Assembly: GCA_964455485.1 (NCBI GenBank)
Contig: CAYVXT010000034.1
Location: 1-54,159 of the forward strand
Direction of reading: 5' to 3'
Source: an uncultured Candidatus Saccharibacteria bacterium
Lineage (GTDB): Bacteria; Patescibacteriota; Minisyncoccia; Phycocordibacterales; WO2-35-19
Length of the DNA: 54,159 nucleotides
Both the position numbers and the translations under genes were made by a program. How positions within the stretch are numbered: position 1 is the stretch's first letter; every line of letters starts with the position of its first letter. Of the stretch, positions 1 to 54,159 are shown in pieces. A model generated the notes under the pieces. That model ran no database searches, had not been told where the DNA came from, and saw nothing but the letters and a program-made list of their open reading frames with translations.

Positions 1-2
1 CC

Positions 3-2279
3 ACAACTCCTACCGCAGCAGGTACTATAGGAGCTGTTTTGGGCGGACCAGTAGGAGCAGTGTTCGGATTAACGCCATCTTCTGTTTGGGAACAAGCAGC
101 TAAGGATATAGGTGAACTACTGATGAGACTTACTTCCGGCATACTTTCGATTTCAGGATTTTTGTTTGATATGGTTGTCAAATTTACGGTTATTGATATG
201 GGAAAAAATCTTGGCGATGAAGGTTTGGGTAAAAGCATAAATGCTTCATGGGTTGTACTTAGAGATATTGCTAATATATGTTTTATATTTGTACTACTAT
301 ATGCCGCATTTAAGGCAATGTTTGACTTAAATTTTAGCGGCATTAATAAAACCATTAAAGATATTGTGATTGGTGCAATAATAATAAATTTTAGTGCGTT
401 TTTTACAATGATACCAATCGACGCTTCAAATGTAGTTTCCACCGGCTTTTATCAGTCAATCATATCCGCCGATTCTTCTGCACAGTCAGAAAAAACAGTT
501 TCGGCCTCTTACATGAATTTGCTTAAGCTTAATACCTGGTACAAGCCGGATGCATTTTTTAATGATGCCAAACTTACCACTTCTGCTTCATCTATACTTA
601 TTATTGGGATCATGTCTTCTCTATTCTTTGTTGTAACGGCTATGGTTTTCCTTATAACAAGTATAATGCTGGCTGCGAGGTTCATAATATTGATTTTTGC
701 AATTATACTGTCGCCTGTTGCGGTGATAGCATCTGTAATACCTGGCCAGTCTGGACATTTCAAAAAATGGCTAGATACAGTGATAGGCCAATCTTTCTTT
801 GCTCCTATATTTTTTGCCCTTACGTGGGTCTCTTTAAGGTTGGCAGTTGGTGTAAGAGATTCTTTTGCAGCCGCAGGCTCACTTCAAAACGAGAGCTTCT
901 TGAAAGAAATTTTGGTTAGTCCACAATCTTCTTCAGCAATAGTCATAAACTTTTTGGTTGTGATAGGTTTTTCAATTGCAGCATTGGTTATATCAAAACA
1001 AATCGCTTCTAAAGCGGTTGGTTTTAATACCATAAGCACTTTTGCAACAGGGGCGGCTATTGGTGGGGCAGGGTGGGTTGGAAGGAATACTGCGGGTAGG
1101 TTTGGTAATGCTGTAGCACAGAGTGGTCGACTTAGAGAGTTGGCAAAAAATAGTGGAGTTGGAGGTTTTGCTGCCCGAAGCGCACTTAGAGCGGCAGGCA
1201 ATACCGCTACAGCAAGTTTTGATATTAGAGGTTCAGATACTCTCAAGAAAATTCCTGGTTTGGGTAAAGAGATCGGAACATATGGCAAAGTAAGTGGAGC
1301 TGGAGGTTTTAGTAAGATGGTTTCAAGAAAAGCTGAGGCTGAAAAGGAATTTGCTAAGAATTATCTTGGCCAAACCAGAGGTGAGACTGAAAAAGCTAAC
1401 AGACTAGAACAAGAAGCAGCTGCACTAATAACCCCTGAAGAAAAGGAGAGGGTAACGAAGGCTAGAGTAGATAATTTCAAGGCAGCAGAAACCGACGTAA
1501 AGAACGTAAACAAGGAAAGAGAGGAATATTTAGATAGTAAAGTAAAAACAAATGTTGATTCCGCAGCACAAGCAAAGCAAGAGGCAGAAGAAAAGAAGAA
1601 GAAGCTTAAGGAAGCAGAAGACTCTTACGGCAAGGACGCAACATCAACATTGATGATCAAGAAAGAGGTTGAGGCTGCAGAGGCTAAGGCTAAGGAGGAA
1701 AATACAAAACTTGAAGCCGCCAAGAAGAATATCCGCGAAACCGATGATCAATACAAAGCATTTGAGAGCAAGATAAAAGAGGCTGATAAAAAGCTTGCAG
1801 ACGCTAAGCAAAAAATGGAAAAAGCTGATACTGACAAATCAGAATATGCACCAGAAATACAGAATAAACTTAAGACTGCCGAAGAAGCTAAAAATGCAGG
1901 TAAAAACAGACAAACTGCATATGCAGATACTGTGTCTAAGAAATCTCCTGTATTTACATCTGGGGGTGCGGCTGGAGGAGCAGCATTAGGAACAGTATTT
2001 GCTGGACCGGTAGGTACTGCAATTGGTGCCGCAATAGGAGCAGGGCTTGGAGCTGGTTTGGGCTCATGGATTGGAGGTAAATTTAAAGTAGAAGAAAATA
2101 TAGCTATGGAAAAAGCAGTTAGAGACTTAGCTAACAATAGAAACCAAGATGACCCTAAAAAAGCTTTGAAAGAGCTTATGAAAGTAGCAAAATTAAAACC
2201 TGAGGACTTGGCAGACGCACAACCAGCAGGTGATCAATCCGGAGGAGGACCTTCTGAAAATAAGGGAAATAAATCTTAA
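3..2279 (+). CDS. TrbL/VirB6-like polytopic membrane protein of a type IV secretion-like cluster (5'-partial)
   Basis: The frame is open from base 3 to the TAA at 2277-2279, so the listed TTG at 39 is not a real start and the gene begins upstream of the window. The N-terminal two thirds is multi-TM (ANICFIFVLLYAAF, LIIGIMSSLFFVVTAMVFLITSIML). A Lys/Glu-rich coiled-coil of about 200 aa and a Gly/Ala-rich C-terminal TM follow. The family call rests on topology and neighbourhood (PrgI-like, VirB4), not on a search. Confidence 0.5.
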   Translation, partial: TTPTAAGTIGAVLGGPVGAVFGLTPSSVWEQAAKDIGELLMRLTSGILSISGFLFDMVVKFTVIDMGKNLGDEGLGKSINASWVVLRDIANICFIFVLLYAAFKAMFDLNFSGINKTIKDIVIGAIIINFSAFFTMIPIDASNVVSTGFYQSIISADSSAQSEKTVSASYMNLLKLNTWYKPDAFFNDAKLTTSASSILIIGIMSSLFFVVTAMVFLITSIMLAARFIILIFAIILSPVAVIASVIPGQSGHFKKWLDTVIGQSFFAPIFFALTWVSLRLAVGVRDSFAAAGSLQNESFLKEILVSPQSSSAIVINFLVVIGFSIAALVISKQIASKAVGFNTISTFATGAAIGGAGWVGRNTAGRFGNAVAQSGRLRELAKNSGVGGFAARSALRAAGNTATASFDIRGSDTLKKIPGLGKEIGTYGKVSGAGGFSKMVSRKAEAEKEFAKNYLGQTRGETEKANRLEQEAAALITPEEKERVTKARVDNFKAAETDVKNVNKEREEYLDSKVKTNVDSAAQAKQEAEEKKKKLKEAEDSYGKDATSTLMIKKEVEAAEAKAKEENTKLEAAKKNIRETDDQYKAFESKIKEADKKLADAKQKMEKADTDKSEYAPEIQNKLKTAEEAKNAGKNRQTAYADTVSKKSPVFTSGGAAGGAALGTVFAGPVGTAIGAAIGAGLGAGLGSWIGGKFKVEENIAMEKAVRDLANNRNQDDPKKALKELMKVAKLKPEDLADAQPAGDQSGGGPSENKGNKS

Positions 2280-2284
2280 TTAAA

Positions 2285-2848
2285 ATGGACAATATAACAG
2301 GGCAATTTGAAGAAAGACTAAATAAACTCCCTAAACGGTTGAGAGATTTTATTATAAGTGAAACTTGGGACAACGATCTCACCAAAATACTTTCTTCTTA
2401 CATAATAAACGATAGTCAAAAAACTATTATTTCCAATGAATTGTTTTTGGTTTTGCTTATGGTGACTCCATATACTGAACTTCAAAAAAATATTGCGTTA
2501 CATGCAAACCTTGAAATGTTAATGTCCGAAAAAATTGCTGAAGAAATAATAAATACAATTTTGCAACCAATTTCAGAAGAGGTAGTTAAAGAATTAAATA
2601 TTCAAGAGAATATTGAACCTAAAAGTTCAATAGGGGAGTCTTTTGAGCAAATCATATTGAATCAAGCAAGAGCAATGCAGCCAGCAAGAGAAGAGGGTGA
2701 GGTAGATCTAAGCGACCATAATCAACTCACTGCAGGGCAGGCACCAGAAAATTTACCCACAGAGAATAGTGCCCCAGAAACACCCAAACCAATGCCTCAA
2801 GTACCAAAATACTCCGGACCAGATCCATACCGAGAACCGGTAGAATAA
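2285..2848 (+). CDS. hypothetical protein (T4SS-like cluster)
   Basis: ORF starts 5 nt after the previous stop on the same strand. No motif recognised. Pro-rich C-terminus. Confidence 0.6.
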   Translation: MDNITGQFEERLNKLPKRLRDFIISETWDNDLTKILSSYIINDSQKTIISNELFLVLLMVTPYTELQKNIALHANLEMLMSEKIAEEIINTILQPISEEVVKELNIQENIEPKSSIGESFEQIILNQARAMQPAREEGEVDLSDHNQLTAGQAPENLPTENSAPETPKPMPQVPKYSGPDPYREPVE

Positions 2849-2915
2849 TTACTCTAATTAATCACAAGTTGTCTCGCCCAAATCCTATATTAGTATCTTT
2901 CGAATTGGAGCTTAT

Positions 2916-2951
2916 TTAGAATAATTAGTATAATTAAAATAATTAGAAATT
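2916..2951 (+). repeat. array of four contiguous 9-bp iterons (ttagaataa|ttagtataa|ttaaaataa|ttagaaatt)
   Basis: Read directly. The units abut with no spacer and the array ends 4 nt before the ATG at 2956. Unit 2 contains TATAAT. Related units gtagaataa|ttactctaa lie at 2840-2857 across the stop of the upstream gene. Confidence 0.8.
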
Positions 2952-2955
2952 TATT

Positions 2956-3381
2956 ATGCGTTTTCAGGTTCCACAATTTATAGACGTTGAAGATAAAATA
3001 TTTGGGCCACTAACGCTCAAGCAATTTATATATTTGGCTGGTGGAGCAAGCGCGGCCGTAATTGGTATAACTTTTTTTGGAATATTTTTTGGACTAGTTG
3101 TATCTTCACCGATTGTAATACTTGCATCGGCACTTGCATTTTATAAGGTAAACAACCGGCCATTAATAAACACTCTTGAATCAGCCTTCAAATACGCAAC
3201 TAAAGAAAAACTTTATATATGGAAAAAGTCAGAACCATCTGTAAAACAGAAGGTTAATGAAGAAGAAGCAAAATTCAGCACTCTTGTGGTTCCAAACTTA
3301 TCTCAAAGCAAACTTAAAGACATGAACTGGCAACTTGATGTAAAGAAAAAAGAAGATGATTTACTAGCTAAAAGTAGCTAG
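2956..3381 (+). CDS. PrgI-family (VirB3-like) small membrane protein
   Basis: The N-terminus MRFQVPQFIDVEDKIFGPLTLKQFIYL followed by two hydrophobic helices matches the pattern I associate with PrgI-family proteins of Gram-positive-type conjugation systems. It lies two genes upstream of VirB4. Confidence 0.6.
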   Translation: MRFQVPQFIDVEDKIFGPLTLKQFIYLAGGASAAVIGITFFGIFFGLVVSSPIVILASALAFYKVNNRPLINTLESAFKYATKEKLYIWKKSEPSVKQKVNEEEAKFSTLVVPNLSQSKLKDMNWQLDVKKKEDDLLAKSS

Positions 3382-3409
3382 TAGCGAGCTTCTGGGTTAA
3401 AATGTTTTT

Positions 3410-4033
3410 ATGGCGAATAACGCAACTCAAGAATTTGTACCAATAGATGACATACGAGATGGTATCGTACTCCTTAAAGATGGGGGAATGCGTGGCATAC
3501 TTATGGCTTCGAGCATAAACTTTTCGTTGAAGTCTGACGATGAGAGGCAAGCAATACTTTTACAGTTTCAAGATTTTGTAAATTCACTTGATTTCCCAGT
3601 ACAAATAATAGCCCAATCAAGAAGGCTTGATATACGGCCTTATATTGCTCTACTAGAGGGTAGGTACAAAGAACAAACAAATGAACTTTTAAAAATTCAA
3701 ATAGAGCAGTATGTACAATTCGTAAAAAGCTTCACTGAATCTACTAACATAATGACAAAAAACTTTTTCATTATCGTCCCATATGATGCTGCAATAATCT
3801 CTAACAAGAAGAGTCTTATCCCAGGGTTTTCAAGCTCCAAACCAAATAAAGAGCAAGAGGAGGAAGATTTTGAGGAAAAAAGAAATCAGCTTGAACAAAG
3901 AATGGGTGTAGTAGAACAAGGACTTGTAAGGTGTGGTATTAGGGTTGCAAAACTTGGCACAGATGAAGTAGTAGAGTTATTTTATAAGATATTTAACCCG
4001 GGAGAAACGGAGAAACCAATTAAAATCAATTAA
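3410..4033 (+). CDS. hypothetical protein; resembles the N-terminal (non-ATPase) part of VirB4/TraC-type proteins
   Basis: 207-aa ORF between the PrgI-like gene and VirB4. The segment EFVPIDDIRDGIVLLKDGGMRGILMASSINFSLKSDDERQAILLQFQDFVNSL is organised like the N-terminus of the adjacent VirB4 (LRDILAPSALKVNTKELNLGEKVVRSFFVISYPRYL...). No Walker motifs. Confidence 0.55.
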   Translation: MANNATQEFVPIDDIRDGIVLLKDGGMRGILMASSINFSLKSDDERQAILLQFQDFVNSLDFPVQIIAQSRRLDIRPYIALLEGRYKEQTNELLKIQIEQYVQFVKSFTESTNIMTKNFFIIVPYDAAIISNKKSLIPGFSSSKPNKEQEEEDFEEKRNQLEQRMGVVEQGLVRCGIRVAKLGTDEVVELFYKIFNPGETEKPIKIN

Positions 4034-4056
4034 CCTAATTATTCTAATTAACCTAG
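4030..4056 (-). repeat. three contiguous 9-bp iterons in inverted orientation (minus strand reads ctaggttaa|ttagaataa|ttaggttaa)
   Basis: Plus strand reads ttaacctaa|ttattctaa|ttaacctag. Overlaps the TAA stop at 4031-4033. Separated by 19 nt from the plus-strand array at 4076. Confidence 0.75.
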
Positions 4057-4075
4057 AATAATAATTGATTCTGAC

Positions 4076-4111
4076 TTAGTATAATTAGAGCAATTAGGGT
4101 ACTTAGAATAA
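4076..4111 (+). repeat. array of four contiguous 9-bp iterons (ttagtataa|ttagagcaa|ttagggtac|ttagaataa)
   Basis: Read directly. Ends 10 nt before the ATG of VirB4 at 4122. Unit 1 contains TATAAT. Confidence 0.8.
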
Positions 4112-4121
4112 TTTTCAGAAC

Positions 4122-5927
4122 ATGTTTGATTTCCTAAAAAAGAAAAAAGAAGAGTCTATATCGACAAATATTTCGATGATACCTCAAAATATTACCGAGA
4201 GCTCAGAGCTAGAGCTTAGAGATATTTTGGCGCCAAGCGCACTTAAGGTAAATACCAAAGAACTTAATTTAGGAGAAAAGGTTGTTAGAAGTTTTTTTGT
4301 AATTTCATATCCACGATACCTGTCAGAAGATTGGTTCGCACCAATAATTAATATGGATAAAATGTTTGATGTTTCAATATTTATTCATCCACTCGAAACA
4401 TCAAAAGTTTTAAGAAGTTTCCAAAAAAAAGTAGCTGAGGTTCAAAGTCAAATTAGGGTAAGAGAAGATAAGGGTTTGGTACGCGACCCAATGCTTGATA
4501 CCGCATATCAAGACCTTGAAAATCTCCGGGACCAGCTTCAGCAAGCGCAGGAAAAAATGTTTGAGGTAGGTTTGTATATTTCAGTGTATGCAAACAGTAG
4601 CGATGAACTAGATAAAACAGAATCAGAAATAAAATCAATTTTGGAATCAAAGCTGGTATATGTAAAACCAGCAATGTTCCAACAAGAGCAAGGCTTTATG
4701 AGCATACTTCCAATAGCTAAAGACGAGCTGCAAGTACATTCAAAAATAAATTCTTCTCCTCTATCAAGCCTTTTTCCTTTCATCTCGTTCGATCTTACTT
4801 CTGACAAAGGTATACTTTATGGGATAAACAGGCACAACTCATCTTTAGTGCTTTTTGATCGATTTTCTTTGGAAAACTATAACTCGGTGTGTTTGGCAAA
4901 ATCCGGATCTGGTAAATCATTTACAACCAAACTGGAAATACTTAGGACTCTTATGTTTGATGCGGAGGTTATAGTAATAGACCCAGAAAATGAATACCAG
5001 TACATGTCTGAGGCTGTAGGAGGTAGGTATTTCAACATCTCTTTAAACTCTGACCATCACATCAACCCATTTGAACTTCCTGTACCAGGTGAGGATGAGT
5101 CTTCAGCTTCTGTTTTAAGAAGCCAAATAATAAACTTGGTTGGACTTTTCCGCATAATGCTTGGCGGACTCACAGCTGAAGAAGATGCGATTATTGACAG
5201 AGCAATTACAGAAACTTATGCACTTAAAGACATTACTGCTGATTCTGATTTTAAAAATGTAGAACCGCCACTTTTGTCTGACTTCGAATTGGTGCTAGGT
5301 GGCATGGAGGGAGGTGATTCGCTAGCTCAAAGGCTTTCAAAATACACACGTGGTACCTGGTCAAACTTTATAAACAAACCTTCAAATATAGATATCAATA
5401 AAAAATTTGTTGTTTTTTCAATCAGGGACATGGAAGACGAGTTAAAACCTGTGGCTATGTATATAGTGATGCATTATATTTGGAACGCAATACGCCGTGA
5501 GCTAAAAAAGAGGCTTCTTGTAATAGATGAGGCTTGGTGGATGATGAAATCCGAAGACACAGCTTCATTCCTTCTTTCATTGGCAAAAAGAGGTAGAAAA
5601 TACTATTTAGGGCTCGCCACAATAACCCAGGACGTGGATGACTTTTTGAAATCACCATATGGAACACCAATCATTTCCAATTCTTCCATCCAAATACTTC
5701 TAAAACAATCACCAACAACCATAGACAGGTTGCAGCAAGTTTTTAATCTTACAAACGAGGAAAAATATTTACTTATTGAGTCTGGGGTAGGTGAGGGTAT
5801 ATTCTTTGCGGGGTTGAAACATGTAGCTATAAAAATTATTGCCTCGTATACAGAGGAACAAATCATCACTTCTGACCCATCTCAAATAATGGCGATCAAG
5901 AAAAATAAAGCTGCGACTCAAAAATAA
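4122..5927 (+). CDS. virB4: VirB4-family type IV secretion ATPase
   Basis: Walker A CLAKSGSGKSFTTK and Walker B RLLVIDEAWWMM. The 601-aa size and the N-terminal non-ATPase domain are typical of VirB4/TraC/PrgJ-type ATPases. Confidence 0.85.
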   Translation: MFDFLKKKKEESISTNISMIPQNITESSELELRDILAPSALKVNTKELNLGEKVVRSFFVISYPRYLSEDWFAPIINMDKMFDVSIFIHPLETSKVLRSFQKKVAEVQSQIRVREDKGLVRDPMLDTAYQDLENLRDQLQQAQEKMFEVGLYISVYANSSDELDKTESEIKSILESKLVYVKPAMFQQEQGFMSILPIAKDELQVHSKINSSPLSSLFPFISFDLTSDKGILYGINRHNSSLVLFDRFSLENYNSVCLAKSGSGKSFTTKLEILRTLMFDAEVIVIDPENEYQYMSEAVGGRYFNISLNSDHHINPFELPVPGEDESSASVLRSQIINLVGLFRIMLGGLTAEEDAIIDRAITETYALKDITADSDFKNVEPPLLSDFELVLGGMEGGDSLAQRLSKYTRGTWSNFINKPSNIDINKKFVVFSIRDMEDELKPVAMYIVMHYIWNAIRRELKKRLLVIDEAWWMMKSEDTASFLLSLAKRGRKYYLGLATITQDVDDFLKSPYGTPIISNSSIQILLKQSPTTIDRLQQVFNLTNEEKYLLIESGVGEGIFFAGLKHVAIKIIASYTEEQIITSDPSQIMAIKKNKAATQK

Positions 5928-5930
5928 TTT

Positions 5931-6368
5931 ATGGAGGAAGAACCAATTAAACGAGAATTAGTTCGTACAGGTTATAGGCCCAGAATCGAAACCCCAAAAC
6001 CCCCAGAAAGAATAAAAGGTTGGGTAGCATCATGTATAACCATTTTTGCTTTATGTGTAGACGCAATTCAAGCCAAACTCACCGCCATAGCCATAGGAGT
6101 TGTATTGGGCCCTATAATCTCAGTTGGAGCTTATACTGCGGTCGGCATTACTTTTCTTTTATGTGGAGTTAGTTTGCTAGGAGACAGTAGAAAAATCTTA
6201 ACCTTGATAGGTACAGGCGCTGTAGAGGCCACATTTTCATTTATTCCCGGATTTACAGGTTGGGCAGTTATGATCATACTTCAAACTTGGGCTGAGGACG
6301 GTAAAGAGGGGTGGTTAGGTGAAATAGCATCAAAGGTAGGGGCATTTAAAAGCTTTGTGTCCAAGTAA
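5931..6368 (+). CDS. hypothetical polytopic membrane protein (T4SS-like cluster)
   Basis: Starts 3 nt after the virB4 stop. Has 3-4 hydrophobic helices (ITIFALCVDAIQAKLTAIAIGVVLGPIISVGAYTAVGITFLLCGVSLL). Confidence 0.6.
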   Translation: MEEEPIKRELVRTGYRPRIETPKPPERIKGWVASCITIFALCVDAIQAKLTAIAIGVVLGPIISVGAYTAVGITFLLCGVSLLGDSRKILTLIGTGAVEATFSFIPGFTGWAVMIILQTWAEDGKEGWLGEIASKVGAFKSFVSK

Positions 6369-6423
6369 TCAACTTTTAAAAAGTAAATCAAATATTTGCT
6401 GTGGTATTATTAATGTAAATACC

Positions 6424-7428
6424 ATGATTTCAAAAACTCTAAATTTATTAATAGTCGCTATCGTATTTACTGTTTTTTTACCTAATTTTACTTTTGCGCA
6501 GTATAATGCGAGCCTCCCTTATTCGGTATCAAATGAAGTAGATATAGCCGTAGTGCCAACTTATCCAAAGCCTGGCGATATAGTTTCAATCACACTAAGT
6601 TTGTATACAGAAGATTTGAATACTGCAAACATAAGTTGGTACAAGGATGGTAAATTAGAAAAATCTGGTAAAGGCGAGATGAGATTTTCGTTTACTGCTA
6701 ATAAAGCCGGGCAAGAAACGAAAATTAGTGTCAACATAAGTCTTGCAAACGGCCCAACATTTACAAAAAACTTTACGATTAACCCCACAGTTGTTGATTT
6801 GATATGGGAAGCAAACACTTACACTCCACCGTTTTATAAAGGTAAAGCCCTCCACTCTAAACAAGGGGTATTAAAAATAGTAGCTATACCAGAATTTATT
6901 AAAAACGGAAATATAATTCCTGCCCAAAACCTTGTTTACGAATGGACTCAAGGTGAAAGTGTCATTCAAAATCAGTCTGGATATGGGAAAAATACTCTAG
7001 TTGTTAATGGTTCTATTTTAGGAAAAAGTGAAGAAATTGGTGTCACTGTCACAGACCCAATAAATAATTTAGTTGGGGTTAGTTATTTAAATATTAGTCC
7101 ATCAAATCCTGAGATTGTTTTTTATGAAAACAATCCATATTATGGACACATATTTGATAGAGCTCTCGTTGGCTCACACACTCTAAGTGGGGAAGAGATG
7201 CAAGTTGTAGCTGCACCTTACTTTTTTAGCAAGGAAGCTTCGGGTAAAATTTCTTATAATTGGAGATTAAACGGAAAACTTGTAAACGAACTTAGCCAAT
7301 CAAGAACTGCGATCTTCCGAAAACCAGAAGGCAAGTCGGGTCAATCAAATATTCTTTTGGGTGTTGAAAACGCAAACAGAATACTGCAACAAGCAAATGG
7401 TGGCTTAACAATAAAATTTAGTAATTAA
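6424..7428 (+). CDS. hypothetical secreted protein (T4SS-like cluster)
   Basis: I prefer the internal ATG at 6424, giving MISKTLNLLIVAIVFTVFLPNFTFAQ, a clear signal peptide. The listed start at 6355 overlaps the previous gene. No motif recognised. Confidence 0.6.
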   Translation: MISKTLNLLIVAIVFTVFLPNFTFAQYNASLPYSVSNEVDIAVVPTYPKPGDIVSITLSLYTEDLNTANISWYKDGKLEKSGKGEMRFSFTANKAGQETKISVNISLANGPTFTKNFTINPTVVDLIWEANTYTPPFYKGKALHSKQGVLKIVAIPEFIKNGNIIPAQNLVYEWTQGESVIQNQSGYGKNTLVVNGSILGKSEEIGVTVTDPINNLVGVSYLNISPSNPEIVFYENNPYYGHIFDRALVGSHTLSGEEMQVVAAPYFFSKEASGKISYNWRLNGKLVNELSQSRTAIFRKPEGKSGQSNILLGVENANRILQQANGGLTIKFSN

Positions 7429-8199
7429 ATGAAGGGGTTAATAATTACATTTTTGATAATATTGTCAGTTGGTAGTTTTGCATTAAACACTCACGCACAA
7501 GATATTGAGTACACCTTACTCGCACCAATCCCTTGCGTAGGGAGTGGGGGAGAAAATCCAGATTGTAACACTGTATCTGAAACCACCACATTTCAAAAAT
7601 ATGTTCCTGGAGCCTTCTCTCTCCTTATTGGTCTTGCTGCTATAACAGCCATTGTAAGACTTGTGTGGGGAGGCTTTTTATATATCACCTCAGCAGCAAT
7701 AAACAGTAAAAATGAGGGGAGAGAGCTTATAAAAAATTCAATTTATGGTCTTGTTCTCGCCATCGGAGCAGCAGTTATTCTAAATACCATAAATCCAAAT
7801 TTACTTAATTTTAATTTAAATATTGAAAGTGTATCTATTGCTCCTATTGATGGGGGAAGTTTGAATTCCTCTGGACTACAAAGAGTTACTCAGTTGGCAT
7901 ACGATGATTTGAAAGCTAAGTGTACAGGATGCACAATTAGGGTTACTAGCACCACTGGTGGCACCCACACCCCAGGGTCAGATCATTATACAGGCCGTGC
8001 GATAGATTTTGGTGCAGATCAGAACCTTACAAAATTTATTACTGGTTCAACAAACAAACCTAATACTTGCGCCACAAAGGACTTAGTATTGGGCGGACAA
8101 GCTGTAACATTTCTTTGGGAACCATTGGGATCTAGGTGTAGTAGAAATCCATCAGCACCTGCTTCAAATGGTGACCATTGGCACATGTCGATCAAATAA
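7429..8199 (+). CDS. T4SS-pilin-like N-terminal module fused to a C-terminal LAS/M15-type zinc peptidase (putative peptidoglycan hydrolase)
   Basis: Signal peptide (ALNTHAQ), then YTLLAPIP...FQKYVPGAFSLLIGLAAITAIVRLVWGGFLYITS...IYGLVLAIGAAVILNTINPNLL, a two-helix hairpin typical of CPR T4SS pilin proteins. The C-terminus carries SDHYTGRAIDF (S-x-H-x-x-G-x-A-x-D) and GDHWH (H-x-H), the metal ligands of VanY/M15 peptidases. Confidence 0.6.
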   Translation: MKGLIITFLIILSVGSFALNTHAQDIEYTLLAPIPCVGSGGENPDCNTVSETTTFQKYVPGAFSLLIGLAAITAIVRLVWGGFLYITSAAINSKNEGRELIKNSIYGLVLAIGAAVILNTINPNLLNFNLNIESVSIAPIDGGSLNSSGLQRVTQLAYDDLKAKCTGCTIRVTSTTGGTHTPGSDHYTGRAIDFGADQNLTKFITGSTNKPNTCATKDLVLGGQAVTFLWEPLGSRCSRNPSAPASNGDHWHMSIK

Positions 8200-8203
8200 C
8201 AAT

Positions 8204-9451
8204 ATGAAAAAAACTCTTTTAATAATTGGAATATTGGTGGTAGTGGCAGTAGCAGCATATTTAATACTTCAACCTAAAAGTGGTAGCACACCAGATGGCG
8301 GGCAAGGTTTTTCAATTGCAAATTTTCTTCCTTTTGGGAGCAATGACGAGTTACCAACCACACAACCAACAAACACAAACCAAACCCAAAATAATGATCT
8401 AGAAAATATTTCAGGTGGTGAAATTATAAAGCTTCCAAACAGGTTGAGAAAAGTTTCTAGCGAACCAGTAGCAGGAGCGGTGGCTTTTAATGTTGGCTCA
8501 ACTACATATATAAGATTTGTAGAAAAGGGGACAGGAAATGTATATGAAGCAAGATCCGATTCTGATAAGGTGGAGCGTCTTACAAACACAACTATTCCAA
8601 AAATAATACGTGCTTTTTGGCTTCCAAATGGTAATGGTTTTTTAGCTCAAACCATAATACCTGAAACGGAAATGGTTGAAACAAATTTTGTAAAACTCAG
8701 CAAATCCACTTCAACTTCAACAGAAGTACTGACCCCTTACAACACCACCATTTCAAAACTACCAACCGATATAAAAGAACTATCTATAAAACCAGACGGT
8801 ACAAAAGTGTTTTATTATCAAATCACACAAACCGGTTCTGATTGGTTCATTTCAAATATTGACGGTACAAGTAGCACCAAGGTTTACAGCAGCAAATTAA
8901 TAGAGTGGGTCCCAAACTGGATATCGCCAAACTCTGTAATTATGCAGACCAAATCAAGTGCAGCAAGTCTTGGCTATGCTTACACTTTTGATTTGAACAC
9001 CAAAAACCTTAAAAAAGTGGTTGGTGGGGCAGTTGGTCTTTCAATAATCTCTACACCTAAACATCCTTCATATTTAATTTCTGTTGGTGGAGGCTTACCT
9101 ACATTAAATTATGTTGCGAAAGACGGTATTTCAACCAATCTAAGCAAAAATACATTGGCTGAAAAGTGTGTTTGGGGAAATAAAGATGTTAATTTTGTGT
9201 TCTGTGCCATCCCTCAAAACATACCGTCTAGTATATATCCTGACAGTTGGTATAAGGGGTTAACAAATACAGAAGATTCCATAATTAAAATAAATATTAC
9301 CGATAATATTTACTACCTTACATCTGACTTATCTCAGGAATCAAAACAAAAAATAGATGTGGTAGATCCTCAAATCTCTCCCGATGATTCACACCTTATA
9401 TTTAGAAATAAATTAGATGGTTATTTGTGGGTATTGAGAATTACAGAATAG
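8204..9451 (+). CDS. membrane-anchored protein, probable beta-propeller (TolB/PD40-like)
   Basis: I prefer the ATG at 8204 (MKKTLLIIGILVVVAVAAYLIL, an N-terminal anchor). Repeated strand-rich blocks and a C-terminal ISPDDSHLIFRNKLDGYLWVL resemble PD40 repeats. The fold call is tentative. Confidence 0.5.
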   Translation: MKKTLLIIGILVVVAVAAYLILQPKSGSTPDGGQGFSIANFLPFGSNDELPTTQPTNTNQTQNNDLENISGGEIIKLPNRLRKVSSEPVAGAVAFNVGSTTYIRFVEKGTGNVYEARSDSDKVERLTNTTIPKIIRAFWLPNGNGFLAQTIIPETEMVETNFVKLSKSTSTSTEVLTPYNTTISKLPTDIKELSIKPDGTKVFYYQITQTGSDWFISNIDGTSSTKVYSSKLIEWVPNWISPNSVIMQTKSSAASLGYAYTFDLNTKNLKKVVGGAVGLSIISTPKHPSYLISVGGGLPTLNYVAKDGISTNLSKNTLAEKCVWGNKDVNFVFCAIPQNIPSSIYPDSWYKGLTNTEDSIIKINITDNIYYLTSDLSQESKQKIDVVDPQISPDDSHLIFRNKLDGYLWVLRITE

Positions 9452-9487
9452 TTTGGTATAATTTTTAAGTTATTTTAAATTAATAAA

Positions 9488-11296
9488 ATGAAAAAATTTG
9501 TTATAGCTCTTGGTATATTATTTGTTTCTCCAGTATTTGTTTTTGCAACAACATCTGAATCAGTTAGTGTTGCCGAGCTTAAAGCTCAAATATCAAGTCT
9601 TTTAAAACTAGTGCAAGAGTTACAATCACAAATTGCATCTCAAAACTTAAGTGGTGGATCCTCAGGAGGTGTTTCGTGCCATACATTCAATAGAGATTTG
9701 GGAATAGGGGACAATGGCGACGAAGCGTCTTTTTTATTGACGGCTCTAGCACGAGACGGCGTTGCCACTCCTAGAAATACTAACTTTAGTCATATTTACG
9801 ACGAAACACTTGCTTCTTATGTAAGTGCCTTCCAAGAAAAATATAAGAGTGAAATTTTGACTCCAGCAGGATTATCTAACGGTACAGGATATTTTGGAGC
9901 TCGCACCAGAGCAAAATTGAACCAACTTTATGGATGCGGAAATTCTACACGATGTACAGATGTAACTGGAACCACCTGCACTTATACCGAAAATCCAAAT
10001 TGGTATCAACAAAGAGATGCGACAACCTGTCCTATAATTTCTCCTATGTCACCGAATTCTTGTATTGGTGGCACCATCATTACCACGGTTGGCGCCAATG
10101 GTTGTCTCGGATTGCCTAAGTGTGTAATGCCAACATCAACACAAACCACAGTTGCATGCACCATGGAAGCCAAAATATGTCCTGATGGTAAAACAGTTGT
10201 TAGTCGCACAGGGCCAAACTGCGAATTTACTGCATGCCCTACACAAATAACATCAAAAGTTACAATTTCTTCTCCGAACGGTGGGGAACAGTGGCAAAAT
10301 AGTTCAACTCAAACTATTAAATGGTCTGATCCGGCTGGATCTAATAATGGAACCTATACTGTATTTATAACAAGTGAGAATGGTAGCGCTTATGGAATAG
10401 CAGGGGAAGTATATGGTCAAAATTATCTAAACTGGACAGTTGGGCAGGTAAAACTAGGAGACCAACAGATCAATTTAAGTCCTAGTTCAAATTATTACGT
10501 TCAGGTTGTAAAACAATATACTGGTACAAACATCTACGATCAAAGCGACAGACCGTTCAGTATTGTTTCTACGTCACCATCTATAAGTGTTACTTCACCA
10601 AATGGGGGAGAGACTTATACAACAAATCTCTCAACTATTCGTATAAATTACAAATCAGCTAGTATTGTCGGCCAAACACTAACAGCATACCTCTATAGCC
10701 CAATCTGGAATAATGTACAGTCCCAAACAGTGTATGCCGATAATTTTGGTTATATTGACATGAATTTAACCAAAGCTGGTGGTCCAAATGCTGGACAGTA
10801 TAAAATAACTCTCTGTGCTAACAATGTTTCTAGTCCAGAAGTTTCTGGCAAACCTCTTTGCGACTCTAGCGACAATTACTTCAACATCATTTCTCAACAA
10901 ACAAACGGCACACTATCATTTTCGAAATCATCATTTTCAGCAACCTATACTCAAGGAGATGCACTTCCAGACAGTATAACTGGTTCTACAAATGTTTATA
11001 CTTCCACTCAATATCTTCAGAGCCTAGATATTACCAACACATCAAATGTAAATGTTATTTTTAAAATTAGCGTTCCCAATAAACCATCATGGCTTAATAC
11101 TAGCTATGCAACAGATTCATTGACGGTAGGTCCTGGACAAATTATGGGTCTAGGTGCATATCTTGACCCTACTACTGTAGCTAATACTCCTGGCACCTAT
11201 ACAACAAATATAATTCTTACTGGCAACTTTATGGGTTCACCCCTTTCAATTCCAGTAACATTAAAGGTGGTTTCGTCCAATACCAAGTCTTACTAG
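9488..11296 (+). CDS. secreted protein with a putative peptidoglycan-binding domain, a Cys-rich segment and Ig-like repeats
   Basis: Signal peptide and a coiled-coil. The block GDNGDEASFLLTALARDGV...ASYVSAFQEKY...GYFGARTRAKLNQLYG resembles PG_binding_1. Repeated SSPNGGEQW / TSPNGGETY module starts. Confidence 0.55.
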   Translation: MKKFVIALGILFVSPVFVFATTSESVSVAELKAQISSLLKLVQELQSQIASQNLSGGSSGGVSCHTFNRDLGIGDNGDEASFLLTALARDGVATPRNTNFSHIYDETLASYVSAFQEKYKSEILTPAGLSNGTGYFGARTRAKLNQLYGCGNSTRCTDVTGTTCTYTENPNWYQQRDATTCPIISPMSPNSCIGGTIITTVGANGCLGLPKCVMPTSTQTTVACTMEAKICPDGKTVVSRTGPNCEFTACPTQITSKVTISSPNGGEQWQNSSTQTIKWSDPAGSNNGTYTVFITSENGSAYGIAGEVYGQNYLNWTVGQVKLGDQQINLSPSSNYYVQVVKQYTGTNIYDQSDRPFSIVSTSPSISVTSPNGGETYTTNLSTIRINYKSASIVGQTLTAYLYSPIWNNVQSQTVYADNFGYIDMNLTKAGGPNAGQYKITLCANNVSSPEVSGKPLCDSSDNYFNIISQQTNGTLSFSKSSFSATYTQGDALPDSITGSTNVYTSTQYLQSLDITNTSNVNVIFKISVPNKPSWLNTSYATDSLTVGPGQIMGLGAYLDPTTVANTPGTYTTNIILTGNFMGSPLSIPVTLKVVSSNTKSY

Positions 11297-11302
11297 AGAA
11301 GG

Positions 11303-12001
11303 TTAAGAGATTTTTAACTGTCTCTTTATATAAAAATCTTGTGCAATACCGAAAAGGTTTGATACTAACCAATATAGAGCAACCACACCAGAAATTTGCC
11401 ACGATATTAAAAGCACCACGAGGGGCATAGTGAACTTCATTTGTTTAGCCATTATGGTTGAAAAGTCCTGATTGTTTGTATTTGGATCACTTTTTGGGGT
11501 AGAAAAGTGCATTTGTATATAAGCACTAACGGCAGCTAATATCGCTAAAATAATACTCTTTTCGGATATATCAATCCCAAAAAACATCATTGATATTGAA
11601 TTTGGAGCATCCACAAAACTATAAAGTAGGCTTTTATCTACAGAGGGTAAACCAGACCTGAAAAAAATATGGTAGAGCGAGTATATAATTGGTATTTGAA
11701 TCAGAATTGTAAATATACTTGAAAATGGGTTGATTTTGTTATCTCTGTAAAATTCCATCACTTTTACAGCTTGTTGTTCCTTATCTTTATACTTTTCTTT
11801 AATTGAATTTAGATCTCCTTGTTTTTCACGCATTATAAGTTGAGTAACAGCTGCTTTCTTTGCAAGAGGGTAGAGAATTATTTTAACTAAAAGAGTAAGT
11901 ATAATTGCTGCAAAACCCGCGTTAACCCAACCAAAATTCAATATAACTATAAGTATATTGTATAGGGGGGTATAAATTATTGTTTTAAAGAATGCGATCA
12001 T
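11303..12001 (-). CDS. yidC: YidC/Oxa1-family membrane insertase (short form)
   Basis: 232-aa multi-TM protein immediately downstream of rnpA and overlapping it by 17 nt, in the canonical rpmH-rnpA-yidC order. Confidence 0.8.
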   Translation of the reverse strand: MIAFFKTIIYTPLYNILIVILNFGWVNAGFAAIILTLLVKIILYPLAKKAAVTQLIMREKQGDLNSIKEKYKDKEQQAVKVMEFYRDNKINPFSSIFTILIQIPIIYSLYHIFFRSGLPSVDKSLLYSFVDAPNSISMMFFGIDISEKSIILAILAAVSAYIQMHFSTPKSDPNTNNQDFSTIMAKQMKFTMPLVVLLISWQISGVVALYWLVSNLFGIAQDFYIKRQLKIS

Positions 12002-12332
12002 GGTGTGTTATTAATTTTGCTTCAGAAAGAAGGTTATAAATTTCATCCTCAACTTCACTTATTTTTTTAGGCAAAGATTTGTATGAAAAACTAATGAGTT
12101 GGTTTGGAACTATTATATCTATAATTTTAGATATTGTTATATAACCTTGTCTCCTTGCTTTGTTCCTTTGATAGGCACTCTTTGCAACTTTTTTTGACAC
12201 AGAAAAAGAAAATCTGCTGTTTTTACCTTGATATTCAACATTCCTTACTAAAAAAAGCTTTCCTTTTAAGGTTTTTGACACCTTAAAAAGGGCATGCATA
12301 CCTCTTGGTATTCTTTTACTTTTTGGAAGCAT
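11985..12332 (-). CDS. rnpA: ribonuclease P protein component
   Basis: 115-aa basic protein (MLPKSKRIPRG..., KARRQ) located between rpmH and yidC. Confidence 0.8.
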   Translation of the reverse strand: MLPKSKRIPRGMHALFKVSKTLKGKLFLVRNVEYQGKNSRFSFSVSKKVAKSAYQRNKARRQGYITISKIIDIIVPNQLISFSYKSLPKKISEVEDEIYNLLSEAKLITHHDRIL

Positions 12333-12338
12333 TAGTAT

Positions 12339-12473
12339 TTAGACCGACAACTTTTTCCTTCCTTTCCTTCTTCTACTTTTGAGTACTTTTGATCCTGATG
12401 TTGATTTGCTCCTTTTTAAGAAGCCGTGTGAACTTGATCGTTTCTTCTTTTTTGGTTGGTAGGTAATTGACAT
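12339..12473 (-). CDS. rpmH: 50S ribosomal protein L34
   Basis: Not in the ORF track because it is only 44 aa. The minus strand translates to [44 protein letters not shown], matching the L34 pattern (TYQP...HGF...G.KVL..RR.KGRK.L.V). Confidence 0.9.
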
Positions 12474-12575
12474 TATGGTTAAAATTATCTTCTAAAAGCT
12501 GTAAACCACTTATTAACAAATTATAAACATATTTAGTCCTAAATACAAGTTCCTTTAATTTTTTTTAAATATATA

Positions 12576-13928
12576 ATGTCGGGTATGGAAACGCAGGAAC
12601 TTTGGAAAAACGTTATGACTAATATCGAGTCTTCGGTTTCTAAAGCAAATTTTGCGACATGGTTTAAAGAAACCAAGATAACTGGGTTTGAAAATGGGGT
12701 AGTCTACTTGAGTGTGCCTAACACTTTTGTTAAAGAGTGGCTCTTAAAAAAGTTCCACCAGATGATTTTGAAGTTTCTTAGAGAAACCTCGGACTCTATC
12801 CATGCTTTAGAATACGTTATAAAAGAAGAGATAAAGCCAAAAAATCAATTTATACCAACCAAAAACTCTTCACCTACAAGAGAGTTGCCTCTATCAGAAT
12901 ACTATGTAAATAAAGAGGACAACCTTAATCCGAGGTACACTTTTGAATCATTTATTGTTGGACCCTTCAATGAACTTGCATATGCCGCAGCACAAGCAGT
13001 AATAAAAAACTTAGGAGTAACTTATAATCCTTTGTTTGTATATGGAAATTCAGGTCACGGCAAAACTCACTTAATACAAGCAATAGGGAACGCAATAAAA
13101 GCTATAGACCCTAATAAAAAGATATTTTATTTTACATCTGAAAAATTTATAAATGATTATGTAAATTCCGTACAATCAAATAAAGTAAGTCAATTTAAAG
13201 AAAAGTATAGAAAATATGACTTAATAATCATGGATGATGTCCAATTCTTATCTGGAAAAGAAAAAACTCAGGAAGAGCTGTTCCATTTGTTTAATATAAT
13301 GAAGGATAGTAATAAGCATATTGTATTTTCTTGCGATAAACACCCAAATTTTGTTTCAGGTCTAGAAGATAGGTTAAAATCAAGGTTTTCGGCTGGTATG
13401 GTAGTTGATATACCCGCACCTGACCATGAATCTAGAGTAGCTATAATAAAGGCTAAATGTAATACAATAAGCCTTTTTATGGACCAAGATATTATAGATT
13501 ACCTAGCAGACTCTATAAGGGGAAATATTAGGGATATAGAAGGGGTTATAAACCTTGTTGTATGCCAAACCGAAACAAAAAACAGACCATTGAACCTAAA
13601 TGAGATAAAAGACTTGGTTAAAAATAGTATAAAACAAAAGAAACTCCTTTCATATAAAGAGGTTGTAAAAATAATTTCTGATTTTTACAAAATTGAAGAA
13701 GAATCTGTTTATGAAAAAACTAGAAGAAAGGAAATAATAAAACCTAGACAGATAATAATGTATATATTAAGAGAAGATTTTAGTATTTCTTATCCATCAA
13801 TAGGGGAAAAGTTAGGTGGTAGAGACCATACTACAGTTATCCACTCTTGTGAAAAGATTAAAAAGGAAATAAAAGAAAATTCTCTTTTATCAAAAGAAAT
13901 ACAAGAAATTCGGTCGATTATAGGTTGA
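12576..13928 (+). CDS. dnaA: chromosomal replication initiator DnaA
   Basis: Walker A GNSGHGKTHL, the DLIIMDDVQFL box, and a C-terminal DNA-binding region (IGEKLGGRDHTTVIHSCEKI). Divergent from rpmH and followed by dnaN. Confidence 0.95.
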   Translation: MSGMETQELWKNVMTNIESSVSKANFATWFKETKITGFENGVVYLSVPNTFVKEWLLKKFHQMILKFLRETSDSIHALEYVIKEEIKPKNQFIPTKNSSPTRELPLSEYYVNKEDNLNPRYTFESFIVGPFNELAYAAAQAVIKNLGVTYNPLFVYGNSGHGKTHLIQAIGNAIKAIDPNKKIFYFTSEKFINDYVNSVQSNKVSQFKEKYRKYDLIIMDDVQFLSGKEKTQEELFHLFNIMKDSNKHIVFSCDKHPNFVSGLEDRLKSRFSAGMVVDIPAPDHESRVAIIKAKCNTISLFMDQDIIDYLADSIRGNIRDIEGVINLVVCQTETKNRPLNLNEIKDLVKNSIKQKKLLSYKEVVKIISDFYKIEEESVYEKTRRKEIIKPRQIIMYILREDFSISYPSIGEKLGGRDHTTVIHSCEKIKKEIKENSLLSKEIQEIRSIIG

Positions 13929-14107
13929 TAGCATGTGGATTAACTGTTCCAAAACTGTAGTTCAAGTATTGATAAATTTAAGAAAAATTTTTTTTAAACA
14001 TTTAAACAACAGTGGTGTTGAAAACAATTTATAAAAATATGTTTATATTAAAGCTTAAAATAAGATATCCACAAATCCACAGTCTATATATCTAACTTTT
14101 TATTTAA
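13929..14107. promoter_or_regulatory. candidate oriC / DnaA-box region in the dnaA-dnaN spacer
   Basis: AT-rich 179-bp spacer with three near-consensus DnaA boxes sharing ATCCACA: TGTGGATTA (13934-13942, reverse orientation), ATATCCACA (14065-14073) and AAATCCACA (14073-14081). Consensus is TTATCCACA. Confidence 0.5.
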
Positions 14108-15205
14108 ATGAAAATTGAATTTGAAAAAAGAATAGTAGATGATGCAATTCAAAAAGTATCAAAAATTGTAGGTAAACACTTAACTTTACCGGTACTCTCT
14201 TGTATCCTTTTAGAAACCTCAAATTCCGGAGTTGTAGTTAAATCAACTAATCTAGATATAGGTATAGAAATCAATATTGAAGCAAAAGTTATTGAACAAG
14301 GAATAATTGCTGTTCCAGCCCAAATTTTAGCTAATACAGTATCATCTATTAAAGATGAAAAAATTATATTTGAAGAGAAAGATGGAAATTTAATAATTAC
14401 AACAAAGAATAATTCTGCTGTAATAAAATGTATGCAGCATGAGGACTTTCCAAGTATTCCAAAAATATCTAAAGATAATACCATCAGTATTAGTTCTAAA
14501 GATTTAGTTCAAGGTTTTAAATCTGTTTGGTATAGTGCTTCCATTTCAACAATAAAACCAGAATTAGGGAGTGTGTATATAACTAATTCTGATGTTGGTT
14601 TGGTGTTTGTAGCAACAGACTCTTTTAGATTGGCAGAAAAAAAGGTTCAAACTAAAACAAGGTATGATTTTCCTAATACTTTAATACCATTTAAAAATGT
14701 AGCTGAAATTATAAAGCTTATTGATGGTGTGGCCGATGAAATAAATATTAATTTCGAAAAGAACCAAGCCTCATTTTATACAAATAGTTTTTATATTGTA
14801 TCAAGATTGGTTGACGGCTCTTTTCCTGATTATGCCCAACTTATTCCAAAAAACTACAGCGCGACAGTAACGCTTCTAAAAAATGATCTTATAAATGCTA
14901 TAAAAGTATCTAATATATTTTCAGATACATTAAACCAAGTTAAATTTAAAGTTTCTATTGCAGAAAAATCTATTATTATAGAATCAAAAAATGGTGAAAT
15001 TGGGGAATATAAAGAAAAAATTAATGCTTCAGTTGTTGGTGATGATTTAGAAATTAATTTTAATAGTAAGTATATTATTGATTGTATGCAATCAATAGTT
15101 TCTGAAAGTATAACCCTAGGTTTTGGCGGTATAGGAAGACCTCTTGTTATTACAGGAGTTTCCGACAAAAGCTTTACTTATCTTGTAATGCCAATGAAAA
15201 GATAG
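14108..15205 (+). CDS. dnaN: DNA polymerase III beta sliding clamp
   Basis: 365 aa directly after dnaA. Three-domain clamp pattern (ATDSFRLAEKK, RLVDGSFPDY, LVMPMK C-terminus). Confidence 0.9.
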   Translation: MKIEFEKRIVDDAIQKVSKIVGKHLTLPVLSCILLETSNSGVVVKSTNLDIGIEINIEAKVIEQGIIAVPAQILANTVSSIKDEKIIFEEKDGNLIITTKNNSAVIKCMQHEDFPSIPKISKDNTISISSKDLVQGFKSVWYSASISTIKPELGSVYITNSDVGLVFVATDSFRLAEKKVQTKTRYDFPNTLIPFKNVAEIIKLIDGVADEININFEKNQASFYTNSFYIVSRLVDGSFPDYAQLIPKNYSATVTLLKNDLINAIKVSNIFSDTLNQVKFKVSIAEKSIIIESKNGEIGEYKEKINASVVGDDLEINFNSKYIIDCMQSIVSESITLGFGGIGRPLVITGVSDKSFTYLVMPMKR

Positions 15206-15214
15206 CTAATTAAA

Positions 15215-15463
15215 ATGATAAATATAGCTAATTTTTTTCATAAATTTCAAAATATTGATAAAAATAATTCAGTAAGAATTGATAAGATATTGGAAATTAT
15301 TAAAAAAGAAGTAGGTGTTATAGTTGATAAAAATAATATTAAAATTATAGGAGATACAATAGTTTTAAATTGCTCTCCAGTAATAAAAAATGAAATCGCT
15401 ATAAAAAAGGATTATATTGAAAAGAAATTTATTATAGAAAAAATATTTCTTTCAATAAGATAG
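15215..15463 (+). CDS. hypothetical small protein (possibly DUF721/DciA-like)
   Basis: 82-aa ORF 9 nt after dnaN. The position and the segment IKIIGDTIVLNCSPVIKNEIAIKKDYI recall DUF721 proteins, but the similarity is weak. Confidence 0.4.
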   Translation: MINIANFFHKFQNIDKNNSVRIDKILEIIKKEVGVIVDKNNIKIIGDTIVLNCSPVIKNEIAIKKDYIEKKFIIEKIFLSIR

Positions 15464-15464
15464 T

Positions 15465-17621
15465 TTAATTTGGTATCAGATAAGCTTTATCACCCAAAAA
15501 ACCATTTTGAGCTGCCCAGTTTTGAACTCCATATTCCCACCTTTCATATTGAGAGTCGTTTGATGGGTTTCCAGGATTATCTCCTCTTGGATTGTCTTTA
15601 TCTAACCAATTTAATATTGAATGAACCCCACCAATAACAACTCTCTGGTTAGAGGTTGAAGTTGCGTATTCACCACCTTGCCATACTCCTCTCAATACAG
15701 GTTTTAATTGATTCTTATCTTCAATTAATGGTTCCTCAAATTTTTCATCTGGAACTTTAGCTAATACCTTATCCATAAAAGCCCTCCACATTGGTGCCAC
15801 AATATAACCAGCCACTCTTTTTTCCATAGGGGAGTTATTGTTATTACCAGCCCATGCCCCTACAGCAATATTTGGTGTATAACCCATAATCCATGCATCA
15901 CGATAATCGTTTGTGGTACCTGTTTTTACGGCCACATCTCTGGTGGGAAAATATAATACAGATGTTTGACCAAAAGCTGGGGCTCTTGCGACATTATCTG
16001 AAAGAATATCTGATATTTTTAAGGCAATTTCTTTAGGTAAAACTTCTCTAGGGTTTAAATTTGATTTTTCTAAAGTGTTTCCATTTTTATCCTTCACTTC
16101 AATAATTGAAATAGTGTCATTTCTAATACCCTTGTTAGCAAAAACACCATAAGCACTGGTTAGATCTAAAGGAGTAACTTCACCACCTCCAAGTACAAGT
16201 GTGAGTCCATAATCTCCTCTATTATTTAATGATTCAATACCCATATCTCGCGCAAGACGAATTGATTCATTTAATCCTGCGAGATACAAAACTTTAACAG
16301 AAGGAATGTTTAAAGATTGTGCTAAGGCGTTCCGCATTGTCACTGGACCTCTAAATAAGTTGTCGTAGTTTTCGGGGGAATAACAACCATTACCCGTAGT
16401 TAAATCATTTGGAGCACAAGAAGTAGAAAAGTGAGTTTTAACATCAAATAAAACAGTATCAGGTGTATAACCTTTTATGAAAGCTTGTGAGTAAACAAAA
16501 GGTTTAAAGGTTGAACCAGGCTGTCTTTTTGCTGTAGTTACATTAAATGCACCATCTATTTCTTGGTCAAAATAATTTCTTGAACCAACCATGGTAAGGA
16601 TGTGACCATTTTTAGGGTTTATTGCTATTATGGCATCATTTTCTGCATTATAATTCTTCTTGTTTTGTAGCGCATAATCATACGCTATTTTTTCTGCTAT
16701 TGATTGTAGTTCATAATCCAAAGTGGTTATCACTCTTAAACCACCACTTGTAATAGCCTCTTCTCCATATTTTTGTTTAATTTGGTCTAAAACATAAAAT
16801 ACAAAATGAGGTGCTTTAACACTAGAATCTCCTTTATCTAGAAATGTAATCTTTTCATTCAATGCAGACTTGTACTCTGTGTCAGTAATTGAACCATTCA
16901 ATAACATTTCTTTTAATACTAAATTTTTTCTTTGTTCTAATTTTTCTCTATTTTTTCCGTAAGGGGAGTAGTACGTAGGTGCATTTGGGATTGCGGCTAG
17001 GTATGCTGCCTCAGCTAGTGTTACATCACTGGCTTTCTTACCAAAAAAAGTCTCACTGGCTTCTTCAACACCATAAATCACTCCTCCATAAGGTATTTCA
17101 TTTAGATACATAGATAAAATTTCATCCTTTGAAGTAGACTGTTCTAGTTTTATAGCTAATACCCACTCTTTTATCTTTCTAGAAATAAGTTTTTCATTTG
17201 TGAGTATTGAATTTTTAACAACTTGTTGGGTGATGGTTGAGCCTCCTTGGCTTAATTCTAAAGATAATATATTGGCAACTATTGCCCTTAAAAAAGCTGT
17301 TGGCTTTACTCCAATGTGAGTGTAAAATTCCTTATCCTCGATAGCAATAGTAGCTTTTTTAATATAATCAGAAATATCCTCTAAAGGGACTATACTCCTT
17401 CTGATATTTCCACCAGTGTCGTATAAAAGCACTTCTCCGGTGCTGTCATATATTTTGGTTGACTCGCTAACCCTCCTTTCCCTAATTGAATCTGATGTTG
17501 GCACTTTAAAAGTGCTTACCCAAACCAAAATAGCGCCACTTAGTATAAAGAAAGCTGATATAGCTAAAATAAAAAGGGTCTGTATAGCTAAAAGGTGTTT
17601 TTTGTAGAAAGATTTAACCAT
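15465..17621 (-). CDS. class A penicillin-binding protein (transglycosylase + transpeptidase)
   Basis: N-terminal TM. GT51 motifs EDKEFYTHIG and GGSTITQQ. Transpeptidase motifs STFKP (SxxK) and KTGTT. Confidence 0.9.
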   Translation of the reverse strand: MVKSFYKKHLLAIQTLFILAISAFFILSGAILVWVSTFKVPTSDSIRERRVSESTKIYDSTGEVLLYDTGGNIRRSIVPLEDISDYIKKATIAIEDKEFYTHIGVKPTAFLRAIVANILSLELSQGGSTITQQVVKNSILTNEKLISRKIKEWVLAIKLEQSTSKDEILSMYLNEIPYGGVIYGVEEASETFFGKKASDVTLAEAAYLAAIPNAPTYYSPYGKNREKLEQRKNLVLKEMLLNGSITDTEYKSALNEKITFLDKGDSSVKAPHFVFYVLDQIKQKYGEEAITSGGLRVITTLDYELQSIAEKIAYDYALQNKKNYNAENDAIIAINPKNGHILTMVGSRNYFDQEIDGAFNVTTAKRQPGSTFKPFVYSQAFIKGYTPDTVLFDVKTHFSTSCAPNDLTTGNGCYSPENYDNLFRGPVTMRNALAQSLNIPSVKVLYLAGLNESIRLARDMGIESLNNRGDYGLTLVLGGGEVTPLDLTSAYGVFANKGIRNDTISIIEVKDKNGNTLEKSNLNPREVLPKEIALKISDILSDNVARAPAFGQTSVLYFPTRDVAVKTGTTNDYRDAWIMGYTPNIAVGAWAGNNNNSPMEKRVAGYIVAPMWRAFMDKVLAKVPDEKFEEPLIEDKNQLKPVLRGVWQGGEYATSTSNQRVVIGGVHSILNWLDKDNPRGDNPGNPSNDSQYERWEYGVQNWAAQNGFLGDKAYLIPN

Positions 17622-17666
17622 AGACTATATTATGCCAAAAATTCAAAATTATGATAGAGTTTTACT

Positions 17667-18893
17667 ATGTTTGGCCTAAAAAAGAAAGAAGTAATAATAG
17701 ACAATGTAAAAATAGATGAAATTTTAGAGAGAGGAATTGAGAATATTTTTCCGAACAAGGAATTCTTAAAATCTAAATTAATGAAGGGTGAACGTATATC
17801 TATCTATCTTGGTATTGATCCAACTGGGCCAACACTTCATTTAGGGCACGTCATACCACTCATAAAGTTGGGTCAACTCCAAGAGTTGGGACACCAAATA
17901 ATACTCCTTATGGGAGATTTCACTGCAACAATAGGTGACCCTACAGGTAAAGATGCCGTAAGAAAGCAGCTTACACACGAAGAAGTAATGAATAATTTGA
18001 AGGAGTACAAAAATCAGGCGTCAAAATTCATTTCATTTAATGGAAGTAATCCAGCTATTTTCAAATTCAATTCTGAGTGGTTAAAAAGAATGGATTTTAC
18101 TGATATTTTAAAACTCACATCCCTTATGACTGTGGATCAAATGATGAAGCGTGATATGTTTGTAAGACGTTCAGAAGAGGGAAGACCTATACACATACAC
18201 GAGTTCTTATATCCCTTAATGCAAGGTTTCGATTCAGTTGCCATGGATGTTGATGGGGAGATCGGCGGAAATGATCAAACATTCAATATGTTGGTTGGGA
18301 GGGATTTGTTAAAAACCTTAAAAAGTAAAGATAAATTTGTAATTGCTACAAAACTTTTGGTTGATTCGAATGGAAAGAAAATGGGAAAAACAGAAGGAAA
18401 TATGGTTTCTTTAGACCAGAACCCAGAAGAAATGTTTGGTAGAGTAATGAGTTGGGGAGACGGTCTCTTACTAAATGCATTTGAATTAGTTACAAAGATG
18501 CCCATAAACGAGATCAAGACTATAAAAGAAAAGTTGGAAAATGGTGAAAATCCAAAAGATATAAAAGTAATACTAGCATCAGAAATAGTGAAGATGTATT
18601 ACGGAGAAAAGGAAGCGGGTGAGGCGGCAAAAAAATTTGAAACAACTTTTAGTAAGGGTGAATTTCCAGAAGACGCCCCAGTATTTGAAGCCCCAAAAGA
18701 AGAATTTTTATATGAAATCATATTAAAGAATGATTTAGTTTCATCTAAATCAGAATGGAGAAGGTTGGTTGAGGCTGGTGCTGTGTCAGGCTACCCAGAT
18801 ATAAAAATTCATGATCCAAACCATAAAATAGGGGAAAGTGAAATGAAATTAAAGATAGGTAAAAAAGTATTTGTTATTATAAAACCCAAATAA
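17667..18893 (+). CDS. tyrS: tyrosine--tRNA ligase
   Basis: GIDPTGPTLHLGH (HIGH), GDFTATIGDPTGK, KMGKT (KMSKS-like), and a C-terminal S4-like domain. Confidence 0.85.
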   Translation: MFGLKKKEVIIDNVKIDEILERGIENIFPNKEFLKSKLMKGERISIYLGIDPTGPTLHLGHVIPLIKLGQLQELGHQIILLMGDFTATIGDPTGKDAVRKQLTHEEVMNNLKEYKNQASKFISFNGSNPAIFKFNSEWLKRMDFTDILKLTSLMTVDQMMKRDMFVRRSEEGRPIHIHEFLYPLMQGFDSVAMDVDGEIGGNDQTFNMLVGRDLLKTLKSKDKFVIATKLLVDSNGKKMGKTEGNMVSLDQNPEEMFGRVMSWGDGLLLNAFELVTKMPINEIKTIKEKLENGENPKDIKVILASEIVKMYYGEKEAGEAAKKFETTFSKGEFPEDAPVFEAPKEEFLYEIILKNDLVSSKSEWRRLVEAGAVSGYPDIKIHDPNHKIGESEMKLKIGKKVFVIIKPK

Positions 18894-18896
18894 AAC

Positions 18897-18921
18897 AAAA
18901 ACTCGGTGTTACCGAGTTTTT
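18897..18921. terminator. bidirectional rho-independent terminator
   Basis: aaaaactcggt-gtt-accgagttttt forms an 11-bp stem with A/T runs on both sides. It lies between the convergent tyrS and the acidic ORF. Confidence 0.75.
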
Positions 18922-18930
18922 GTTTGAAAA

Positions 18931-19125
18931 CTATAAATCAGGTTCATCTTCTTCGTCTTCCTCACCTAAGTCCTCATCTTCTTCGTCTTCCTCACCTATG
19001 TCCTCATCTTCTTCTTCTGGCTCACCTTTTCCTTTTAGAGTTATTTCATCTCCGTCACTATCATCTTCATCTTCTATAATCTTTTTTGGGTCCAACTCAT
19101 CGTCTATCAATTCTTCTTCGCTCAT
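18931..19125 (-). CDS. small, extremely acidic protein (Asp/Glu-rich) encoded partly by 30-bp tandem repeats
   Basis: MSEEELIDDELDPKKIIEDEDDSDGDEITLKGKGEPEEEDEDIGEEDEEDEDLGEEDEEDEPDL. It is the last ORF of the ruvB-yebC-ruvC strand and ends at the shared terminator. 30-bp units at 18944-18973 and 18974-19003 differ at one base, with a partial third unit. Low complexity leaves the coding status uncertain. Confidence 0.45.
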   Translation of the reverse strand: MSEEELIDDELDPKKIIEDEDDSDGDEITLKGKGEPEEEDEDIGEEDEEDEDLGEEDEEDEPDL

Positions 19126-19194
19126 TTTAAAAAATTAATTTCTAATTTGCTTCGTTAGTAATATTTATCACAGTAATATAAATTTGCAAATATA

Positions 19195-19692
19195 TTATGA
19201 AGGGATTTTTGTGGATAAGATGGCTGAGCAGGCTATAGCTGAGGCTATAGCATCGTACTCATCATCCAACCTTTTTTGTTTTTTGAGCTTCACTAACATT
19301 TCTACCATCCTTATAACTTGTTTTTTGTCGCTTTTACCATAACCAGTCACCGCTACTTTTATTTGGTTTGGATTTAATTCTAAAACCCTTAATCCGTTTT
19401 TGGAGGCGACAAAACTAATAACACCTCTTGCTTCCGCTACTTGCATAGCGGTTTTTTGATTTCTACTAAAAAGAAGAGTTTCAAGGGATAGGATTTCAGG
19501 ATTGAATTTATCAATAATATATTCTATTTGTTTTCCAAGCTCGGCAAGTCTTGATGTGTGGGGTAGTTTTGGATTTGTTTCAAAACATTCAGAATGTAAA
19601 ATGGTGGGTTTGCTATTCTCAATTTTAATAACAGCGATACCTATGCGCCCATATCCAGGATCGATTCCTAAAATTATTGGATTATGATTCAT
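19195..19692 (-). CDS. ruvC: crossover junction endodeoxyribonuclease RuvC
   Basis: ILGIDPGYGRIGIAVI N-terminus, ~165 aa, next to yebC and ruvB. Confidence 0.9.
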   Translation of the reverse strand: MNHNPIILGIDPGYGRIGIAVIKIENSKPTILHSECFETNPKLPHTSRLAELGKQIEYIIDKFNPEILSLETLLFSRNQKTAMQVAEARGVISFVASKNGLRVLELNPNQIKVAVTGYGKSDKKQVIRMVEMLVKLKKQKRLDDEYDAIASAIACSAILSTKIPS

Positions 19693-19699
19693 GATTTAT

Positions 19700-20233
19700 C
19701 TACTCTGCATTTGTATATACTTCTTGGACCTCATCATTTTCTTCTAGTTCGTCTATTATTTTTGAAAGTTGTTCTCCTTGTGATTCCGAAATTTGAACTG
19801 TGGTTTTAGGTAACCATTCACCACCTGGGTTTTTTTGAAATGCCCACACTGCAGATCCTGGGGTGGCAAGCTCAAAACCATTTTTTGTAAGTATATGTTT
19901 TATTTCCTGGGCCGCCTTATTTCTGTTGTTAGTAAGTGCTTGTATTATAATAGCCGAACCTCCCGGGCCATATGCCTCATATGTTATTTGTTCCTCACTT
20001 TCACCCTCTCCTCCGGCGCCTTTTTTGATTGCTCTTTCAATGTTGTCTCCTGGTACGTTTGCTTCTTTTGCTTTTTCTATTGCTGTACGTAAACCAGGTG
20101 AATTTGTGTCGCCTTTTGCTAGCTTGGACTCAACCGCAATAGCTCGTACAAGCTTTCCAAAAATTTTGCTTTTTTGGGCATCTGTTACGGCCTTCTTGTT
20201 TTTAATTTTTGACCATTTATTATGTCCTGACAT
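19700..20233 (-). CDS. yebC: YebC/PmpR-family protein (short form)
   Basis: MSGHNKWSKIKNKKAVTDAQKSKIFGKLVRAI is the canonical YebC N-terminus. At 177 aa it is shorter than the usual ~240 aa. Confidence 0.85.
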   Translation of the reverse strand: MSGHNKWSKIKNKKAVTDAQKSKIFGKLVRAIAVESKLAKGDTNSPGLRTAIEKAKEANVPGDNIERAIKKGAGGEGESEEQITYEAYGPGGSAIIIQALTNNRNKAAQEIKHILTKNGFELATPGSAVWAFQKNPGGEWLPKTTVQISESQGEQLSKIIDELEENDEVQEVYTNAE

Positions 20234-20280
20234 GTTGCAAGAATAATCAATTATAAAGTAAGAATCAAGATTTAAGTTTT

Positions 20281-21342
20281 TTACAAAAGCTTTTCCTGAA
20301 TATTTTCAGGGTAGGGAAGTCCAATGTGGTTGTACGCAAGCTTCGTTAAAACCCTTCCACGAGATGTTCTTTCTATAAACCCGATTTGAAGGAGGTATGG
20401 CTCATGAAATTCTTCGATGGTTGACTCTTCTTCTGAAAGGGAAGCCGCTATGGTGTTTAGGCCAACTGGTCCACCTCTAAATTTTTCGGCAATACATGCC
20501 AACAATATTCGATCTGAATTGTTCAATCCAATATGGTCTATTCCTAAAAGATCAAAGGCTGATTCAACAATCTTCTCATCGATATTTTTCTTCTCAACCT
20601 GAGCATAATCTCTAGCCCGTTTTAATAAGTAGTTTGCTGTCCTGGGAGTAGCTCTACTCCTTTTTGCAATTGATGAAGCGGTGACCTTGTCTACAGGCAT
20701 CCCTAATATTTCTGCAGAACGCATTATTATTTTCTCTATTTCTGATTGTTGATAAAACTCAAGCCTAAACACTCCACCTGAAAAACGACTTCTTAGTGGG
20801 GAGGAAATATTTGCAAGTTTTGTTGTTGCACCAATTAATGTAAAAGGTGGCAGCTCAAGTTGTATGGTTCGAGCACTAGGACCTTTACCTATTATTATAT
20901 CAAGTACCCCTGATTCCATAGCTGGATAAAGAACCTCCTCTATTGATTTATTTAGCCTGTGTATTTCATCTATAAAAAGAATGTCTCCTGAAGAAAGATT
21001 TGTAAGTATTGAAGCAAGGTCGCCCACTTTTTCAATTGCTGGCCCGGAGGTTGACCTCATCTGGCTACCGGTCTCTTTAGCTATAAGATGGGCTAAAGTG
21101 GTTTTACCGAGCCCTGGAGGGCCATAAAATAGTAGGTGCTCTGGAGGATGAGATCTTTCTTTAGCCGCTGAGAGTAATATTTTTAAGTTTTTCTTAATAT
21201 TTTCTTGCCCAATATATTCTTCCCAAGAAGCTGGACGTAAAGTTTGGTCTAGAAAATCAAAATCTCGCTTTAGTTCCTGGTTATCTTCATTGTTATTTAA
21301 CTTTGTTGACATGGTATTTGGGATTGCCTTATAATTAGGCAT
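20281..21342 (-). CDS. ruvB: Holliday junction branch migration ATPase RuvB
   Basis: Walker A GPPGLGKTTLA, DEIHRL, and a C-terminal winged helix. The true start may be the internal Met (MSTKLNN). Confidence 0.95.
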   Translation of the reverse strand: MPNYKAIPNTMSTKLNNNEDNQELKRDFDFLDQTLRPASWEEYIGQENIKKNLKILLSAAKERSHPPEHLLFYGPPGLGKTTLAHLIAKETGSQMRSTSGPAIEKVGDLASILTNLSSGDILFIDEIHRLNKSIEEVLYPAMESGVLDIIIGKGPSARTIQLELPPFTLIGATTKLANISSPLRSRFSGGVFRLEFYQQSEIEKIIMRSAEILGMPVDKVTASSIAKRSRATPRTANYLLKRARDYAQVEKKNIDEKIVESAFDLLGIDHIGLNNSDRILLACIAEKFRGGPVGLNTIAASLSEEESTIEEFHEPYLLQIGFIERTSRGRVLTKLAYNHIGLPYPENIQEKLL

Positions 21343-21376
21343 GTTGATTATACCAATCCGAGCGCAGTATTAGGGG

Positions 21377-21405
21377 TTGACATATTTTTTGGTATATGCT
21401 ATACT
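21377..21405 (+). promoter_or_regulatory. consensus sigma-70-type promoter (TTGACA-17 nt-TATACT)
   Basis: ttgaca at 21377-21382, a 17-nt spacer, and tatact at 21400-21405. It points away from ruvB into a non-coding gap. Confidence 0.65.
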
Positions 21406-21411
21406 TCCAGT

Positions 21412-21625
21412 GAAATTGAAAGTTTTATTTGGAGGTACAAATCTCTAAGCGGCGGTTCGCCTAGAGCGAATTTTGACATTAAATCAAGGAATTGCCGGTA
21501 CCACTTTCGAGAGGCCAGCTAGCTTTCTCCTCAGAATAATGTTTTGCTTTCGGTATTATTATTGAAAGTGCCGCTTAGAGATTTGTGTCCCCAAAAAATG
21601 AACGTACCCTTTTAGGGTATTTTTC
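21412..21625 (+). ncRNA. unclassified structured RNA (~215 nt) with its own promoter and terminator
   Basis: A perfect 17-bp closing helix: acaaatctctaagcggc (21437-21453) pairs with gccgcttagagatttgt (21570-21586) and can be extended by G-C/G-U pairs. Internal hairpins include ttcgc-ctaga-gcgaa and aataat...attatt. The terminator taccct-ttt-agggta+TTTTT lies at 21605-21625. No ORF is present and both flanking genes are on the other strand. Confidence 0.55.
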
Positions 21626-21685
21626 ATTATTCATAAATTGTGGCACCAAGCAATTTATTTTGTGTATAACTTTTGTTTAAAAATT

Positions 21686-23365
21686 TTAAGTCTCAATATC
21701 AATTACTCTCCCTAATTCATCAATAGATGTTATACCTCCCAAAATCTTCAAAACTCCATCTTGAAGCATTGTTAGTATGCCTTGGTTTTGAGCAGCGCTA
21801 CTAATCTCTCTTTCGCTTGGATTGTTTATTACTACTTCTTCGATTTTTTCATCTATCAAAACAGCTTCATATATACCAGTTCTACCTTTATATCCTGTAA
21901 AATTACATTTCTCACATCCTACAGGTCCATAAACATTTTTTACATCAGCTTCTTTAATGAGTGTTTTGTCTTGAATGCTAGATAAAACTTTATTAATAAT
22001 TTCCTTATCCTTTTCAGGCACATCAATAATTTTTTTGCAGTTTTGGCATAATTTACGCACCAATCTTTGTGCCATTGCTATATTTATAGCTGAAGTAATA
22101 ACTTTAGGGTTTATACCCAAGTCAATTAGGCGTGGGAAAGTCCCGGCAGCATTATTTGTGTGTAATGTTGAGAAAACTAAGTGACCCGTAAGAGCTGAAT
22201 TTATTGCAATCTCAGCTGTTTCGTCATCTCTAATTTCGCCCACCATTATAATGTCAGGATCTTGACGTAGGGCGCTGCGCAAACCTTCTGCAAAAGTATA
22301 ACCCTTCTCCTCATCAGTTTGTGTTTGCACTATGCCCTTAAGGTGATATTCGATCGGATTTTCAATCGTAATTATTTTAACTTCAGGAGTGTGCATTTTT
22401 TTTAGGAACGCATAGAGGGTGGTGCTTTTACCTGAACCTGTTGGTCCAGTGTTCAATATCATTCCGTTTGGTTTTTTTAATTCTTTTTCAATTATACTAA
22501 GCAGCTTTTGGTTTATACCAAGATCTTCAAAAGAAACACCAATAGCGTTTGGGTTCAATACTCTAAGTACTACGGATTCTCCGTATCCTCCAGGTAAGAG
22601 GGAAGTACGTATTTCTATCTCGATATCGCCGAGTTTAATGCTAAATCTTCCATCCTGAGCCTTCTCACGCACATTTAGTTTTAAGTTTGAAATAAGTTTG
22701 ATTCTTGATAGTAGTAAGTTGTAAATGTTTGGTTCAATCTCTAAAATATCATTTAAAACCCCATCCATTCGATATCTTAATCTTACCGAATTGTCCTCAG
22801 GTTCTATATGGATATCAGAAGCTCCTACTGAAATAGCTCCAGCCAATATAATTTCTAAAATACGTGTTATTCGGTAACTCTTTTTTTCTTTTATAACTAA
22901 TTCAATTGAATTTTTTATGTCTTGAACTGTTTTAACATCCTTAACTAAATTTTGAATTTCATCGTTCGATATATCAAGTGAACCTCCTTTTGTTTCCATT
23001 GAATAAGAAAGGTCTTTGTATCTATCCCATATTTTTTGAAGGCTTTGATGAGAAGCCATAAAAATCTCAACCAAATAACCACGCGACTTCAAGTTTTCAA
23101 TAACCTCAGTCGTTTTGCTTGTGTTCGGTGAAATGATGGCTAAATAAACACGCTTGTTAACTATATTAAAAGGGGCAACCTCAGCCTCACGTGCCACGTC
23201 TTCTTTTACAACACGCAAAGCATCGATGTTTACTGGATTAACATCAAGATCAATGTAAGAGATCCCATATTTTTGGGCCATTAGTTTGGCAAGCCCCTCT
23301 TCTTCCTCTTCTCTCAAATCACCAAGTTTTTGACGTTGTTTACCTTCATTAAATTCAATTACCAT
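21686..23365 (-). CDS. pilB: type IV pilus / type II secretion assembly ATPase (PilB/GspE family)
   Basis: Walker A GPTGSGKSTTL, Asp box, Walker B IIMVGEIRD, His box LVFSTLHTN, and the tetracysteine motif CQNC...CEKC. Confidence 0.9.
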   Translation of the reverse strand: MVIEFNEGKQRQKLGDLREEEEEGLAKLMAQKYGISYIDLDVNPVNIDALRVVKEDVAREAEVAPFNIVNKRVYLAIISPNTSKTTEVIENLKSRGYLVEIFMASHQSLQKIWDRYKDLSYSMETKGGSLDISNDEIQNLVKDVKTVQDIKNSIELVIKEKKSYRITRILEIILAGAISVGASDIHIEPEDNSVRLRYRMDGVLNDILEIEPNIYNLLLSRIKLISNLKLNVREKAQDGRFSIKLGDIEIEIRTSLLPGGYGESVVLRVLNPNAIGVSFEDLGINQKLLSIIEKELKKPNGMILNTGPTGSGKSTTLYAFLKKMHTPEVKIITIENPIEYHLKGIVQTQTDEEKGYTFAEGLRSALRQDPDIIMVGEIRDDETAEIAINSALTGHLVFSTLHTNNAAGTFPRLIDLGINPKVITSAINIAMAQRLVRKLCQNCKKIIDVPEKDKEIINKVLSSIQDKTLIKEADVKNVYGPVGCEKCNFTGYKGRTGIYEAVLIDEKIEEVVINNPSEREISSAAQNQGILTMLQDGVLKILGGITSIDELGRVIDIET

Positions 23366-23439
23366 AAAACAATTATAACAAAAAATAACCCACCACTAAC
23401 TATTTTATTTTCCAAATTAAGGGGAAAACCCGACTTACC

Positions 23440-23469
23440 TTGACTTTTATATATAAATTATGATATAAT
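23440..23469 (+). promoter_or_regulatory. promoter for the GC-rich lipoprotein gene (TTGACT-18 nt-TGaTATAAT)
   Basis: ttgact at 23440-23445 and an extended -10 tgatataat at 23461-23469, followed by a strong SD ggagga at 23477-23482, 5 nt before the ATG. Confidence 0.55.
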
Positions 23470-23487
23470 ATAGGATGGAGGAGAACG

Positions 23488-24102
23488 ATGAACATTCAGA
23501 TTCAGAAAGTCGCGGTCATTTTGATCGCTTTCATGTTTTTTTTCGGGTGTGCAACCCGGAAGATCCAGGTGGTGCACGTGCCAGTTGCACCCGGAATGTC
23601 AAAAGAAGAGGTAAAAGCGGCTGAGCAGTCTGCCATCCGGTTGGTGGAAGATCGCGAGAGGCAGGCCCGGTATCGGGCGAACTTGCAGCTTAGGTGCCCA
23701 AATCCAGCAGACGAACAAAATGTTCGTATTCACCCCATTGCGGGCGATACGGGTGTTTTGCGCTCACGGCAGTATATAAAGGTGTTGACGACAAACACCA
23801 GCCCGTACCCAGTGAGAATTGATTTGCCCGGTATGGGCACATACGTGGAAAACCTCACTTTTGGGTGCACAATTAATCTTGTGCGTCGCCTCGATGTTTA
23901 CAGGTATGGTGATGAAAATTACCTCACCTTTTTCTTTGAGGTGACTGCGTATAACAAAGAAGGGCAGATATATAAAGACAGGAGCGAAACATTCAACCTG
24001 AGTGCCTTTGGAGGAAATTCTTCCAGAGGCGCAAGTTGGATAATAAAGATCAGCCCCCTCGATATGGGTACGAGGAGGGTTGAGGAGAATCGGCGTTACT
24101 GA
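23488..24102 (+). CDS. hypothetical lipoprotein of visibly foreign (GC-rich) composition
   Basis: Signal peptide with lipobox (AFMFFFGC). The coding sequence is clearly richer in G+C than all neighbours. Strong SD and a GC-rich terminator. No family recognised. Confidence 0.7.
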   Translation: MNIQIQKVAVILIAFMFFFGCATRKIQVVHVPVAPGMSKEEVKAAEQSAIRLVEDRERQARYRANLQLRCPNPADEQNVRIHPIAGDTGVLRSRQYIKVLTTNTSPYPVRIDLPGMGTYVENLTFGCTINLVRRLDVYRYGDENYLTFFFEVTAYNKEGQIYKDRSETFNLSAFGGNSSRGASWIIKISPLDMGTRRVEENRRY

Positions 24103-24116
24103 TTCTCGAAATATTC

Positions 24117-24157
24117 AATCCCGCCGAGGCGCAGTGAGTGCCTCTCGGCGGGATTTT
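24117..24157 (+). terminator. GC-rich rho-independent terminator
   Basis: aatcccgccgag (24117-24128) pairs with ctcggcgggatt (24144-24155), a 12-bp stem followed by TTTTGTTTG. Confidence 0.8.
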
Positions 24158-24230
24158 GTTTGTTATGACTTTTGCGTCTGTAGTACCTGTACCGCGTAGC
24201 ATAAGACGAGTGGTATGGTAGAATCAGTCC

Positions 24231-24710
24231 ATGGAATTTTTGGCCAAAAATGAAGAAGAAACTGCTAAGTTGGCACATGATTTTGCTATAAAATTAGGGC
24301 CTAATGACGAGTCAGCTCAAGTGGTTGGACTTTACGGTGAGCTCGGGGCTGGCAAAACTACTTTTATGAAATATTTAGCTAAAAGTTTAGGGGTTAAAGA
24401 AACAATTCAAAGCCCTACATTTGTGATAATGAAAAAGTATGAGTTGAAAAGCGCAAGTAAAAAGGCGCAAGTTAAAGACACTTTTAAACTTGCGCCTTTT
24501 TACTTTCAAACTCTCATTCATATCGATGCGTATAGAATCGAGAACGATAACGAAATGATTAATTTGGGGTGGGAGGAAATTATAAACGATCCAAAAAACT
24601 TAGTTTTTGTTGAGTGGCCAGAGAGAATCGCTGGTGTTATGCCAAAACACACGAAAATATCTTTCAATCATATAAATGAAAACGAAAGAAATATAAAAAT
24701 AGAATCATGA
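24231..24710 (+). CDS. tsaE: tRNA threonylcarbamoyladenosine biosynthesis protein TsaE, with an internal repeat-encoded insert
   Basis: GELGAGKTTF P-loop, SPTFVIMKKY, LIHIDAYR, and VEWPE. About 17-20 extra residues (ELKSASKKAQVKDTFKLAPFYFQT) lie between the SPTF and H.D.YR motifs. Confidence 0.85.
   Translation: MEFLAKNEEETAKLAHDFAIKLGPNDESAQVVGLYGELGAGKTTFMKYLAKSLGVKETIQSPTFVIMKKYELKSASKKAQVKDTFKLAPFYFQTLIHIDAYRIENDNEMINLGWEEIINDPKNLVFVEWPERIAGVMPKHTKISFNHINENERNIKIES
24441..24513. repeat. palindromic element inserted in-frame within tsaE
   Basis: aagtaaaaaggcgcaagtt (24455-24473) and aacttgcgcctttttactt (24487-24505) form a perfect 19-bp inverted repeat around a 13-nt loop. The outer arms gagttgaaaag / ctttcaaactc are partly complementary. 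Confidence 0.8.
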
Positions 24711-24719
24711 ATTAAAAGT

Positions 24720-27089
24720 ATGGCAAAGGAGAAAATAAAAAATAAAAATTCCGATTCTTTACGACTTGTTCTTCTTGATGCTCATGCCATTATTCACCGT
24801 GCTTATCACGCTCTACCTGATTTTGCTACGAGCCAAGGTGAGCCGACAGGCGCCCTGTTTGGACTAGTGTCTATGATTTTAAAAATTGTATCGGAACTCA
24901 AGCCTGACTATCTTGTAGCTTGCTACGATTTGCCAAAACCAACATATAGACATCAGGTTTATGATGGGTACAAAGCTGGTCGCGCAAAAACAGATGACAA
25001 TCTTGCAATTCAACTCGAGAAATCAAAAGAAGTTTGTGAGGCAATGAATATTCCTATTTATTCTTTAGAAGGGTTTGAGGCGGACGATATGCTGGGCACT
25101 ATTGTTGAGCAAATGAGAGGTAAAGGAGTGGATATAATAATAGCTTCTGGAGACATGGATACCTTGCAACTCGTTGATGATGACCATGTTAAGGTTTATA
25201 CCCTTAAAAAAGGTTTGAATGACACTATTTTGTATGATGAGAAGGCGGTAAAAGAAAGATTTGGTTTTGAGCCAAAACTTTTGCCGGATTATAAAGGTTT
25301 ACGAGGGGACCCATCGGACAATATAATCGGTATTCAAGGTATAGGTGAAAAGACCGCAACAGAGCTTATAAAAGAATTTGGAACGATAGAAAAGATTTAT
25401 AAAGAAATAAAAACCAAGAGCTCAAAGATTAAAGAAAATATAAAGCCAAGGATTTTAGAATTGCTTATTAATGGGGAAGAGGAGGCAAAATTTAGCAAAA
25501 TGTTAGCTACCATACGAAGGGATGCCCCAATAAATTTTGAGTTGCCAAAACATAAATGGTCTACAGATTTTAATGTAGGTAAAGCAAAAAACCTTTTTCA
25601 AAAATTAGAATTTAGAAGTTTGGGAAGTAGGCTTGAGGCTGCCCTTGTGGGCAATGGCGGCAAGCCAACTGTGCCTGTGCAAAATGAAGAAGTTGACCAA
25701 AAGGATCTTGAGGAAACAAAAGTTGCGCTATGGGTTGTTGACTCCAATATCAGTGATCCACAACTTGAGGATATACTAAATTTTTCAAACACAAACAATT
25801 TCAAAGATGCCAAGGAGAGAATTTTTAAAGAACTGGACAACCGTGAGTGCAGAGAAGTTTTTGAACTAATAGAAAAACCTCTAATACCTATTATGAAAGA
25901 AATGGAAGAATATGGGGTTTTGGTAGACAAGATTTTTATGAATGATTTGGAAAAAAAATATTCTGATGAGCTTAATAAAATTGAAAAGAAAGTATGGAAG
26001 GAAGCTGGTATGGAGTTTAATATTTCGTCACCAAAACAGCTTGGGGAAGTGCTGTTTGAACAACTTGGACTTTCTGTAAAGAATCATAAAAAAACTGGTG
26101 GTGGGCAAAAATCAACTAAAGAATCAGAGCTTGAAAAGATGAAAGACATGCATCCGATTGTAAATTTTGTACTTGAATATCGAGAACTAAGGAAACTTCT
26201 TTCAACTTACATTGAACCAATACCAAAACTTCTCGATCACAACTCGCGCCTTCACGCAAGGTTTATTCAGGCTGGTACAACAACGGGGAGAATGTCATCC
26301 GAAAATCCTAATCTTCAAAATATTCCGGTTGGTAGCGATAGGGGTAGGCTTATTCGCAAAGGTTTCATTGCACCAAAAGACTCGGTTTTGGTTGCTCTAG
26401 ATTATTCACAAATTGAGCTTCGTATTGCTGCATTTTTGGCAAACGACACAAAGTTGATAGAGATATTTAAAACTGGAAAAGATGTGCATGCCGCCGTAGC
26501 TTCTCAAGTTTTTGGTGTGAACGAAAATGAAGTCACCAAAGAAATGCGTCGCCAGGCAAAGGTTATTAACTTCGGAATCCTTTATGGAATGGGGGTCACT
26601 GCTCTACAAGGAAATTTGGGAACTGACCGCAAAACTGCGCAGGAATTTCTAAATGCATATTTTGAAAACTTTTCGGGACTTGCGAAATATTTAGACAAAA
26701 CAAAAGAGGAAGCAGAAAAATTTGGATTTACTAAAACAGTTTTTGGGAGAAGAAGGTATTTTGAAGGTATAAAATCAAAAATTCCATTTATAAAAGCTGC
26801 TGCTGAACGCATGGCAATCAACGCTCCAATACAAGGTACTCAAGCCGATATAATAAAAATTGCTATGAATGATATAGATCAGATGGTAAAAAAAGAATTT
26901 TCTGGATCAGTACATTTAATTATGCAAATACATGACGAATTGATTTATGAAGTTAACCAACCCTTTACCAATGACTTTGTTACAAAAGCAAAAAAATTAA
27001 TGGAAGGTGTGTTAAGTGAGGAAAAAACTCTAGGAGTTCCCATCGTTGCAAATAGTGTTATAGGTAGAAATTGGGGGGAGATGGAATAA
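24720..27089 (+). CDS. polA: DNA polymerase I
   Basis: N-terminal 5'-3' exonuclease (LLDAHAIIHRAYHA, GIQGIGEKTA). Polymerase motif A DYSQIELRIAA, motif B RRQAKVINFGILYG, motif C QIHDELIYE. Confidence 0.95.
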   Translation: MAKEKIKNKNSDSLRLVLLDAHAIIHRAYHALPDFATSQGEPTGALFGLVSMILKIVSELKPDYLVACYDLPKPTYRHQVYDGYKAGRAKTDDNLAIQLEKSKEVCEAMNIPIYSLEGFEADDMLGTIVEQMRGKGVDIIIASGDMDTLQLVDDDHVKVYTLKKGLNDTILYDEKAVKERFGFEPKLLPDYKGLRGDPSDNIIGIQGIGEKTATELIKEFGTIEKIYKEIKTKSSKIKENIKPRILELLINGEEEAKFSKMLATIRRDAPINFELPKHKWSTDFNVGKAKNLFQKLEFRSLGSRLEAALVGNGGKPTVPVQNEEVDQKDLEETKVALWVVDSNISDPQLEDILNFSNTNNFKDAKERIFKELDNRECREVFELIEKPLIPIMKEMEEYGVLVDKIFMNDLEKKYSDELNKIEKKVWKEAGMEFNISSPKQLGEVLFEQLGLSVKNHKKTGGGQKSTKESELEKMKDMHPIVNFVLEYRELRKLLSTYIEPIPKLLDHNSRLHARFIQAGTTTGRMSSENPNLQNIPVGSDRGRLIRKGFIAPKDSVLVALDYSQIELRIAAFLANDTKLIEIFKTGKDVHAAVASQVFGVNENEVTKEMRRQAKVINFGILYGMGVTALQGNLGTDRKTAQEFLNAYFENFSGLAKYLDKTKEEAEKFGFTKTVFGRRRYFEGIKSKIPFIKAAAERMAINAPIQGTQADIIKIAMNDIDQMVKKEFSGSVHLIMQIHDELIYEVNQPFTNDFVTKAKKLMEGVLSEEKTLGVPIVANSVIGRNWGEME

Positions 27090-27140
27090 CCCCACCCTTC
27101 ACTTTGCGTATACTCCTTAGTGGGGTGGGAAAGCAAAAAT

Positions 27141-27569
27141 ATGAATAATCACAGTTTATTTAAAGAATTTGAAAATATCTTTCCTGAAGAAGAGGAATTA
27201 AAAGAGGAAAAAAAGCCTCGTGAATACTCTTATAGTCCATTTGCTCTACAAGATGCAATAGGTGAGAGAGATGTAAAAAAAGCTTGGATTGAATATCAAA
27301 AACTCGTTTTCCAAGGTATCGAACCTGATGAATTGGTTCATAAAGTTATATCTAAAGTTCGTGACATGACACTAATAAGTAAGGGGGCCACCGCAGACGG
27401 ACTCGGTATAAAGGATTATCCTTATAATAAATCAAAGAGAGATCTTAAAAATTGGAAAGCGGATCAGCTCCAAAATTTTTATACAAAACTCGTTTATTTG
27501 TATCATGAGTCGCGCATGGGAGGGGAAAGCTTGAGTGTAGCGCTTGAAAAATCTTTGCTTCAGCTTTGA
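27141..27569 (+). CDS. hypothetical protein resembling only the C-terminal domain of DNA polymerase III delta (HolA)
   Basis: I prefer the ATG at 27141. PFALQDAIGERDVKKAWIEYQKLVFQGIEPDELVHKVISKVRDM...LQNFYTKLVYLYHESRMG...ALEKSLLQL follows the HolA domain III pattern. No N-terminal AAA-like domains are present. Confidence 0.4.
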   Translation: MNNHSLFKEFENIFPEEEELKEEKKPREYSYSPFALQDAIGERDVKKAWIEYQKLVFQGIEPDELVHKVISKVRDMTLISKGATADGLGIKDYPYNKSKRDLKNWKADQLQNFYTKLVYLYHESRMGGESLSVALEKSLLQL

Positions 27570-27606
27570 TTTTTAGGTATTTTGTAGTATATTTCTTTTG
27601 TTTTAA

Positions 27607-27679
27607 CCGCCCGTAGCTCAGTCGGTAGAGCAGCTCCCTTTTAAGGAGAGGGTCGTAGGTTCGATTCCTACCGGGCGGA
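27607..27679 (+). tRNA. tRNA-Lys (anticodon UUU)
   Basis: Cloverleaf by hand: acceptor CCGCCCG/CGGGCGG (an unusual C1-G72), D arm GCTC-AGTCGGTA-GAGC, anticodon loop CTTTTAA, T arm GTAGG-TTCGATT-CCTAC, discriminator A. CCA is not encoded. Confidence 0.9.
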
Positions 27680-27849
27680 CAGTGTTCAAAAATGTGCTTT
27701 TTTATTTTGAGTAATGGGTCATTCTTGGTTTAGGTAACGAAATTTTACTATAAATGAGGAGTAAAATAGCATGAAATATGTAAAACTACGATATAAACCT
27801 AGGTAAGTTGAGGGAGGAAAAAAGGAAATCAACACACCCGTTAAATTTT

Positions 27850-28692
27850 ATGAAATCTTTTTTTAAATTGATAAACAGTATTCATTGTTTTGACTATAAA
27901 AAACTTTTGGACAAGATAAAAGGAAAAGTTTTTGAATATAGTTTTAACCAAACATATTTTTTTTGGTTGTTATTTTGTTTAGTTTTTGGTTTTTGTATCT
28001 CAACAATAATTATAAGACCTTTTGCAACCAACAAACTCGATCTCGGATTTTATAACGGTGTTTCTCAAAAATATGTCTTTGAGAAAGAAGATCAGGGTCA
28101 ATTAGGTCTAATACTAAGTGAAGCCCTAGGCGCAACACTTAATTTAAGTTGGTACAATGTATGCTTTTATAATAAAAGCTTTATAACAGAACAAGGAAAA
28201 CTTACTAACGGTTCTGTTATTTTGGAGATTGATATATTTCCGCTCAATACCAATAGGTCAATGATTGAACTACAAAAAGGTTTAAATATTCCTTTTTCAA
28301 ATAATGGTGACATGGAATCAGTATCTATGATGATTTTGGGAAAGAGAATTGCGGCTTCAAGTAATCATGGTGGTTGTATACAAATTAAAGATTCTGAGGG
28401 AGGTATCGAGTACCGATTATCAATGTTAGAAAAAACTAAGGATAGATATGGTACAGATATTATTGTCCCAGTTTCTATTATGAGTATTAGTAAAGATCAA
28501 CCGTATCCATTAGAAACAGGTCCTATCTCAGAGTCAAAGCTTTTAAATCTTGGAGCTACAGAACTATTTATAGAAAATAATTCATATGCTTTTTGGGTTA
28601 AAAAAGTAGTTGTGATTTTTATTATTTTTGGTTTAATCGAATCTCTCAGAAAGATTTTTAATTTACTTTTTCCTAAGAAGCTATCTAAATAA
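27850..28692 (+). CDS. hypothetical membrane protein (TM helices at both ends)
   Basis: AT-rich ORF. The start is either the ATG at 27850 or the TTG at 27808. No motif recognised. Confidence 0.5.
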   Translation: MKSFFKLINSIHCFDYKKLLDKIKGKVFEYSFNQTYFFWLLFCLVFGFCISTIIIRPFATNKLDLGFYNGVSQKYVFEKEDQGQLGLILSEALGATLNLSWYNVCFYNKSFITEQGKLTNGSVILEIDIFPLNTNRSMIELQKGLNIPFSNNGDMESVSMMILGKRIAASSNHGGCIQIKDSEGGIEYRLSMLEKTKDRYGTDIIVPVSIMSISKDQPYPLETGPISESKLLNLGATELFIENNSYAFWVKKVVVIFIIFGLIESLRKIFNLLFPKKLSK

Positions 28693-28709
28693 ATTTACCT
28701 AAACTTTTT

Positions 28710-28737
28710 AACTTGCGCCCTTGTAACTTTCAAACTT
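28710..28737 (+). repeat. partial copy of the tsaE palindromic element
   Basis: aacttgcgcccttgtaactttcaaactt closely resembles the tsaE 3' arm aacttgcgcctttttactttcaaactc. It overlaps the DoxX stop codon. Confidence 0.65.
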
Positions 28738-29140
28738 ATAACGGAATATCTATCGCAAAGGCGCCGGCACCTGATAAGAGAAGGGATAGTGAGATTCCAA
28801 AAAGCATTATATAAAAGGCGATATTTCGTTTTAATACAGATGGGTCCTTGTATTCGATATATGTACCGATGAGGGTGAATATGGTAAGCACTAGAGCCGC
28901 AATTTGAGTGTAAAAACCCAAAATGTACATAATTCCACCTACTACCTCAATAATACCCAAAACTTTAGTTGAAATTACGGGGCTTGGAATTCTAAGGGTT
29001 TTAAAAATATTAATCCATCTCTGTTGCTCACTTCTAAATGTTAAAAAACCTAGATCAATGAAAATAATCCCAGCAATTAGTCTTAATATAAATGGTGATA
29101 ATAAAGAATATGTGAGCAGGTCTGGAAAAGGGTTGAGCAT
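28736..29140 (-). CDS. DoxX-family membrane protein
   Basis: Four-TM protein of ~134 aa (LRLIAGIIFIDLGFLTF..., GIIEVVGGIMYILGFYTQIAALVL). I prefer the ATG at 29140 (MLNPFPDLL) over the listed TTG at 29167, which lies inside repeat DNA. Confidence 0.7.
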   Translation of the reverse strand: MLNPFPDLLTYSLLSPFILRLIAGIIFIDLGFLTFRSEQQRWINIFKTLRIPSPVISTKVLGIIEVVGGIMYILGFYTQIAALVLTIFTLIGTYIEYKDPSVLKRNIAFYIMLFGISLSLLLSGAGAFAIDIPL

Positions 29141-29144
29141 ATTG

Positions 29145-29210
29145 GTTTGAAAGTTGAAAGTTATCAAGTTTGAAAGTTTGTCTCAAACTTGCACCTTTCT
29201 AACTTTTAAC
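29145..29210. repeat. rearranged copy of the same element family upstream of DoxX and the TrmH-family gene
   Basis: gtttgaaagtt occurs twice (29145-29155 and 29168-29178), the reverse complement of the aactttcaaac arm. It is followed by aaacttgcacctttctaacttttaac (29185-29210). A local hairpin forms from aagtttg-tct-caaactt. Confidence 0.6.
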
Positions 29211-29226
29211 TATATTATCACTTAAT

Positions 29227-29775
29227 ATGGCTAAATCAAACATCAAAGAATTAATTATTGTCCTTAATAATATTCGGAGCAACGAGAACGTCGGGTCTAT
29301 TTTTAGAACATGTGATGCGGCTGGTGTATCTAAAATCATTTTGTGTGGTTACACCCCAGCACCACTGGATCGCTTCAATAGAGAAAACAAAGCTCTTTCA
29401 AAAGCGGCTTTAGGGGCAGAGAAGTTTGTTGAGTGGGAAAAGGCAGAGAGTTTAAAAAGCGCATGTGAAAAGTTAAAAAGTGAAGGACATAAAATAATTG
29501 GAGTAGAACAATCTGACAATTCTATTAATTATAAGGATCTCAAAACCTCTAAGTCCATAGCTTCAACCTCTAAGTTTGCTTTGGTATTCGGAAACGAAGT
29601 TGACGGTCTTTCAAAAGAAGATTTAGAAATGTGTGATTTGGTAGCAGAAATACCAATGAGAGGCTTAATGGTTAGGCAAGATCACCATCCTCGCCATTCT
29701 GGTCGGGGAAAAGAGTCTTTAAATGTAGCTGTTGCAGCTGGAATTATTCTTTTCGAACTCTCTTGTGGAGCGTAG
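29227..29775 (+). CDS. SpoU/TrmH-family RNA 2'-O-methyltransferase
   Basis: NIRSNENVGSIFRTCDAAGV, FGNEVDGLS, and IPM...SLNVAVAAGIILFEL. An extra ~14 aa (LMVRQDHHPRHSGR) lies between IPMRG and KESLNV. Confidence 0.8.
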   Translation: MAKSNIKELIIVLNNIRSNENVGSIFRTCDAAGVSKIILCGYTPAPLDRFNRENKALSKAALGAEKFVEWEKAESLKSACEKLKSEGHKIIGVEQSDNSINYKDLKTSKSIASTSKFALVFGNEVDGLSKEDLEMCDLVAEIPMRGLMVRQDHHPRHSGRGKESLNVAVAAGIILFELSCGA

Positions 29776-29810
29776 TTTTAGCGTAGTAAGACGCTTTATG
29801 GCTGTAAAAC

Positions 29811-30734
29811 TTAATACTGAATAGTATCAACAATCAAACCATTTCGATCGAGGAGGTTTATTTTTTCACGCTTCTCACGCCATAGTGGTCCAAACTTATT
29901 TAAATATACTCTGTACTCGTTTCCTGGAAATTCAGTGTCCCCAAAGTTTCTTGCTACACAAGCATTGTAATTAAATTGTGTCCGCATGTAATTTTTGCAT
30001 GATTGTGTGACTGTATCTGGTAAATCTCTTATATACTCACTGTTTACAGTTGAACATCGAGGAATACGGTCTAAGAGGTCCAAACATTCGTCATTGCGGT
30101 CGTAGATGGAAGAAAATTTAGGCATATCATCCTCATTAATTTTTGGACAATTTATAGGAAGACTTGGATAGAAAGTCATATTCTCTTCAAAATAACCAGT
30201 ACAACTATTTGTTCGAAAAGAAATCCCAATAGGTGAAAAACCTTTAGTTATAATAACCCTGTCTCCATCTGTAATTACAATGTCACTTTCTGTGTGGGTG
30301 TGAGGGAAGGGTAGAAGGGCGGCTTTACCAATAACCGCAAAATAGCCCGTGGTTTCGCTTTTAAAATACCAACCCGTAATGTTTATTGTTTCTCCTTTAT
30401 CTAGGCTTGTATAAAGAGATATATATTCTTGGTCAGGTTCGTTTGAGTATAAACCCGATATGCCCGACATGCTAACTTTTCCATAATAAGGGGATCTCTT
30501 TCGTTCTTCTGATTGTTTGGATAAATCTTTTTCTAATCTCTCAATCTTATCCTCAGCTTCTTTTATACTAGCCGAAACATCCTTGTTTGAGGTATATGAT
30601 GATGTTGATGGCCACAAAGCATTGGTGTTTGAACTGGAACTCGAAGTAAGATTTTTGTTTACTGGCCCATAAGCAAATCCTGCTATTACAAACAATATTA
30701 TTAAGATAAAAATAGGAGAATCGTCTTTTTTCAC
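29811..30734 (-). CDS. hypothetical membrane-anchored protein (possible lamin-tail-like domain)
   Basis: N-terminal TM, coiled-coil, then EYISLYTSLDKGETINITGWYFKSETTGYFAV, which resembles LTD domains. Cys-rich C-terminus. Tentative. Confidence 0.45.
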   Translation of the reverse strand: MKKDDSPIFILIILFVIAGFAYGPVNKNLTSSSSSNTNALWPSTSSYTSNKDVSASIKEAEDKIERLEKDLSKQSEERKRSPYYGKVSMSGISGLYSNEPDQEYISLYTSLDKGETINITGWYFKSETTGYFAVIGKAALLPFPHTHTESDIVITDGDRVIITKGFSPIGISFRTNSCTGYFEENMTFYPSLPINCPKINEDDMPKFSSIYDRNDECLDLLDRIPRCSTVNSEYIRDLPDTVTQSCKNYMRTQFNYNACVARNFGDTEFPGNEYRVYLNKFGPLWREKREKINLLDRNGLIVDTIQY

Positions 30735-30735
30735 T

Positions 30736-31659
30736 TTAGTATTTTATTTGATGTACTTTGCAAAAGTGGGTGCTTCTACCTTTAACTACAATCCTTTCTA
30801 TTATACCGGAGCATCTAGGTTTTGGACATCTTTCGTTTTTTCTACCATAAACTTTATGGAAGTCTTGAAAGCCACCTTTTTCCCCGTGTATATTTCTATA
30901 ATCTGATTTTGAATCGCCTCCATGTTTTATTGAAAATAACAATATTTCTCTCATTGCAGCAAACATGTCCTTAAATTTCTTGTCCGGAATTTTTGTGGGG
31001 AAGGATAGTGGATGAACTCCAGATAGCCACAGCATTTCGTCTGAATAAATGTTGCCTATGCCAGCTAAACCCGTTTGATCAAGTAAGGCAGATTTTATTG
31101 GCATTGTTTTTCTTTTCCTAAGTATCTCAATAAATTTAGCGGGGGATAATGTTGGTGCTAAAGGGTCGATGCCCAAAGTGCCAACGTTTTCGTGTTCGTG
31201 CAGAAGTTTGGTTTTGATTATAGTTATTGATGCAAACTTTCTCATGTCGGAAAGTACCAGTTGTTTGCCGTCAGAAAGACTAAGCACAAAGTGTATGTAT
31301 TGATTGTACGGATCCTGTAAAGGCCCTTCTTCCATCGCTTTCCAACTTGCACCTTTCAAACTTTTTAACTTCTCGTACTTCCCGTACATCAAATGCCCTG
31401 TCATTTTCATGTGGATTATGATGGTGTAGTCGTTTTTTAGATTTATTAAAATATTTTTTCCTCTTCTTTCTGTATCAATTATTTTTTGTCCCTCAACTAA
31501 TTGTTTAAAGTTTTCAAAATATTTTTTGTTTTTTAATGTTTGCCGGTGGGGAACACTGGTACTCAAATGAAAATCTGACCACGCTTCTTTTATGGTTTTT
31601 CCCACTGCTACTCTTTTTACACCCTCTACTGTTGTGTGTACTTCAGGAAGTTCTGGCAT
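30736..31659 (-). CDS. mutM: formamidopyrimidine-DNA glycosylase (Fpg/MutM)
   Basis: MPELPEV N-terminus and an H2TH region (LLDQTGLAGIGNIYSDEMLW). C-terminal Cys-containing region (CPKPRCSG...HFC). Confidence 0.9.
   Translation of the reverse strand: MPELPEVHTTVEGVKRVAVGKTIKEAWSDFHLSTSVPHRQTLKNKKYFENFKQLVEGQKIIDTERRGKNILINLKNDYTIIIHMKMTGHLMYGKYEKLKSLKGASWKAMEEGPLQDPYNQYIHFVLSLSDGKQLVLSDMRKFASITIIKTKLLHEHENVGTLGIDPLAPTLSPAKFIEILRKRKTMPIKSALLDQTGLAGIGNIYSDEMLWLSGVHPLSFPTKIPDKKFKDMFAAMREILLFSIKHGGDSKSDYRNIHGEKGGFQDFHKVYGRKNERCPKPRCSGIIERIVVKGRSTHFCKVHQIKY
31344..31371 (+). repeat. partial copy of the palindromic element family inside mutM coding sequence
   Basis: aacttgcacctttcaaactttttaactt. 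On the coding (minus) strand it encodes KLKSLKGASWK, within a segment that is longer than in E. coli Fpg. Confidence 0.55.
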
Positions 31660-31700
31660 ACGATATATTTTTAACGAATATAATGAGTAAAAAATAATCG

Positions 31701-31732
31701 CTCAGAATAATTTTGCAACAAATTATTCTGAG
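31701..31732 (-). terminator. AT-rich hairpin terminator after the Mur ligase gene
   Basis: ctcagaataattt (31701-31713) pairs with aaattattctgag (31720-31732), a 13-bp stem. On the minus strand a T-rich run follows. It overlaps the stop codon at 31723-31725. Confidence 0.55.
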
Positions 31733-33138
31733 TTACTCAATAATTTTTGCAACTCTTCTCTTGCAACTCTTGCATCGTCCCATTCTTCTTTAGTTCCATT
31801 TGGCCCCATGATGTAAGGGTCAGTGCCTTTACCTGTGATTAAAACCGCAATTTTTTCATCAGCCGACTTCGAATGAGTTAATTCTTTGGCTTTGCTAATA
31901 GCGAATCGAATAGCCTCTCTTCGGTTGATTATTATGTCGAGTGGTTTTTTGGTGACCCCCCTTTTCATTTCATTTATTATTTCCATTGGGTCTTCGTCGT
32001 ATGGGTCTTCATTAGTTAGGATTATGTGGTCGCAATTTTGATCTGCCACTTCTGCCATCACTTTTCTTTTCCATTTATCTCTACCACCACCAGTATTACC
32101 AAGTACGCATATTTTTGTATGGTTTTTGTAAGCACCGTAAATGGCTTCCAAAGATTCTTTTGTGTGGGCATAGTCAACTACTACATCAAATTCAGGTATT
32201 GTAGAGTTGTCTACCAAAATTTTTTCCATTCTGCCCCGCACCTTATCCATTTTTTCTAAGCCTATTTTTGCTTGTTCTGTACTGATGCCAAAAAATTCAG
32301 CACATTTTATTGCTCCGATCATATTGGAAACATTAAACATACCAGGAAGTTTTGAATGGATAACAGTTTTTTTAATTTGGAAAGTTGAACCAGTCGAATC
32401 TGATTTTATTGAAACCGCGTCGTTCAATGAATATTTTATTTTATTTGGAATGTTGAGTGCAAGAAATTTTTCTGACTCTTTATCGTCAATGTTTGCAATT
32501 ATTGCAGGGGTTAAAAGGGAAGTTCTTGAAAAAATGTCTGGCCTCGCTTGGACTTGAGAGACTACAAGGCCAGGACGGGGAGATCCGAGGACTTTTTGAA
32601 AGAATTTCACTTTTAACCTTATTAATTCCTCGGCGATAGAAAGTTTTGCTTTTACATACTTTTCATAAGATCCGTGCGACTCTATGTGTTCAGGAGAGAG
32701 GTTTGTAAAAATGAGAGCGTCTGGATAAACAAACTTGTGTCTAAATTGTTTTGATCCCTCTGAACTCATTTCTAAAATAGCTACATCGCAACCAGAATTT
32801 ATTGAGTCTCTTAGAAATTGCTGTATGAAAAACCTACCAGGCATTGTCATTTTAAACTTATTGCTCCTTTCCTTATCAGCAATTTTAAATCTGATAGTAT
32901 TTTGTACGGCTGTTTTATATCCTGCTGCTTCAAAAATAGCGTTTACCATTTCTGTTGTCGTGCTTTTGCCTTTAGTGCCAGTTACACCTATTACTAGTAT
33001 TTTTTTTCCAGGAAACTTGTAAATAATTGCACCCACAAATGCAAGCAAGTAATGATAAATAGGCTGGGCAGCCTTAAATATTTTTTTTGGTATTATTTTT
33101 CTTCCAATTTTTAGTATTTTTTCCATTCTATTTTCCAA
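31723..33138 (-). CDS. Mur ligase family protein (MurE-like UDP-MurNAc-tripeptide synthetase)
   Basis: GVTGTKGKSTT P-loop, the middle-domain motif, and VDYAHT. The C-terminal domain (TNEDPYDEDP) is typical of MurE-type enzymes. Substrate not determinable by eye. Confidence 0.75.
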   Translation of the reverse strand: MENRMEKILKIGRKIIPKKIFKAAQPIYHYLLAFVGAIIYKFPGKKILVIGVTGTKGKSTTTEMVNAIFEAAGYKTAVQNTIRFKIADKERSNKFKMTMPGRFFIQQFLRDSINSGCDVAILEMSSEGSKQFRHKFVYPDALIFTNLSPEHIESHGSYEKYVKAKLSIAEELIRLKVKFFQKVLGSPRPGLVVSQVQARPDIFSRTSLLTPAIIANIDDKESEKFLALNIPNKIKYSLNDAVSIKSDSTGSTFQIKKTVIHSKLPGMFNVSNMIGAIKCAEFFGISTEQAKIGLEKMDKVRGRMEKILVDNSTIPEFDVVVDYAHTKESLEAIYGAYKNHTKICVLGNTGGGRDKWKRKVMAEVADQNCDHIILTNEDPYDEDPMEIINEMKRGVTKKPLDIIINRREAIRFAISKAKELTHSKSADEKIAVLITGKGTDPYIMGPNGTKEEWDDARVAREELQKLLSNSE

Positions 33139-33691
33139 AGTGCTTTAATGCGTGTTTTATTTTTTCGTTAGTACCTGAAATTTCTTTTGGCATACTTTTT
33201 ATAACTTCTTGAATATCACGGTCCCTATATCCAAGAGATTTTAATGCTTCAAATACATCTACATCTTCTACTGAACCACCTTTTTCACTTCTTGAAATTA
33301 ATTTACCATTCAACTCAAGTACTATTTTTTCGGCAGTTTTTCGACCGATACCAGATATTTTAGTTAGGGAAGAGGTGTCCCCGGTTGCTACCGCTTGTTC
33401 AATAGACGAAACCCCGGCAACACCCAATATTGCTAAGGCTGACTTTGGACCTACACCCGAAACGGTAAGAAGAAGCTCAAAAACTTTTAGTTCGTCCTCA
33501 GTTTCAAAACCATATAGATCTATTGAATTTTCTCGAACTGCCGTATGGGTCCAAAAACTAACTTCTGCTCCCAACCTCAACCTCTCAATATATGAAATTG
33601 TAGAGTTTATAACAAAACCTAAACCGTGTAGGTCAACAATCGCCCTTGTTGGCTTTATGTCTATTAAAGTGCCTTTTATATAGCCAAACAT
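33128..33691 (-). CDS. ruvA: Holliday junction DNA helicase subunit RuvA
   Basis: MFGYIKGTL start and HhH motifs (LLTVSGVGPKSALAIL, ISGIGRKTAEKIV). Overlaps the Mur ligase start by 11 nt. Confidence 0.9.
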   Translation of the reverse strand: MFGYIKGTLIDIKPTRAIVDLHGLGFVINSTISYIERLRLGAEVSFWTHTAVRENSIDLYGFETEDELKVFELLLTVSGVGPKSALAILGVAGVSSIEQAVATGDTSSLTKISGIGRKTAEKIVLELNGKLISRSEKGGSVEDVDVFEALKSLGYRDRDIQEVIKSMPKEISGTNEKIKHALKHFGK

Positions 33692-33839
33692 AAGAAATTT
33701 AAAGCTATAAGCTTAAAGCTTAGAGATGAAAATATAATACCTCAAAATTACTTTATCCGCATTTGCAAAATTTCAAGCTATATGTTAAATTTTGACCGTA
33801 AAACTTTACGTTTTAAGCTTTAATTTTTAATCGTTTACC

Positions 33840-34097
33840 GTGCCAATCACAAGTTCAGCAAAAAAGGCCCTCCGATCTTCTAAAAAGAAGAAGGTTTTTA
33901 ATTTGAAAAGGAAGGGTGAAATGAATAATGTAATAAAGGAATATAAAAAACTTATTGTTTCTAAAGATGGAAAGGCTGCAGAAAAGCTTTTGCCAAAACT
34001 TCAAAAAGCAATAGATAAGGCAGAGAAAAGGGGAGTGATAAAGAAAAATACTGCAGCCCGAAAAAAATCTCGTCTCATGAAAAAACTAGGCAAGTAA
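33840..34097 (+). CDS. rpsT: 30S ribosomal protein S20
   Basis: MPITSSAKKALRSSKKKKVFNLKRK..., a basic 85-aa protein with a GTG start. Confidence 0.85.
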   Translation: MPITSSAKKALRSSKKKKVFNLKRKGEMNNVIKEYKKLIVSKDGKAAEKLLPKLQKAIDKAEKRGVIKKNTAARKKSRLMKKLGK

Positions 34098-34104
34098 ATA
34101 AATC

Positions 34105-34128
34105 AAAAAATCCCTCACGGGATTTTTT
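34105..34128. terminator. bidirectional rho-independent terminator
   Basis: aaaaaatccc-tcac-gggatttttt forms a 10-bp stem between the convergent rpsT and yhhQ. Confidence 0.75.
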
Positions 34129-34147
34129 GATTGGAGATTTTGCTAAA

Positions 34148-34852
34148 CTATTTATTTTCTGAAAGATGGAATGGATTGTAGCTTATACCTTTGTCGTAGA
34201 CATCAATTCCTTCTGCTTTTTTGAGCTTACCAACAATCCAGTAAGTTATCGGAGTCGCTGCAATTTCGTAAGCAACTTTTACTAAGTATCCTGAAATAAT
34301 AATGCTCATCAGAGCAGATGTTGGGACAGTGCCAGCAAATGCAATAGTGGCAAAGATTATGCTGTCTACACCTTCTCCAACAATAGTAGAACCGACAGTT
34401 CTCATCCAAAGTCTCTTTCCTTGCATCCAGACTTTCATCCGTGAGAGGACATAAGAGTTGCTGAATTCGCCTGCAAAATAGGCTGTAATTGAGGCTATAA
34501 CGATCCTGGGGACTGCACCGAGGATTACTTCATATGCCCCCTGATTCTGCCAAAATGGAGCTGGTGGCAGCAATTGAACTAGATAGTAGCAAAGGGACAT
34601 AAAAATAATTGCTATAAATCCGGACCAGATTATCTTCCGAGAAGCTTTATATCCATACACTTCAGTAAGAACATCACCAAAAATATAGCTAATTGGAAAA
34701 ACAAAAATTGCTCCAGCTAGAGAGAGGGACCCAATTTGGATTATCTTAGAACCAACGGTATTAGAAATCATCAAAACGGCAACGAACAAAATAGCAATGT
34801 AGATAAAATACTTACTATTTCTGGAAATATCTGCTCTTGGTTCTGTTTCCAT
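34148..34852 (-). CDS. yhhQ: queuosine-precursor transporter (YhhQ/VUT family)
   Basis: Multi-TM protein with FPISYIFGDVLTEVYGYKASRKIIW, the signature region I associate with YhhQ/COG1738. Confidence 0.75.
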   Translation of the reverse strand: METEPRADISRNSKYFIYIAILFVAVLMISNTVGSKIIQIGSLSLAGAIFVFPISYIFGDVLTEVYGYKASRKIIWSGFIAIIFMSLCYYLVQLLPPAPFWQNQGAYEVILGAVPRIVIASITAYFAGEFSNSYVLSRMKVWMQGKRLWMRTVGSTIVGEGVDSIIFATIAFAGTVPTSALMSIIISGYLVKVAYEIAATPITYWIVGKLKKAEGIDVYDKGISYNPFHLSENK

Positions 34853-34903
34853 ATTTGTGTAGGATTATGTATAAAAGATATCGCAAACTTAATAATTATC
34901 AAT

Positions 34904-35626
34904 ATGACTTTAAATACTTACGACGAGAATTTATCAAATACTTTTAGGAAGTCAGATGTAAAGCCTGACAAACAGTTTTCTTTTTTACCTACAGTACTTT
35001 CAATTATTGGTGATCTGTCAGGAAAAACGGCTCTAGATTTAGGGTGTGGCGATGGTTTCTTCACCAAATCTCTTTCCCAAGCTGGAGCTCAAAAAGTAAT
35101 TGGGATTGATAATTCTAAAGAGCAAATAAAGTTAGCGGAATCACAGCCTCATGGCAAGAATATTGTTTATCAACTTGGAGATATCTTCAAAGACGAATTA
35201 CCAAAAGCGGATATCGCTCTCACTCCTTTTGTAGTTAATTATTCGGAATCTTTAGGGCAATTAGAGTTTCTCTTTAAGAACATTTACCAAAGTTTATCGG
35301 AAGGTGGAAAAGTGGTATTGATGGTCGATCAACCAAGAGGAAAAGACCTTAAAAAGTTTGGGAGTGTGAAAACATTACAAGGAGAAGAAGTTGATGGAAC
35401 AAAAATTAAAATTGACCTCTATAACGGAGAGGAATTTATTTGCACGCTCTATTCTATTTATTACACCCCAGAGACTTTAGAAAATACTTTAATTGAAGTT
35501 GGCTTTAAAAATATTAAATGGCATACACCTATAGTTTCGGAGGAAGGCATACAGAAATTCGGTAGAGATTTCTGGGAAGGTTTTCAAGAAAACTCTGAGC
35601 TTGGATATATCAGTGCAGAAAAATAA
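34904..35626 (+). CDS. class I SAM-dependent methyltransferase
   Basis: I prefer the ATG at 34904 because the listed start at 34736 overlaps yhhQ. Motif I is ALDLGCGDGFFT. Confidence 0.75.
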   Translation: MTLNTYDENLSNTFRKSDVKPDKQFSFLPTVLSIIGDLSGKTALDLGCGDGFFTKSLSQAGAQKVIGIDNSKEQIKLAESQPHGKNIVYQLGDIFKDELPKADIALTPFVVNYSESLGQLEFLFKNIYQSLSEGGKVVLMVDQPRGKDLKKFGSVKTLQGEEVDGTKIKIDLYNGEEFICTLYSIYYTPETLENTLIEVGFKNIKWHTPIVSEEGIQKFGRDFWEGFQENSELGYISAEK

Positions 35627-35630
35627 TTTT

Positions 35631-35651
35631 TGCTCCCAGTAAGCCCAATCG
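35631..35651 (-). repeat. degenerate duplicate of the 3' end of tRNA-Arg(GCG)
   Basis: tgctcccagta (35631-35641) is identical to 35727-35737, the tRNA discriminator base, acceptor 3' strand and start of the T arm. The match continues as aatcg after a 3-nt indel. Confidence 0.7.
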
Positions 35652-35726
35652 TTGCTGTGCACGAATCGGGTTTTGGTTGCTGACAATGATCATCCTCCGG
35701 ATGCATTTGTATGCACCGCTACGCGG

Positions 35727-35798
35727 TGCTCCCAGTAGGAATCGAACCTACATTTTAACTTCCGCAAAGTCATGTCCTATCCATTGAACGATGGGAGC
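35727..35798 (-). tRNA. tRNA-Arg (anticodon GCG)
   Basis: The minus strand reads GCTCCCA-TC-GTTC-AATGGATA-GGAC-A-TGACT-TTGCGGA-AGTTA-AAAT-GTAGG-TTCGATT-CCTAC-TGGGAGC-A. U33 is present and positions 34-36 are GCG. Confidence 0.85.
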
Positions 35799-35847
35799 CT
35801 TTATTACTGCCACACATTAACAAAAAAGTGGCTTTGTTGCCACTTTT

Positions 35848-36315
35848 TTATCTCGCCAAGAGTTTATCAAACCATTTATGGATTATTGATTCTTGAAGAT
35901 ATTCTTCTTCCAAAAATTCTAAAAGGATTTCTCTTAAGTCGTTTAAATCTATTTCATCACTAACCGGTATGATAACGAGAGGGGAAAGCGAACCAAGTGG
36001 GTGAATGAGTATTCTATCTCCATGAATGTGGTCATCTTCGATCCAAAAAGATCGTTGTGATAGCCAAGGATACATTTGCCTTCCAACGATAATACCTTTA
36101 GGAACAATTTTGATATTTAAATCCCTCGTTTCTTTATATGAAAGGAGTCCAATTGTAAACCCAGCAATGATTATAAAAATTCCAAATAGAAAATTATCAA
36201 AATAAAACGCCAGCACTGAAGCGGCAATCGTTATAATACCGAGTATCCAATACCAATCATTACTTTTTTTATCAAAATGATGTTCTGGCGAATGCCATTC
36301 TAAAATGGTTTCCAT
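35848..36315 (-). CDS. hypothetical membrane protein (two TM helices plus a soluble C-terminal domain)
   Basis: 155-aa ORF (WYWILGIITIAASVLAFYF, FGIFIIIAGFTIGLL). No family recognised. Confidence 0.6.
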   Translation of the reverse strand: METILEWHSPEHHFDKKSNDWYWILGIITIAASVLAFYFDNFLFGIFIIIAGFTIGLLSYKETRDLNIKIVPKGIIVGRQMYPWLSQRSFWIEDDHIHGDRILIHPLGSLSPLVIIPVSDEIDLNDLREILLEFLEEEYLQESIIHKWFDKLLAR

Positions 36316-36375
36316 ATAAATATTTTATCATATACAAGTCAAATATGAGGGGAGAGTGTGTGTATGTGGGATTAA

Positions 36376-36411
36376 TTATTCTAATTATACTAATTAACCT
36401 AAGTACCCTAA
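36376..36411 (-). repeat. array of four contiguous 9-bp iterons (minus strand: ttagggtac|ttaggttaa|ttagtataa|ttagaataa)
   Basis: Plus strand reads ttattctaa|ttatactaa|ttaacctaa|gtaccctaa. Same unit family as 2916-2951 and 4076-4111, and the 13-mer ctaagtaccctaa is shared with the reverse complement of 4094-4106. Lies ~60 nt upstream of the minus-strand gene starting at 36315. Flanked by gggatt / aatccc. Confidence 0.8.
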
Positions 36412-36462
36412 ATAAATCCCAATACACAAAATTCCCTGTTCTGATTAGGGCTTGGGTATTGT

Positions 36463-36498
36463 TTAGAATAATTAGAACAATTAGGTCAATTAGAATAA
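36463..36498 (+). repeat. array of four contiguous 9-bp iterons (ttagaataa|ttagaacaa|ttaggtcaa|ttagaataa)
   Basis: Read directly. Inverted relative to the 36376-36411 array, with a 51-nt spacer. Ends 6 nt from the stop of the 36505-36870 gene. Confidence 0.8.
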
Positions 36499-36504
36499 TT
36501 TCCT

Positions 36505-36870
36505 CTATCTCACAACACTTCCCGGAGGCACATCGTTTCCAAATTTCATAAGTGAAAAGAAGCTTCCGCTTTCAGTCTCGCCAGAAACCGCCATTATCAT
36601 AGCCTGACTCTCTAGCCCCATTATTTGGCGAGGTTCTAGGTTTGTGACGAATCCACAGATTGTGCCAACCAACTCTTCTGGTTTTATAAATTTTGCTATG
36701 CCCGAAACCACTTGGCGGGTTTCTCTTCCTTTGCCCACCGAAGCTTCAGCGAAGGCGGGACCAAAATCTACCGAAAGCTTTAAAAGCTTCTCAGACCCTT
36801 CCACTGGCTCAGCACTAAGCACCTTGCCAGCTCGTATTTCTACCTTCTTAAAATCATCAATTGAAATCAT
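36505..36870 (-). CDS. tRNA-binding domain protein (CsaA/Trbp111-like)
   Basis: MISIDDFKKVEIRAGKVLSAEPVEGSEKLLKLSVDFG...VVSGIAKFIKPEELVG...LEPRQIMGLESQAMIMA has the OB-fold tRNA-binding domain pattern. Confidence 0.8.
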   Translation of the reverse strand: MISIDDFKKVEIRAGKVLSAEPVEGSEKLLKLSVDFGPAFAEASVGKGRETRQVVSGIAKFIKPEELVGTICGFVTNLEPRQIMGLESQAMIMAVSGETESGSFFSLMKFGNDVPPGSVVR

Positions 36871-36938
36871 TTAGATATACTACATCAATTTTAACTTTGC
36901 TAAAAGTCAATTTTTTGCTAGTATTCCTTTGTTAATAA

Positions 36939-37023
36939 GGAGGGGTGGCAGAGTGGTCTATCGCACTTGTCTTGAAAACAAGAGTCTCGAAAGGGACCGT
37001 GAGTTCGAATCTCACCCCCTCCG
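36939..37023 (+). tRNA. tRNA-Ser (anticodon UGA)
   Basis: Acceptor GGAGGGG/CCCCTCC, anticodon arm CTTGT-CTTGAAA-ACAAG, a long variable arm (AGTCTCGAAAGGGACC), T arm GTGAG-TTCGAAT-CTCAC, discriminator G. Confidence 0.9.
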
Positions 37024-37098
37024 CCTTCGGTCCGCAGTAGCGGACCTTCGGCGTGACGAAGTCCGCCAAGTAGGGACGCGAAGGCGACCTTCGCTGCA

Positions 37099-37332
37099 AT
37101 GAATTATGTGTATTCTTTAAAATGCAAAGACGGATTCTACATCGGTTGTACCAATGATTTAAAGGATAGGATAAAAAGACACAAGGCTGGACAAGTTGAT
37201 GCTACAAAAAATAGATTGCCTGTAGAGCTAGATTTTTATATAGCACTAGATAATCAATACAAAGCTTTCAAATTTGAAAAATATTTAAAATCAGGCTCTG
37301 GCAGAGCTTTTATAAAGAGGCATTTTATTTGA
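37099..37332 (+). CDS. small GIY-YIG nuclease-family protein
   Basis: YVYSLKCKDGFYIGCTNDLKDRIKRHKAG...RLPVELDFY...FEKYLKSGSGRAF shows the GIY-YIG pattern (Y..Y.G.T.dl..R...H). Preceded by a GC-rich, hairpin-rich 75-nt leader. Confidence 0.8.
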   Translation: MNYVYSLKCKDGFYIGCTNDLKDRIKRHKAGQVDATKNRLPVELDFYIALDNQYKAFKFEKYLKSGSGRAFIKRHFI

Positions 37333-37347
37333 TGTATTCCTGACCGG

Positions 37348-37363
37348 ATCTCACCCCCTCCGC
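37348..37363 (+). repeat. direct repeat of the tRNA-Ser 3' end (att-like)
   Basis: atctcaccccctccgc is identical over 16 nt to 37009-37024 (T-arm 3' strand, acceptor 3' strand, discriminator and one further base). Confidence 0.85.
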
Positions 37364-37474
37364 AGCTCGAATTTGTTAATTTGCAAAGTGTTTTTACTTC
37401 AATTTTTTGAAGGGGTGTTAGAGTTAGAACTTTTGTAGATTTATAACAAAACCAGGTTGTGATAAAGTTTTAAT

Positions 37475-38092
37475 ATGGAAGAGTTTCCAACTTCAAGGTC
37501 TATATATAAATCAGAAAGAGAAAACCAGGACGAAATCACGGTTCGTCATCAGCCAACTGTTGAAAATATGGGCGAAGGTAAATTTCGTTATAAATTTGAG
37601 TTTCCGAACTTCTCTGTGGTAGCAGATTTAGGAGAAAATAATTTAACTTACAAAATTGAGTTTGAGGCTGGAGGGAAGACGTATAACTTTTTGGCAGATT
37701 TGCCAGATGATTATAAGTTTCTCATGACTTTCTACCCATCTGGAAAAGTCTTTTCTAGAAAAAGAGAAATAAGAGGGATTCTTTTCGATTCAGTCGGAAG
37801 TATTTTAAGTAATTCTCATGAAAAAGGTCATGTTAAATATCAGGAAAGCAGGACTCCAGAAGAATTGGATAAAAACCTCTCAATTTTCGGAAAGTTGCAA
37901 AGAGGTGAACCTGTAAACGAAGAAGAAAGAAATTCAATTCTGGAAGAAGAACAATTTGCCTGGGATGAAGTAAGGTCGGAAATAAAGAAAATTGAAGAAA
38001 CATTAGGCATAACAATTGTTCAAGATGAAAGTGTAAAAGATTCTTATATTCAGCGTAGACTCGATACTTACGCTAAGTTAGGTCATGATTAA
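37475..38092 (+). CDS. hypothetical protein
   Basis: 205-aa ORF. No motif recognised. Confidence 0.55.
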   Translation: MEEFPTSRSIYKSERENQDEITVRHQPTVENMGEGKFRYKFEFPNFSVVADLGENNLTYKIEFEAGGKTYNFLADLPDDYKFLMTFYPSGKVFSRKREIRGILFDSVGSILSNSHEKGHVKYQESRTPEELDKNLSIFGKLQRGEPVNEEERNSILEEEQFAWDEVRSEIKKIEETLGITIVQDESVKDSYIQRRLDTYAKLGHD

Positions 38093-38109
38093 GTTTATAA
38101 ATTAAAAAT

Positions 38110-38433
38110 ATGATTGCTTGGATTATTCCATTAGCCATTCTTATATTTTTTGAAGCAATTGCGGATATTTTCGCTAAAGAATGGTCTTTAGGGAATAGGT
38201 CTTTTGCTTATGCCGTTCTTTCTCTAGTAGCATATTTGTTGGCTAACTCATCTTGGTTAATTGCTCTTAAATACGGCTCAGGCCTTGCGAGAGGGGCAAT
38301 CATTTTTTCAGTTGCATCTGCCATACTAGCTTCCGTTATTGGTTTGGTTTTCTATAAAGAACAATTATCAACTGTTCAGCTAATCGGAGTATTTATTGGT
38401 ATCATCTCGATAGTTCTTATTGTTTGGGAGTAG
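38110..38433 (+). CDS. small multidrug-resistance (SMR/DMT-like) four-TM membrane protein
   Basis: 107 aa with four hydrophobic helices and a conserved-looking Glu in TM1 (FFEAIADIFAKEW). Confidence 0.6.
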   Translation: MIAWIIPLAILIFFEAIADIFAKEWSLGNRSFAYAVLSLVAYLLANSSWLIALKYGSGLARGAIIFSVASAILASVIGLVFYKEQLSTVQLIGVFIGIISIVLIVWE

Positions 38434-38503
38434 GGATTTTTACCAAGTTCCCACAATCTTAAATTTAGTGTAAGCTGAGAGCATTAAATAGGTTCTAACT
38501 TCG

Positions 38504-38519
38504 TCTAATACCCTCCGCA
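38504..38519 (+). repeat. third, degenerate copy of the tRNA-Ser 3' end
   Basis: tctaataccctccgca matches tctcaccccctccgca (37349-37364) at 13 of 16 positions, including 10 consecutive bases at the 3' end. Confidence 0.5.
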
Positions 38520-38558
38520 AATTTTGAATGCGCAGCCTGATTCCTGTATAGTTTTACC

Positions 38559-39248
38559 ATGGGTCTTGAAGGCATAAACCACAATATAGAGAGAAGAGAA
38601 TTTCCTCCGAAGTCAGTAGCTATATTTGATTTTGATGGAACAATAGCAGATTCGCGAGATACGGTGGGTCATATTGTCAATGAACTTGCAGACGAATATG
38701 GTTATGAAAAACTAAATGAGAGTGAAATTTTGAAATATACTAGTAAAAAAGCTCAAGATTTTCTTAGAGAAGATCTGAAATTGTCTTGGCTAAGAATACC
38801 TGGTTTTGCGGCTAAGCTCCGATCAGAATTAAATAAAAAAATAGCAGAATTAAAACCAACCAGTGGGATAGTTGAAGTTGTTAAGTAACTCAAATCTCGT
38901 AATTATAAACTTGGTATCGTTTCTTCTAATTCTGAAGATAATATCAAACAATTTCTTATCAATAATGATATTGATATCTTTGATTTTATTAGTTCGGGGA
39001 GCAGTTTGTTAGGAAAGGCGAGAAATCTTAGAAAAACTATAAGTGCAGAAGGGTTTGAAGCTAAAGATGTTGTATATATTGGCGACGAGATACGTGATAA
39101 AGCTGCGGCAGATGCTGCGGGCATTGATATTATAATAGTGAGTTGGGGCTATAACTCTAAAGATTCATTAGAGAAAAGCAACAAGAGTATTATTATAGAT
39201 TCACCAAATGAGTTACTAGATTTACTGCCTTCTTTTGAAGAGATATAA
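38559..39248 (+). pseudogene. HAD-family phosphatase interrupted by a single in-frame TAA
   Basis: ORFs 38559-38888 and 39006-39248 are in the same frame. Reading through the TAA at 38886-38888 gives ...VAIFDFDGTIADS (motif I)...GIVEVVK*LKSRNYKLGIVSSNS (motif II)...VVYIGDEIRDKAAADAAG (motif IV). There are no other stops. Confidence 0.75.
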
Positions 39249-39347
39249 AATTCCAATTCTTTCTAAGAACTACCATGGTCATTACTCATTAAAGATCTAT
39301 AATTATTGGTTATAATAGTATAAAAATACTAAAATTTTAAAATTAAA

Positions 39348-39728
39348 ATGTTGTTGGTGAGAACAAAGGTAAGATATAGCAGGAGAAATAAAATAACCGG
39401 AGTTGGTTTGCTCGCTGCCCAATATACCAGCCAAAACTTTAGTGTGGAAATTTGACTCAAGATTTGATTTTTTTTTGATCCAAAACAAGTTGAGAGTCTT
39501 CCAGAAATCCAAAGAGAAATGATTAAAGATGGTGGTTACATTTCGTATCTTACCAACGCATACGTTTGTTCAATAGATAATTCTAGGTTTATAAATAGCT
39601 CTTCGAAACCAAATATAGATGATACACAAGTTTTACCGGGGGACACTGAAATATCTTGGATTGCAACGAAAGATATCTACGAAGGAGAAGAGTTGACAAC
39701 ACAAATTAAACGCCCAAAAGCGGAATAA
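39348..39728 (+). pseudogene. SET-domain protein gene disrupted by two nearby compensating frameshifts
   Basis: The ATG at 39348 gives MLLVRTKVRYSRRNKITGVGLLAAQYTSQNFSVEI*. The same frame reopens after the TGA at 39465-39467 and runs to 39728 (…RFINSSSKPN…YEGEELT, a SET-like C-terminus). The +1 frame between ~39445 and the T9 run (39468-39476) reads WKFDSRFDFF, which fits the family as I remember it. Confidence 0.5.
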
Positions 39729-39752
39729 CTCTTGCTAATAAATGCTTTGAGT

Positions 39753-39986
39753 TTATTGAGAAGGAGAAGAAGTTTCTTCTTTTGTTTCAATTTTATATTT
39801 TCTTGCAACAAACAAAATGTATATCAGGTCTAATATACCCAAAGTATTGGAAATAAAAAGTATAATAAACCACAATTTGTGGGAGAGACGAGCTGAATAC
39901 CAAATAGCAAAACCTTTAATAGGTAGTGTGATCACAGAAAGACCTACAAGCCAGATATTTTGGGAAATAAATTGTTCAACTGTCAT
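39753..39986 (-). CDS. small two-TM membrane protein (DUF5652-like)
   Basis: WLVGLSVITLPIKGFAIWYSARLSHKLWFIILFISNTLGILDLIYILFV matches the pattern I recall for a small membrane family common in CPR genomes. Confidence 0.6.
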   Translation of the reverse strand: MTVEQFISQNIWLVGLSVITLPIKGFAIWYSARLSHKLWFIILFISNTLGILDLIYILFVARKYKIETKEETSSPSQ

Positions 39987-40031
39987 ACAAAAAATTATAG
40001 CAAATTACTGCGATTTTGCTATGCTCTAGGT

Positions 40032-40451
40032 ATGAGATATCTAGGAATTGATTTTGGCACCAAAAAAATTGGATTAGCCATTTCAGATGATGAAAACAAA
40101 TTGGCTTTTCCATATAAAGTGATTGGAAGTGGTGTAAATACAATTGAAGAAATAAAAAATATTATTGCAAATCAAAATATTGGCGAAGTGGTGATCGGGG
40201 AGTCTAAAGATTTTGAAGGTAAAGAAAATAAATTGATGAAAGTGGCAAATCAATTTAAAAATGATTTAGAAAAAGATGGCGTTGTGGTGCATTTTGAACC
40301 CGAATTTTTAACATCACACCAAGCAGAAAAGTTTTTTATAGACGATCGAAGAAGCGGGGCAAAGATGGAAAAAATGAAAGGAAAAGACGATATGCTCGAT
40401 GCTAGGGCTGCTGCTATTATCTTACAATCATTTTTGGATAAGCTTCGTTGA
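40032..40451 (+). CDS. ruvX: putative pre-16S rRNA nuclease / Holliday junction resolvase-like protein YqgF
   Basis: I prefer the ATG at 40032: MRYLGIDFGTKKIGLAISD...DERLTS-like FLTSHQAE...AAAIILQSFLD. Confidence 0.8.
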   Translation: MRYLGIDFGTKKIGLAISDDENKLAFPYKVIGSGVNTIEEIKNIIANQNIGEVVIGESKDFEGKENKLMKVANQFKNDLEKDGVVVHFEPEFLTSHQAEKFFIDDRRSGAKMEKMKGKDDMLDARAAAIILQSFLDKLR

Positions 40452-40479
40452 TGTGCCTTTAATTTGGTATAATGTACCA

Positions 40480-40767
40480 ATGAAAACAATAATAATCAGG
40501 TACAAAGTAAAGGAAGATAGAGTTGAAGAAAATATAAATCTTATTAAAAAAGTTTTTGAGGAGCTTAAAGAACTTAACCCTGCAGATTTTAAATATAAAA
40601 GCTATTTTTTGAAAGAGAGCGGAGAGTTTGTGCATATCGCTGAAATATATGGAGAGGAAAACCCTATCACCAAAGTCAAAGCGTTTGCAGAGTTCCAAAA
40701 AGATTTGAAAGACAGGTGCATTGAACCGCCACTCGCCACTACACCGGAATTAATAGGTGAGTTTTAA
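40480..40767 (+). CDS. small ABM/Dabb-like protein (hypothetical)
   Basis: I prefer the ATG at 40480, preceded by an extended -10 tggtataat at 40465-40473. The 95-aa protein has an alpha+beta pattern. The family call is weak. Confidence 0.45.
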   Translation: MKTIIIRYKVKEDRVEENINLIKKVFEELKELNPADFKYKSYFLKESGEFVHIAEIYGEENPITKVKAFAEFQKDLKDRCIEPPLATTPELIGEF

Positions 40768-40772
40768 AAATT

Positions 40773-41138
40773 ATGAATTTCACAAGGTTTAGTCTGATAT
40801 ACCTTGCCACCTACCTAACTGTAGGAGGTTTGGGTTTTCTTTTTATACCAACACAATTTAGTGACGTACTTTTAAGCAATACAACATACGAGGAAATACC
40901 TTTGCGTCTCGCGGGAATGTTTTCGCTTCTTTTAGGTATTGTGGTAATACAAATTGTAAGGAAAAGTGTTTTTGAGCTTTATAAAACAAGTTTGATAGCC
41001 AGACTCATAGGGCTTTTATCTCTCGGATCTTTTTATTTTATGACTTCAAACCCAATGTTTATCACCTTGTTTTGCATTGTTGGGGCAGGGCTTATTTTGA
41101 CTCTAATTGGTATATCAAAGGACTCTACAGGAGCATAA
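40773..41138 (+). CDS. hypothetical four-TM membrane protein
   Basis: 121-aa hydrophobic ORF 5 nt after the previous stop. Confidence 0.55.
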   Translation: MNFTRFSLIYLATYLTVGGLGFLFIPTQFSDVLLSNTTYEEIPLRLAGMFSLLLGIVVIQIVRKSVFELYKTSLIARLIGLLSLGSFYFMTSNPMFITLFCIVGAGLILTLIGISKDSTGA

Positions 41139-41209
41139 TTAGGGTAATAAAAATGAAGTATGATATAATTCTGCAATTACAAAACGGAATTATTATTTAG
41201 TAAATATAC

Positions 41210-41662
41210 ATGAGTGCAATAGCAAATAGTTATAAGAAAGGTAGGATGATGGAAACAACTGTTTCCATAAACATCAATACTTCGCCAGAAAAAATATGGG
41301 AAATATTGACTAATGGACCAAGGTACACAAGTTGGAATTCAACAGTTATAAGTTTGGAAGGGAATATAAAAAAAGGAGAGAAAATAAAACTCACATCAAC
41401 AAGTGACCCAAAAAGAGTTTTTAAGCTCAATGTTGTTGAGTTTGATTCTCCAACAAAAATGGTTTGGAGTGATGGAAACTTTATGTTTAAAGGGGTAAGA
41501 ACATTTAGTTTAGATAAAAAGAGTGACGGTAGTACTGATTTTAAAATGACCGAAGTTTTCAGCGGATTAATGTTGCCACTCATTGCAAAATCTCTCCCAG
41601 ATTTTAAACCATATTTCCAGAAATTTGCAGAAGATCTTAAGGTGGTTGCTGAAAACAGTTAA
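41210..41662 (+). CDS. SRPBCC-superfamily protein
   Basis: SININTSPEKIWEILTNGPRYTSWNS is the typical N-terminal strand-helix signature of the family. The start may be an internal Met. Confidence 0.6.
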   Translation: MSAIANSYKKGRMMETTVSININTSPEKIWEILTNGPRYTSWNSTVISLEGNIKKGEKIKLTSTSDPKRVFKLNVVEFDSPTKMVWSDGNFMFKGVRTFSLDKKSDGSTDFKMTEVFSGLMLPLIAKSLPDFKPYFQKFAEDLKVVAENS

Positions 41663-41682
41663 GTTATAACTAACTAATATTT

Positions 41683-42090
41683 ATGGCCAAACAAAAAGGT
41701 ACCAAAGAAAGTCCATGGAAACTTAAAACTCCTCCTCACACATCAGAATACATAATGTATAAAGAGGAGAGGGATGGTAAGGAAGTGATAGTATGCGAAG
41801 TTGGCAAGACCACACTCCTGTATGATTCAAGGGCTATAGAAGATTTGCATAAGATGTTAAAAAAGCATGGCGATTGGATGGAGCTTGGAAGTGCAGATGA
41901 ACAAAAGCCAGCTAAAGCTGGAACAGTGGAAGCTTGGGGAAGATCAAAAAGCAATCCGGTTGGTGGATGGTATGGCCTCAAAAAAGGACTTAGAGGAAGA
42001 TTTGGTATGTACATGCCACCTTTGTTAGAGGAATTGGGTTTAGCTGAAGTTGAGCATAACCCAAAGGGTAATAGAATGAAGGCGATTTAA
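41683..42090 (+). CDS. hypothetical conserved small protein
   Basis: SPWKLKTPPHTSEY...GDWMELGSADEQKP...GTVEAWGRSKSNPVGGWYGLKKGLRGRFGMYMPPLLEELGLAEVEH looks like a widely distributed uncharacterised family. Somewhat more GC-rich than its neighbours. Confidence 0.6.
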   Translation: MAKQKGTKESPWKLKTPPHTSEYIMYKEERDGKEVIVCEVGKTTLLYDSRAIEDLHKMLKKHGDWMELGSADEQKPAKAGTVEAWGRSKSNPVGGWYGLKKGLRGRFGMYMPPLLEELGLAEVEHNPKGNRMKAI

Positions 42091-42108
42091 TAATTAATAA
42101 TAAGTAAT

Positions 42109-42528
42109 ATGGAACAAAATATAGGTAAATTAAAAGTTTTCCTAAAAGTTTTTGGTGTAATATCAATTTTGTTATTCGGATTTCTTTTTGTGGCTACATT
42201 ATTTGATTTACCTGCAATGCAAGAAGGTGGTTCAATGAGATTTTTAAGATGGGATGTGCTTTCAAAGCATGTTGAACTAATGATAGAGTCTGTTTATTTA
42301 ACCTGGGGAATATTTTTGTTGATTGCAGCAAAAAATCCTATGGCAAACCTATCATTTTTGCGATTTACCGCTTGGGCAAATTTGGTACATGGTATTGTGA
42401 TGACCCCTCAATCAATGATGCTGCACGGGTTTATGTATAAAATGTTTACTGACGTAGCATATTGTATTGTTTTGGCAATAGGCTTGTTCATACTTCTTCC
42501 AAAAGGGATACAAGAAAAAAACTTGTAA
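42109..42528 (+). CDS. hypothetical membrane protein
   Basis: 139-aa ORF with 3-4 TM helices. Confidence 0.55.
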   Translation: MEQNIGKLKVFLKVFGVISILLFGFLFVATLFDLPAMQEGGSMRFLRWDVLSKHVELMIESVYLTWGIFLLIAAKNPMANLSFLRFTAWANLVHGIVMTPQSMMLHGFMYKMFTDVAYCIVLAIGLFILLPKGIQEKNL

Positions 42529-42549
42529 TAAACTGTCCACATGAAGTAA

Positions 42550-42578
42550 CACAAAACCGCCGTTATGGCGGTTTTGTG
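42550..42578 (+). terminator. stem-loop terminator
   Basis: cacaaaaccgcc-gttat-ggcggttttgtg forms a 12-bp stem. It is followed by tgatataat, a likely -10 for pilM. Confidence 0.65.
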
Positions 42579-42593
42579 TGATATAATTTTTCT

Positions 42594-43559
42594 ATGAAAA
42601 TCGGGTTTCTATCTAAGTATTTTCCACCTCCTCAATTTTTAAAACCTCATCATATCGGAATGGCTTTTTCTGATTCGTATATAAAGGTTGTTTCAAAAGA
42701 AAGGTCAACCGTGAGAGCTAATTTTAAAAGTTTAGTTATACCTTTGGATCCAGGTACTATAACTGGGGGGAAAATTTCGAATCCAGAAACATTGAAGGAA
42801 AAGTTGCTGCAAGTAAAAAAAGAGTTTAGCAATCCATTTGTTTTTTTTGCAATTCCTGATGAATTGGCTTACATCTTTACAACTACCATACCAATAGCAG
42901 AAGGTGTACAAGTATCCGAAGCAATAGCATTTGGAATTGAAGAGAATGTACCACTTACATTGGCGGACACTACTTTCGATTTCGAGCCCTCTAGCATAGT
43001 TGGAATGCAAGGTGGATACGGAGCTTCTGTTGTTGTTACTGCAACCATGAAAAAGGAGATCGAAAAATATATAAAAGTAATTTCTGATAGTGGTTTAGAA
43101 GCTGTAGGAGCGATCAGTGAATCTCAGGCAATCGCAAACTCAGTTATAAAACACGGCTCGCAAGGGACATTTTGTATAGTGCACTCAAGAGAAGATAGGA
43201 TAGGCATATATTTAGTAAAAAATAACATAGTGCAATTTGCCACCATTCGCGGTGCTGTTAATGGGGATTTTAAAAAACAGTTTTTGGATGAATTTGATAA
43301 ATTTTTGGAATACTCGATTAAATATGGGGGAGGAGAAAAGGATCCAATAACTACAATATTTGTATGTGGTGAATTTCAAGCATCAGAGCAGGCGATAGAA
43401 GCCATAATGGCTATGGGGTCTAAAGTTCCTTCTGCTAAGTTGGCAAATGTGTGGACAAACCTTCTCAAAATCGAAGAGACAACACCTAACATTAGTTATG
43501 AAAACTCGCTAAATCTCGCAGGTCCTATCGGTACAATTATTTCTGACATCATATATTAA
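42594..43559 (+). CDS. pilM: type IV pilus assembly protein PilM (actin-like ATPase fold)
   Basis: 321 aa. It is followed by two single-TM proteins in the usual pilM-N-O order. The call rests mainly on the order and size of the three genes. Confidence 0.65.
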   Translation: MKIGFLSKYFPPPQFLKPHHIGMAFSDSYIKVVSKERSTVRANFKSLVIPLDPGTITGGKISNPETLKEKLLQVKKEFSNPFVFFAIPDELAYIFTTTIPIAEGVQVSEAIAFGIEENVPLTLADTTFDFEPSSIVGMQGGYGASVVVTATMKKEIEKYIKVISDSGLEAVGAISESQAIANSVIKHGSQGTFCIVHSREDRIGIYLVKNNIVQFATIRGAVNGDFKKQFLDEFDKFLEYSIKYGGGEKDPITTIFVCGEFQASEQAIEAIMAMGSKVPSAKLANVWTNLLKIEETTPNISYENSLNLAGPIGTIISDIIY

Positions 43560-43563
43560 TATT

Positions 43564-44103
43564 ATGAATCTTATTACAGAATCACAGAAGGAATTATTGA
43601 AAATCGGACTAAAGAGAAGGTTTTATATTGTCGCTCTTTGTTTAATGTCTGCAATGTTTGTTTCGGCTACAGTAATGCTAATACCACCATATGTTATGAC
43701 GATGGGGCAAGCTGAAAATTTGTTGATTCATAATACAGAATCTGCAGATGAAAAATCAGTAAAAGATTTACTTGATTTACCCCGGCAAATAGAAGCAAGA
43801 TTGAAGTTGTATCAAAATAATCTTTCTCAAGGATACACCTCATCGTACATAACGAAGACTATATCGAATATGCCGCAAGGCATTTCGCTTGAAAGCATAT
43901 CGTTTTCAAGAGAGCAGCTGTATAAAGAAAAGAGGGGTACATTGCTTACTGTTGCCGGGACAGCTTCTGATAGGGAGGCCCTGGTTGTATTTTCAAATAA
44001 ATTAAAAGATGCTGAAATATTTTCACTTGTCGACGTGCCAATTTCAAATCTGGCTAAAGGGAAGGACCTACCTTTTACGATAAATTTGTTTATAGCAAAA
44101 TAG
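43564..44103 (+). CDS. pilN: PilN-like single-pass membrane protein
   Basis: 179 aa with an N-terminal basic stretch and a TM (RRFYIVALCLMSAMFVSATVMLIPPYV). Positioned after pilM. Confidence 0.55.
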   Translation: MNLITESQKELLKIGLKRRFYIVALCLMSAMFVSATVMLIPPYVMTMGQAENLLIHNTESADEKSVKDLLDLPRQIEARLKLYQNNLSQGYTSSYITKTISNMPQGISLESISFSREQLYKEKRGTLLTVAGTASDREALVVFSNKLKDAEIFSLVDVPISNLAKGKDLPFTINLFIAK

Positions 44104-44104
44104 A

Positions 44105-44629
44105 ATGAATAACTGGATTCCAAGCAAAAAATACTTAACAATCGCAATGCTAGTTTTTGTGACAAGCACAATGATTTATGTTGCCGGCCTGTTTCTGGTT
44201 AATTGGGAAATCAGAAAAATTGAAAAAACTTACAATAATACCGAATCTGATGCGGCTAGATATGGTAGAGCAAAAGAAATCAACGCAGTAGCTGCAGCGA
44301 ATGAGGAGCAAATTAAAATATTAAAGGAGTTTTTTGTTGATAAAGAGAATCAAGTCGGGTTCATAGAGCAAATTGAAAATACAGCCAAAGATTCTAAAAT
44401 TAAATTCTCCATAGAATCTATTAATTCCGTTCCAGATAAAACAGAATCAGTGAAAGAAGATCTTATTGTGCAAATTATTATAGAGGGTGAGTGGTTGGAC
44501 CTGGTAAGGTTTGTGGATTCTGTTGAGAAAATGCCTTTTGGAGTTTTGATACAAAAAATTAGTTTAGAATATAAATCAAAAGGTGAATGGTCAGGTAGGC
44601 TAGAAATAGTAGCTTATAAAGAAAAATGA
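44105..44629 (+). CDS. pilO: PilO-like single-pass membrane protein
   Basis: 174 aa with a TM, a coiled-coil and an alpha/beta C-terminal domain. Positioned after pilN. Confidence 0.5.
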   Translation: MNNWIPSKKYLTIAMLVFVTSTMIYVAGLFLVNWEIRKIEKTYNNTESDAARYGRAKEINAVAAANEEQIKILKEFFVDKENQVGFIEQIENTAKDSKIKFSIESINSVPDKTESVKEDLIVQIIIEGEWLDLVRFVDSVEKMPFGVLIQKISLEYKSKGEWSGRLEIVAYKEK

Positions 44630-44934
44630 AATTCCTAAATTTTAAATTTGGTAAAAATAAAGTTCCAAAACTTTCTTCCATCAAACCGGTAATTTTTGAT
44701 GTAAACCAAAAGTGGTTTATTCTACTTGCTCTGTCGTCGATTATTTTTATTGTTACAGCCCTTGTTGCCTTAAATCTATTTAGGATGATGTATCTTGAGA
44801 CCTATAAAACCACCTCTGCTCCGGAAGACATAAACGGCTTATTGAATATAGATAAACTCAAATCTTCTATAGAGAGAAGAGAGACATCTCGTACGCAAGC
44901 TTTTGAAGCTCCTCAAGACCCAGCTTCCCGATAG
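44626..44934 (+). CDS. hypothetical single-pass membrane protein (last gene of the pilMNO operon)
   Basis: 102 aa. Overlaps the pilO stop by 4 nt. One TM helix. Confidence 0.5.
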   Translation: MKFLNFKFGKNKVPKLSSIKPVIFDVNQKWFILLALSSIIFIVTALVALNLFRMMYLETYKTTSAPEDINGLLNIDKLKSSIERRETSRTQAFEAPQDPASR

Positions 44935-44943
44935 TATTTTCTG

Positions 44944-45015
44944 CGCCTCCGGCAGGAATCGAACCCACATCAACGCCTTAGAAGAGCGCTGCTCTATCCA
45001 TTGAGCTACGGAGGC
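44944..45015 (-). tRNA. tRNA-Arg (anticodon UCU)
   Basis: The minus strand reads GCCTCCG-TA-GCTC-AATGGATA-GAGC-A-GCGCT-CTTCTAA-GGCGT-TGAT-GTGGG-TTCGATT-CCTGC-CGGAGGC-G. Confidence 0.85.
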
Positions 45016-45144
45016 AATGGTGATGATAGATTAGCAGATTTTTTATATTTGTGCTATATTTTGAGGCATCAGAAATTTTGGTCGAAAATACATAATAGCT
45101 TCGCTAAAATGCATTTTCGACACGATTTTTGTTGTGCAAAAATC

Positions 45145-45217
45145 GCGCGCTTAGCTCAGTTGGTAGAGCAACCCGTTTACACCGGGAAGGTCAGGAGTTC
45201 AAGTCTCTTAGCGCGCA
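45145..45217 (+). tRNA. tRNA-Val (anticodon UAC)
   Basis: GCGCGCT-TA-GCTC-AGTTGGTA-GAGC-A-ACCCG-TTTACAC-CGGGA-AGGTC-AGGAG-TTCAAGT-CTCTT-AGCGCGC-A. Confidence 0.9.
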
Positions 45218-45222
45218 CTAGG

Positions 45223-45966
45223 ATGGATATAAAAATTCTCTATGAAGATGAATACGTGCTTGCTTTGAATAAGCCGAGCGGTATTTTGGTACATTCTGAC
45301 GGTAAATCAAAAGAAAAAACTTTGTCAGATTGGGTTCGAGAAAATTATCCAACACTAAAAGATGTGGGAGAGCCCCAAACTCTTATAAACGGGGAAGTGG
45401 TGACTCGTCCCGGTATTGTACACCGACTCGATAGGGACACTAGTGGGGTGATAATAGTTGCTAAAACAAAGGAAGCCCATGCATTTTTAAAGGGGCAATT
45501 TCAAAATAGAGAAGTTCAAAAAATATATCACGCAGTAGTTCATGGAAAGTTTTCAGAAGACAAACTCCAAGGGGTTATTGATAAACCAATTGGCAGGAGC
45601 ACTACTGGTACAAAATGGTCAGCTGAGTTTGGGGCAAAAGGTGAGATGAGGGAGGCGCTGACTGAGTACAGAGTGGTTGGACAACAAGACATGGATAATA
45701 AATACCAATTTGCATATCTTGAAGTGATGCCAAAGACTGGTCGTACTCACCAAATCAGAGTGCACTTGAAATCAATTTCTCACCCCGTAATTTGTGACAA
45801 AGTTTATGGTACGAAAGACACGTTTGAAATTGGGCAAAAAATTGGATTTTCAAGGCTTGCACTTCATGCCTATTCAATAAGTTTAAAACTCCCCAACAAT
45901 ACTTTTATAAAAATAGATGCTCCTTTACCTGAAGAGTTTGAAAAAGTTAAATTACAGTTAAAGTAA
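45223..45966 (+). CDS. RluA-family pseudouridine synthase
   Basis: I prefer the ATG at 45223 because the listed ORF start at 45001 runs across two tRNA genes. Catalytic motif HRLDRDTSGV, plus KTGRTHQIRVH. Confidence 0.85.
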   Translation: MDIKILYEDEYVLALNKPSGILVHSDGKSKEKTLSDWVRENYPTLKDVGEPQTLINGEVVTRPGIVHRLDRDTSGVIIVAKTKEAHAFLKGQFQNREVQKIYHAVVHGKFSEDKLQGVIDKPIGRSTTGTKWSAEFGAKGEMREALTEYRVVGQQDMDNKYQFAYLEVMPKTGRTHQIRVHLKSISHPVICDKVYGTKDTFEIGQKIGFSRLALHAYSISLKLPNNTFIKIDAPLPEEFEKVKLQLK

Positions 45967-45999
45967 AGAGCGCGAAGTTGCCTCCGCGCTCGTTCCTGG

Positions 46000-46395
46000 T
46001 CATTTTCTCTTTCTTTTGGTTCGTAACTCGAGCCTAACAAGAATACGGTTTGCTTGGTCAGGGTTGTATTTGACCCCAAACAAACTGTGAATTGCGCTGG
46101 AAATTTTTCTGCCAGACCACCTCCCTTTGAACCCAAAATTTTCCGGGCTATCGGCATAAATGAGAGGGATCTGAGTGATTTGATCCGCTCTCAATTTTGC
46201 TGGTCGGCCAGTTGATTTCCGTGCTTTTGCTCCTATGTGGCCATTGGCTAAGAATTGCGCATACCATCTAGATGCGGTGGCACGACTGACTCCATATTCT
46301 CTCGCAATCGCCGCTTGGCCGTATCCAGCATCAAAGAGTTTAAAAGCGGCAATTCTACGCTGCTCCATCTCTTCCCGGGATAAAAATTCTTTCAT
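46000..46395 (-). mobile_element. IS630/Tc1-type transposase N-terminal DNA-binding fragment (HTH domains only, no DDE domain)
   Basis: AAFKLFDAGYGQAAIAREYGVSRATASRWYAQF...GRPAKL...FGFKGRWSGRKISSAIHSLFGVKYNPDQANRIL shows the paired HTH / winged-helix pattern of IS630 transposases. The ORF stops after ~131 aa, 33 nt from the rluA-family stop. Visibly GC-rich relative to its surroundings. Confidence 0.6.
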
Positions 46396-46477
46396 TTGGT
46401 ACCCCCAATAAAACATAAATCATTTATTAATAAAGTCAATGAATTGAAAAATGGCCCAAAAATGATATATTTTGTGT

Positions 46478-49400
46478 ATGAAAGAGGAAAATACCAAATC
46501 TAAAGCCGCACAGAGAGAAGAAGAAATACTAAAATTCTGGCAGGATAACAAAATTTTTGAAAAAAGCCTTGAAAATACGCGAGCTCACGGATCAAAGGGT
46601 GAATTTGTGTTTTATGAAGGTCCTCCTACAGCAAATGCTAAACCCGCGTTACATCACCTTGAGGCAAGAGTGTTTAAAGACATAATTCCACGCTACAAAA
46701 CCATGCGTGGGTTTAGTGTGCCTAGACGTGCAGGTTGGGATACGCACGGTCTTCCTGTTGAGCTTCAGATCGAAAAGAAACTCGGATTAAAATCAAAAAA
46801 AGATATAGAAAAGTATGGAGTAGAGCAATTTAACAAAAAATGCAAAGAAAGCGTTTTCGAATACATAGGAGATTGGGAAAAATTTACTGACCGTATTGGT
46901 TATTGGGTTCTCAAAGAGAGCGCGTATTACACCTTCAATCCAGAATACATGGAAACAGTATGGCATGTGGTCAAAAAAGTGAATGATCAAGGTTTACTTT
47001 ATAAAGACTACAAGGTAGTACCTTGGTGTCCGCGATGCGGCACAGCGCTTTCTTCGCACGAACTTGCTCAAGGATATGAGGATGTTAAAGATTTGTCCGT
47101 TACAGTTAAATTTCGTTTGAAACCAGGTCAAAAATTTGGTGAATACGAAACTAAAGATCATGCTTATATATTGGCATGGACTACTACTCCGTGGACACTA
47201 CCGGGCAATGTTGCTTTGGCTGTGGGTGAAAAAATTAAATATTCTGCGTTAAGAGTTGAAGGTGTTTCAGAATTATTGATCCTTGCCACTGAAAGAGTTG
47301 CCGAAGTGTTAAAAGACCAAAAAATTGAAGTAGTACATGACGATATTTTAGGAAAAGATTTGGTAGGGCTAGAATACGAGCCTCTTTACCCATACCTTAA
47401 AGACAATCTTCCGGATTTGGAAAAAACAAAACTTGAAAAGGCATACAAAGTGTACTCGGCAGATTTTGTAACAACTGAAGATGGTACAGGTGTGGTGCAT
47501 ACCGCCGTTATGTATGGGCAGGATGACTTTGTTTTAGGTACTGAAATTGGTTTACCTAAATATCACTTAGTAAATGAAGACGGGACTTTTAAAAATGAAG
47601 TAAAAGAGTTTGCAGGACGGTTTGTAAAAGATGAGGATGTGGCAGTAGATATAATAAAAGACTTGGCGCATAGAAATCTTTTGTTTAAAAAAGAAAAGTA
47701 TGAACACTCGTACCCGCATTGTTGGAGGTGTAAAACTCCACTTATATATTTTGCAAGAGACTCTTGGTATATAAGAATGTCTGAATTAAGAGATAAGTTG
47801 GTAGCTGAAAACGAAAACATAAAATGGGTACCCGATCATATAAAAGAAGGTAGGTTTGGAGAGTGGCTTAGAGATATAAAAGATTGGGCAATTTCACGCG
47901 AAAGGTATTGGGGTACGCCACTTCCAATTTGGCAGAACGAAGCGGGCGGCATCACGGTGGTCGGTAGTGTTGATGAATTAAAGCAAAAAGTTAAAAAATC
48001 TGGCAACAAATATTTTACTCTTCGTCATGGACAGGCTGAAAGTAATTTGAATGATTTAATAAATTCAAATCCTAGCAACATTTACCATCTTACTGAAGAG
48101 GGTAGGTCTCAAGCAAAAATTGCAGCTCAAGATTTACCTAAGGATATTGACTTTATAATCTCTTCTCCTTTTATAAGGTGTAAAGAGACAGCTGAAATTG
48201 CTCGCGTTGCTCTAGGTCTTGATGAAAAAAATTTGGTAGTGGATGAACGTATAGGTGAGTTTAAAAAGGGAGAAAATTTGGAAGGTAAACCATGGGAGGA
48301 ATATTGGAAGCTTTTCAAAAACACTAAAGAGAGATTTGAGATCTCACCAGATGGAGGAGAAACTCTTTTGGATTTAAACAAAAGGATGGGAAAATTTTTA
48401 TATGATTTAGAAAACAAATATTCTGATAAAAAAATCCTCATAGTCAGTCATGAAGGTCCTATAACGGCTCTTCATACTGTTGCCAAAGGGGTATCTGTGA
48501 GTGAAGCAATCAAAATAAAAGATGGTGGCGAATTTAGATCAGGTTTCGCAGAATTTCTAAATTTAGATTTTGTGCCATTACCTCACAACGAAAATTATGA
48601 GTTAGATCTACATAAACCTTACATTGACGAGGTGGTTTTGGTAGACGAAAAAGGACAGGAATTAAAAAGAGTGAAAGAGGTAATGGATGTTTGGTTTGAC
48701 TCCGGTTCAATGCCATTTGCCCAAGAAGGTTTAAAGAATTTGGATAAAATGCAGTATCCAGCTGACTTTTTTGCTGAAGCTATAGATCAAACACGTGGAT
48801 GGTTTTATACACTCCATGCTATCGGGATACTCATGGGTAAAGGTAGAGCGTACAATAATGTAATTTGCCTCGGCCACATTTTGGATTCTCAAGGTAAAAA
48901 GATGTCAAAGTCTGTTGGAAATATTGTGGACCCTTGGGTAATGATAAATAAGTATGGGGTGGATTCGCTCAGACTTTGGATGTACACCGTGAATCAACCT
49001 GGGGATTCTAAAAACTTTGATGAAAAAACAGTTGATGAATTGGTAAAGAAAACTTGGAACCCTCTAGAAAACATCATTTCGTTTGTAGAAATGTATGATT
49101 CTGAAAAAGTAAGTCCGTCATCTCAAAGTGAAGATGTTTTAGATAGATGGATAATCACTAGACTCATAGAACTCGTTAAAAACGGTACGAAAAATCTTGA
49201 TGAGTATGATATTTTTAGCGCAGGTCGACCAATACGCGATTTTGTATCTGATTTTTCTACTTGGTACATCAGAAGGTCGAGAGATAGGTTTAAGTCTGAT
49301 GATTTGAAAGATAAGAGCAATTCGCTTGCAACAACTAAATATGTGCTTCTTGAATTTTCAAAATATTTAGCACCTTTCACTCCATTTTTTGCTGAGTTTA

Positions 49401-49996
49401 TATATCAAAAAGTTAAAACTGAAAGCGGTCCCGAGAGTGTGCATCTTTGTAGTTGGCCATTTGATTCTAATCAAGACAAAGTCGACGAAGAGGTTTTGGA
49501 TAATATGAAAGAAGTAAGAAATACAGTTTCGTACGCTCTGGAAAAAAGAATGGCGGCAGGTATAAAAGTAAGACAGCCTTTAGGCAAGCTGAAAGTTAAA
49601 AGTGATAAGCTTAAGGGTGAAGAAGAATACATCAAGCTTGTAAAAGATGAAGTAAATGTAAAAGAAGTGGAATTTGATAATAGTTTGGAATCTGATGTTG
49701 AACTCGATACAAACCTCACAGAGGAATTAATAAAAGAGGGGAATGTAAGGGAGTTTATACGCGCAGTGCAGGATTTGAGAAAGGAAAGAGGTTTGTCTCC
49801 AAATGACAAAGTTAACTTGCTAGTTGAAACCGATAAGGAGGGTGAAGAATTTTTAATGTCTGCTAAAAGTGAAATATCAAAGCCAACAAATCTCCAAGAA
49901 ATACAGTTCGAGTCTAATTCTGGTAATGAATTGAAAATTGAAAACATGAATGGCGGTAATTCGGGTTGGAAATTCAAAATTGATTTAAAATTTTAA
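46478..49996 (+). CDS. ileS: isoleucine--tRNA ligase with a nested histidine-phosphatase-like domain
   Basis: FYEGPPTANAKPALHH (HIGH-region variant), WTTTPWTLPGN (editing domain), WAISRERYWGTPLPIW, DVWFDSGSMPFAQ, and KMSKS. An insert of ~200 aa at ~47999-48598 carries RHG, SPFIRCKETA, GET and SHEG motifs. Confidence 0.9.
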   Translation: MKEENTKSKAAQREEEILKFWQDNKIFEKSLENTRAHGSKGEFVFYEGPPTANAKPALHHLEARVFKDIIPRYKTMRGFSVPRRAGWDTHGLPVELQIEKKLGLKSKKDIEKYGVEQFNKKCKESVFEYIGDWEKFTDRIGYWVLKESAYYTFNPEYMETVWHVVKKVNDQGLLYKDYKVVPWCPRCGTALSSHELAQGYEDVKDLSVTVKFRLKPGQKFGEYETKDHAYILAWTTTPWTLPGNVALAVGEKIKYSALRVEGVSELLILATERVAEVLKDQKIEVVHDDILGKDLVGLEYEPLYPYLKDNLPDLEKTKLEKAYKVYSADFVTTEDGTGVVHTAVMYGQDDFVLGTEIGLPKYHLVNEDGTFKNEVKEFAGRFVKDEDVAVDIIKDLAHRNLLFKKEKYEHSYPHCWRCKTPLIYFARDSWYIRMSELRDKLVAENENIKWVPDHIKEGRFGEWLRDIKDWAISRERYWGTPLPIWQNEAGGITVVGSVDELKQKVKKSGNKYFTLRHGQAESNLNDLINSNPSNIYHLTEEGRSQAKIAAQDLPKDIDFIISSPFIRCKETAEIARVALGLDEKNLVVDERIGEFKKGENLEGKPWEEYWKLFKNTKERFEISPDGGETLLDLNKRMGKFLYDLENKYSDKKILIVSHEGPITALHTVAKGVSVSEAIKIKDGGEFRSGFAEFLNLDFVPLPHNENYELDLHKPYIDEVVLVDEKGQELKRVKEVMDVWFDSGSMPFAQEGLKNLDKMQYPADFFAEAIDQTRGWFYTLHAIGILMGKGRAYNNVICLGHILDSQGKKMSKSVGNIVDPWVMINKYGVDSLRLWMYTVNQPGDSKNFDEKTVDELVKKTWNPLENIISFVEMYDSEKVSPSSQSEDVLDRWIITRLIELVKNGTKNLDEYDIFSAGRPIRDFVSDFSTWYIRRSRDRFKSDDLKDKSNSLATTKYVLLEFSKYLAPFTPFFAEFIYQKVKTESGPESVHLCSWPFDSNQDKVDEEVLDNMKEVRNTVSYALEKRMAAGIKVRQPLGKLKVKSDKLKGEEEYIKLVKDEVNVKEVEFDNSLESDVELDTNLTEELIKEGNVREFIRAVQDLRKERGLSPNDKVNLLVETDKEGEEFLMSAKSEISKPTNLQEIQFESNSGNELKIENMNGGNSGWKFKIDLKF

Positions 49997-50019
49997 ATTT
50001 ATAATTAAAAATTTTAAAC

Positions 50020-50604
50020 TTGTATCATAAACATCATACAAAAGCTGTTGTAATCGGGAATATGAGTGAGAGCATCGATAGCTCAAGGGTTATTTTGTTT
50101 ACTGATCAATTTGGTTTGGTGTATGCAAGAGTCCAGGCAGCTAAAAATATTAGCTCAAAGCTAAGGCATGGTACTCAAGACTATACTTATGGCCAATTTT
50201 CACTTATTAAAGGCAAGTCTGGGTGGAAGGCCGTGTCAGTAATACCTGAGAAAAATTATTTTGAATTATTAAAGAGCTCAAATCAAAAAACTGCAGTAAT
50301 GGTGAGTGTGTTGAACTTACTTAAAAAATTATCACCTGAGGAAGATAGTGCATCGCCGCTTTTTGAAATAATAAAAAATTTTTTAGAGTTTATCGTTCAT
50401 TCAAAAGAAGGGGATGTGATGCTTGCAGAATGTTTAGTCTTATTGCGAATCCTTCATACCCTTGGATATATGCGACATGATCCAGAGCTTAGTCTACCAA
50501 TTTCAAGAAGTGAAATTTCTGCTGCAGATATTGAACTTGTTGCGCCCCGGCGGACTAAAATCATAGCTCTTATAAATGAATCGTTAAGGGCTACCCATAT
50601 TTAA
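50020..50604 (+). CDS. recO: DNA repair protein RecO (short form)
   Basis: The N-terminal OB-fold pattern (TKAVVIGNMSESIDSSRVILFTDQFGLVYARVQAAKNISSKLR) is followed by a helical domain. TTG start. Moderate certainty. Confidence 0.6.
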   Translation: MYHKHHTKAVVIGNMSESIDSSRVILFTDQFGLVYARVQAAKNISSKLRHGTQDYTYGQFSLIKGKSGWKAVSVIPEKNYFELLKSSNQKTAVMVSVLNLLKKLSPEEDSASPLFEIIKNFLEFIVHSKEGDVMLAECLVLLRILHTLGYMRHDPELSLPISRSEISAADIELVAPRRTKIIALINESLRATHI

Positions 50605-50622
50605 AAATGTTATAATAAAAAT

Positions 50623-52566
50623 ATGAGTTATGGTGATGAGCCCAGAGAGAGGCTAAATAAGCTGGAAAAAAAACTTTATTCCAGAAACTTGCCAGATGCT
50701 ACTGACGCTGAAAGATCGTCTTTAGGGGATCGCCCCGATACTGGTGTAGACGAGGGCTGGAAGGATTTAAAGCAAAACAATTTTGATAATATAGTGTCTA
50801 AATTTTCAAAGACAGCAGAAGGTAAGCATAACGCGGTCAAAAAAATATTTTATGCGTCATTGGTATTTTTTGTTGTGGCCTTAATGGCTGCTATATTTGT
50901 ATTTTTGGGTGGTATGAACATGGTTTCTTCGCGCAATGTTGATATACGTGTTTCTGGACCTCTTTCTGTTGCAGCAGGTCAGCAAATTTCATTGGATCTA
51001 AATGTGGTGAACAGTAACAACGTCGATTTAAACTCAGTAACTTTGTTATTAGAATACCCATCAGGCACTAGATCACCCTCAAACCTATCGCAAGAAATTG
51101 ATCGTGAAAAATTTGATCTTGATACGATAAAATCTGGTGAAAGTAAAAATCGCAGTGTAAGCCTGGTTTTCTTTGGGGAAAAAGAAAGTGTAAAACAGAT
51201 AAAAATGTCGCTTGAGTATAGGGTAGAAAATTCAAGTGCACTATTCTACAAAGACAAAAATTATGACGTTACCATAAGTTCTTCTCCGGTAATTATTACC
51301 CCAATATACCCAAAGGAGGTAAATTCAAATCAAGACATGTCTTTTGTTGTGGAGGTGGCTTCTAATTCTAAAGATAAAATTGACGACTTTTTAGTTTCCA
51401 TTGAATATCCTTTTGGTTTTGTTTTTGGAAATGCTAACCCAACTCCGACCTATGGCAATAATATATGGAGGTTATCCAATCTTATGCCTGGCGACAAAAA
51501 GAGAATTTCGATTTTAGGTTCAATTTCAGGGCAAGATAATGAAGAACGCACATTTAGATTGACTGCGGGTACTCCAAATTCAGACGATGAAAGAGATATT
51601 GGTGTGTTGTTTGCTGAGTTGTCTGAGTCAGTAGTGGTAAAAAAACCATTTTTAGGCGTGGATTTTAAAGTGGGTGGAGGTAGTAATGATTATATTGCAA
51701 GAGGAGGAAGCCAGGTTGGTTCTGAAATATCAATAAAAAATAATTTACCTTCCAGGATATTTAACACTACAGTGGAAGTGGCTATTAAGGGTGGAGCATT
51801 TGATAGGTTGAGTGTGGCTGCAAATAATGGAGGTTTTTTCCAGTCATTCAATGATAGCCTTTTTTGGGATAAAAGATCAGTTCAAAAGCTAGCAGATATG
51901 GCTCCTGGCGAATCTGTTAACTTAGGATTTCAACTTACTCCACTCACATATTTTAAAATCCCGGAAGGAAGCAAGCCTGAAGTTGAAATGGAAGCAACTA
52001 TAAAAGGAGAGCGTGTACTAGATTCAGGAAAGGTTGAACAGATTACAATTATTGAAAAAAGGAAGGTTACACTAGCAACCGATTTGGTACTCGCATCTAG
52101 GACCGTAAGGTCGATTGGTAATATTGAAAATTCTGGGCCTGTACCACCTAGGGTAAATCAAGCAACAACCTATACTATACATTGGAGAATTGACAATAGT
52201 TTTAACCAGGTAAGCAACGCAGAAGTGAGAGCAACCTTGCCACCATATGTTAGATTTACAGGCATAAAATACCCAGCATCTGAACAAGTGTCATATAATG
52301 AAAATACAAAGGAAGTAGTTTGGGATGCGGGCGTAATATTGCCATTTACAGGTATTAATACTCCAGCAAAGGAAGTTTATTTCCAACTCGAATTTTTGCC
52401 AAGCACAAGCCAAATCAACCAGTCGCCGATGATATTGGGGAATCCAAATTTAACAGGAATCGACAAACTCTCTGGTCAAAAAATAAATTCATCAGCCTCG
52501 TTACACAGTATAAATTTCTCTACAGATCCAAATTTCAGGTCAGGGGATGACAAGGTTAGTCAATAG
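50623..52566 (+). CDS. hypothetical large membrane-anchored protein with repeated beta-sandwich-like modules
   Basis: 647 aa with one TM (IFYASLVFFVVALMAAIFVFLGG), then several ~100-aa strand-rich blocks. No family recognised. Confidence 0.6.
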   Translation: MSYGDEPRERLNKLEKKLYSRNLPDATDAERSSLGDRPDTGVDEGWKDLKQNNFDNIVSKFSKTAEGKHNAVKKIFYASLVFFVVALMAAIFVFLGGMNMVSSRNVDIRVSGPLSVAAGQQISLDLNVVNSNNVDLNSVTLLLEYPSGTRSPSNLSQEIDREKFDLDTIKSGESKNRSVSLVFFGEKESVKQIKMSLEYRVENSSALFYKDKNYDVTISSSPVIITPIYPKEVNSNQDMSFVVEVASNSKDKIDDFLVSIEYPFGFVFGNANPTPTYGNNIWRLSNLMPGDKKRISILGSISGQDNEERTFRLTAGTPNSDDERDIGVLFAELSESVVVKKPFLGVDFKVGGGSNDYIARGGSQVGSEISIKNNLPSRIFNTTVEVAIKGGAFDRLSVAANNGGFFQSFNDSLFWDKRSVQKLADMAPGESVNLGFQLTPLTYFKIPEGSKPEVEMEATIKGERVLDSGKVEQITIIEKRKVTLATDLVLASRTVRSIGNIENSGPVPPRVNQATTYTIHWRIDNSFNQVSNAEVRATLPPYVRFTGIKYPASEQVSYNENTKEVVWDAGVILPFTGINTPAKEVYFQLEFLPSTSQINQSPMILGNPNLTGIDKLSGQKINSSASLHSINFSTDPNFRSGDDKVSQ

Positions 52567-52599
52567 CCCAAAGTTATAAAGCGTGGTAATCTCTTTTAT

Positions 52600-53937
52600 A
52601 TGGCAGAAATGGAAAATAAAATGGAAAAAATAGTATCCCTTTGCAAAAGGAGAGGTTTTGTATTTCAAGGATCTGAAATTTATGGGGGACTTTCTGGTAC
52701 TTGGGACTACGGCCACTATGGATCGCTACTTGCCCATAATATAAAAGAGGTGTGGTGGAAACATTTTGTTGAAGAAAGAGAGGATAATTTTGCTATAACC
52801 ACCCCTACAATGATGCCAGAAGCAGTTTGGCGTGCTTCGGGGCACCTCGATGGTTTTACTGATCCAATGATTGAATGTAAAAAGTGTGGACACAGGTTTA
52901 GAGCCGATCATTTAAATAAAGAAAACTTAGAAAAACATAAATGCCCTGATTGTGGTGGAGAATTAGGTGAAGAAAAAGTTTTCAATCTTATGTTGCCAGT
53001 GTCTTTGGGGAGTGTTGAGGGAAAATCAAATACTGCATATCTAAGAGGTGAGATAGCGCAAGGTATGTTTGTAAATTTCAAAAACATATTGGATACAATG
53101 CGACCTGGTTTGCCATTTGGTTTGGCACAAATTGGAAGGGCTTACAGGAATGAAATTGCACCGCGAGACTTCCTTTTTAGAGTTCGAGAATTTGATTTGA
53201 TGGAATTTGAGTACTTTGTTAAAGAGGATACATGGGAAAAATATTTTGAAATGTGGAGGCAAGAAATGTGGAAATGGATAGATAGGGTTGGTATTGATAA
53301 AGATTCTGTCCATGAGCTGGAGGTGTCAGCTGAAGATAGGGCACATTATTCAAAGCGAACCATAGATTTCGAATTTGATTATCCATTTGGTAGAAAAGAA
53401 TTATACGGTCTTGCTTATAGAACTGACTATGATTTAAAAAAACACTCTGCGCACTCTGGTGTAGACATGACTTATTATAATGAGGAAAATAAGGAAAGGT
53501 TTACTCCCCATGTTATCGAACCCACCTTTGGTCATGGAAGAACCATGTTTGCGGTGCTACTCACTGCTTATACAGAAGATGAAATGAATGGGGAAGTAAG
53601 AACATTTTTGAAATTTAAGCCAAGTGTTGCTCCGGTGAAAGTGGCGGTGTTTCCATTACTCAAAAACAAACCAGATTTAGTAAATAAAGCTAGAGATATT
53701 TTCAAAATATTAAAAAAAGAATTTGGTTCAGTTGAATTTGACGATAATGGAAATATTGGCAAGAGGTATAGAAGACAGGATGAAATCGGCACACCATTTT
53801 GTGTGACTGTGGATTTTGAAACTATTGAAAAAGGGGAGGGTGTGACCGTAAGAGATAGAGATACTGGAGCTCAAGAGAGAGTAAAGGAAGCAGATCTTGT
53901 AAGTTACTTAAAAAACAAAATTTATACCTCATCTTAA
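52600..53937 (+). CDS. glyQS: glycine--tRNA ligase (dimeric class II type)
   Basis: MEKIVSLCKRRGFVFQGSEIYGGLSGTWDYGHYG, the class II motifs (FRNEIAPR-like AYRNEIAPRDFLFRVREF), and a C-terminal anticodon-binding domain. Confidence 0.9.
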   Translation: MAEMENKMEKIVSLCKRRGFVFQGSEIYGGLSGTWDYGHYGSLLAHNIKEVWWKHFVEEREDNFAITTPTMMPEAVWRASGHLDGFTDPMIECKKCGHRFRADHLNKENLEKHKCPDCGGELGEEKVFNLMLPVSLGSVEGKSNTAYLRGEIAQGMFVNFKNILDTMRPGLPFGLAQIGRAYRNEIAPRDFLFRVREFDLMEFEYFVKEDTWEKYFEMWRQEMWKWIDRVGIDKDSVHELEVSAEDRAHYSKRTIDFEFDYPFGRKELYGLAYRTDYDLKKHSAHSGVDMTYYNEENKERFTPHVIEPTFGHGRTMFAVLLTAYTEDEMNGEVRTFLKFKPSVAPVKVAVFPLLKNKPDLVNKARDIFKILKKEFGSVEFDDNGNIGKRYRRQDEIGTPFCVTVDFETIEKGEGVTVRDRDTGAQERVKEADLVSYLKNKIYTSS

Positions 53938-53973
53938 CTTTATACTTTATTAAGTATGCTTTATAATTGAAGC

Positions 53974-54159
53974 ATGTCTAATCCCTCCAAAGAAAACATA
54001 ATTCATATAAGTGCGGGTACGATTTTTAAAACACTTATAATAGTACTTATATTTGCAGCACTTTATTTCTTGCGGGACATAATGCTTGTGGTTTTACTTG
54101 CAATCATAATTGCATCAGCTGTAGAGCCGGGCACTCAATGGTTTATAAGGAGAAGGGTG
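53974..54159 (+). CDS. AI-2E (PerM-like) family transporter, 3'-partial
   Basis: The ATG at 53974 opens a frame that runs to the window edge: MSNPSKENIIHISAGTIFKTLIIVLIFAALYFLRDIMLVVLLAIIIASAVEPGTQWFIRRRV. The ...IIASA.EP...W pattern is typical of the family. Confidence 0.55.
   Translation, partial: MSNPSKENIIHISAGTIFKTLIIVLIFAALYFLRDIMLVVLLAIIIASAVEPGTQWFIRRRV

What the first reader, a model, noticed from the sequence alone, without database searches (positions are those of the whole stretch)
21377..21625. Orphan structured RNA with a consensus promoter, a 17-bp closing helix and a terminator between ruvB and pilB
The 343-bp gap between two minus-strand genes contains, on the plus strand, TTGACA-17-TATACT. 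This is followed by a transcript whose 5' and 3' parts pair perfectly over 17 bp (21437-21453 with 21570-21586), enclosing ~115 nt with several small hairpins, and ending in a hairpin plus T-run terminator. There is no ORF longer than 8 codons and no plus-strand gene downstream, so it is neither a leader nor a riboswitch. A long terminal helix enclosing an internal domain resembles 6S RNA or Y-RNA-like architectures. I could not recognise SRP, tmRNA or RNase P signatures.
Basis: seen in the sequence. Interest (0 to 1): 0.6.

Follow-up and report, generated by a model that had tools for sequence, protein, structure and literature searches.

The report
New four-armed small RNA beside ruvB
The gap between pilB and ruvB holds a real, tightly folded small RNA gene of an uncatalogued family found across a large order of ultra-small Parcubacteria; it appears to be transcribed head-on against the probable ruvB transcript, so it may restrain that DNA-repair operon, but its function is untested.

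Summary
The feature is a genuine RNA gene on the + strand. It has a near-consensus promoter (21377-21405), a 168-nt core (21428-21595) and a terminator (21604-21624).

- **Structure:** the core folds into a closed four-way junction. In 43 homologues, 94.9% of cells pair and 38 of 59 pairs show compensatory changes. G-U pairs outnumber A-C 362 to 42, which fixes the strand.
- **Distribution:** single copy in this genome. Found in 31 of 39 genomes of the family and 234 of 401 of the order (Zambryskibacteria, Taylorbacteria and other Paceibacterota). Always between ruvB and pilB.
- **Not a known RNA:** no Rfam 15 family matches. RNase P RNA and tmRNA lie elsewhere. SRP is absent from the lineage, as already published. 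It fails 6S RNA's defining open bubble.
- **New here:** a conserved minus-strand promoter-like site lies just 3' of the RNA in 93 of 113 loci (25% in shuffles). No other minus-strand promoter-like site is enriched upstream of ruvB. In 53 of 90 loci the RNA's -35 box overlaps the ruvB start codon. The RNA is therefore probably antisense to the whole ruvB leader.

Best reading (0.4): a cis-antisense or transcriptional-interference regulator of ruvB-yebC-ruvC. Main rival (0.35): a trans-acting protein-binding RNA. No expression data were available.

The parts
21306..21335 (+). Second, upstream promoter-like site (TTGACA-18-TATAAT, 12 of 12 matches), lying inside the first codons of ruvB. The reverse complement of TTGACAT is an in-frame ruvB ATG (21312-21310).
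   Evidence: Compared with relatives, in which the RNA's -35 overlaps the ruvB start codon.
21377..21405 (+). Promoter of the RNA: TTGACA, 17-nt spacer, extended -10 TG, TATACT. It is orthologous to the family consensus TTGACATATTTTAT...TATGATATACT.
   Evidence: A strong + strand promoter is present in 93 of 106 loci, and 92 of those 93 carry the extended -10 TG.
21412..21427 (+). 5' leader. The transcription start is inferred at about 7 nt after the -10. The leader contains GAAATTGAAA, a word that recurs in relatives. Leader length varies between species (median about 50 nt).
   Evidence: The start site is inferred, not measured.
21428..21595 (+). Conserved RNA core, a closed four-way junction.
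   Evidence: Covariance-model matches: R1 174.5 bits on + against 60.7 on -; R2 157.1 bits. Covariation.
21430..21453 (+). P1, 5' strand (22 pairs with 21570-21593). The core CUCUAAGC is nearly invariant across the order.
21454..21472 (+). P2 hairpin (7 pairs). All 7 pairs covary.
21475..21543 (+). P3, the long arm. It has a basal stem (21475-21481 with 21537-21543), an internal loop, and a conserved AGGA / UCCU helix with a (C/U)GG / CU(A/G)G motif (21487-21499 with 21518-21531). The tip is variable.
21546..21569 (+). P4 hairpin (9 pairs). Its base, GCUUU / AAAGU, is nearly invariant.
21570..21593 (+). P1, 3' strand (contains GCUUAGAG).
21604..21624 (+). Intrinsic terminator of the RNA in this species: a 7-bp hairpin followed by TTTTT. 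On the minus strand the same hairpin (21619-21605) also looks like a terminator.
21626..21653 (-). Conserved minus-strand promoter-like site that faces the RNA gene. The -35 is TTGCTT (21653-21648), the spacer is 16 nt, and the -10 is AATAAT (21631-21626). It is probably the ruvB operon promoter. On the + strand it reads CATTATTCATAAA...GCAAT.
   Evidence: Family and order alignments. Enrichment: 93 of 113 loci against 25% of shuffles. The full inverted-repeat element that holds this site (21627-21669) occurs only once in the genome. No transcript data.
20281..21342 (-). ruvB, followed on the same strand by yebC (19700-20233) and ruvC (19195-19692). This operon is the proposed cis target.
21686..23365 (-). 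pilB (type IV pilus / T2SSE ATPase), convergent with the RNA.

Best explanation
**What it is.** A stable structured small RNA is transcribed from a near-consensus sigma-70 promoter (21377-21405). The transcript is about 170-210 nt, with a core at 21428-21595, and it folds into a closed four-way junction. The gene lies between two promoters that face each other.

**How the promoters are arranged.**
- The RNA's own strong promoter abuts the ruvB start codon. In most relatives it overlaps that codon.
- A weaker but conserved minus-strand promoter lies just beyond the RNA's 3' end (-35 at 21653-21648, -10 at 21631-21626).
- That minus-strand promoter is the only conserved candidate for driving ruvB-yebC-ruvC.
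- The ruvB mRNA would therefore carry a leader of about 275 nt that is fully complementary to the RNA.

**Proposed mechanism.**
- The strong RNA promoter holds ruvB operon expression down through head-on transcriptional interference.
- The abundant folded antisense RNA may also pair with the leader, starting through its three hairpin loops, to form a duplex that RNase III can cut.
- ruvB output would then vary inversely with the activity of the RNA promoter.

**Shown:**
- the gene, its strand, its fold and its conservation;
- the two promoter-like sites and their statistics;
- the overlap of the RNA's -35 with the ruvB ATG;
- the presence of RNase III.

**Inferred:**
- that both promoters fire;
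- that the minus-strand transcript continues into ruvB;
- that the interaction regulates ruvB.
For: - **The gene is real and on the + strand.**
  - z = -6.5 for the fold.
  - At family level, 29 of 59 pairs are compensatory.
  - At order level, 94.9% of cells pair against 40-48% when the partners are slid, and 38 of 59 pairs change on both sides.
  - G-U/U-G cells number 362 against 42 A-C/C-A.
  - The covariance model scores 174.5 bits on + and 60.7 on -.
- **The RNA promoter is strong.** It is found in 93 of 106 loci, and 92 of those carry the extended -10 TG.
- **The facing promoter is conserved.**
  - A minus-strand TTGnnn-16/17-(AATAAT, TACTAT, TAGTAT or TATACT) site lies within 200 nt 3' of the RNA in 93 of 113 loci.
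  - The rate is 25% in shuffles of that segment and 22% on the + strand of the same segment (26 of 116).
  - The spacing stays constant while the spacer sequence and the -10 word change between lineages.
- **No other minus-strand promoter is enriched upstream of ruvB.** Inside the RNA the count is 4 of 113 (shuffles 8%). Between the RNA and ruvB it is 22 of 113 (shuffles 18%).
- **The ruvB promoter must lie on the far side of the RNA's -35.** In 53 of 90 loci an in-frame ruvB ATG is the reverse complement of the CAT in the RNA's -35 word TTGACAT.
- **Hairpin loops vary freely while stems covary**. This is expected where complementarity to the target is automatic.
- **No trans target.** The conserved trailer word has no complementary site elsewhere in the genome.
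- **The nuclease is present.** RNase III is encoded; Hfq is not.
Against: - No transcript data. Neither promoter, neither RNA end, and the continuity of the minus-strand transcript into ruvB have been observed.
- The minus-strand site is weak by consensus: 3-4 of 6 in the -35 and a 16-nt spacer. In the window it falls below the scan tool's threshold.
- Conservation across more than 100 families, and near-invariant helical segments, go well beyond what described cis-antisense RNAs show. The segments are CUCUAAGC/GCUUAGAG in P1, AGGA/UCCU in P3 and CUUU/AAAG in P4. This points to a protein partner.
- The RNA does not cover the ruvB ribosome-binding region itself.
- The whole neighbourhood (tyrS-ruvC-yebC-ruvB-RNA-pilB-tsaE-polA) is syntenic. 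A fixed position alone therefore does not prove a cis function.
- One isolated relative, G456 in another class, sits away from ruvB.
- In this window an extra 65-71 bp separates the RNA's -35 from the ruvB start, so a tight overlap is not essential.
Confidence: 0.4

Rival explanations
1. A trans-acting, protein-binding housekeeping RNA. It could be a 6S-like global regulator that uses a closed junction instead of an open bubble, or the scaffold of an undescribed ribonucleoprotein. On this reading its position opposite the ruvB leader is a by-product of genome compaction.
For: - A very strong promoter and a single copy.
- Presence in 234 of 401 genomes of the order and 143 of 224 genera.
- Near-invariant sequence inside helices of P1, P3 and P4 across families, as expected for sequence-specific protein or tertiary contacts.
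- No 6S RNA is detectable in the lineage, so that role has no identified occupant.
- G456 carries a P1-P3 version with its own consensus promoter in an unrelated context, next to VanW and an IS110 transposase.
- Synteny of the whole region is conserved, so adjacency need not be functional.
Against: - There are almost no conserved unpaired nucleotides, unlike RNase P RNA, SRP RNA, tmRNA or 6S RNA.
- It fails the 6S covariance model and 6S's open-bubble architecture.
- The G456 copy is isolated. None of the other 5 genomes of its order has a BLAST match to that copy.
- It does not explain why the only conserved candidate promoter for ruvB lies beyond the RNA gene.
Confidence: 0.35
2. An RNA four-way junction that mimics a Holliday junction. 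It would act as a decoy or assembly scaffold for junction-binding proteins encoded nearby (RuvA, RuvB, RuvC) or for HU, much as 6S RNA mimics an open promoter.
For: - The junction is near-perfect, with linkers of 0-2 nt in the window (0-4 alignment columns across the order) and four covarying arms.
- The gene always lies next to ruvB-yebC-ruvC.
- RuvA (33128-33691) and HU are encoded in the genome.
Against: - Adjacency is explained by general synteny.
- From general structural knowledge, not tested here: RuvA and RuvC read B-form DNA junctions, whereas RNA arms are A-form.
- Nothing in the sequence specifically supports binding.
Confidence: 0.06
3. The functional element is on the minus strand: a structured 5' leader (attenuator or riboswitch) of ruvB. 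On this reading the + strand transcript is incidental.
For: - The minus strand also folds well (z = -7.1).
- The conserved minus-strand promoter would transcribe it ahead of ruvB.
Against: - G-U/U-G cells outnumber A-C/C-A cells 362 to 42, so many pairs would be mismatches on the minus strand.
- The model scores 174.5 bits on + against 60.7 on -.
- The + strand has a near-consensus promoter with an extended -10 in 92 of 93 loci, and a terminator.
Confidence: 0.05
4. A DNA-level element: a miniature inverted-repeat transposable element, or a pair of distant operator sites formed by the two P1 arms, rather than an RNA.
For: - A perfect 17-bp inverted repeat flanks about 115 bp.
- The invariant helical segments are invariant as double-stranded DNA too.
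Against: - Single copy in the genome and in relatives, always at the same locus.
- Compensatory changes with many G-U intermediates show selection on RNA pairing.
- No copies in viral contigs.
Confidence: 0.03

Closest known systems
6S RNA (SsrS; Rfam RF00013)
   Same: - Single-copy, promoter-driven RNA of about 170-200 nt.
- The 5' and 3' ends form a long closing stem, opposite a long distal arm.
- Lineage-wide conservation.
- No canonical 6S RNA is detectable in these genomes.
   Different: - No match to the 6S model, even at E < 10.
- The interior is a closed four-way junction with two covarying hairpins where 6S has its single-stranded bubble.
- The conserved positions lie inside helices.
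Structured cis-encoded antisense RNAs such as ColE1 RNA I and R1 CopA, and antisense RNAs that overlap chromosomal 5' leaders
   Same: - Encoded opposite the leader of the transcript it would control.
- Several stem-loops whose stems are kept while loop sequences drift.
- A strong constitutive promoter facing a weaker target promoter.
- RNase III is available.
   Different: - Chromosomal, and conserved over a whole order (more than 100 families). This is far deeper than described antisense RNAs.
- The hairpins are closed by a 22-bp helix into a four-way junction rather than arranged in a row.
- It has invariant helical segments.
- Regulation is not shown.
Bacterial Y RNA / YrlA
   Same: A long stem formed by the RNA's two ends, carrying a branched, cloverleaf-like module.
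   Different: - No match to the Y RNA family models.
- No tRNA-like loop signatures.
- I did not look for a Ro/Rsr partner gene.
Orphan lineage-specific structured RNAs found by comparative genomics (for example raiA and OLE)
   Same: - Recognised only through conservation and covariation.
- Function unknown.
- Restricted to one bacterial lineage.
   Different: - Different fold and sequence.
- No Rfam family matches.
- Strictly fixed locus between ruvB and pilB.

Membership tests
6S RNA | Match to the family covariance model (RF00013) | tested here: not met
   No 6S hit at E <= 10 on 21300-21720. No genome of the 39 in the family has a hit above the cut-off anywhere; the best is 19.5 bits at another locus. 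No Rfam hit at E <= 0.01 in 16 homologous loci.
6S RNA | A large single-stranded central bubble between the closing stem and the terminal stem (open-promoter mimic) | tested here: not met
   Both strands of the would-be bubble are covarying hairpins. In P2 all 7 pairs change on both sides. P4 has 9 pairs that are 97.9% paired. Junction linkers are 0-2 nt in the window (0-4 alignment columns at order level).
6S RNA | Size of about 150-200 nt, a long closing stem formed by the two ends, and its own strong promoter | tested here: met
6S RNA | Binds the sigma-70 holoenzyme and templates product RNA | not testable with these tools
   This needs biochemistry.
SRP RNA (4.5S / large bacterial SRP) | Match to RF00169 or RF01854, and a partner Ffh protein in the genome | tested here: not met
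   No genome of 39 matches either RNA model. No genome of 39 has an SRP54-type GTPase, and phmmer with Ffh finds nothing in this genome. Loss of SRP in Parcubacteria is already published (PMC4508563).
RNase P RNA / tmRNA | Being the genome's copy of these RNAs | tested here: not met
   RNase P RNA is at G000:C3:186-553. tmRNA is on contig C62.
Y RNA / YrlA | Match to the family models | tested here: not met
   No hit.
Y RNA / YrlA | A Ro60/Rsr (TROVE) partner gene in the genome | not tested
   No search was made for it.
Cis-encoded antisense RNA | Encoded opposite a transcribed part of its target gene | tested here: inconclusive
   A conserved minus-strand promoter-like site lies 3' of the RNA in 93 of 113 loci, against 25% of shuffles. 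No alternative site is enriched nearer ruvB. The RNA's -35 overlaps the ruvB ATG in 53 of 90 loci. No transcript evidence, because one search was closed.
Cis-encoded antisense RNA | Changes expression of the overlapped gene | not testable with these tools
   This needs reporter or knock-down experiments.
MITE / dispersed repeat | Multiple dispersed copies in the genome | tested here: not met
   One copy in the 831-kb genome. At most one locus per genome among relatives in nearly every case; one genome (G087) holds two adjacent copies at that locus.
Riboswitch / cis leader on the + strand | A gene downstream on the same strand | tested here: not met
   The next gene, pilB, is convergent.

The most novel reading that the evidence does not exclude
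The RNA is the core of an undescribed ribonucleoprotein specific to Paceibacteria. In this reading a closed RNA four-way junction is read as a structural mimic by a junction-binding machine (RuvA, RuvB, RuvC or HU). It would act as a decoy or loading scaffold that couples recombination and repair to the cell's transcriptional state, as 6S RNA does for RNA polymerase.
Probability: 0.07. Interest if true: 0.9.

Novelty: new variant of a known kind. Interest (0 to 1): 0.68.

Why it matters
Parcubacteria (Paceibacteria) are a huge, uncultivated lineage with minimal genomes, in which little intergenic DNA is spared. A single-copy RNA with a near-consensus promoter, kept in most sampled genomes of an order with strong covariation, is almost certainly important to these cells. 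It matches no Rfam family, and no paper describing it turned up in the library searched.

If the face-to-face promoter reading is right, it would be an unusually ancient and structurally elaborate antisense control of the Holliday-junction branch-migration and resolution genes. If instead the RNA acts in trans, it is a new class of protein-binding RNA.

Either outcome can be tested directly with metatranscriptomes and with simple reporter or binding assays in laboratory strains.

Tried and rejected
- **MITE or dispersed repeat.** Rejected: single copy.
- **Any Rfam 15 family.** No hit at gathering thresholds on the whole window. Nothing credible at E <= 10 on the gap; the best is Giardia U4 at 23 bits against a cut-off of 100. 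Nothing at E <= 0.01 in 16 homologous loci.
- **A divergent SRP RNA.** I considered this because no SRP RNA is found in the family. Rejected: Ffh and FtsY are absent too, and this loss is already published.
- **A reduced RNase P RNA or tmRNA.** Rejected: both are found elsewhere.
- **DnaA-box reading of the downstream words TTATTCACA / TTATACACA.**
  - The window holds only 3 TTATNCACA sites, about the chance number.
  - The word is confined to the family and near relatives, 16 of 77 wider loci.
  - Other lineages have TACTAT or TAGTAT at the same place. The minus-strand -10 reading explains all the variants.
- **Pseudoknot between the trailer CAUUAUUC and GAAUAAUG in P3.** No covariation: the trailer stays constant where P3 changes (read from the sequences).
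- **Trailer as a seed for trans targets.** No convincing complementary sites in the genome.
- **A third copy of AUCUCUA in the trailer as an alternative pairing partner for P1.** The enrichment is only modest: 9 of 117 exact against 2.2% of shuffles.
- **Strict P3 motif search across the phylum.** One hit in 401 genomes. The pattern is too strict to be informative.
- **Relatives of the isolated G456 copy.** None found in its order, which has only 6 genomes.
- **Viral contigs.** No copy.
- **Literature searches.** No description of this RNA turned up.

Full report
**1. The observation**

The 343-bp gap between ruvB (20281-21342, minus strand) and pilB (21686-23365, minus strand) reads exactly as described.
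- **Promoter:** TTGACA at 21377-21382, a 17-nt spacer, and TATACT at 21400-21405, preceded by an extended -10 TG.
- **Closing helix:** 21437-21453 is the perfect reverse complement of 21570-21586.
- **Terminator:** a 7-bp hairpin followed by a T-run at 21604-21624.
- **Fold:** the predicted transcript 21412-21625 folds at -76.7 kcal/mol. Shuffles give -47.7 +/- 4.4, so z = -6.5, and none of 200 shuffles folds as well.
- **Correction:** the claim of 'no ORF longer than 8 codons' holds only for ATG starts. TTG and GTG ORFs of 30 and 31 codons exist, but the substitution and indel pattern in relatives is that of an RNA.

**2. It is a conserved RNA gene on the + strand**

*Copy number and spread.* The sequence is single copy in its 831-kb genome, so it is not a MITE.
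- BLAST finds it in 31 of 39 genomes of the same family, covering 17 of 18 genera, at 69-88% identity.
- A covariance model built from 27 of these finds full-length matches in 234 of 401 genomes of the order and 143 of 224 genera. Nearly every genome has a single locus; one (G087) holds two adjacent copies.
- Record titles name Candidatus Zambryskibacteria, Taylorbacteria, Paceibacterota and the Parcubacteria group.
- In a phylum-wide sample it is essentially confined to this order. Six of 7 genomes of the order in that sample match. One of 16 genomes from other orders of the class matches, and that hit too lies between pilB and ruvB.
- Outside the class there is one isolated relative (G456), one hit inside a long ORF that I read as false (L081), and one hit so close to the window (154 bits) that it is probably a misplaced bin.

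*Consensus structure.* The core is a closed four-way junction:

| Helix | Window coordinates | Pairs |
|---|---|---|
| P1 | 21430-21453 with 21570-21593 | 22 |
| P2 | 21454-21472 | 7 |
| P3 (long arm) | 21475-21543 | 21 |
| P4 | 21546-21569 | 9 |

Linkers are 0-2 nt in the window.

*Covariation.* On 43 sequences from many families:
- 94.9% of cells form standard pairs, against 79.2% when 3' letters are shuffled and 40-48% when partners are slid by 1-3 columns.
- 38 of 59 pairs show changes on both sides.

*Strand.* Three lines of evidence fix it on +:
- G-U/U-G cells number 362 against 42 A-C/C-A.
- The model scores 174.5 bits on + and 60.7 on -.
- A strong + strand promoter is present in 93 of 106 loci, and 92 of those carry the extended -10 TG.

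**3. What it is not**

- **Rfam:** no Rfam 15 family matches at gathering thresholds, at E <= 10 on the gap, or at E <= 0.01 in 16 homologous loci.
- **RNase P RNA and tmRNA:** RNase P RNA is at G000:C3:186-553 and tmRNA is on contig C62.
- **SRP RNA:** none is found in any of the 39 genomes. I did not read this RNA as a divergent SRP RNA, because the SRP54-type GTPases Ffh and FtsY are missing as well. That loss is already published for Parcubacteria (PMC4508563).
- **6S RNA:** none is detectable. This RNA shares 6S's size and long closing stem, but it fails 6S's defining feature. Where 6S has an open bubble, this RNA has two covarying hairpins and a tight junction.

**4. Unusual conservation pattern**

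Unpaired positions and hairpin loops are poorly conserved. Several helical segments, by contrast, are nearly invariant across the order:
- CUCUAAGC / GCUUAGAG in P1;
- AGGA(C) / (A)UCCU in P3;
- a (C/U)GG / CU(A/G)G motif with tandem wobble pairs in P3;
- CUUU / AAAG at the base of P4.

P3 is the arm best kept in the most distant matches.

**5. Surroundings and the new point**

*Synteny.* In every locus with enough flanking sequence the order is ruvB(-), RNA(+), pilB(-). This holds for the 52 family and order loci. It also holds for 68 of 69 further loci that are not cut by a contig end. The whole block tyrS-ruvC-yebC-ruvB-RNA-pilB-tsaE-polA is syntenic too, so position alone is weak evidence of a functional link.

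*The downstream word.* Just 3' of the RNA the family keeps an invariant word, CATTATTCA(C/T)AAAA. It is followed about 13-16 nt later by GCAAT and a T-run. I first read it as DNA-box-like, that is, as DnaA boxes. Wider comparison changed that reading.
- On the minus strand the site is always TTGnnn, then 16-17 nt, then AATAAT, TACTAT, TAGTAT, TATACT, TACGAT or GATAAT.
- The spacing is constant while the spacer sequence varies.
- This is the signature of a sigma-70 promoter that faces the RNA gene.

*Enrichment*:

| Segment searched | Loci with a promoter-like site | Shuffles |
|---|---|---|
| Minus strand, within 200 nt 3' of the RNA | 93 of 113 | 25% |
| + strand, same segment | 26 of 116 (22%) | not run |
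| Minus strand, inside the RNA | 4 of 113 | 8% |
| Minus strand, 150 nt between the RNA and ruvB | 22 of 113 | 18% |

*In the window.* The orthologous site is -35 TTGCTT (21653-21648), a 16-nt spacer, and -10 AATAAT (21631-21626). It falls below the scan tool's consensus threshold.

*Overlap with the ruvB start.* In 53 of 90 loci an in-frame ruvB ATG is the reverse complement of the CAT in the RNA's -35 word TTGACAT. The ruvB promoter therefore cannot lie between ruvB and the RNA promoter in those genomes.

*What follows.* The simplest reading has three parts:
- The ruvB-yebC-ruvC mRNA starts just beyond the RNA's 3' end.
- Its leader of roughly 275 nt is the exact antisense of the RNA.
- The locus is a pair of face-to-face promoters, one very strong (the RNA's) and one weak (ruvB's).

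RNase III is encoded and Hfq is not.

**6. Mechanism and rivals**

*Best-supported reading (confidence 0.4).* The RNA, and the act of transcribing it, restrains the ruvB operon in cis. This would happen through head-on transcriptional interference and possibly through antisense pairing followed by RNase III cleavage. The three hairpins could serve as loop-loop initiation sites. That would explain why the loops drift freely while the stems covary.

*Main rival (0.35).* A trans-acting protein-binding RNA, either a 6S-like regulator or a new RNP. Four observations favour it:
- the depth of conservation;
- the invariant helical segments;
- the strong promoter;
- the G456 copy, which keeps P1-P3 and its own consensus promoter in an unrelated context next to a VanW-like gene and an IS110 transposase. 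None of the other 5 genomes of its order has a BLAST match to that copy.

The two readings are not exclusive.

*Minor rivals.*
- A Holliday-junction mimic for Ruv proteins or HU (0.06). RuvA is at 33128-33691 and HU is present.
- A minus-strand leader element (0.05), contradicted by the G-U asymmetry.
- A DNA-level repeat or operator (0.03), contradicted by the single copy and the covariation.

Both promoters and all RNA ends are therefore inferred.

**7. Comparison with earlier notes and the literature**

Earlier follow-ups in this scan found the same family at the same locus in other genomes. They reached the same core verdict: a real, uncatalogued RNA whose closest resemblance is to 6S RNA. 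My independent tests agree. They add the facing minus-strand promoter with its statistics, the count of -35/ATG overlaps, the whole-block synteny caveat, and the isolated copy outside the class. Literature searches found no description of this RNA.

**8. Verdict**

- It is a new RNA family. I file it as a new variant of a known kind: a structured small or antisense RNA.
- It is of real interest to RNA biologists and to those who work on candidate phyla radiation (CPR) bacteria.
- Its mechanism is not yet shown.

Noticed in passing
window 21306-21335 (+), with 21310-21312: A second, perfect consensus promoter-like site (TTGACA-18-TATAAT) lies inside the first codons of ruvB, 71 bp upstream of the RNA's orthologous promoter. 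The reverse complement of its TTGACAT is an in-frame ruvB ATG whose downstream peptide (MSTKLNNNED...) aligns with the MSRNNK... start of relatives. This genome seems to have gained about 65-71 bp that separate the ruvB start from the RNA's -35.
   Followed up: partly
whole genome G000 and the 38 other genomes of its family: There is no SRP RNA (RF00169, RF01854) and no SRP54-type GTPase (Ffh, FtsY) in any of the 39 genomes, while the controls are found. This matches the published absence of SRP in Parcubacteria (PMC4508563).
   Followed up: yes
L079 / L203 (G456:C1:215283-215428, minus strand): A complete genome of another class carries an isolated relative of this RNA. It has P1, a small P2 and the conserved P3 arm, but no P4. 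It has its own TTGACA / TGATATATT promoter, and P1 doubles as its terminator. It lies between a VanW-like gene and an IS110-family transposase. None of the other 5 genomes of its order has a BLAST match to this copy, so horizontal transfer is possible.
   Followed up: partly
Its pilB and ruvB are 77-78% identical to the window's. This looks like a misplaced or contaminated bin rather than a distant occurrence.
   Followed up: no
window 21605-21619 (-): The hairpin of the RNA's terminator also reads as a terminator-like hairpin with a T-run on the minus strand. It sits right at the predicted 5' end of the ruvB leader, so in this species it could attenuate that transcript.
   Followed up: no
window 19700-20233 (-): The YebC/TACO1-family ORF between ruvB and ruvC is only 177 aa. 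Its best-scoring stretch matches only positions 2-55 of the 160-position profile for the second and third domains. It may be a shortened form.
   Followed up: no
trailers of related loci, for example L009, L032, L119, L154: Some relatives carry a third copy of the P1 word (AUCUCUA) between P1 and the minus-strand -10. It could pair with the P1 3' strand in place of the 5' strand. The enrichment is modest: 9 of 117 exact, against 2.2% of shuffles.
   Followed up: partly
G000 contig C62, 10219-10635 (complement): ARAGORN finds the tmRNA gene, with a long predicted tag (AKNTVAKIVSPYFTANDFDFAYARA), and prints 'Tag not identified'.
   Followed up: no
record titles of L086, L087, L090 and many others: Many public MAGs that carry this Parcubacteria-type ruvB-RNA-pilB locus are titled 'uncultured Candidatus Saccharibacteria bacterium'. 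The label looks generic or wrong.
   Followed up: no

What the first reader, a model, noticed from the sequence alone, without database searches (positions are those of the whole stretch)
24441..24513. Palindromic repeat element inserted in-frame inside tsaE (RPE-like)
Within the TsaE coding sequence a perfect 19-bp inverted repeat (24455-24473 / 24487-24505, 13-nt loop) and partly complementary outer arms encode ELKSASKKAQVKDTFKLAPFYFQT. This segment lies between the conserved SPTF and H.D.YR motifs, where the TsaE sequences I remember (for example B. subtilis YdiB) have only ~7 residues. The frame is preserved and no stop is introduced. Related sequences occur at three other sites in this window. 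Mobile palindromes that insert into ORFs and are tolerated as extra peptide segments are known from Rickettsia (RPEs). I do not know whether they have been described for CPR bacteria.
Basis: partly seen in the sequence, partly recalled or inferred. Interest (0 to 1): 0.65.

Follow-up and report, generated by a model that had tools for sequence, protein, structure and literature searches.

The report
In-frame palindromic DNA insert in tsaE
A short hairpin-forming piece of repeated DNA sits in frame inside the essential tRNA-modification gene tsaE of a tiny-genome (CPR/Parcubacteria) bacterium, adding 15 amino acids to a floppy surface loop. The same loop carries unrelated hairpin inserts in most related species, so it is a hotspot for this kind of DNA.

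Summary
tsaE (24231-24710) holds a perfect 19-bp inverted repeat (24455-24473 / 24487-24505) inside a 73-nt palindrome. It is read in frame as ELKSASKKAQVKDTFKLAPFYFQT. Relatives with an empty site have 16 residues between Switch I (SPTF) and Switch II (HxDxYR); the window has 31. The AlphaFold model puts the extra residues in a low-confidence loop between two strands.

Two of the three "related sites" are real relatives: a solo right arm at 28703-28736 and an imperfect palindrome at 29143-29212, both intergenic and flanking DoxX. The third, inside fpg, is probably native sequence.

The same tsaE loop is expanded in about 60% of 116 close orthologues, by at least seven unrelated insert types. 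Most are strong hairpins, and some belong to dispersed element families of their own genomes. Lineages paired in a PolA tree differ in filled versus empty state.

Best reading: an RPE-like palindromic insert of a low-copy family, tolerated at an insertion hotspot (confidence 0.55). Rivals are in-situ template switching and a selected hairpin. Mobility, genome-wide copy number and the cause of the hotspot remain unproven.

The parts
24231..24710 (+). tsaE coding sequence (159 aa), host gene of the insert
   Evidence: Pfam TsaE, E 3e-33. Walker A, S61-P-T63, H97/D99/Y101/R102 and E128-W129 are all present. AF2 mean pLDDT 85; Foldseek TM 0.75-0.78 to 1htw, 5np9 and 6n9a.
24441..24513 (+). Full 73-nt palindromic segment (outer imperfect arms, inner perfect arms and loop). 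Bases 24441-24512 encode ELKSASKKAQVKDTFKLAPFYFQT.
   Evidence: RNA fold -32 kcal/mol, z -7.1.
24447..24503 (+). Stretch that differs from the empty-site relative L170. Residues K73-Y91 (57 nt) stand in place of 4 residues, a net gain of 45 nt / 15 aa. Exact boundaries are ambiguous by a few codons.
   Evidence: Codon alignment of the window with L170, L127 and family-A relatives.
24455..24473 (+). Left arm of the perfect 19-bp inverted repeat: an A-tract followed by GGCGCAAGTT.
   Evidence: A 19-nt stretch offset by 3 nt (GCAAGTAAAAAGGCGCAAG, 24452-24470) is identical in L212, although PolA is only 64% identical.
24474..24486 (+). 13-nt loop (AAAGACACTTTTA). Partly self-pairing, which leaves a 3-nt apical loop in the predicted fold.
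24487..24505 (+). Right arm of the perfect inverted repeat: AACTTGCGCC followed by TTTTTACTT. Terminator-like architecture.
   Evidence: The right-arm region is 32/36 nt identical to L211. Its architecture resembles the window's intergenic A-tract/stem/T-tract hairpins.
28703..28736 (+). Solo right-arm copy (ACTTTTTAACTTGCGCCCTTGTAACTTTCAAACT). Intergenic, abutting the DoxX stop codon. Forms no hairpin.
   Evidence: Gapped score 46 against a shuffle maximum of 31.
29143..29212 (.). Imperfect palindromic copy in the DoxX/SpoU divergent spacer. The right arm (29180-29211) resembles the tsaE right arm; the left arm is degenerate GTTTGAAA-like repeats.
   Evidence: Fold -21.6 kcal/mol, z -4.3. Gapped score 47 against a shuffle maximum of 32. 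The spacer is 86 nt here but only 18 nt in L001, L124, L126 and L212.
31338..31369 (+). Weak half-site match inside fpg (gene on the - strand; encodes ..KLKSLKGASWK..). Listed for completeness; probably native sequence or an old remnant.
   Evidence: Arm-HMM E 1e-3. Conserved without a gap in L002 Fpg. Only a 3-4 aa indel against L126 and L128.

Best explanation
The segment is a short hairpin-forming DNA element of a low-copy, lineage-specific repeat family (here called family A). It lies in frame at the tip of the beta-hairpin that joins Switch I (SPTF) to Switch II (HxDxYR) of TsaE.

It behaves like a Rickettsia palindromic element. It is carried as selfish or neutral DNA, translated into 15 extra residues, and tolerated because that tip is a loop away from the two switch motifs that contact ATP and TsaD.

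The site is a hotspot. In this Parcubacteria clade, palindromes of at least seven unrelated sequence types occupy exactly this loop, and they are gained, truncated to single arms, and lost.

The perfect 19-bp arms in this genome mean the copy is either young or has been re-homogenised arm against arm by intramolecular template switching.

Shown here: the palindrome, the in-frame extra segment, the loop location in a model, the related copies, and the hotspot.
Inferred: insertion by a mobile mechanism, neutrality, and arm homogenisation.
For: 1. Perfect 19-bp arms; RNA fold z -7.1.
2. The site is 31 aa here against 16 aa in empty-site orthologues. L170, which pairs with the window in the PolA tree (bootstrap 83), is empty, and its flanking codons are nearly identical to the window's.
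3. AF2: residues 72-93 have no regular secondary structure and residues 76-86 have pLDDT below 50. They lie between strands 67-71 and 94-99 of an otherwise confident TsaE fold. The flanking motifs are the Switch I and II loops (PMC6614819).
4. Two intergenic relatives flank DoxX. Gapped scores are 46-47 against a shuffle maximum of 31-32 and a next-best window tile of 28. The DoxX-SpoU spacer is 86 nt here against 18 nt in four relatives.
5. Hotspot: 72 of 116 orthologues have at least 20 aa at the site, in at least 7 insert types. Of 26 distinct inserts of 22 aa or more, 16 fold with z below -2 (median -3.1); of 34 sites of 17 aa or less, 2 do (median 0.0). Perfect stems of 11 bp or more: 6 in roughly 5 kb of tsaE sites, 27 in 657 kb of other ORF sequence, 75 in 91 kb of non-ORF sequence.
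6. In relatives, the tsaE inserts belong to dispersed families. A GC-rich element (ACCTCACCCC ... CCCCTCTCC-loop-GGAGAGGGG ... GGGGTGAGGT) occurs in tsaE, in frame in polA (L167, L148), and in several intergenic places. It is read in two different frames in tsaE, which suggests more than one event.
7. Filled/empty differences within supported PolA clades: L128/L148 (bootstrap 100) and L140/L151 (bootstrap 95).
8. The arms are more conserved at the DNA level than the rest of the gene. Codon identity among identical residues is 7/9 to 8/10 in the arms against 44-51% outside them. The window and L212 share an identical 19-nt stretch although PolA is 64% identical.
Against: - There is no direct sign of transposition. 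No target-site duplication was evident by eye at tsaE or at sites a and b, and none of the window ORFs of at least 90 aa that were scanned (47 in all) matched a transposase catalytic domain or a Y1/RAYT domain. One 138-aa protein has helix-turn-helix domains only.
- Only 2-3 relatives were found in 54 kb. No family-A copy outside tsaE and fpg was found in about 75 kb of loci that carry a family-A tsaE insert, or anywhere in the 954 kb of related loci scanned with the arm profile.
- Family-A inserts in other lineages sit at the same codons, which fits a single old event as well as repeated targeting. Several of them no longer fold (L001 and L130, z +0.7 to +0.8).
- An orthologue with the empty-site length (L127) reads FKLAPSAFQT, with DNA 78% identical to the window's right arm. 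The right arm might therefore be native sequence.
- An ungapped BLAST test against Markov-simulated windows gave only p about 0.065 for site a.
- Why this one loop is favoured is unexplained.
Confidence: 0.55

Rival explanations
1. In-situ origin, not a mobile element. The palindrome was made and kept perfect by short-range template switching during replication (quasi-palindrome mutagenesis). One arm was native tsaE loop sequence, and the other is an inverted copy written next to it. The loop is a mutational hotspot because any small inverted repeat there seeds further switching, slippage and deletion.
For: - L127, with the empty-site length, encodes FKLAPSAFQT from AAGCTTGCGCC..TTTCAAACTC, matching the window's right arm.
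- The two window-specific differences from L211 in the right arm (TTA AAC to TTT TAC) both create pairing with the conserved left arm.
- L003 pairs AAGACGCAAG with CTTGCGTCTT, a matched double change relative to the window, with the partner shifted by two codons.
- The left arm contains a local tandem duplication (AAAAGCGCAAGT / AAAAAGGCGCAAGT).
- The insert in L129 is inverted runs of a 7-nt repeat, which looks like local slippage plus inversion.
- Template switching is documented to create and maintain hairpins and to alter coding sequence (PMC8794818, PMC8604942; abstracts seen).
Against: - It does not explain sites a and b, which share about 30 nt with the tsaE right arm in intergenic DNA 4-5 kb away.
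- It does not explain the GC-rich inserts of relatives, which are clearly copies of dispersed elements.
- L170, which pairs with the window in the PolA tree, has no KLAP-like sequence at the empty site.
- Solo arms occur outside genes too (site a), so L127 can be a one-arm remnant.
- The arms are better conserved than the rest of the gene, which is unexpected for neutral local sequence.
Confidence: 0.22
2. A selected nucleic-acid hairpin. A stem-loop at this position of the tsaE mRNA (or DNA) is useful in itself, for example as an internal terminator or attenuator, or as an RNA processing or stability signal that sets tsaE versus polA expression. It is therefore kept or replaced in many lineages whatever its sequence.
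For: - The window hairpin has the architecture of this genome's bidirectional intrinsic terminators: an A-tract, a GC-rich stem, then TTTTTACTTT (compare 18893-18925, 34101-34132 and 42549-42579).
- Hairpins of unrelated sequence recur at one position.
- There is a matched double change between the window and L003.
- The arms are more conserved than synonymous sites elsewhere.
- polA starts 9 nt after tsaE.
Against: - About 38% of orthologues have no insert.
- Several family-A inserts have lost pairing or a whole arm: L001, L130 and L212.
- The GC-rich inserts have no T-run after the stem.
- The consensus scan did not call a terminator here, and Rfam has no match.
- L212 conserves the left arm without any partner, so pairing is not what conserves it.
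- A terminator inside an essential ORF would be masked by translating ribosomes or would be harmful (general knowledge).
Confidence: 0.1
3. An ordinary lineage-specific protein loop under selection for its peptide. On this reading the palindrome is only a relic of how the loop arose.
For: The peptide LK[SGD][AV]SK[KN]AQ is conserved across family-A proteins. The insert is always in frame, and TsaE keeps all of its motifs.
Against: - A 19-bp perfect repeat spans about a dozen synonymous positions. It would not survive at the divergence seen (44-51% codon identity among identical residues) without recency, homogenisation or selection on pairing.
- The loop is predicted to be disordered.
- Seven unrelated peptide types and many empty sites argue against a required peptide.
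Confidence: 0.08

Closest known systems
Rickettsia palindromic elements (RPEs; Ogata et al. 2000 and 2002, as summarised in PMC10969869)
   Same: Repeated palindromic DNA found inside conserved housekeeping ORFs. It is in frame, without stops, and translated as an extra peptide at a place compatible with the fold. Copies also occur in intergenic DNA, and orthologues lack it.
   Different: - RPEs are about 100-150 bp. This insert is a net 45 nt (73 nt for the whole palindrome).
- 44 RPE integrations in genes were reported for R. conorii (PMC10969869), whereas 2-3 relatives were seen here in 54 kb.
- The phylum differs and no sequence relation is expected.
- RPE insertions are scattered over many genes, whereas here one loop of one gene is hit again and again by unrelated palindromes.
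REP/BIME elements and MITEs of bacteria (Correia, ERIC, BOX, SPRITE terminator-like elements; review PMC10969869)
   Same: Short dispersed hairpin-forming repeats, often terminator-like and often decaying to partial copies. The GC-rich family in relatives has terminal inverted ends (ACCTCACCCC / GGGGTGAGGT) and internal hairpins, like a MITE.
   Different: - REPs are extragenic by definition and depend on a RAYT transposase; none was seen here.
- MITEs have target-site duplications and a parent insertion sequence; neither was found for the window element.
- In-frame residence in an essential gene is the exception for these families.
Template-switch (quasi-palindrome) mutations that create and perfect hairpins (PMC8794818, PMC8604942, PMC5941160)
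   Same: They explain perfect arms, matched double changes and multi-nucleotide changes that raise complementarity. They are known to act within coding sequence.
   Different: This is a mutational process, not an element. It predicts that the arms derive from local sequence and does not explain related copies elsewhere in the genome.
GC-rich palindromic clusters and double-hairpin elements inside mitochondrial protein and rRNA genes of fungi (recalled from memory, not checked here)
   Same: Small mobile hairpins that land inside genes and are tolerated, sometimes in frame.
   Different: They occur in organelle genomes with different sequence families. Some are bypassed or spliced rather than translated.

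Membership tests
RPE-like in-frame palindromic repeat (behavioural class) | Hairpin-forming (palindromic) DNA segment | tested here: met
   19-bp perfect arms; fold -32 kcal/mol, z -7.1.
RPE-like in-frame palindromic repeat (behavioural class) | Lies inside a conserved ORF, keeps the frame, has no stop, and is absent from orthologues | tested here: met
   31 aa against 16 aa at the site. L170, which pairs with the window in the PolA tree, is empty.
RPE-like in-frame palindromic repeat (behavioural class) | Several homologous copies dispersed in the same genome | tested here: inconclusive
   Two good relatives (28703-28736 and 29143-29212) and one doubtful (fpg), all within 7.3 kb. The rest of the genome is not available. 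The genome-contig scan was uninformative.
RPE-like in-frame palindromic repeat (behavioural class) | The extra peptide sits at a position compatible with the protein fold (surface loop) | tested here: met
   AF2: residues 72-93 are coil, with pLDDT below 50 for 76-86, between two strands of a confident TsaE fold. Exposure relative to TsaD/TsaB was not computed.
Rickettsia RPE families proper | Sequence homology to one of the described RPE consensus sequences or peptides | not tested
   No RPE consensus was at hand. The length (73 nt against about 100-150 bp) and the host phylum make membership unlikely. The claim here is 'works like', not 'is a member'.
MITE | Terminal inverted repeats flanked by a target-site duplication | tested here: not met
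   The whole segment is an inverted repeat. No direct repeat was evident by eye flanking the tsaE copy or sites a and b (sequences); no formal search was run.
MITE | A related autonomous element or transposase in the genome | tested here: inconclusive
   No transposase catalytic domain in the window ORFs scanned with Pfam. Only 54 kb was available. In relatives, the GC-rich element flanks DUF559 endonuclease genes, but the window has neither.
REP (repetitive extragenic palindrome) with RAYT | Extragenic location, high copy number and a Y1 (RAYT) transposase | tested here: not met
   This copy is intragenic, few copies were seen, and no Y1_Tnp domain was found in the window.
Intrinsic (rho-independent) terminator | GC-rich stem-loop followed by a U-run, placed at the end of a transcription unit | tested here: inconclusive
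   The stem GGCGCAAGTT/AACTTGCGCC followed by TTTTTACTTT is present in the sequence, and the architecture resembles the window's intergenic terminators. However, it lies mid-ORF and the consensus scan did not call it. No transcript data are available.
Known RNA family (Rfam) | Match to a curated covariance model at gathering score | tested here: not met
   Only five tRNAs were found in the window, and nothing at 24441-24513.

The most novel reading that the evidence does not exclude
The tip of the Switch I-Switch II beta-hairpin of tsaE may be a targeted, or self-renewing, landing site for hairpin DNA across Parcubacteria. On this reading, unrelated palindromic elements repeatedly enter, are translated, lose arms and excise at this one loop. 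The elements include a MITE-like GC-rich family that also flanks DUF559 (Vsr-like) endonuclease genes. This would imply a site-specific or structure-specific mobilisation mechanism not yet described, or selection for a hairpin at this position of an essential gene. It would make RPE-type 'selfish DNA in proteins' a general feature of CPR genomes.
Probability: 0.3. Interest if true: 0.8.

Novelty: new variant of a known kind. Interest (0 to 1): 0.6.

Why it matters
- In-frame palindromic repeats in housekeeping proteins are textbook only for Rickettsia. Finding the same behaviour in CPR/Parcubacteria, with much shorter elements, would show that very small genomes in an unrelated phylum tolerate, and perhaps recruit, selfish hairpins inside essential proteins.
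- The hotspot offers a natural experiment on how palindromes are born, perfected, halved and lost. Dozens of lineages differ at one codon-defined site.
- It separates two mechanisms that can now be tested on public data: transposition and template switching.
- There are practical consequences. Such inserts inflate apparent protein divergence and create spurious peptide motifs such as "TSPSPCEGEG". They can also break assemblies and mislead alignment-based phylogenies of CPR marker genes.

Tried and rejected
- **Genome-contig scan** with AACTTGCRCCN{4,7}ACTTTYAA. Inspection showed chance matches.
- **Promoter reading of the half-site** (TTGCRC-N17-TAtAtT upstream of SpoU and DoxX). The consensus scan did not list these sites, and promoter-like counts equal those of shuffles (30 against 26.4). 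Kept only as a remote possibility for site b.
- **The fpg site as an element insertion.** Rejected. The peptide is conserved without a gap in L002 Fpg, and there is only a 3-4 aa indel against L126 and L128.
- **Ungapped BLAST significance against Markov-3 simulated windows.** This gave p about 0.065 for site a. It was superseded by the gapped local-alignment test, which allows the 1-nt indel.
- **TsaE-only NJ tree, used to ask whether insert types form clades.** Star-like and unresolved. It was replaced by a PolA tree, which is itself only partly resolved.
- **The 'right arm is native' argument from L127.** Considered seriously, but weakened by the empty site of L170, by solo arms outside genes, and by L212 keeping only the left arm.
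- **Search for a transposase or RAYT in the window.** None found.
- **Rfam.** No family at the element.
- **Assembly artefact.** Rejected. The insert is in frame, homologous inserts exist in independent assemblies, and the arms are short.
- **Literature.** No paper on RPE-like or MITE elements in CPR turned up in three searches of the held library. This is weak negative evidence.

Full report
**1. What is in the sequence**

The ORF 24231-24710 (+) is a complete TsaE. It matches Pfam PF02367 at E 3e-33 over profile positions 2-127 of 128. All invariant motifs of the family are present.

Inside it, AAGTAAAAAGGCGCAAGTT (24455-24473) and AACTTGCGCCTTTTTACTT (24487-24505) are perfectly complementary over 19 nt, with 13 nt between them. 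Weaker outer pairing extends the palindrome to 24441-24513. It is the longest hairpin-type repeat in the 54-kb window. As RNA it folds at -32 kcal/mol, z = -7.1. The frame is kept, and 24441-24512 reads ELKSASKKAQVKDTFKLAPFYFQT.

**2. It is an extra segment in a loop**

The 120 best TsaE homologues are 52-69% identical. The names attached to some of them point to Parcubacteria near Ca. Zambryskibacteria. In 116 of them the stretch between SPTFx and HxDxYR could be parsed:
- 31 have 16 residues (typically IEKIYELENKPFQHLI).
- 11 have 17 residues.
- 72 have 20-41 residues.
- The window has 31.

Solved TsaE structures have even fewer residues there. [quoted passage not shown]

An AlphaFold2 model built on 60 homologues has mean pLDDT 85 and superposes on TsaE/YjeE structures at TM 0.75-0.78. 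Residues 72-93 form no regular structure between strands 67-71 and 94-99, and residues 76-86 have pLDDT below 50. The insert therefore extends the turn of the beta-hairpin that links the two switches. That this tip is solvent-exposed in the TsaBDE complex is an inference; I could not compute it.

**3. Related copies in the window**

A search with the 73-nt segment finds three other places.

- *Site a, 28703-28736.* A right arm only, lying between the stop of a hypothetical gene and the stop of DoxX. It forms no hairpin.
- *Site b, 29143-29212.* An imperfect palindrome (z -4.3) filling the DoxX/SpoU divergent spacer. That spacer is 86 nt here but 18 nt in L001, L124, L126 and L212.
- *Site c, 31338-31369.* It lies inside fpg.

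An ungapped BLAST comparison against Markov-simulated windows was only marginal for site a (p about 0.065). A gapped local alignment allows the 1-nt indel and is clear. Scores are 46 (a) and 47 (b), against maxima of 31-32 in 2000 dinucleotide shuffles. The next-best of 1541 window tiles scores 28. I accept a and b as relatives.

Site c is weak. Its peptide is conserved without a gap in the orthologous Fpg of L002, and there is only a 3-4 aa difference from other relatives. I treat it as native sequence or a very old remnant.

All copies lie within 7.3 kb, and the rest of the genome is not available. The window's own contig was not among the metagenome loci returned (no 100% match).

**4. The wider picture: a hotspot**

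The inserts in orthologues fall into at least seven unrelated peptide types at the same position. I fetched 12 loci by exact protein look-up and 80 by a metagenome scan. In the loci long enough to show flanking genes the order is largely conserved: pilB, a hypothetical gene, tsaE, polA, holA ... DoxX, SpoU ... fpg.

- Of 26 distinct inserts of 22 aa or more, 16 fold with z below -2 (median -3.1). Of 34 sites of 17 aa or less, 2 do (median 0.0).
- Examples: 29-bp perfect arms in L126, a -59 kcal/mol double hairpin in L124, and a 25-bp perfect palindrome in the distant L191.
- Perfect stems of 11 bp or more number 6 in roughly 5 kb of tsaE sites, 27 in 657 kb of other ORF sequence, and 75 in 91 kb of non-ORF sequence. 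The tsaE loop therefore has the hairpin density of intergenic DNA, about 28 times that of other coding sequence.

In several relatives the tsaE insert clearly belongs to a dispersed family. A GC-rich element has the ends ACCTCACCCC and GGGGTGAGGT and internal hairpins such as CCCCTCTCC-N6/7-GGAGAGGGG. It occurs in three kinds of place:
- in tsaE of L124, L128, L160, L165, L172, L188 and L154;
- in frame inside polA of L167 and L148;
- in intergenic DNA, twice as inverted copies flanking a DUF559 endonuclease gene.

In tsaE this element is read in two different frames, which suggests more than one event.

A PolA neighbour-joining tree (28 taxa, 781 columns, 100 bootstraps) pairs filled with empty sites: window with L170 (83), L128 with L148 (100), and L140 with L151 (95). 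Family-A loci do not cluster, although the deep nodes are poorly supported. Gain, loss, or both must therefore be frequent.

**5. History of the window's own type (family A)**

Inserts homologous codon by codon occur in L003, L211, L210, L002/L130, L001 and L212. Most have decayed:
- L001 and L130 no longer fold (z +0.7 to +0.8).
- L212 keeps only the left arm.
- L127 has the empty-site length but reads like the right arm.

Yet the arms are better conserved at the DNA level than the rest of the gene. Codon identity among identical residues is 44-51% outside the insert. In the arms it is 8/9 (window/L003, left), 7/9 (window/L002, left) and 8/10 (window/L211, right). The window and L212 share an identical 19-nt stretch although their PolA proteins are 64% identical.

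The two differences between the window's right arm and that of L211 both create pairing with the left arm. L003 shows a matched double change, AAGACGCAAG / CTTGCGTCTT. A 19-bp perfect repeat spanning about a dozen synonymous positions cannot be a passive relic at this divergence. The copy is young, or it has been homogenised arm against arm, or the pairing is selected.

**6. Explanation**

*Best reading (confidence 0.55).* An RPE-like palindromic element of a low-copy family is carried in frame and tolerated at the tip of the switch-connecting hairpin, which is an insertion hotspot in this clade. Template switching probably keeps or restores the perfect arms.

*In-situ rival (0.22).* Pure in-situ genesis by template switching has real support from L127 and from the arm-perfecting changes. 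It does not account for sites a and b, nor for the plainly dispersed elements at the same site in relatives.

*Functional-hairpin rival (0.10).* A selected hairpin is suggested by its resemblance to this genome's bidirectional terminators (A-tract, GC-rich stem, T-tract) and by the recurrence of hairpins at one position. Against it: 38% of orthologues are empty, partners have been lost, the GC-rich inserts have no U-run, and the scan made no terminator call.

*Selected-peptide rival (0.08).* A selected peptide loop does not explain the perfect repeat.

No transposase, RAYT or DUF559 gene was found among the window ORFs scanned, and no target-site duplication was evident by eye. Mobility is therefore inferred, not shown.

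**7. Comparison with what is known**

The closest known behaviour is that of Rickettsia palindromic elements, which are in-frame, translated, repeated palindromes in housekeeping genes (PMC10969869). This is not a member of those families. It is two to three times shorter, in another phylum, and of low copy number as far as can be seen.

It fails the defining tests for REP (extragenic, RAYT) and for MITE (target-site duplication, parent element). Rfam has nothing at this position. Three searches of the held library found no report of RPE-like or MITE elements in CPR bacteria.

I rate it a new variant of a known kind. What is new is the host group, the small size, and above all the repeated occupation of one loop of one essential gene by unrelated palindromes.

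**8. Verdict**

Interest is 0.6. The window element alone is a modest curiosity, but the hotspot it reveals is unexpected and directly testable on public data.

Noticed in passing
L124:399-452 and 877-932; L124:5818-5860; L128:5797-5840; L125:8700-8776; L131:1114-1196 (relatives, not the window): A GC-rich composite element is dispersed in related genomes. It has the ends ACCTCACCCC / GGGGTGAGGT enclosing hairpins such as CCCCTCTCC-N6/7-GGAGAGGGG. In L124 two inverted copies flank a DUF559/MTES_1575 (Vsr-like endonuclease) gene. In L124 and L128 a copy lies immediately upstream of another DUF559 gene. This may be a MITE-like family linked to these endonuclease genes. It is absent from the window.
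   Followed up: partly
L167:6468-6585 and L148:11345-11370 (polA); L154:2587-2629, L161:1935-1977, L165:4983-5025: polA of several relatives also appears to carry in-frame hairpin inserts. In L167 and L148 it is the GC-rich element. In L154, L161 and L165 a different hairpin (13-bp stems such as AAAGGCGGCCTTC..GAAGGCCGCCTTT; the stem sequence differs in L165) recurs about 1-2 kb downstream of tsaE, apparently within polA. The exact gene and position were not checked.
   Followed up: no
window 46472-49996 (+): The 1174-aa class I tRNA synthetase (isoleucyl-type by its domains) carries a histidine phosphatase domain (His_Phos_1, residues 517-681). The domain is inserted within the catalytic tRNA-synt_1 domain, which is matched in two stretches. 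This is an unusual domain insertion.
   Followed up: no
window 39-11296 (+): A block of type IV secretion-like genes (PrgI family, TraG/VirB4-type P-loop ATPase, T4SS pilin) lies among large proteins with no Pfam match. It sits directly beside yidC-rnpA / dnaA-dnaN (11303-15205), that is, next to the likely replication origin. tsaE lies about 10 kb from dnaA.
   Followed up: no
window 27808-28692 (+) and 23488-24102 (+): Two ORFs have no Pfam match. The 294-aa ORF between the tRNA gene (27607-27679) and DoxX is absent from the syntenic loci L001 and L002, and it is bounded on its 3' side by repeat copy a. The 204-aa ORF upstream of tsaE has higher G+C (about 42%) and is followed by a strong terminator hairpin at 24117-24155.
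   Followed up: no
window 46000-46416 (-): A 138-aa protein with only helix-turn-helix domains (HTH_23, HTH_32, HTH_28). These are typical of the N-terminal part of IS630/IS481-type transposases. No catalytic domain was seen, so it may be a transposase remnant or a regulator.
   Followed up: no
L129:10214-10285 (tsaE of a relative): The tsaE insert here is made of about five tandem AATCCAG heptamers followed by inverted CTGGATT-type repeats. It encodes IQNPESRIQNP...IPDSRFQ. This looks like slippage plus inversion rather than an imported element.
   Followed up: no
window 31338-31369 and L130:17083-17108 (fpg): The half-site motif of the tsaE element recurs at the orthologous place of fpg in two genomes that also carry family-A tsaE inserts. 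This segment of Fpg varies in length among relatives: L125 lacks 22 residues there, and L126 and L128 lack 3-4.
   Followed up: partly

What the first reader, a model, noticed from the sequence alone, without database searches (positions are those of the whole stretch)
47999..48598. Histidine-phosphatase-like domain nested inside the catalytic core of isoleucyl-tRNA synthetase
In the IleRS sequences I remember (for example Thermus thermophilus), only a short linker separates the W.ISR.RYWGTPLPIW motif from the D.H(R/K)PY(I/V)D ... DVW(F/Y)DSG segment. Here ~200 residues are inserted in-frame: ...ELKQKVKKSGNK[YFTLRHGQAESN...SSPFIRCKETAEIA...DERIGEFKKGENLEGKPWEEY...SPDGGETLLDL...KILIVSHEGPITAL...]NENYELDLHKPYIDEV.... 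The insert carries, in the correct order, every signature of branch-1 histidine phosphatases (phosphoglycerate-mutase-like): RHG...N, S-P-x-x-R-x-x-x-T-A, the acidic/Gly loop, GE(S/T), and the second catalytic His in SH.G. The flanking synthetase, editing and KMSKS regions look intact, so both activities may be functional in one polypeptide. I know of no phosphatase domain nested in an aminoacyl-tRNA synthetase, but I cannot verify novelty. Possible roles (speculative): hydrolysis of a phosphorylated by-product or inhibitor, removal of tRNA 3'-phosphate or 2',3'-cyclic phosphate before charging, or a moonlighting metabolic activity in a reduced genome.
Basis: partly seen in the sequence, partly recalled or inferred. 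Interest (0 to 1): 0.75.

Follow-up and report, generated by a model that had tools for sequence, protein, structure and literature searches.

The report
Active phosphatase nested inside isoleucyl-tRNA synthetase
The essential enzyme that loads isoleucine onto tRNA carries, in a whole class of tiny "candidate phyla radiation" bacteria, a complete and apparently active phosphatase inserted into its catalytic body; sister lineages encode the same phosphatase as a separate gene next to the synthetase gene, so the two are likely partners, and I found no paper describing this.

Summary
The gene at 46478-49996 (+) is a type-2 isoleucyl-tRNA synthetase (IleRS; TIGR00392 874 bits). It holds a ~195-aa branch-1 histidine phosphatase (HP) domain (PF00300, E=1e-28) at aa 512-707 (nt 48005-48592). 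The domain sits in the loop between the two zinc knuckles of subdomain CP3.

- **Not a chimera.** All 120 closest homologues carry the domain. At least 486 stretches in species-representative genomes encode it, named mostly as Paceibacteria/Parcubacteria lineages.
- **Probably active.** Six core catalytic-site residues are invariant in 120/120 and the proton-donor Glu is in 119/120, although the domain is only 44% conserved overall.
- **New evidence.** 188-aa stand-alone relatives sit beside an insert-less ileS in 9 of 9 cases, usually as argS-HP-ileS-recO with gaps or overlaps of a few bases.
- **Recurrent.** Nested and stand-alone forms both occur in two deep IleRS2 clades. Some IleRS carry two HP domains, one ValRS-like ORF carries several, and one Sua5 carries one.

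Best reading: a catalytically competent phosphohydrolase dedicated to IleRS. The substrate is unknown. I favour a phosphorylated by-product of adenylate formation such as pyrophosphate (~25%). Rivals are tRNA 3'-end repair, a missing glycolytic mutase and a phospho-switch. No paper found describes it. I rate it a new variant of a known kind.

The parts
46478..49996 (+). ileS: type-2 isoleucyl-tRNA synthetase with a nested phosphatase (1172 aa; the ORF opens at a TTG at 46472)
   Evidence: TIGR00392 873.9 bits, above the 621.4 cutoff. Identical to database protein P0001. AlphaFold2 model has mean pLDDT 90.1 and pTM 0.81. Best Foldseek matches are Priestia megaterium IleRS2 8c8v/8c8w and Thermus thermophilus 1ile.
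46646..46657 (+). Class I signature motif in its non-canonical form, ALHH (G/AXHH type)
   Evidence: Sequence. PMC10485003 links G/AXHH to mupirocin hyper-resistance in IleRS2.
47180..47527 (+). CP1 editing-domain motifs (TTTPWTLPGN ... GTGVVHTAVMYGQDD)
   Evidence: Read directly from the sequence. These columns are invariant or nearly invariant in A1.
47885..47932 (+). CP2-CP3 linker, WAISRERYWGTPLPIW
   Evidence: Coordinates. The equivalent yeast segment lines the tRNA A76 / reveromycin pocket (PMC7955072).
47933..48004 (+). N-terminal arm of CP3 (aa 488-511), ending in the conserved KKSGN junction
   Evidence: Alignment with insert-less IleRS. N512 is invariant and K/S/G are strongly conserved.
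48005..48592 (+). Nested branch-1 histidine phosphatase domain (aa 512-707). Catalytic residues: R518 (48023), H519 (48026), N525 (48044), R569 (48176), E596 (48257), E630 (48359), H660 (48449)
   Evidence: PF00300 E=1e-28 to 4e-29. Residue invariance. Domain model pLDDT 88.4. Foldseek TM ~0.75 to PspA, GpgP, TIGAR, CobC and PhoE.
48569..48634 (+). Conserved exit linker and C-terminal arm of CP3 (FVPLPHNENYELDLHKPYIDEV)
   Evidence: Nearly invariant F, P, H, N, E, D, L, H and P columns. The 'DLHKPYID' part aligns with insert-less IleRS.
48686..48913 (+). Second half of the Rossmann fold: DVWFDSG (48686-48706), DQTRGWFY (48785-48808) and KMSKS (48899-48913)
   Evidence: Coordinates. Invariant columns in A1.
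49142..49945 (+). Anticodon-binding domain plus type-2 C-terminal domains (Anticodon_1, DUF5915)
   Evidence: Pfam PF08264 E=5e-27 and PF19302 E=2e-17.
50020..50604 (+). recO-like gene. It marks the same ileS-recO synteny seen in loci with the stand-alone phosphatase
   Evidence: Weak Pfam matches: RecO_C 22.6 bits (cutoff 22.1) and RecO_N 21.1 bits (below its 27 cutoff). tblastn finds recO downstream of ileS in 61 of 80 nested loci and in L085-L088.

Best explanation
**What it is.** This is the type-2 IleRS of a Patescibacteria bacterium (class Paceibacteria, formerly Parcubacteria). A complete branch-1 histidine phosphatase (HP) domain has been placed at the tip of subdomain CP3, in the loop between its two (former) zinc knuckles. 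CP3 begins right after the linker that lines the tRNA A76 pocket.

**Relationship to IleRS.** The domain is the covalently nested form of a dedicated IleRS partner. In sister lineages the same HP subfamily is a separate 188-aa gene next to an insert-less ileS, typically as argS-HP-ileS-recO and abutting or overlapping the ileS start. The two arrangements have interconverted at least twice.

**Mechanism (inferred from the family).** His519 attacks a terminal phosphoryl group held by Arg518, Arg569, Asn525 and His660. A phospho-histidine intermediate forms while Glu596 protonates the leaving group, and water then releases phosphate.

**Substrate (inference only).** I favour a phosphorylated by-product or ligand of the adenylate-forming reaction. 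Pyrophosphate is the leading candidate, then AMP-like nucleotides. On this reading the module pulls or protects isoleucine activation.

Shown: architecture, conservation, fold and genomic linkage. Inferred: catalysis, physical partnership and substrate.

The confidence of 0.6 is for 'active phosphatase functionally partnered with IleRS'. The specific pyrophosphate assignment is about 0.25.
For: **Domain identity and fold**
- Pfam PF00300 E=1e-28.
- Foldseek TM ~0.75 to solved small-molecule histidine phosphatases.
- Full-length model pLDDT 90 and pTM 0.81, with the insert at pLDDT 93-98 and confident linkers.

**Selection on the active site**
- R, H, N, R, E630 and H are invariant in 120/120 homologues and E596 in 119/120. 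The domain averages 44% identity to the window protein, against 68-71% for the synthetase core.
- Extra HP copies in other proteins also keep RHG/RHA, R, E and H.

**Breadth**
- All 120 best hits have the architecture.
- At least 486 confirmed stretches in species-representative genomes.
- IleRS flanks of nested forms diverge down to ~36% identity.

**Linkage with IleRS**
- 9 of 9 stand-alone relatives examined lie next to an insert-less ileS. Seven lie directly upstream, six of them with gaps of 8 nt or less or an overlap. One has an intervening ORF and one is convergent.
- In nested loci argS lies upstream, within <120 nt of ileS in 12 loci, with no separate HP gene.
- recO follows ileS in both arrangements.
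- Both the HxGH and the G/AxHH IleRS2 clades contain both arrangements, inserted at the same CP3 loop.

**Independent associations with adenylate-forming, pyrophosphate-releasing tRNA enzymes**
- IleRS with two HP domains at two sites (six cluster members, on contigs up to 1 Mb).
- A ValRS-like ORF with HP repeats.
- A Sua5/YrdC-HP fusion.
Against: - No activity or substrate was tested.
- No model coordinates were available, so I could not measure where the HP active site points relative to the synthetic site, the editing site or the tRNA path.
- Hydrolysis of a phosphoanhydride such as pyrophosphate is not the typical reaction of branch-1 members. The precedents I know are from memory: the acyl-phosphate donor of bisphosphoglycerate mutase, and the branch-2 enzymes AppA and PPIP5K.
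- A pyrophosphate or AMP role would not explain why IleRS in particular is the partner.
- Presence or absence of a normal inorganic pyrophosphatase in these genomes could not be determined.
- The ValRS example is a low-coverage contig with a truncated last repeat. The Sua5 fusion is a single sequence.
- Conserved synteny alone can be historical. recO is in the same cluster and has no link to translation.
- The neighbour-joining trees are poorly resolved.
Confidence: 0.6

Rival explanations
1. tRNA 3'-end repair in cis. The phosphatase removes a 3'-phosphate, an opened 2',3'-cyclic phosphate or a toxin-added (pyro)phosphate from A76 of tRNA-Ile, so that the same enzyme can then charge it.
For: - CP3 starts directly after the W.ISR.RYWG linker that lines the A76 pocket (PMC7955072).
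- Nesting at the same CP3 loop happened in two IleRS2 clades, which suggests that position matters.
- The HP gene sits between two tRNA synthetase genes.
- From my own knowledge: RelA/SpoT-like toxins pyrophosphorylate tRNA CCA ends, so such damage exists.
Against: - I know of no histidine phosphatase superfamily member that acts on RNA 3' ends.
- The closest solved structures are all small-molecule phosphatases.
- It does not explain why only IleRS (and rarely ValRS) would need this.
- The Sua5 fusion does not fit, because Sua5 does not handle the tRNA 3' end.
- The nested domain is acidic (mean pI 5.6, net charge about -7), unlike typical appended tRNA-binding domains.
Confidence: 0.15
2. 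A housekeeping metabolic enzyme with no mechanistic link to aminoacylation. Candidates are the cofactor-dependent phosphoglycerate mutase missing from some Parcubacteria, or a phosphoserine or sugar phosphatase. It became fused only because its gene lay next to ileS.
For: - The best NCBIfam match of the insert is the archaeal short dPGM family.
- Jaffe et al. 2020 report phosphoglycerate mutase absent from several shallow Parcubacteria clades, possibly because of divergence (PMC7304191).
- One stand-alone member is annotated 'putative phosphoglycerate mutase'.
- The nearest solved relatives are metabolic phosphatases.
- recO in the same cluster shows that the synteny is not purely functional.
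Against: - All specific family scores are far below cutoff: dPGM_arch 76-81 vs 225, CobC 66-69 vs 163, PspA 49-53 vs 350.
- As read from the sequence and my knowledge of dPGM, the motifs around the second His and after the catalytic Glu look like phosphatase members, not canonical mutases.
- Fusing adjacent genes gives end-to-end proteins, not the same internal CP3 loop in two clades.
- Linkage held in 9 of 9 cases, even after inversion.
- A two-domain version occurs in an organism with purA, DAHP synthase and SLH-protein neighbours, which is unlikely to lack a mutase.
Confidence: 0.15
3. A regulatory phospho-switch or protein phosphatase. Either the domain's phospho-histidine state, set by a glycolytic phospho-donor, allosterically gates aminoacylation through CP3. 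Or the domain removes inhibitory phosphorylation from IleRS itself, for example on the KMSKS loop.
For: - Confidently modelled (pLDDT 93-97) and highly conserved entry and exit linkers (KKSGN..., FVPLPHNENYELD) are consistent with a fixed geometry relative to CP3.
- Second copies are inserted on the other side of the KMSKS region.
- From my own knowledge: family members SixA, PGAM5 and Sts-1 are protein phosphatases, and HipA-type toxin kinases inhibit other class I synthetases by phosphorylating them near the KMSKS motif.
Against: - No kinase or toxin is seen in the neighbourhoods.
- Nothing distinguishes the domain from small-molecule phosphatases.
- A stand-alone version exists, which is less natural for an allosteric switch.
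- Entirely untested.
Confidence: 0.08
4. A decayed, non-catalytic domain used only as a structural spacer or binding module, or an assembly artefact.
For: - CP3 is the most variable IleRS subdomain and tolerates different folds (PMC7191050).
- The cap region of the insert is poorly conserved and has indels.
Against: - The catalytic residues are invariant (one in 119/120) across 120 sequences while the rest of the domain has diverged.
- The architecture recurs in hundreds of independently assembled genomes.
- Composition is uniform and the reading frame is intact.
Confidence: 0.02

Closest known systems
IleRS with an N-acetyltransferase domain (NCBIfam NF040702, ileS_w_GNAT)
   Same: An isoleucyl-tRNA synthetase that carries an extra, unrelated catalytic domain, recognised as a special case by NCBI curators.
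   Different: The extra enzyme is a GNAT acetyltransferase, not a phosphatase. The window protein scores only 327 bits against a cutoff of 1999, so it is not a member. The position of the GNAT domain was not examined.
Type-2 IleRS with the G/AXHH signature motif (e.g. Deinococcus radiodurans IleRS2; Priestia megaterium IleRS2 structures 8c8u-8c9d)
   Same: The host enzyme has the same fold (Foldseek E=1e-85, 33% identity), the same ALHH motif as the D. radiodurans enzyme and the type-2 C-terminal domains.
   Different: None of the characterised enzymes has anything in CP3 beyond a small zinc-binding or helical subdomain. The recent IleRS evolution papers do not mention a phosphatase.
Small-molecule branch-1 histidine phosphatases: PspA phosphoserine phosphatase (4ij5/4ij6), GpgP Rv2419c, TIGAR, CobC, PhoE
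   Same: Same fold and catalytic constellation (TM 0.7-0.78). The best sequence match in the PDB is PspA (E=3e-10).
   Different: Sequence identity is only 19-28%. Every specific family cutoff is missed. All of them are free-standing or end-to-end fused proteins, not nested in another enzyme's catalytic domain.
Mycobacterial bifunctional RNase HI / CobC-like acid phosphatase (Rv2228c family, NCBIfam NF005567)
   Same: A histidine phosphatase domain fused to a nucleic-acid enzyme with no agreed rationale. It is the second-best NCBIfam hit of the insert (70-73 bits).
   Different: It is a C-terminal fusion, not a nested insertion. The score is well below the 326 cutoff, and the partner enzyme is different.
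Nested accessory domains of class Ia synthetases (CP1 editing domain; leucine-specific domain of LeuRS)
   Same: A folded domain inserted into the Rossmann-fold catalytic body of a class Ia synthetase, which leaves the synthetase active.
   Different: Those domains act on the aminoacyl ester or on tRNA positioning and are ancient. This one is a phosphoryl-transfer enzyme from an unrelated superfamily, is lineage-specific and also exists as a separate gene.

Membership tests
Histidine phosphatase superfamily, branch 1 (Pfam PF00300) | Profile match above the curated threshold | tested here: met
   97.6 bits in the full protein and 102.1 bits for the insert alone, against a cutoff of 21.7.
Histidine phosphatase superfamily, branch 1 (Pfam PF00300) | RHG motif with the nucleophilic His, a second Arg, a second His and an acidic proton donor, in the right order | tested here: met
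   R518, H519, N525, R569, E596 and H660. Five of these, and also E630, are invariant in 120/120; E596 is in 119/120.
Histidine phosphatase superfamily, branch 1 (Pfam PF00300) | Alpha/beta fold superposable on solved members | tested here: met
   Domain model pLDDT 88.4. Foldseek probability 1.00 and TM 0.66-0.78 to PspA, GpgP, TIGAR, CobC and PhoE. Residue-level superposition of the catalytic side chains could not be inspected because no coordinates were returned.
Histidine phosphatase superfamily, branch 1 (Pfam PF00300) | Phosphatase or mutase activity through a phospho-histidine intermediate | not testable with these tools
   Needs an enzyme assay.
Isoleucyl-tRNA synthetase, type 2 (TIGR00392; IleRS2) | Equivalog profile score above the cutoff | tested here: met
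   873.9 bits against 621.4, matched in two stretches interrupted by the insert.
Isoleucyl-tRNA synthetase, type 2 (TIGR00392; IleRS2) | Class I signature motifs, CP1 editing motifs and type-2 C-terminal domains | tested here: met
   KMSKS is present. The HIGH motif is the non-canonical ALHH, which is functional in the D. radiodurans enzyme. The TTTPWT and GTG.VH motifs are present. Anticodon_1 and DUF5915 are found. The fold matches IleRS2 structures.
Cofactor-dependent phosphoglycerate mutase (NCBIfam NF038349 archaeal type; TIGR01258 and others) | Equivalog score above the cutoff | tested here: not met
   dPGM_arch scores 76.3 (full protein) and 80.6 (insert) against 225. The other dPGM models score 20-35 bits against 261-320.
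Alpha-ribazole phosphatase CobC / phosphoserine phosphatase PspA / SixA | Equivalog score above the cutoff | tested here: not met
   CobC 66-69 vs 162.9, PspA 49-53 vs 350, SixA 25-29 vs 74.5.
IleRS with GNAT domain (NF040702) | Exception-model score above the cutoff | tested here: not met
   326.7 bits against 1999.
Recent mobile-element insertion | Terminal or flanking repeats, or a compositional break at the junctions | tested here: not met
   Pfam finds only the synthetase domains and His_Phos_1. Only short chance repeats are present. GC content is uniform.

The most novel reading that the evidence does not exclude
The phosphatase is an integral, previously unrecognised catalytic or regulatory component of isoleucine charging in a large part of the bacterial tree. 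It would dock at CP3, as a subunit or as a nested domain. It would then either hydrolyse a phosphorylated product or inhibitor at the synthetic site (for example pyrophosphate), or repair the tRNA-Ile 3' end, or act as a phospho-histidine switch that couples aminoacylation to metabolic state. On any of these readings, class Ia synthetases would have recruited phosphoryl-transfer chemistry several times independently: IleRS at two sites, ValRS, and the t6A enzyme Sua5.
Probability: 0.45. Interest if true: 0.85.

Novelty: new variant of a known kind. Interest (0 to 1): 0.7.

Why it matters
Aminoacyl-tRNA synthetases are among the best-studied enzymes. Their known accessory domains deal with editing, tRNA binding or, in eukaryotes, signalling.

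A conserved and apparently active phosphatase inside the catalytic body of IleRS, with a separately encoded counterpart next to ileS, would point to an unrecognised requirement of isoleucine charging in Patescibacteria and some other bacteria. That requirement could be by-product removal, tRNA-end repair, inhibitor detoxification or metabolic gating.

Practical consequences:
- Annotation: in the searches here, source names covered only the synthetase part (or read 'hypothetical protein').
- Metabolic reconstruction of the candidate phyla radiation: phosphoglycerate-mutase-like hits may really be IleRS partners, or the reverse.
- Protein engineering: the tip of CP3 is a naturally validated permissive site for inserting a whole enzyme.

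The question is directly testable with recombinant protein.

Tried and rejected
1. **Misassembly or chimera.** Rejected. The architecture is present in all 120 top hits and in at least 486 confirmed genome stretches.
2. **'Stand-alone' P0274 in L082.** It is a nested ileS broken by frameshifts, not a split gene, so I excluded it from the linkage count.
3. **Charge argument.** Stand-alone phosphatases are basic (pI ~9.4) and nested ones are acidic (pI ~5.6), which first looked like evidence for tRNA or IleRS docking. I rejected it because neighbouring ArgRS and IleRS in three of the four genomes checked are also basic, so it reflects proteome-wide bias.
4. **Direction and number of fusion or fission events.** Neighbour-joining trees of the host and of the phosphatase are star-like. 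Only the two-clade split, supported independently by the HxGH versus G/AxHH and PPFATG versus PPTANG signatures, is used.
5. **Correlation with the non-canonical HIGH motif.** None was found. Both motif types occur with both arrangements.
6. **Is a normal inorganic pyrophosphatase missing from these organisms?** No hit was found in the window or in the fetched loci, but that is uninformative at this scale. Literature searches gave nothing usable.
7. **Sua5-phosphatase fusion frequency.** The word-based search with its phosphatase domain found only 6 stand-alone relatives and no further fusions, so it remains a single example.
8. **Flanking repeats or a mobile-element signature at the insert.** None found.
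9. **Geometry of the phosphatase active site relative to the synthetic site.** Not obtainable, because model coordinates are not exposed.
10. **Literature.** No paper combines IleRS with a histidine phosphatase or phosphoglycerate-mutase domain. The 2023 and 2026 IleRS evolution papers do not mention it.
Full report

Yes. A single ORF runs from 46472 to 49996 on the + strand. The identical database protein starts at the ATG at 46478 and is 1172 aa. Residue numbers below use the 46472 ORF.

- Pfam finds the class I synthetase catalytic domain split in two, with His_Phos_1 (PF00300) between the halves at aa 517-681. The E-value is 9.9e-28, with 97.6 bits against a cutoff of 21.7.
- NCBIfam identifies the host as isoleucine-tRNA ligase (TIGR00392, 873.9 bits, cutoff 621.4).
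- GC content does not change across the junctions, and there are no flanking repeats.

**2. Is it an artefact or a one-off?**

No.
- All 120 closest homologues (56-69% identity) have the same Pfam architecture. They come from NCBI, JGI, ENA and Logan assemblies, on contigs up to 600 kb. Where named, they are Zambryski-, Nomura-, Parcu- or Paceibacteria, or Minisyncoccia.
- An exhaustive profile search with the insert alone found nested forms whose IleRS flanks are only 36-45% identical to this one. The arrangement is therefore old.

**3. Where exactly is it inserted?**

Foldseek places the host among type-2 IleRS. The best matches are P. megaterium IleRS2 (33% identity), T. thermophilus 1ile (37%) and the yeast enzyme.

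Alignment with insert-less relatives shows that about 200 residues replace a connector of about 4-11 residues. That connector lies between the two zinc knuckles (CxxC ... CxC) that follow the W.ISR.RYWG.P.P motif. This is subdomain CP3 as defined for the Candida and yeast enzymes.

CP3 is the most variable IleRS subdomain, and the linker leading into it lines the tRNA A76 pocket. Several nested relatives keep the four cysteines, whereas the window protein has lost them.

The full-length AlphaFold2 model is confident (pLDDT 90.1, pTM 0.81). The insert scores 93-98, and its entry and exit linkers are also confident.

**4. Is the phosphatase likely to be active?**

- Across the 120 homologues, the insert averages 44% identity to the window protein, against 68-71% for the two halves of the synthetase core.
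- Despite that divergence, N512, R518, H519, N525, G544, S565, R569, E630 and H660 are invariant, and E596 is kept in 119/120.
- The domain modelled alone (pLDDT 88.4) matches solved branch-1 phosphatases: PspA, GpgP, TIGAR, a riboflavin-pathway phosphatase, CobC and PhoE, with TM 0.66-0.78.
- It misses every specific family cutoff: archaeal dPGM 76-81 vs 225, CobC 66-69 vs 163, PspA 49-53 vs 350, SixA 25-29 vs 74.5.

It is a member of the superfamily with unknown specificity. By its motifs it resembles the phosphatase members more than canonical mutases.

**5. The new evidence: a separately encoded counterpart linked to ileS.**

The same subfamily exists as free-standing proteins of about 188 aa. 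They share the unusual N-x-Y motif ahead of the RHG strand. I looked at the genomic context of nine of them.

- Seven lie directly upstream of an insert-less type-2 ileS on the same strand. Six of these have gaps of 1-8 nt or overlapping start and stop codons. ArgRS is upstream where the contig reaches that far, and recO is downstream in four.
- One has a 376-aa unknown ORF between the phosphatase gene and ileS.
- One has ileS adjacent but convergent.

A tenth candidate turned out to be a frameshifted nested gene.

In the nested loci, argS lies upstream of ileS in 35 of 80. The gap is under 120 nt in 12 of them, and there is no separate phosphatase gene. recO follows ileS in 61 of 80.

The window keeps ileS-recO followed by a DUF11 protein. 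Its upstream side has been replaced by tRNA genes, a pseudouridine synthase and a helix-turn-helix transposase-like ORF.

The locus is therefore orthologous, and the phosphatase is either the gene in front of ileS or a domain inside it. Both arrangements occur in each of two deep IleRS2 clades. Those clades are also distinguished by HxGH/PPFATG versus G/AxHH/PPTANG signatures. The switch therefore happened at least twice, into the same loop.

**6. Further associations.**

- Some IleRS carry two phosphatase domains, one in CP3 and one between the KMSKS/stem-contact region and the anticodon-binding domain. One such cluster has six members on contigs up to 1 Mb. Its neighbours are purA, DAHP synthase and an SLH protein, which do not look like a reduced CPR genome.
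- Others have tandem copies or a copy just after the DVWFDSG motif.
- A ValRS-like ORF carries three complete phosphatase domains and a truncated fourth, from a more generic lineage of the superfamily. The contig has low coverage.
- One Sua5/YrdC protein has this phosphatase in place of its usual C-terminal domain.
- All copies retain the catalytic residues.

**7. Mechanism.**

Shown:
- a structurally complete phosphatase under purifying selection on its active site;
- stable genomic and physical coupling to IleRS2.

Inferred:
- it hydrolyses a terminal phosphoryl group through phospho-His519;
- it acts in the context of IleRS.

The common denominator of its partners (IleRS, ValRS and Sua5) is ATP-dependent adenylate formation with release of pyrophosphate and later AMP. 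I therefore rank a reaction by-product, with pyrophosphate first, as the most likely substrate (~25%). The weakly conserved cap region and tolerance of several insertion sites fit a small or generic substrate.

Repeated nesting at the same CP3 loop suggests a docking geometry. That keeps tRNA 3'-end repair (~15%) and a regulatory or protein-phosphatase role (~8%) alive.

A purely metabolic role is the main deflationary rival (~15%). For example, the domain could be the phosphoglycerate mutase reported missing from some Parcubacteria (PMC7304191). The sub-threshold family scores, the non-mutase motifs and the non-reduced organism carrying two copies all count against it.

**8. Novelty.**

Full-text searches found no paper linking IleRS with a histidine phosphatase or phosphoglycerate-mutase domain. 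Two recent detailed studies of IleRS2 evolution and domain architecture do not mention it. Among the 120 hits, the names given by the sources are only 'isoleucine-tRNA ligase', 'class I tRNA ligase family protein' or 'hypothetical protein'.

The nearest precedent is the curated 'IleRS with GNAT domain' exception model. I rate this a new variant of a known kind, namely a synthetase with an accessory domain. It has a realistic chance of revealing a new function.

**9. Limits.**

- No biochemistry was done.
- No model coordinates were available.
- The neighbour-joining trees are weak.
- The pyrophosphatase and mutase content of these genomes is unknown.
- The ValRS and Sua5 examples are thin.

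Noticed in passing
window 46646-46657: [quoted passage not shown] It is the same motif as in Deinococcus radiodurans IleRS2, where it confers mupirocin hyper-resistance (PMC10485003). Among the 120 closest homologues the motif is GIHH in 59 and ALHH in 51.
   Followed up: yes
window 27607-27680 (+): ARAGORN calls this a 'tRNA-Stop' with anticodon TTA. The anticodon loop reads CUUUUAA with the usual U33 and A37, as in tRNA-Lys(UUU). TAA is also the commonest stop codon of the window's long ORFs (26 of 40). This is almost certainly tRNA-Lys and not a suppressor.
   Followed up: yes
window 46000-46416 (-): A 138-aa helix-turn-helix, transposase-like ORF (HTH_23/HTH_32) with higher GC (0.46-0.47 against ~0.36) sits directly upstream of ileS. 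In many relatives argS sits there instead, which suggests a local rearrangement by a mobile element.
   Followed up: partly
window 47933-47950 and 48635-48660; compare P0077 and P0133: The four zinc-binding cysteines of CP3 (CxxC ... CxC) are retained in several nested relatives and in the insert-less IleRS. In the window protein they are replaced (QN..EAGG and VD-EKG), so zinc binding in CP3 appears dispensable once the phosphatase is there.
   Followed up: partly
L094 6001-10260 (protein P0234 and five cluster members): A 1419-aa IleRS has two phosphatase domains, one in CP3 and one between the KMSKS region and the anticodon-binding domain. Its neighbours are purA, DAHP synthase and an SLH-domain protein, so the architecture probably extends outside Patescibacteria. 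The taxon was not identified.
   Followed up: partly
L091/L092 366-3851 (protein P0139): A ValRS-like ORF has three complete histidine phosphatase domains and a truncated fourth, with a short synthetase segment between the first and second. A new ORF starts 10 nt after its stop. Coverage is low (~2x). It could be a genuine multi-domain ValRS, a split gene or a decaying one.
   Followed up: partly
L093 977-2140 (protein P0263): A Sua5/YrdC domain (the threonylcarbamoyl-AMP synthase of t6A tRNA modification) is fused to a C-terminal phosphatase of this same subfamily, where the SUA5 domain normally sits. It is a complete ORF, but only one sequence is known.
   Followed up: partly
L082 1-3600: A nested-phosphatase ileS is broken into four called genes by frame shifts (frame 3 to 1 to 2 to 3). 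It is either a pseudogene or an assembly error. It produced a false 'stand-alone' phosphatase gene call.
   Followed up: yes
L081 6431-7561: A 376-aa ORF with no NCBIfam match lies between the stand-alone phosphatase gene and ileS in one lineage.
   Followed up: no
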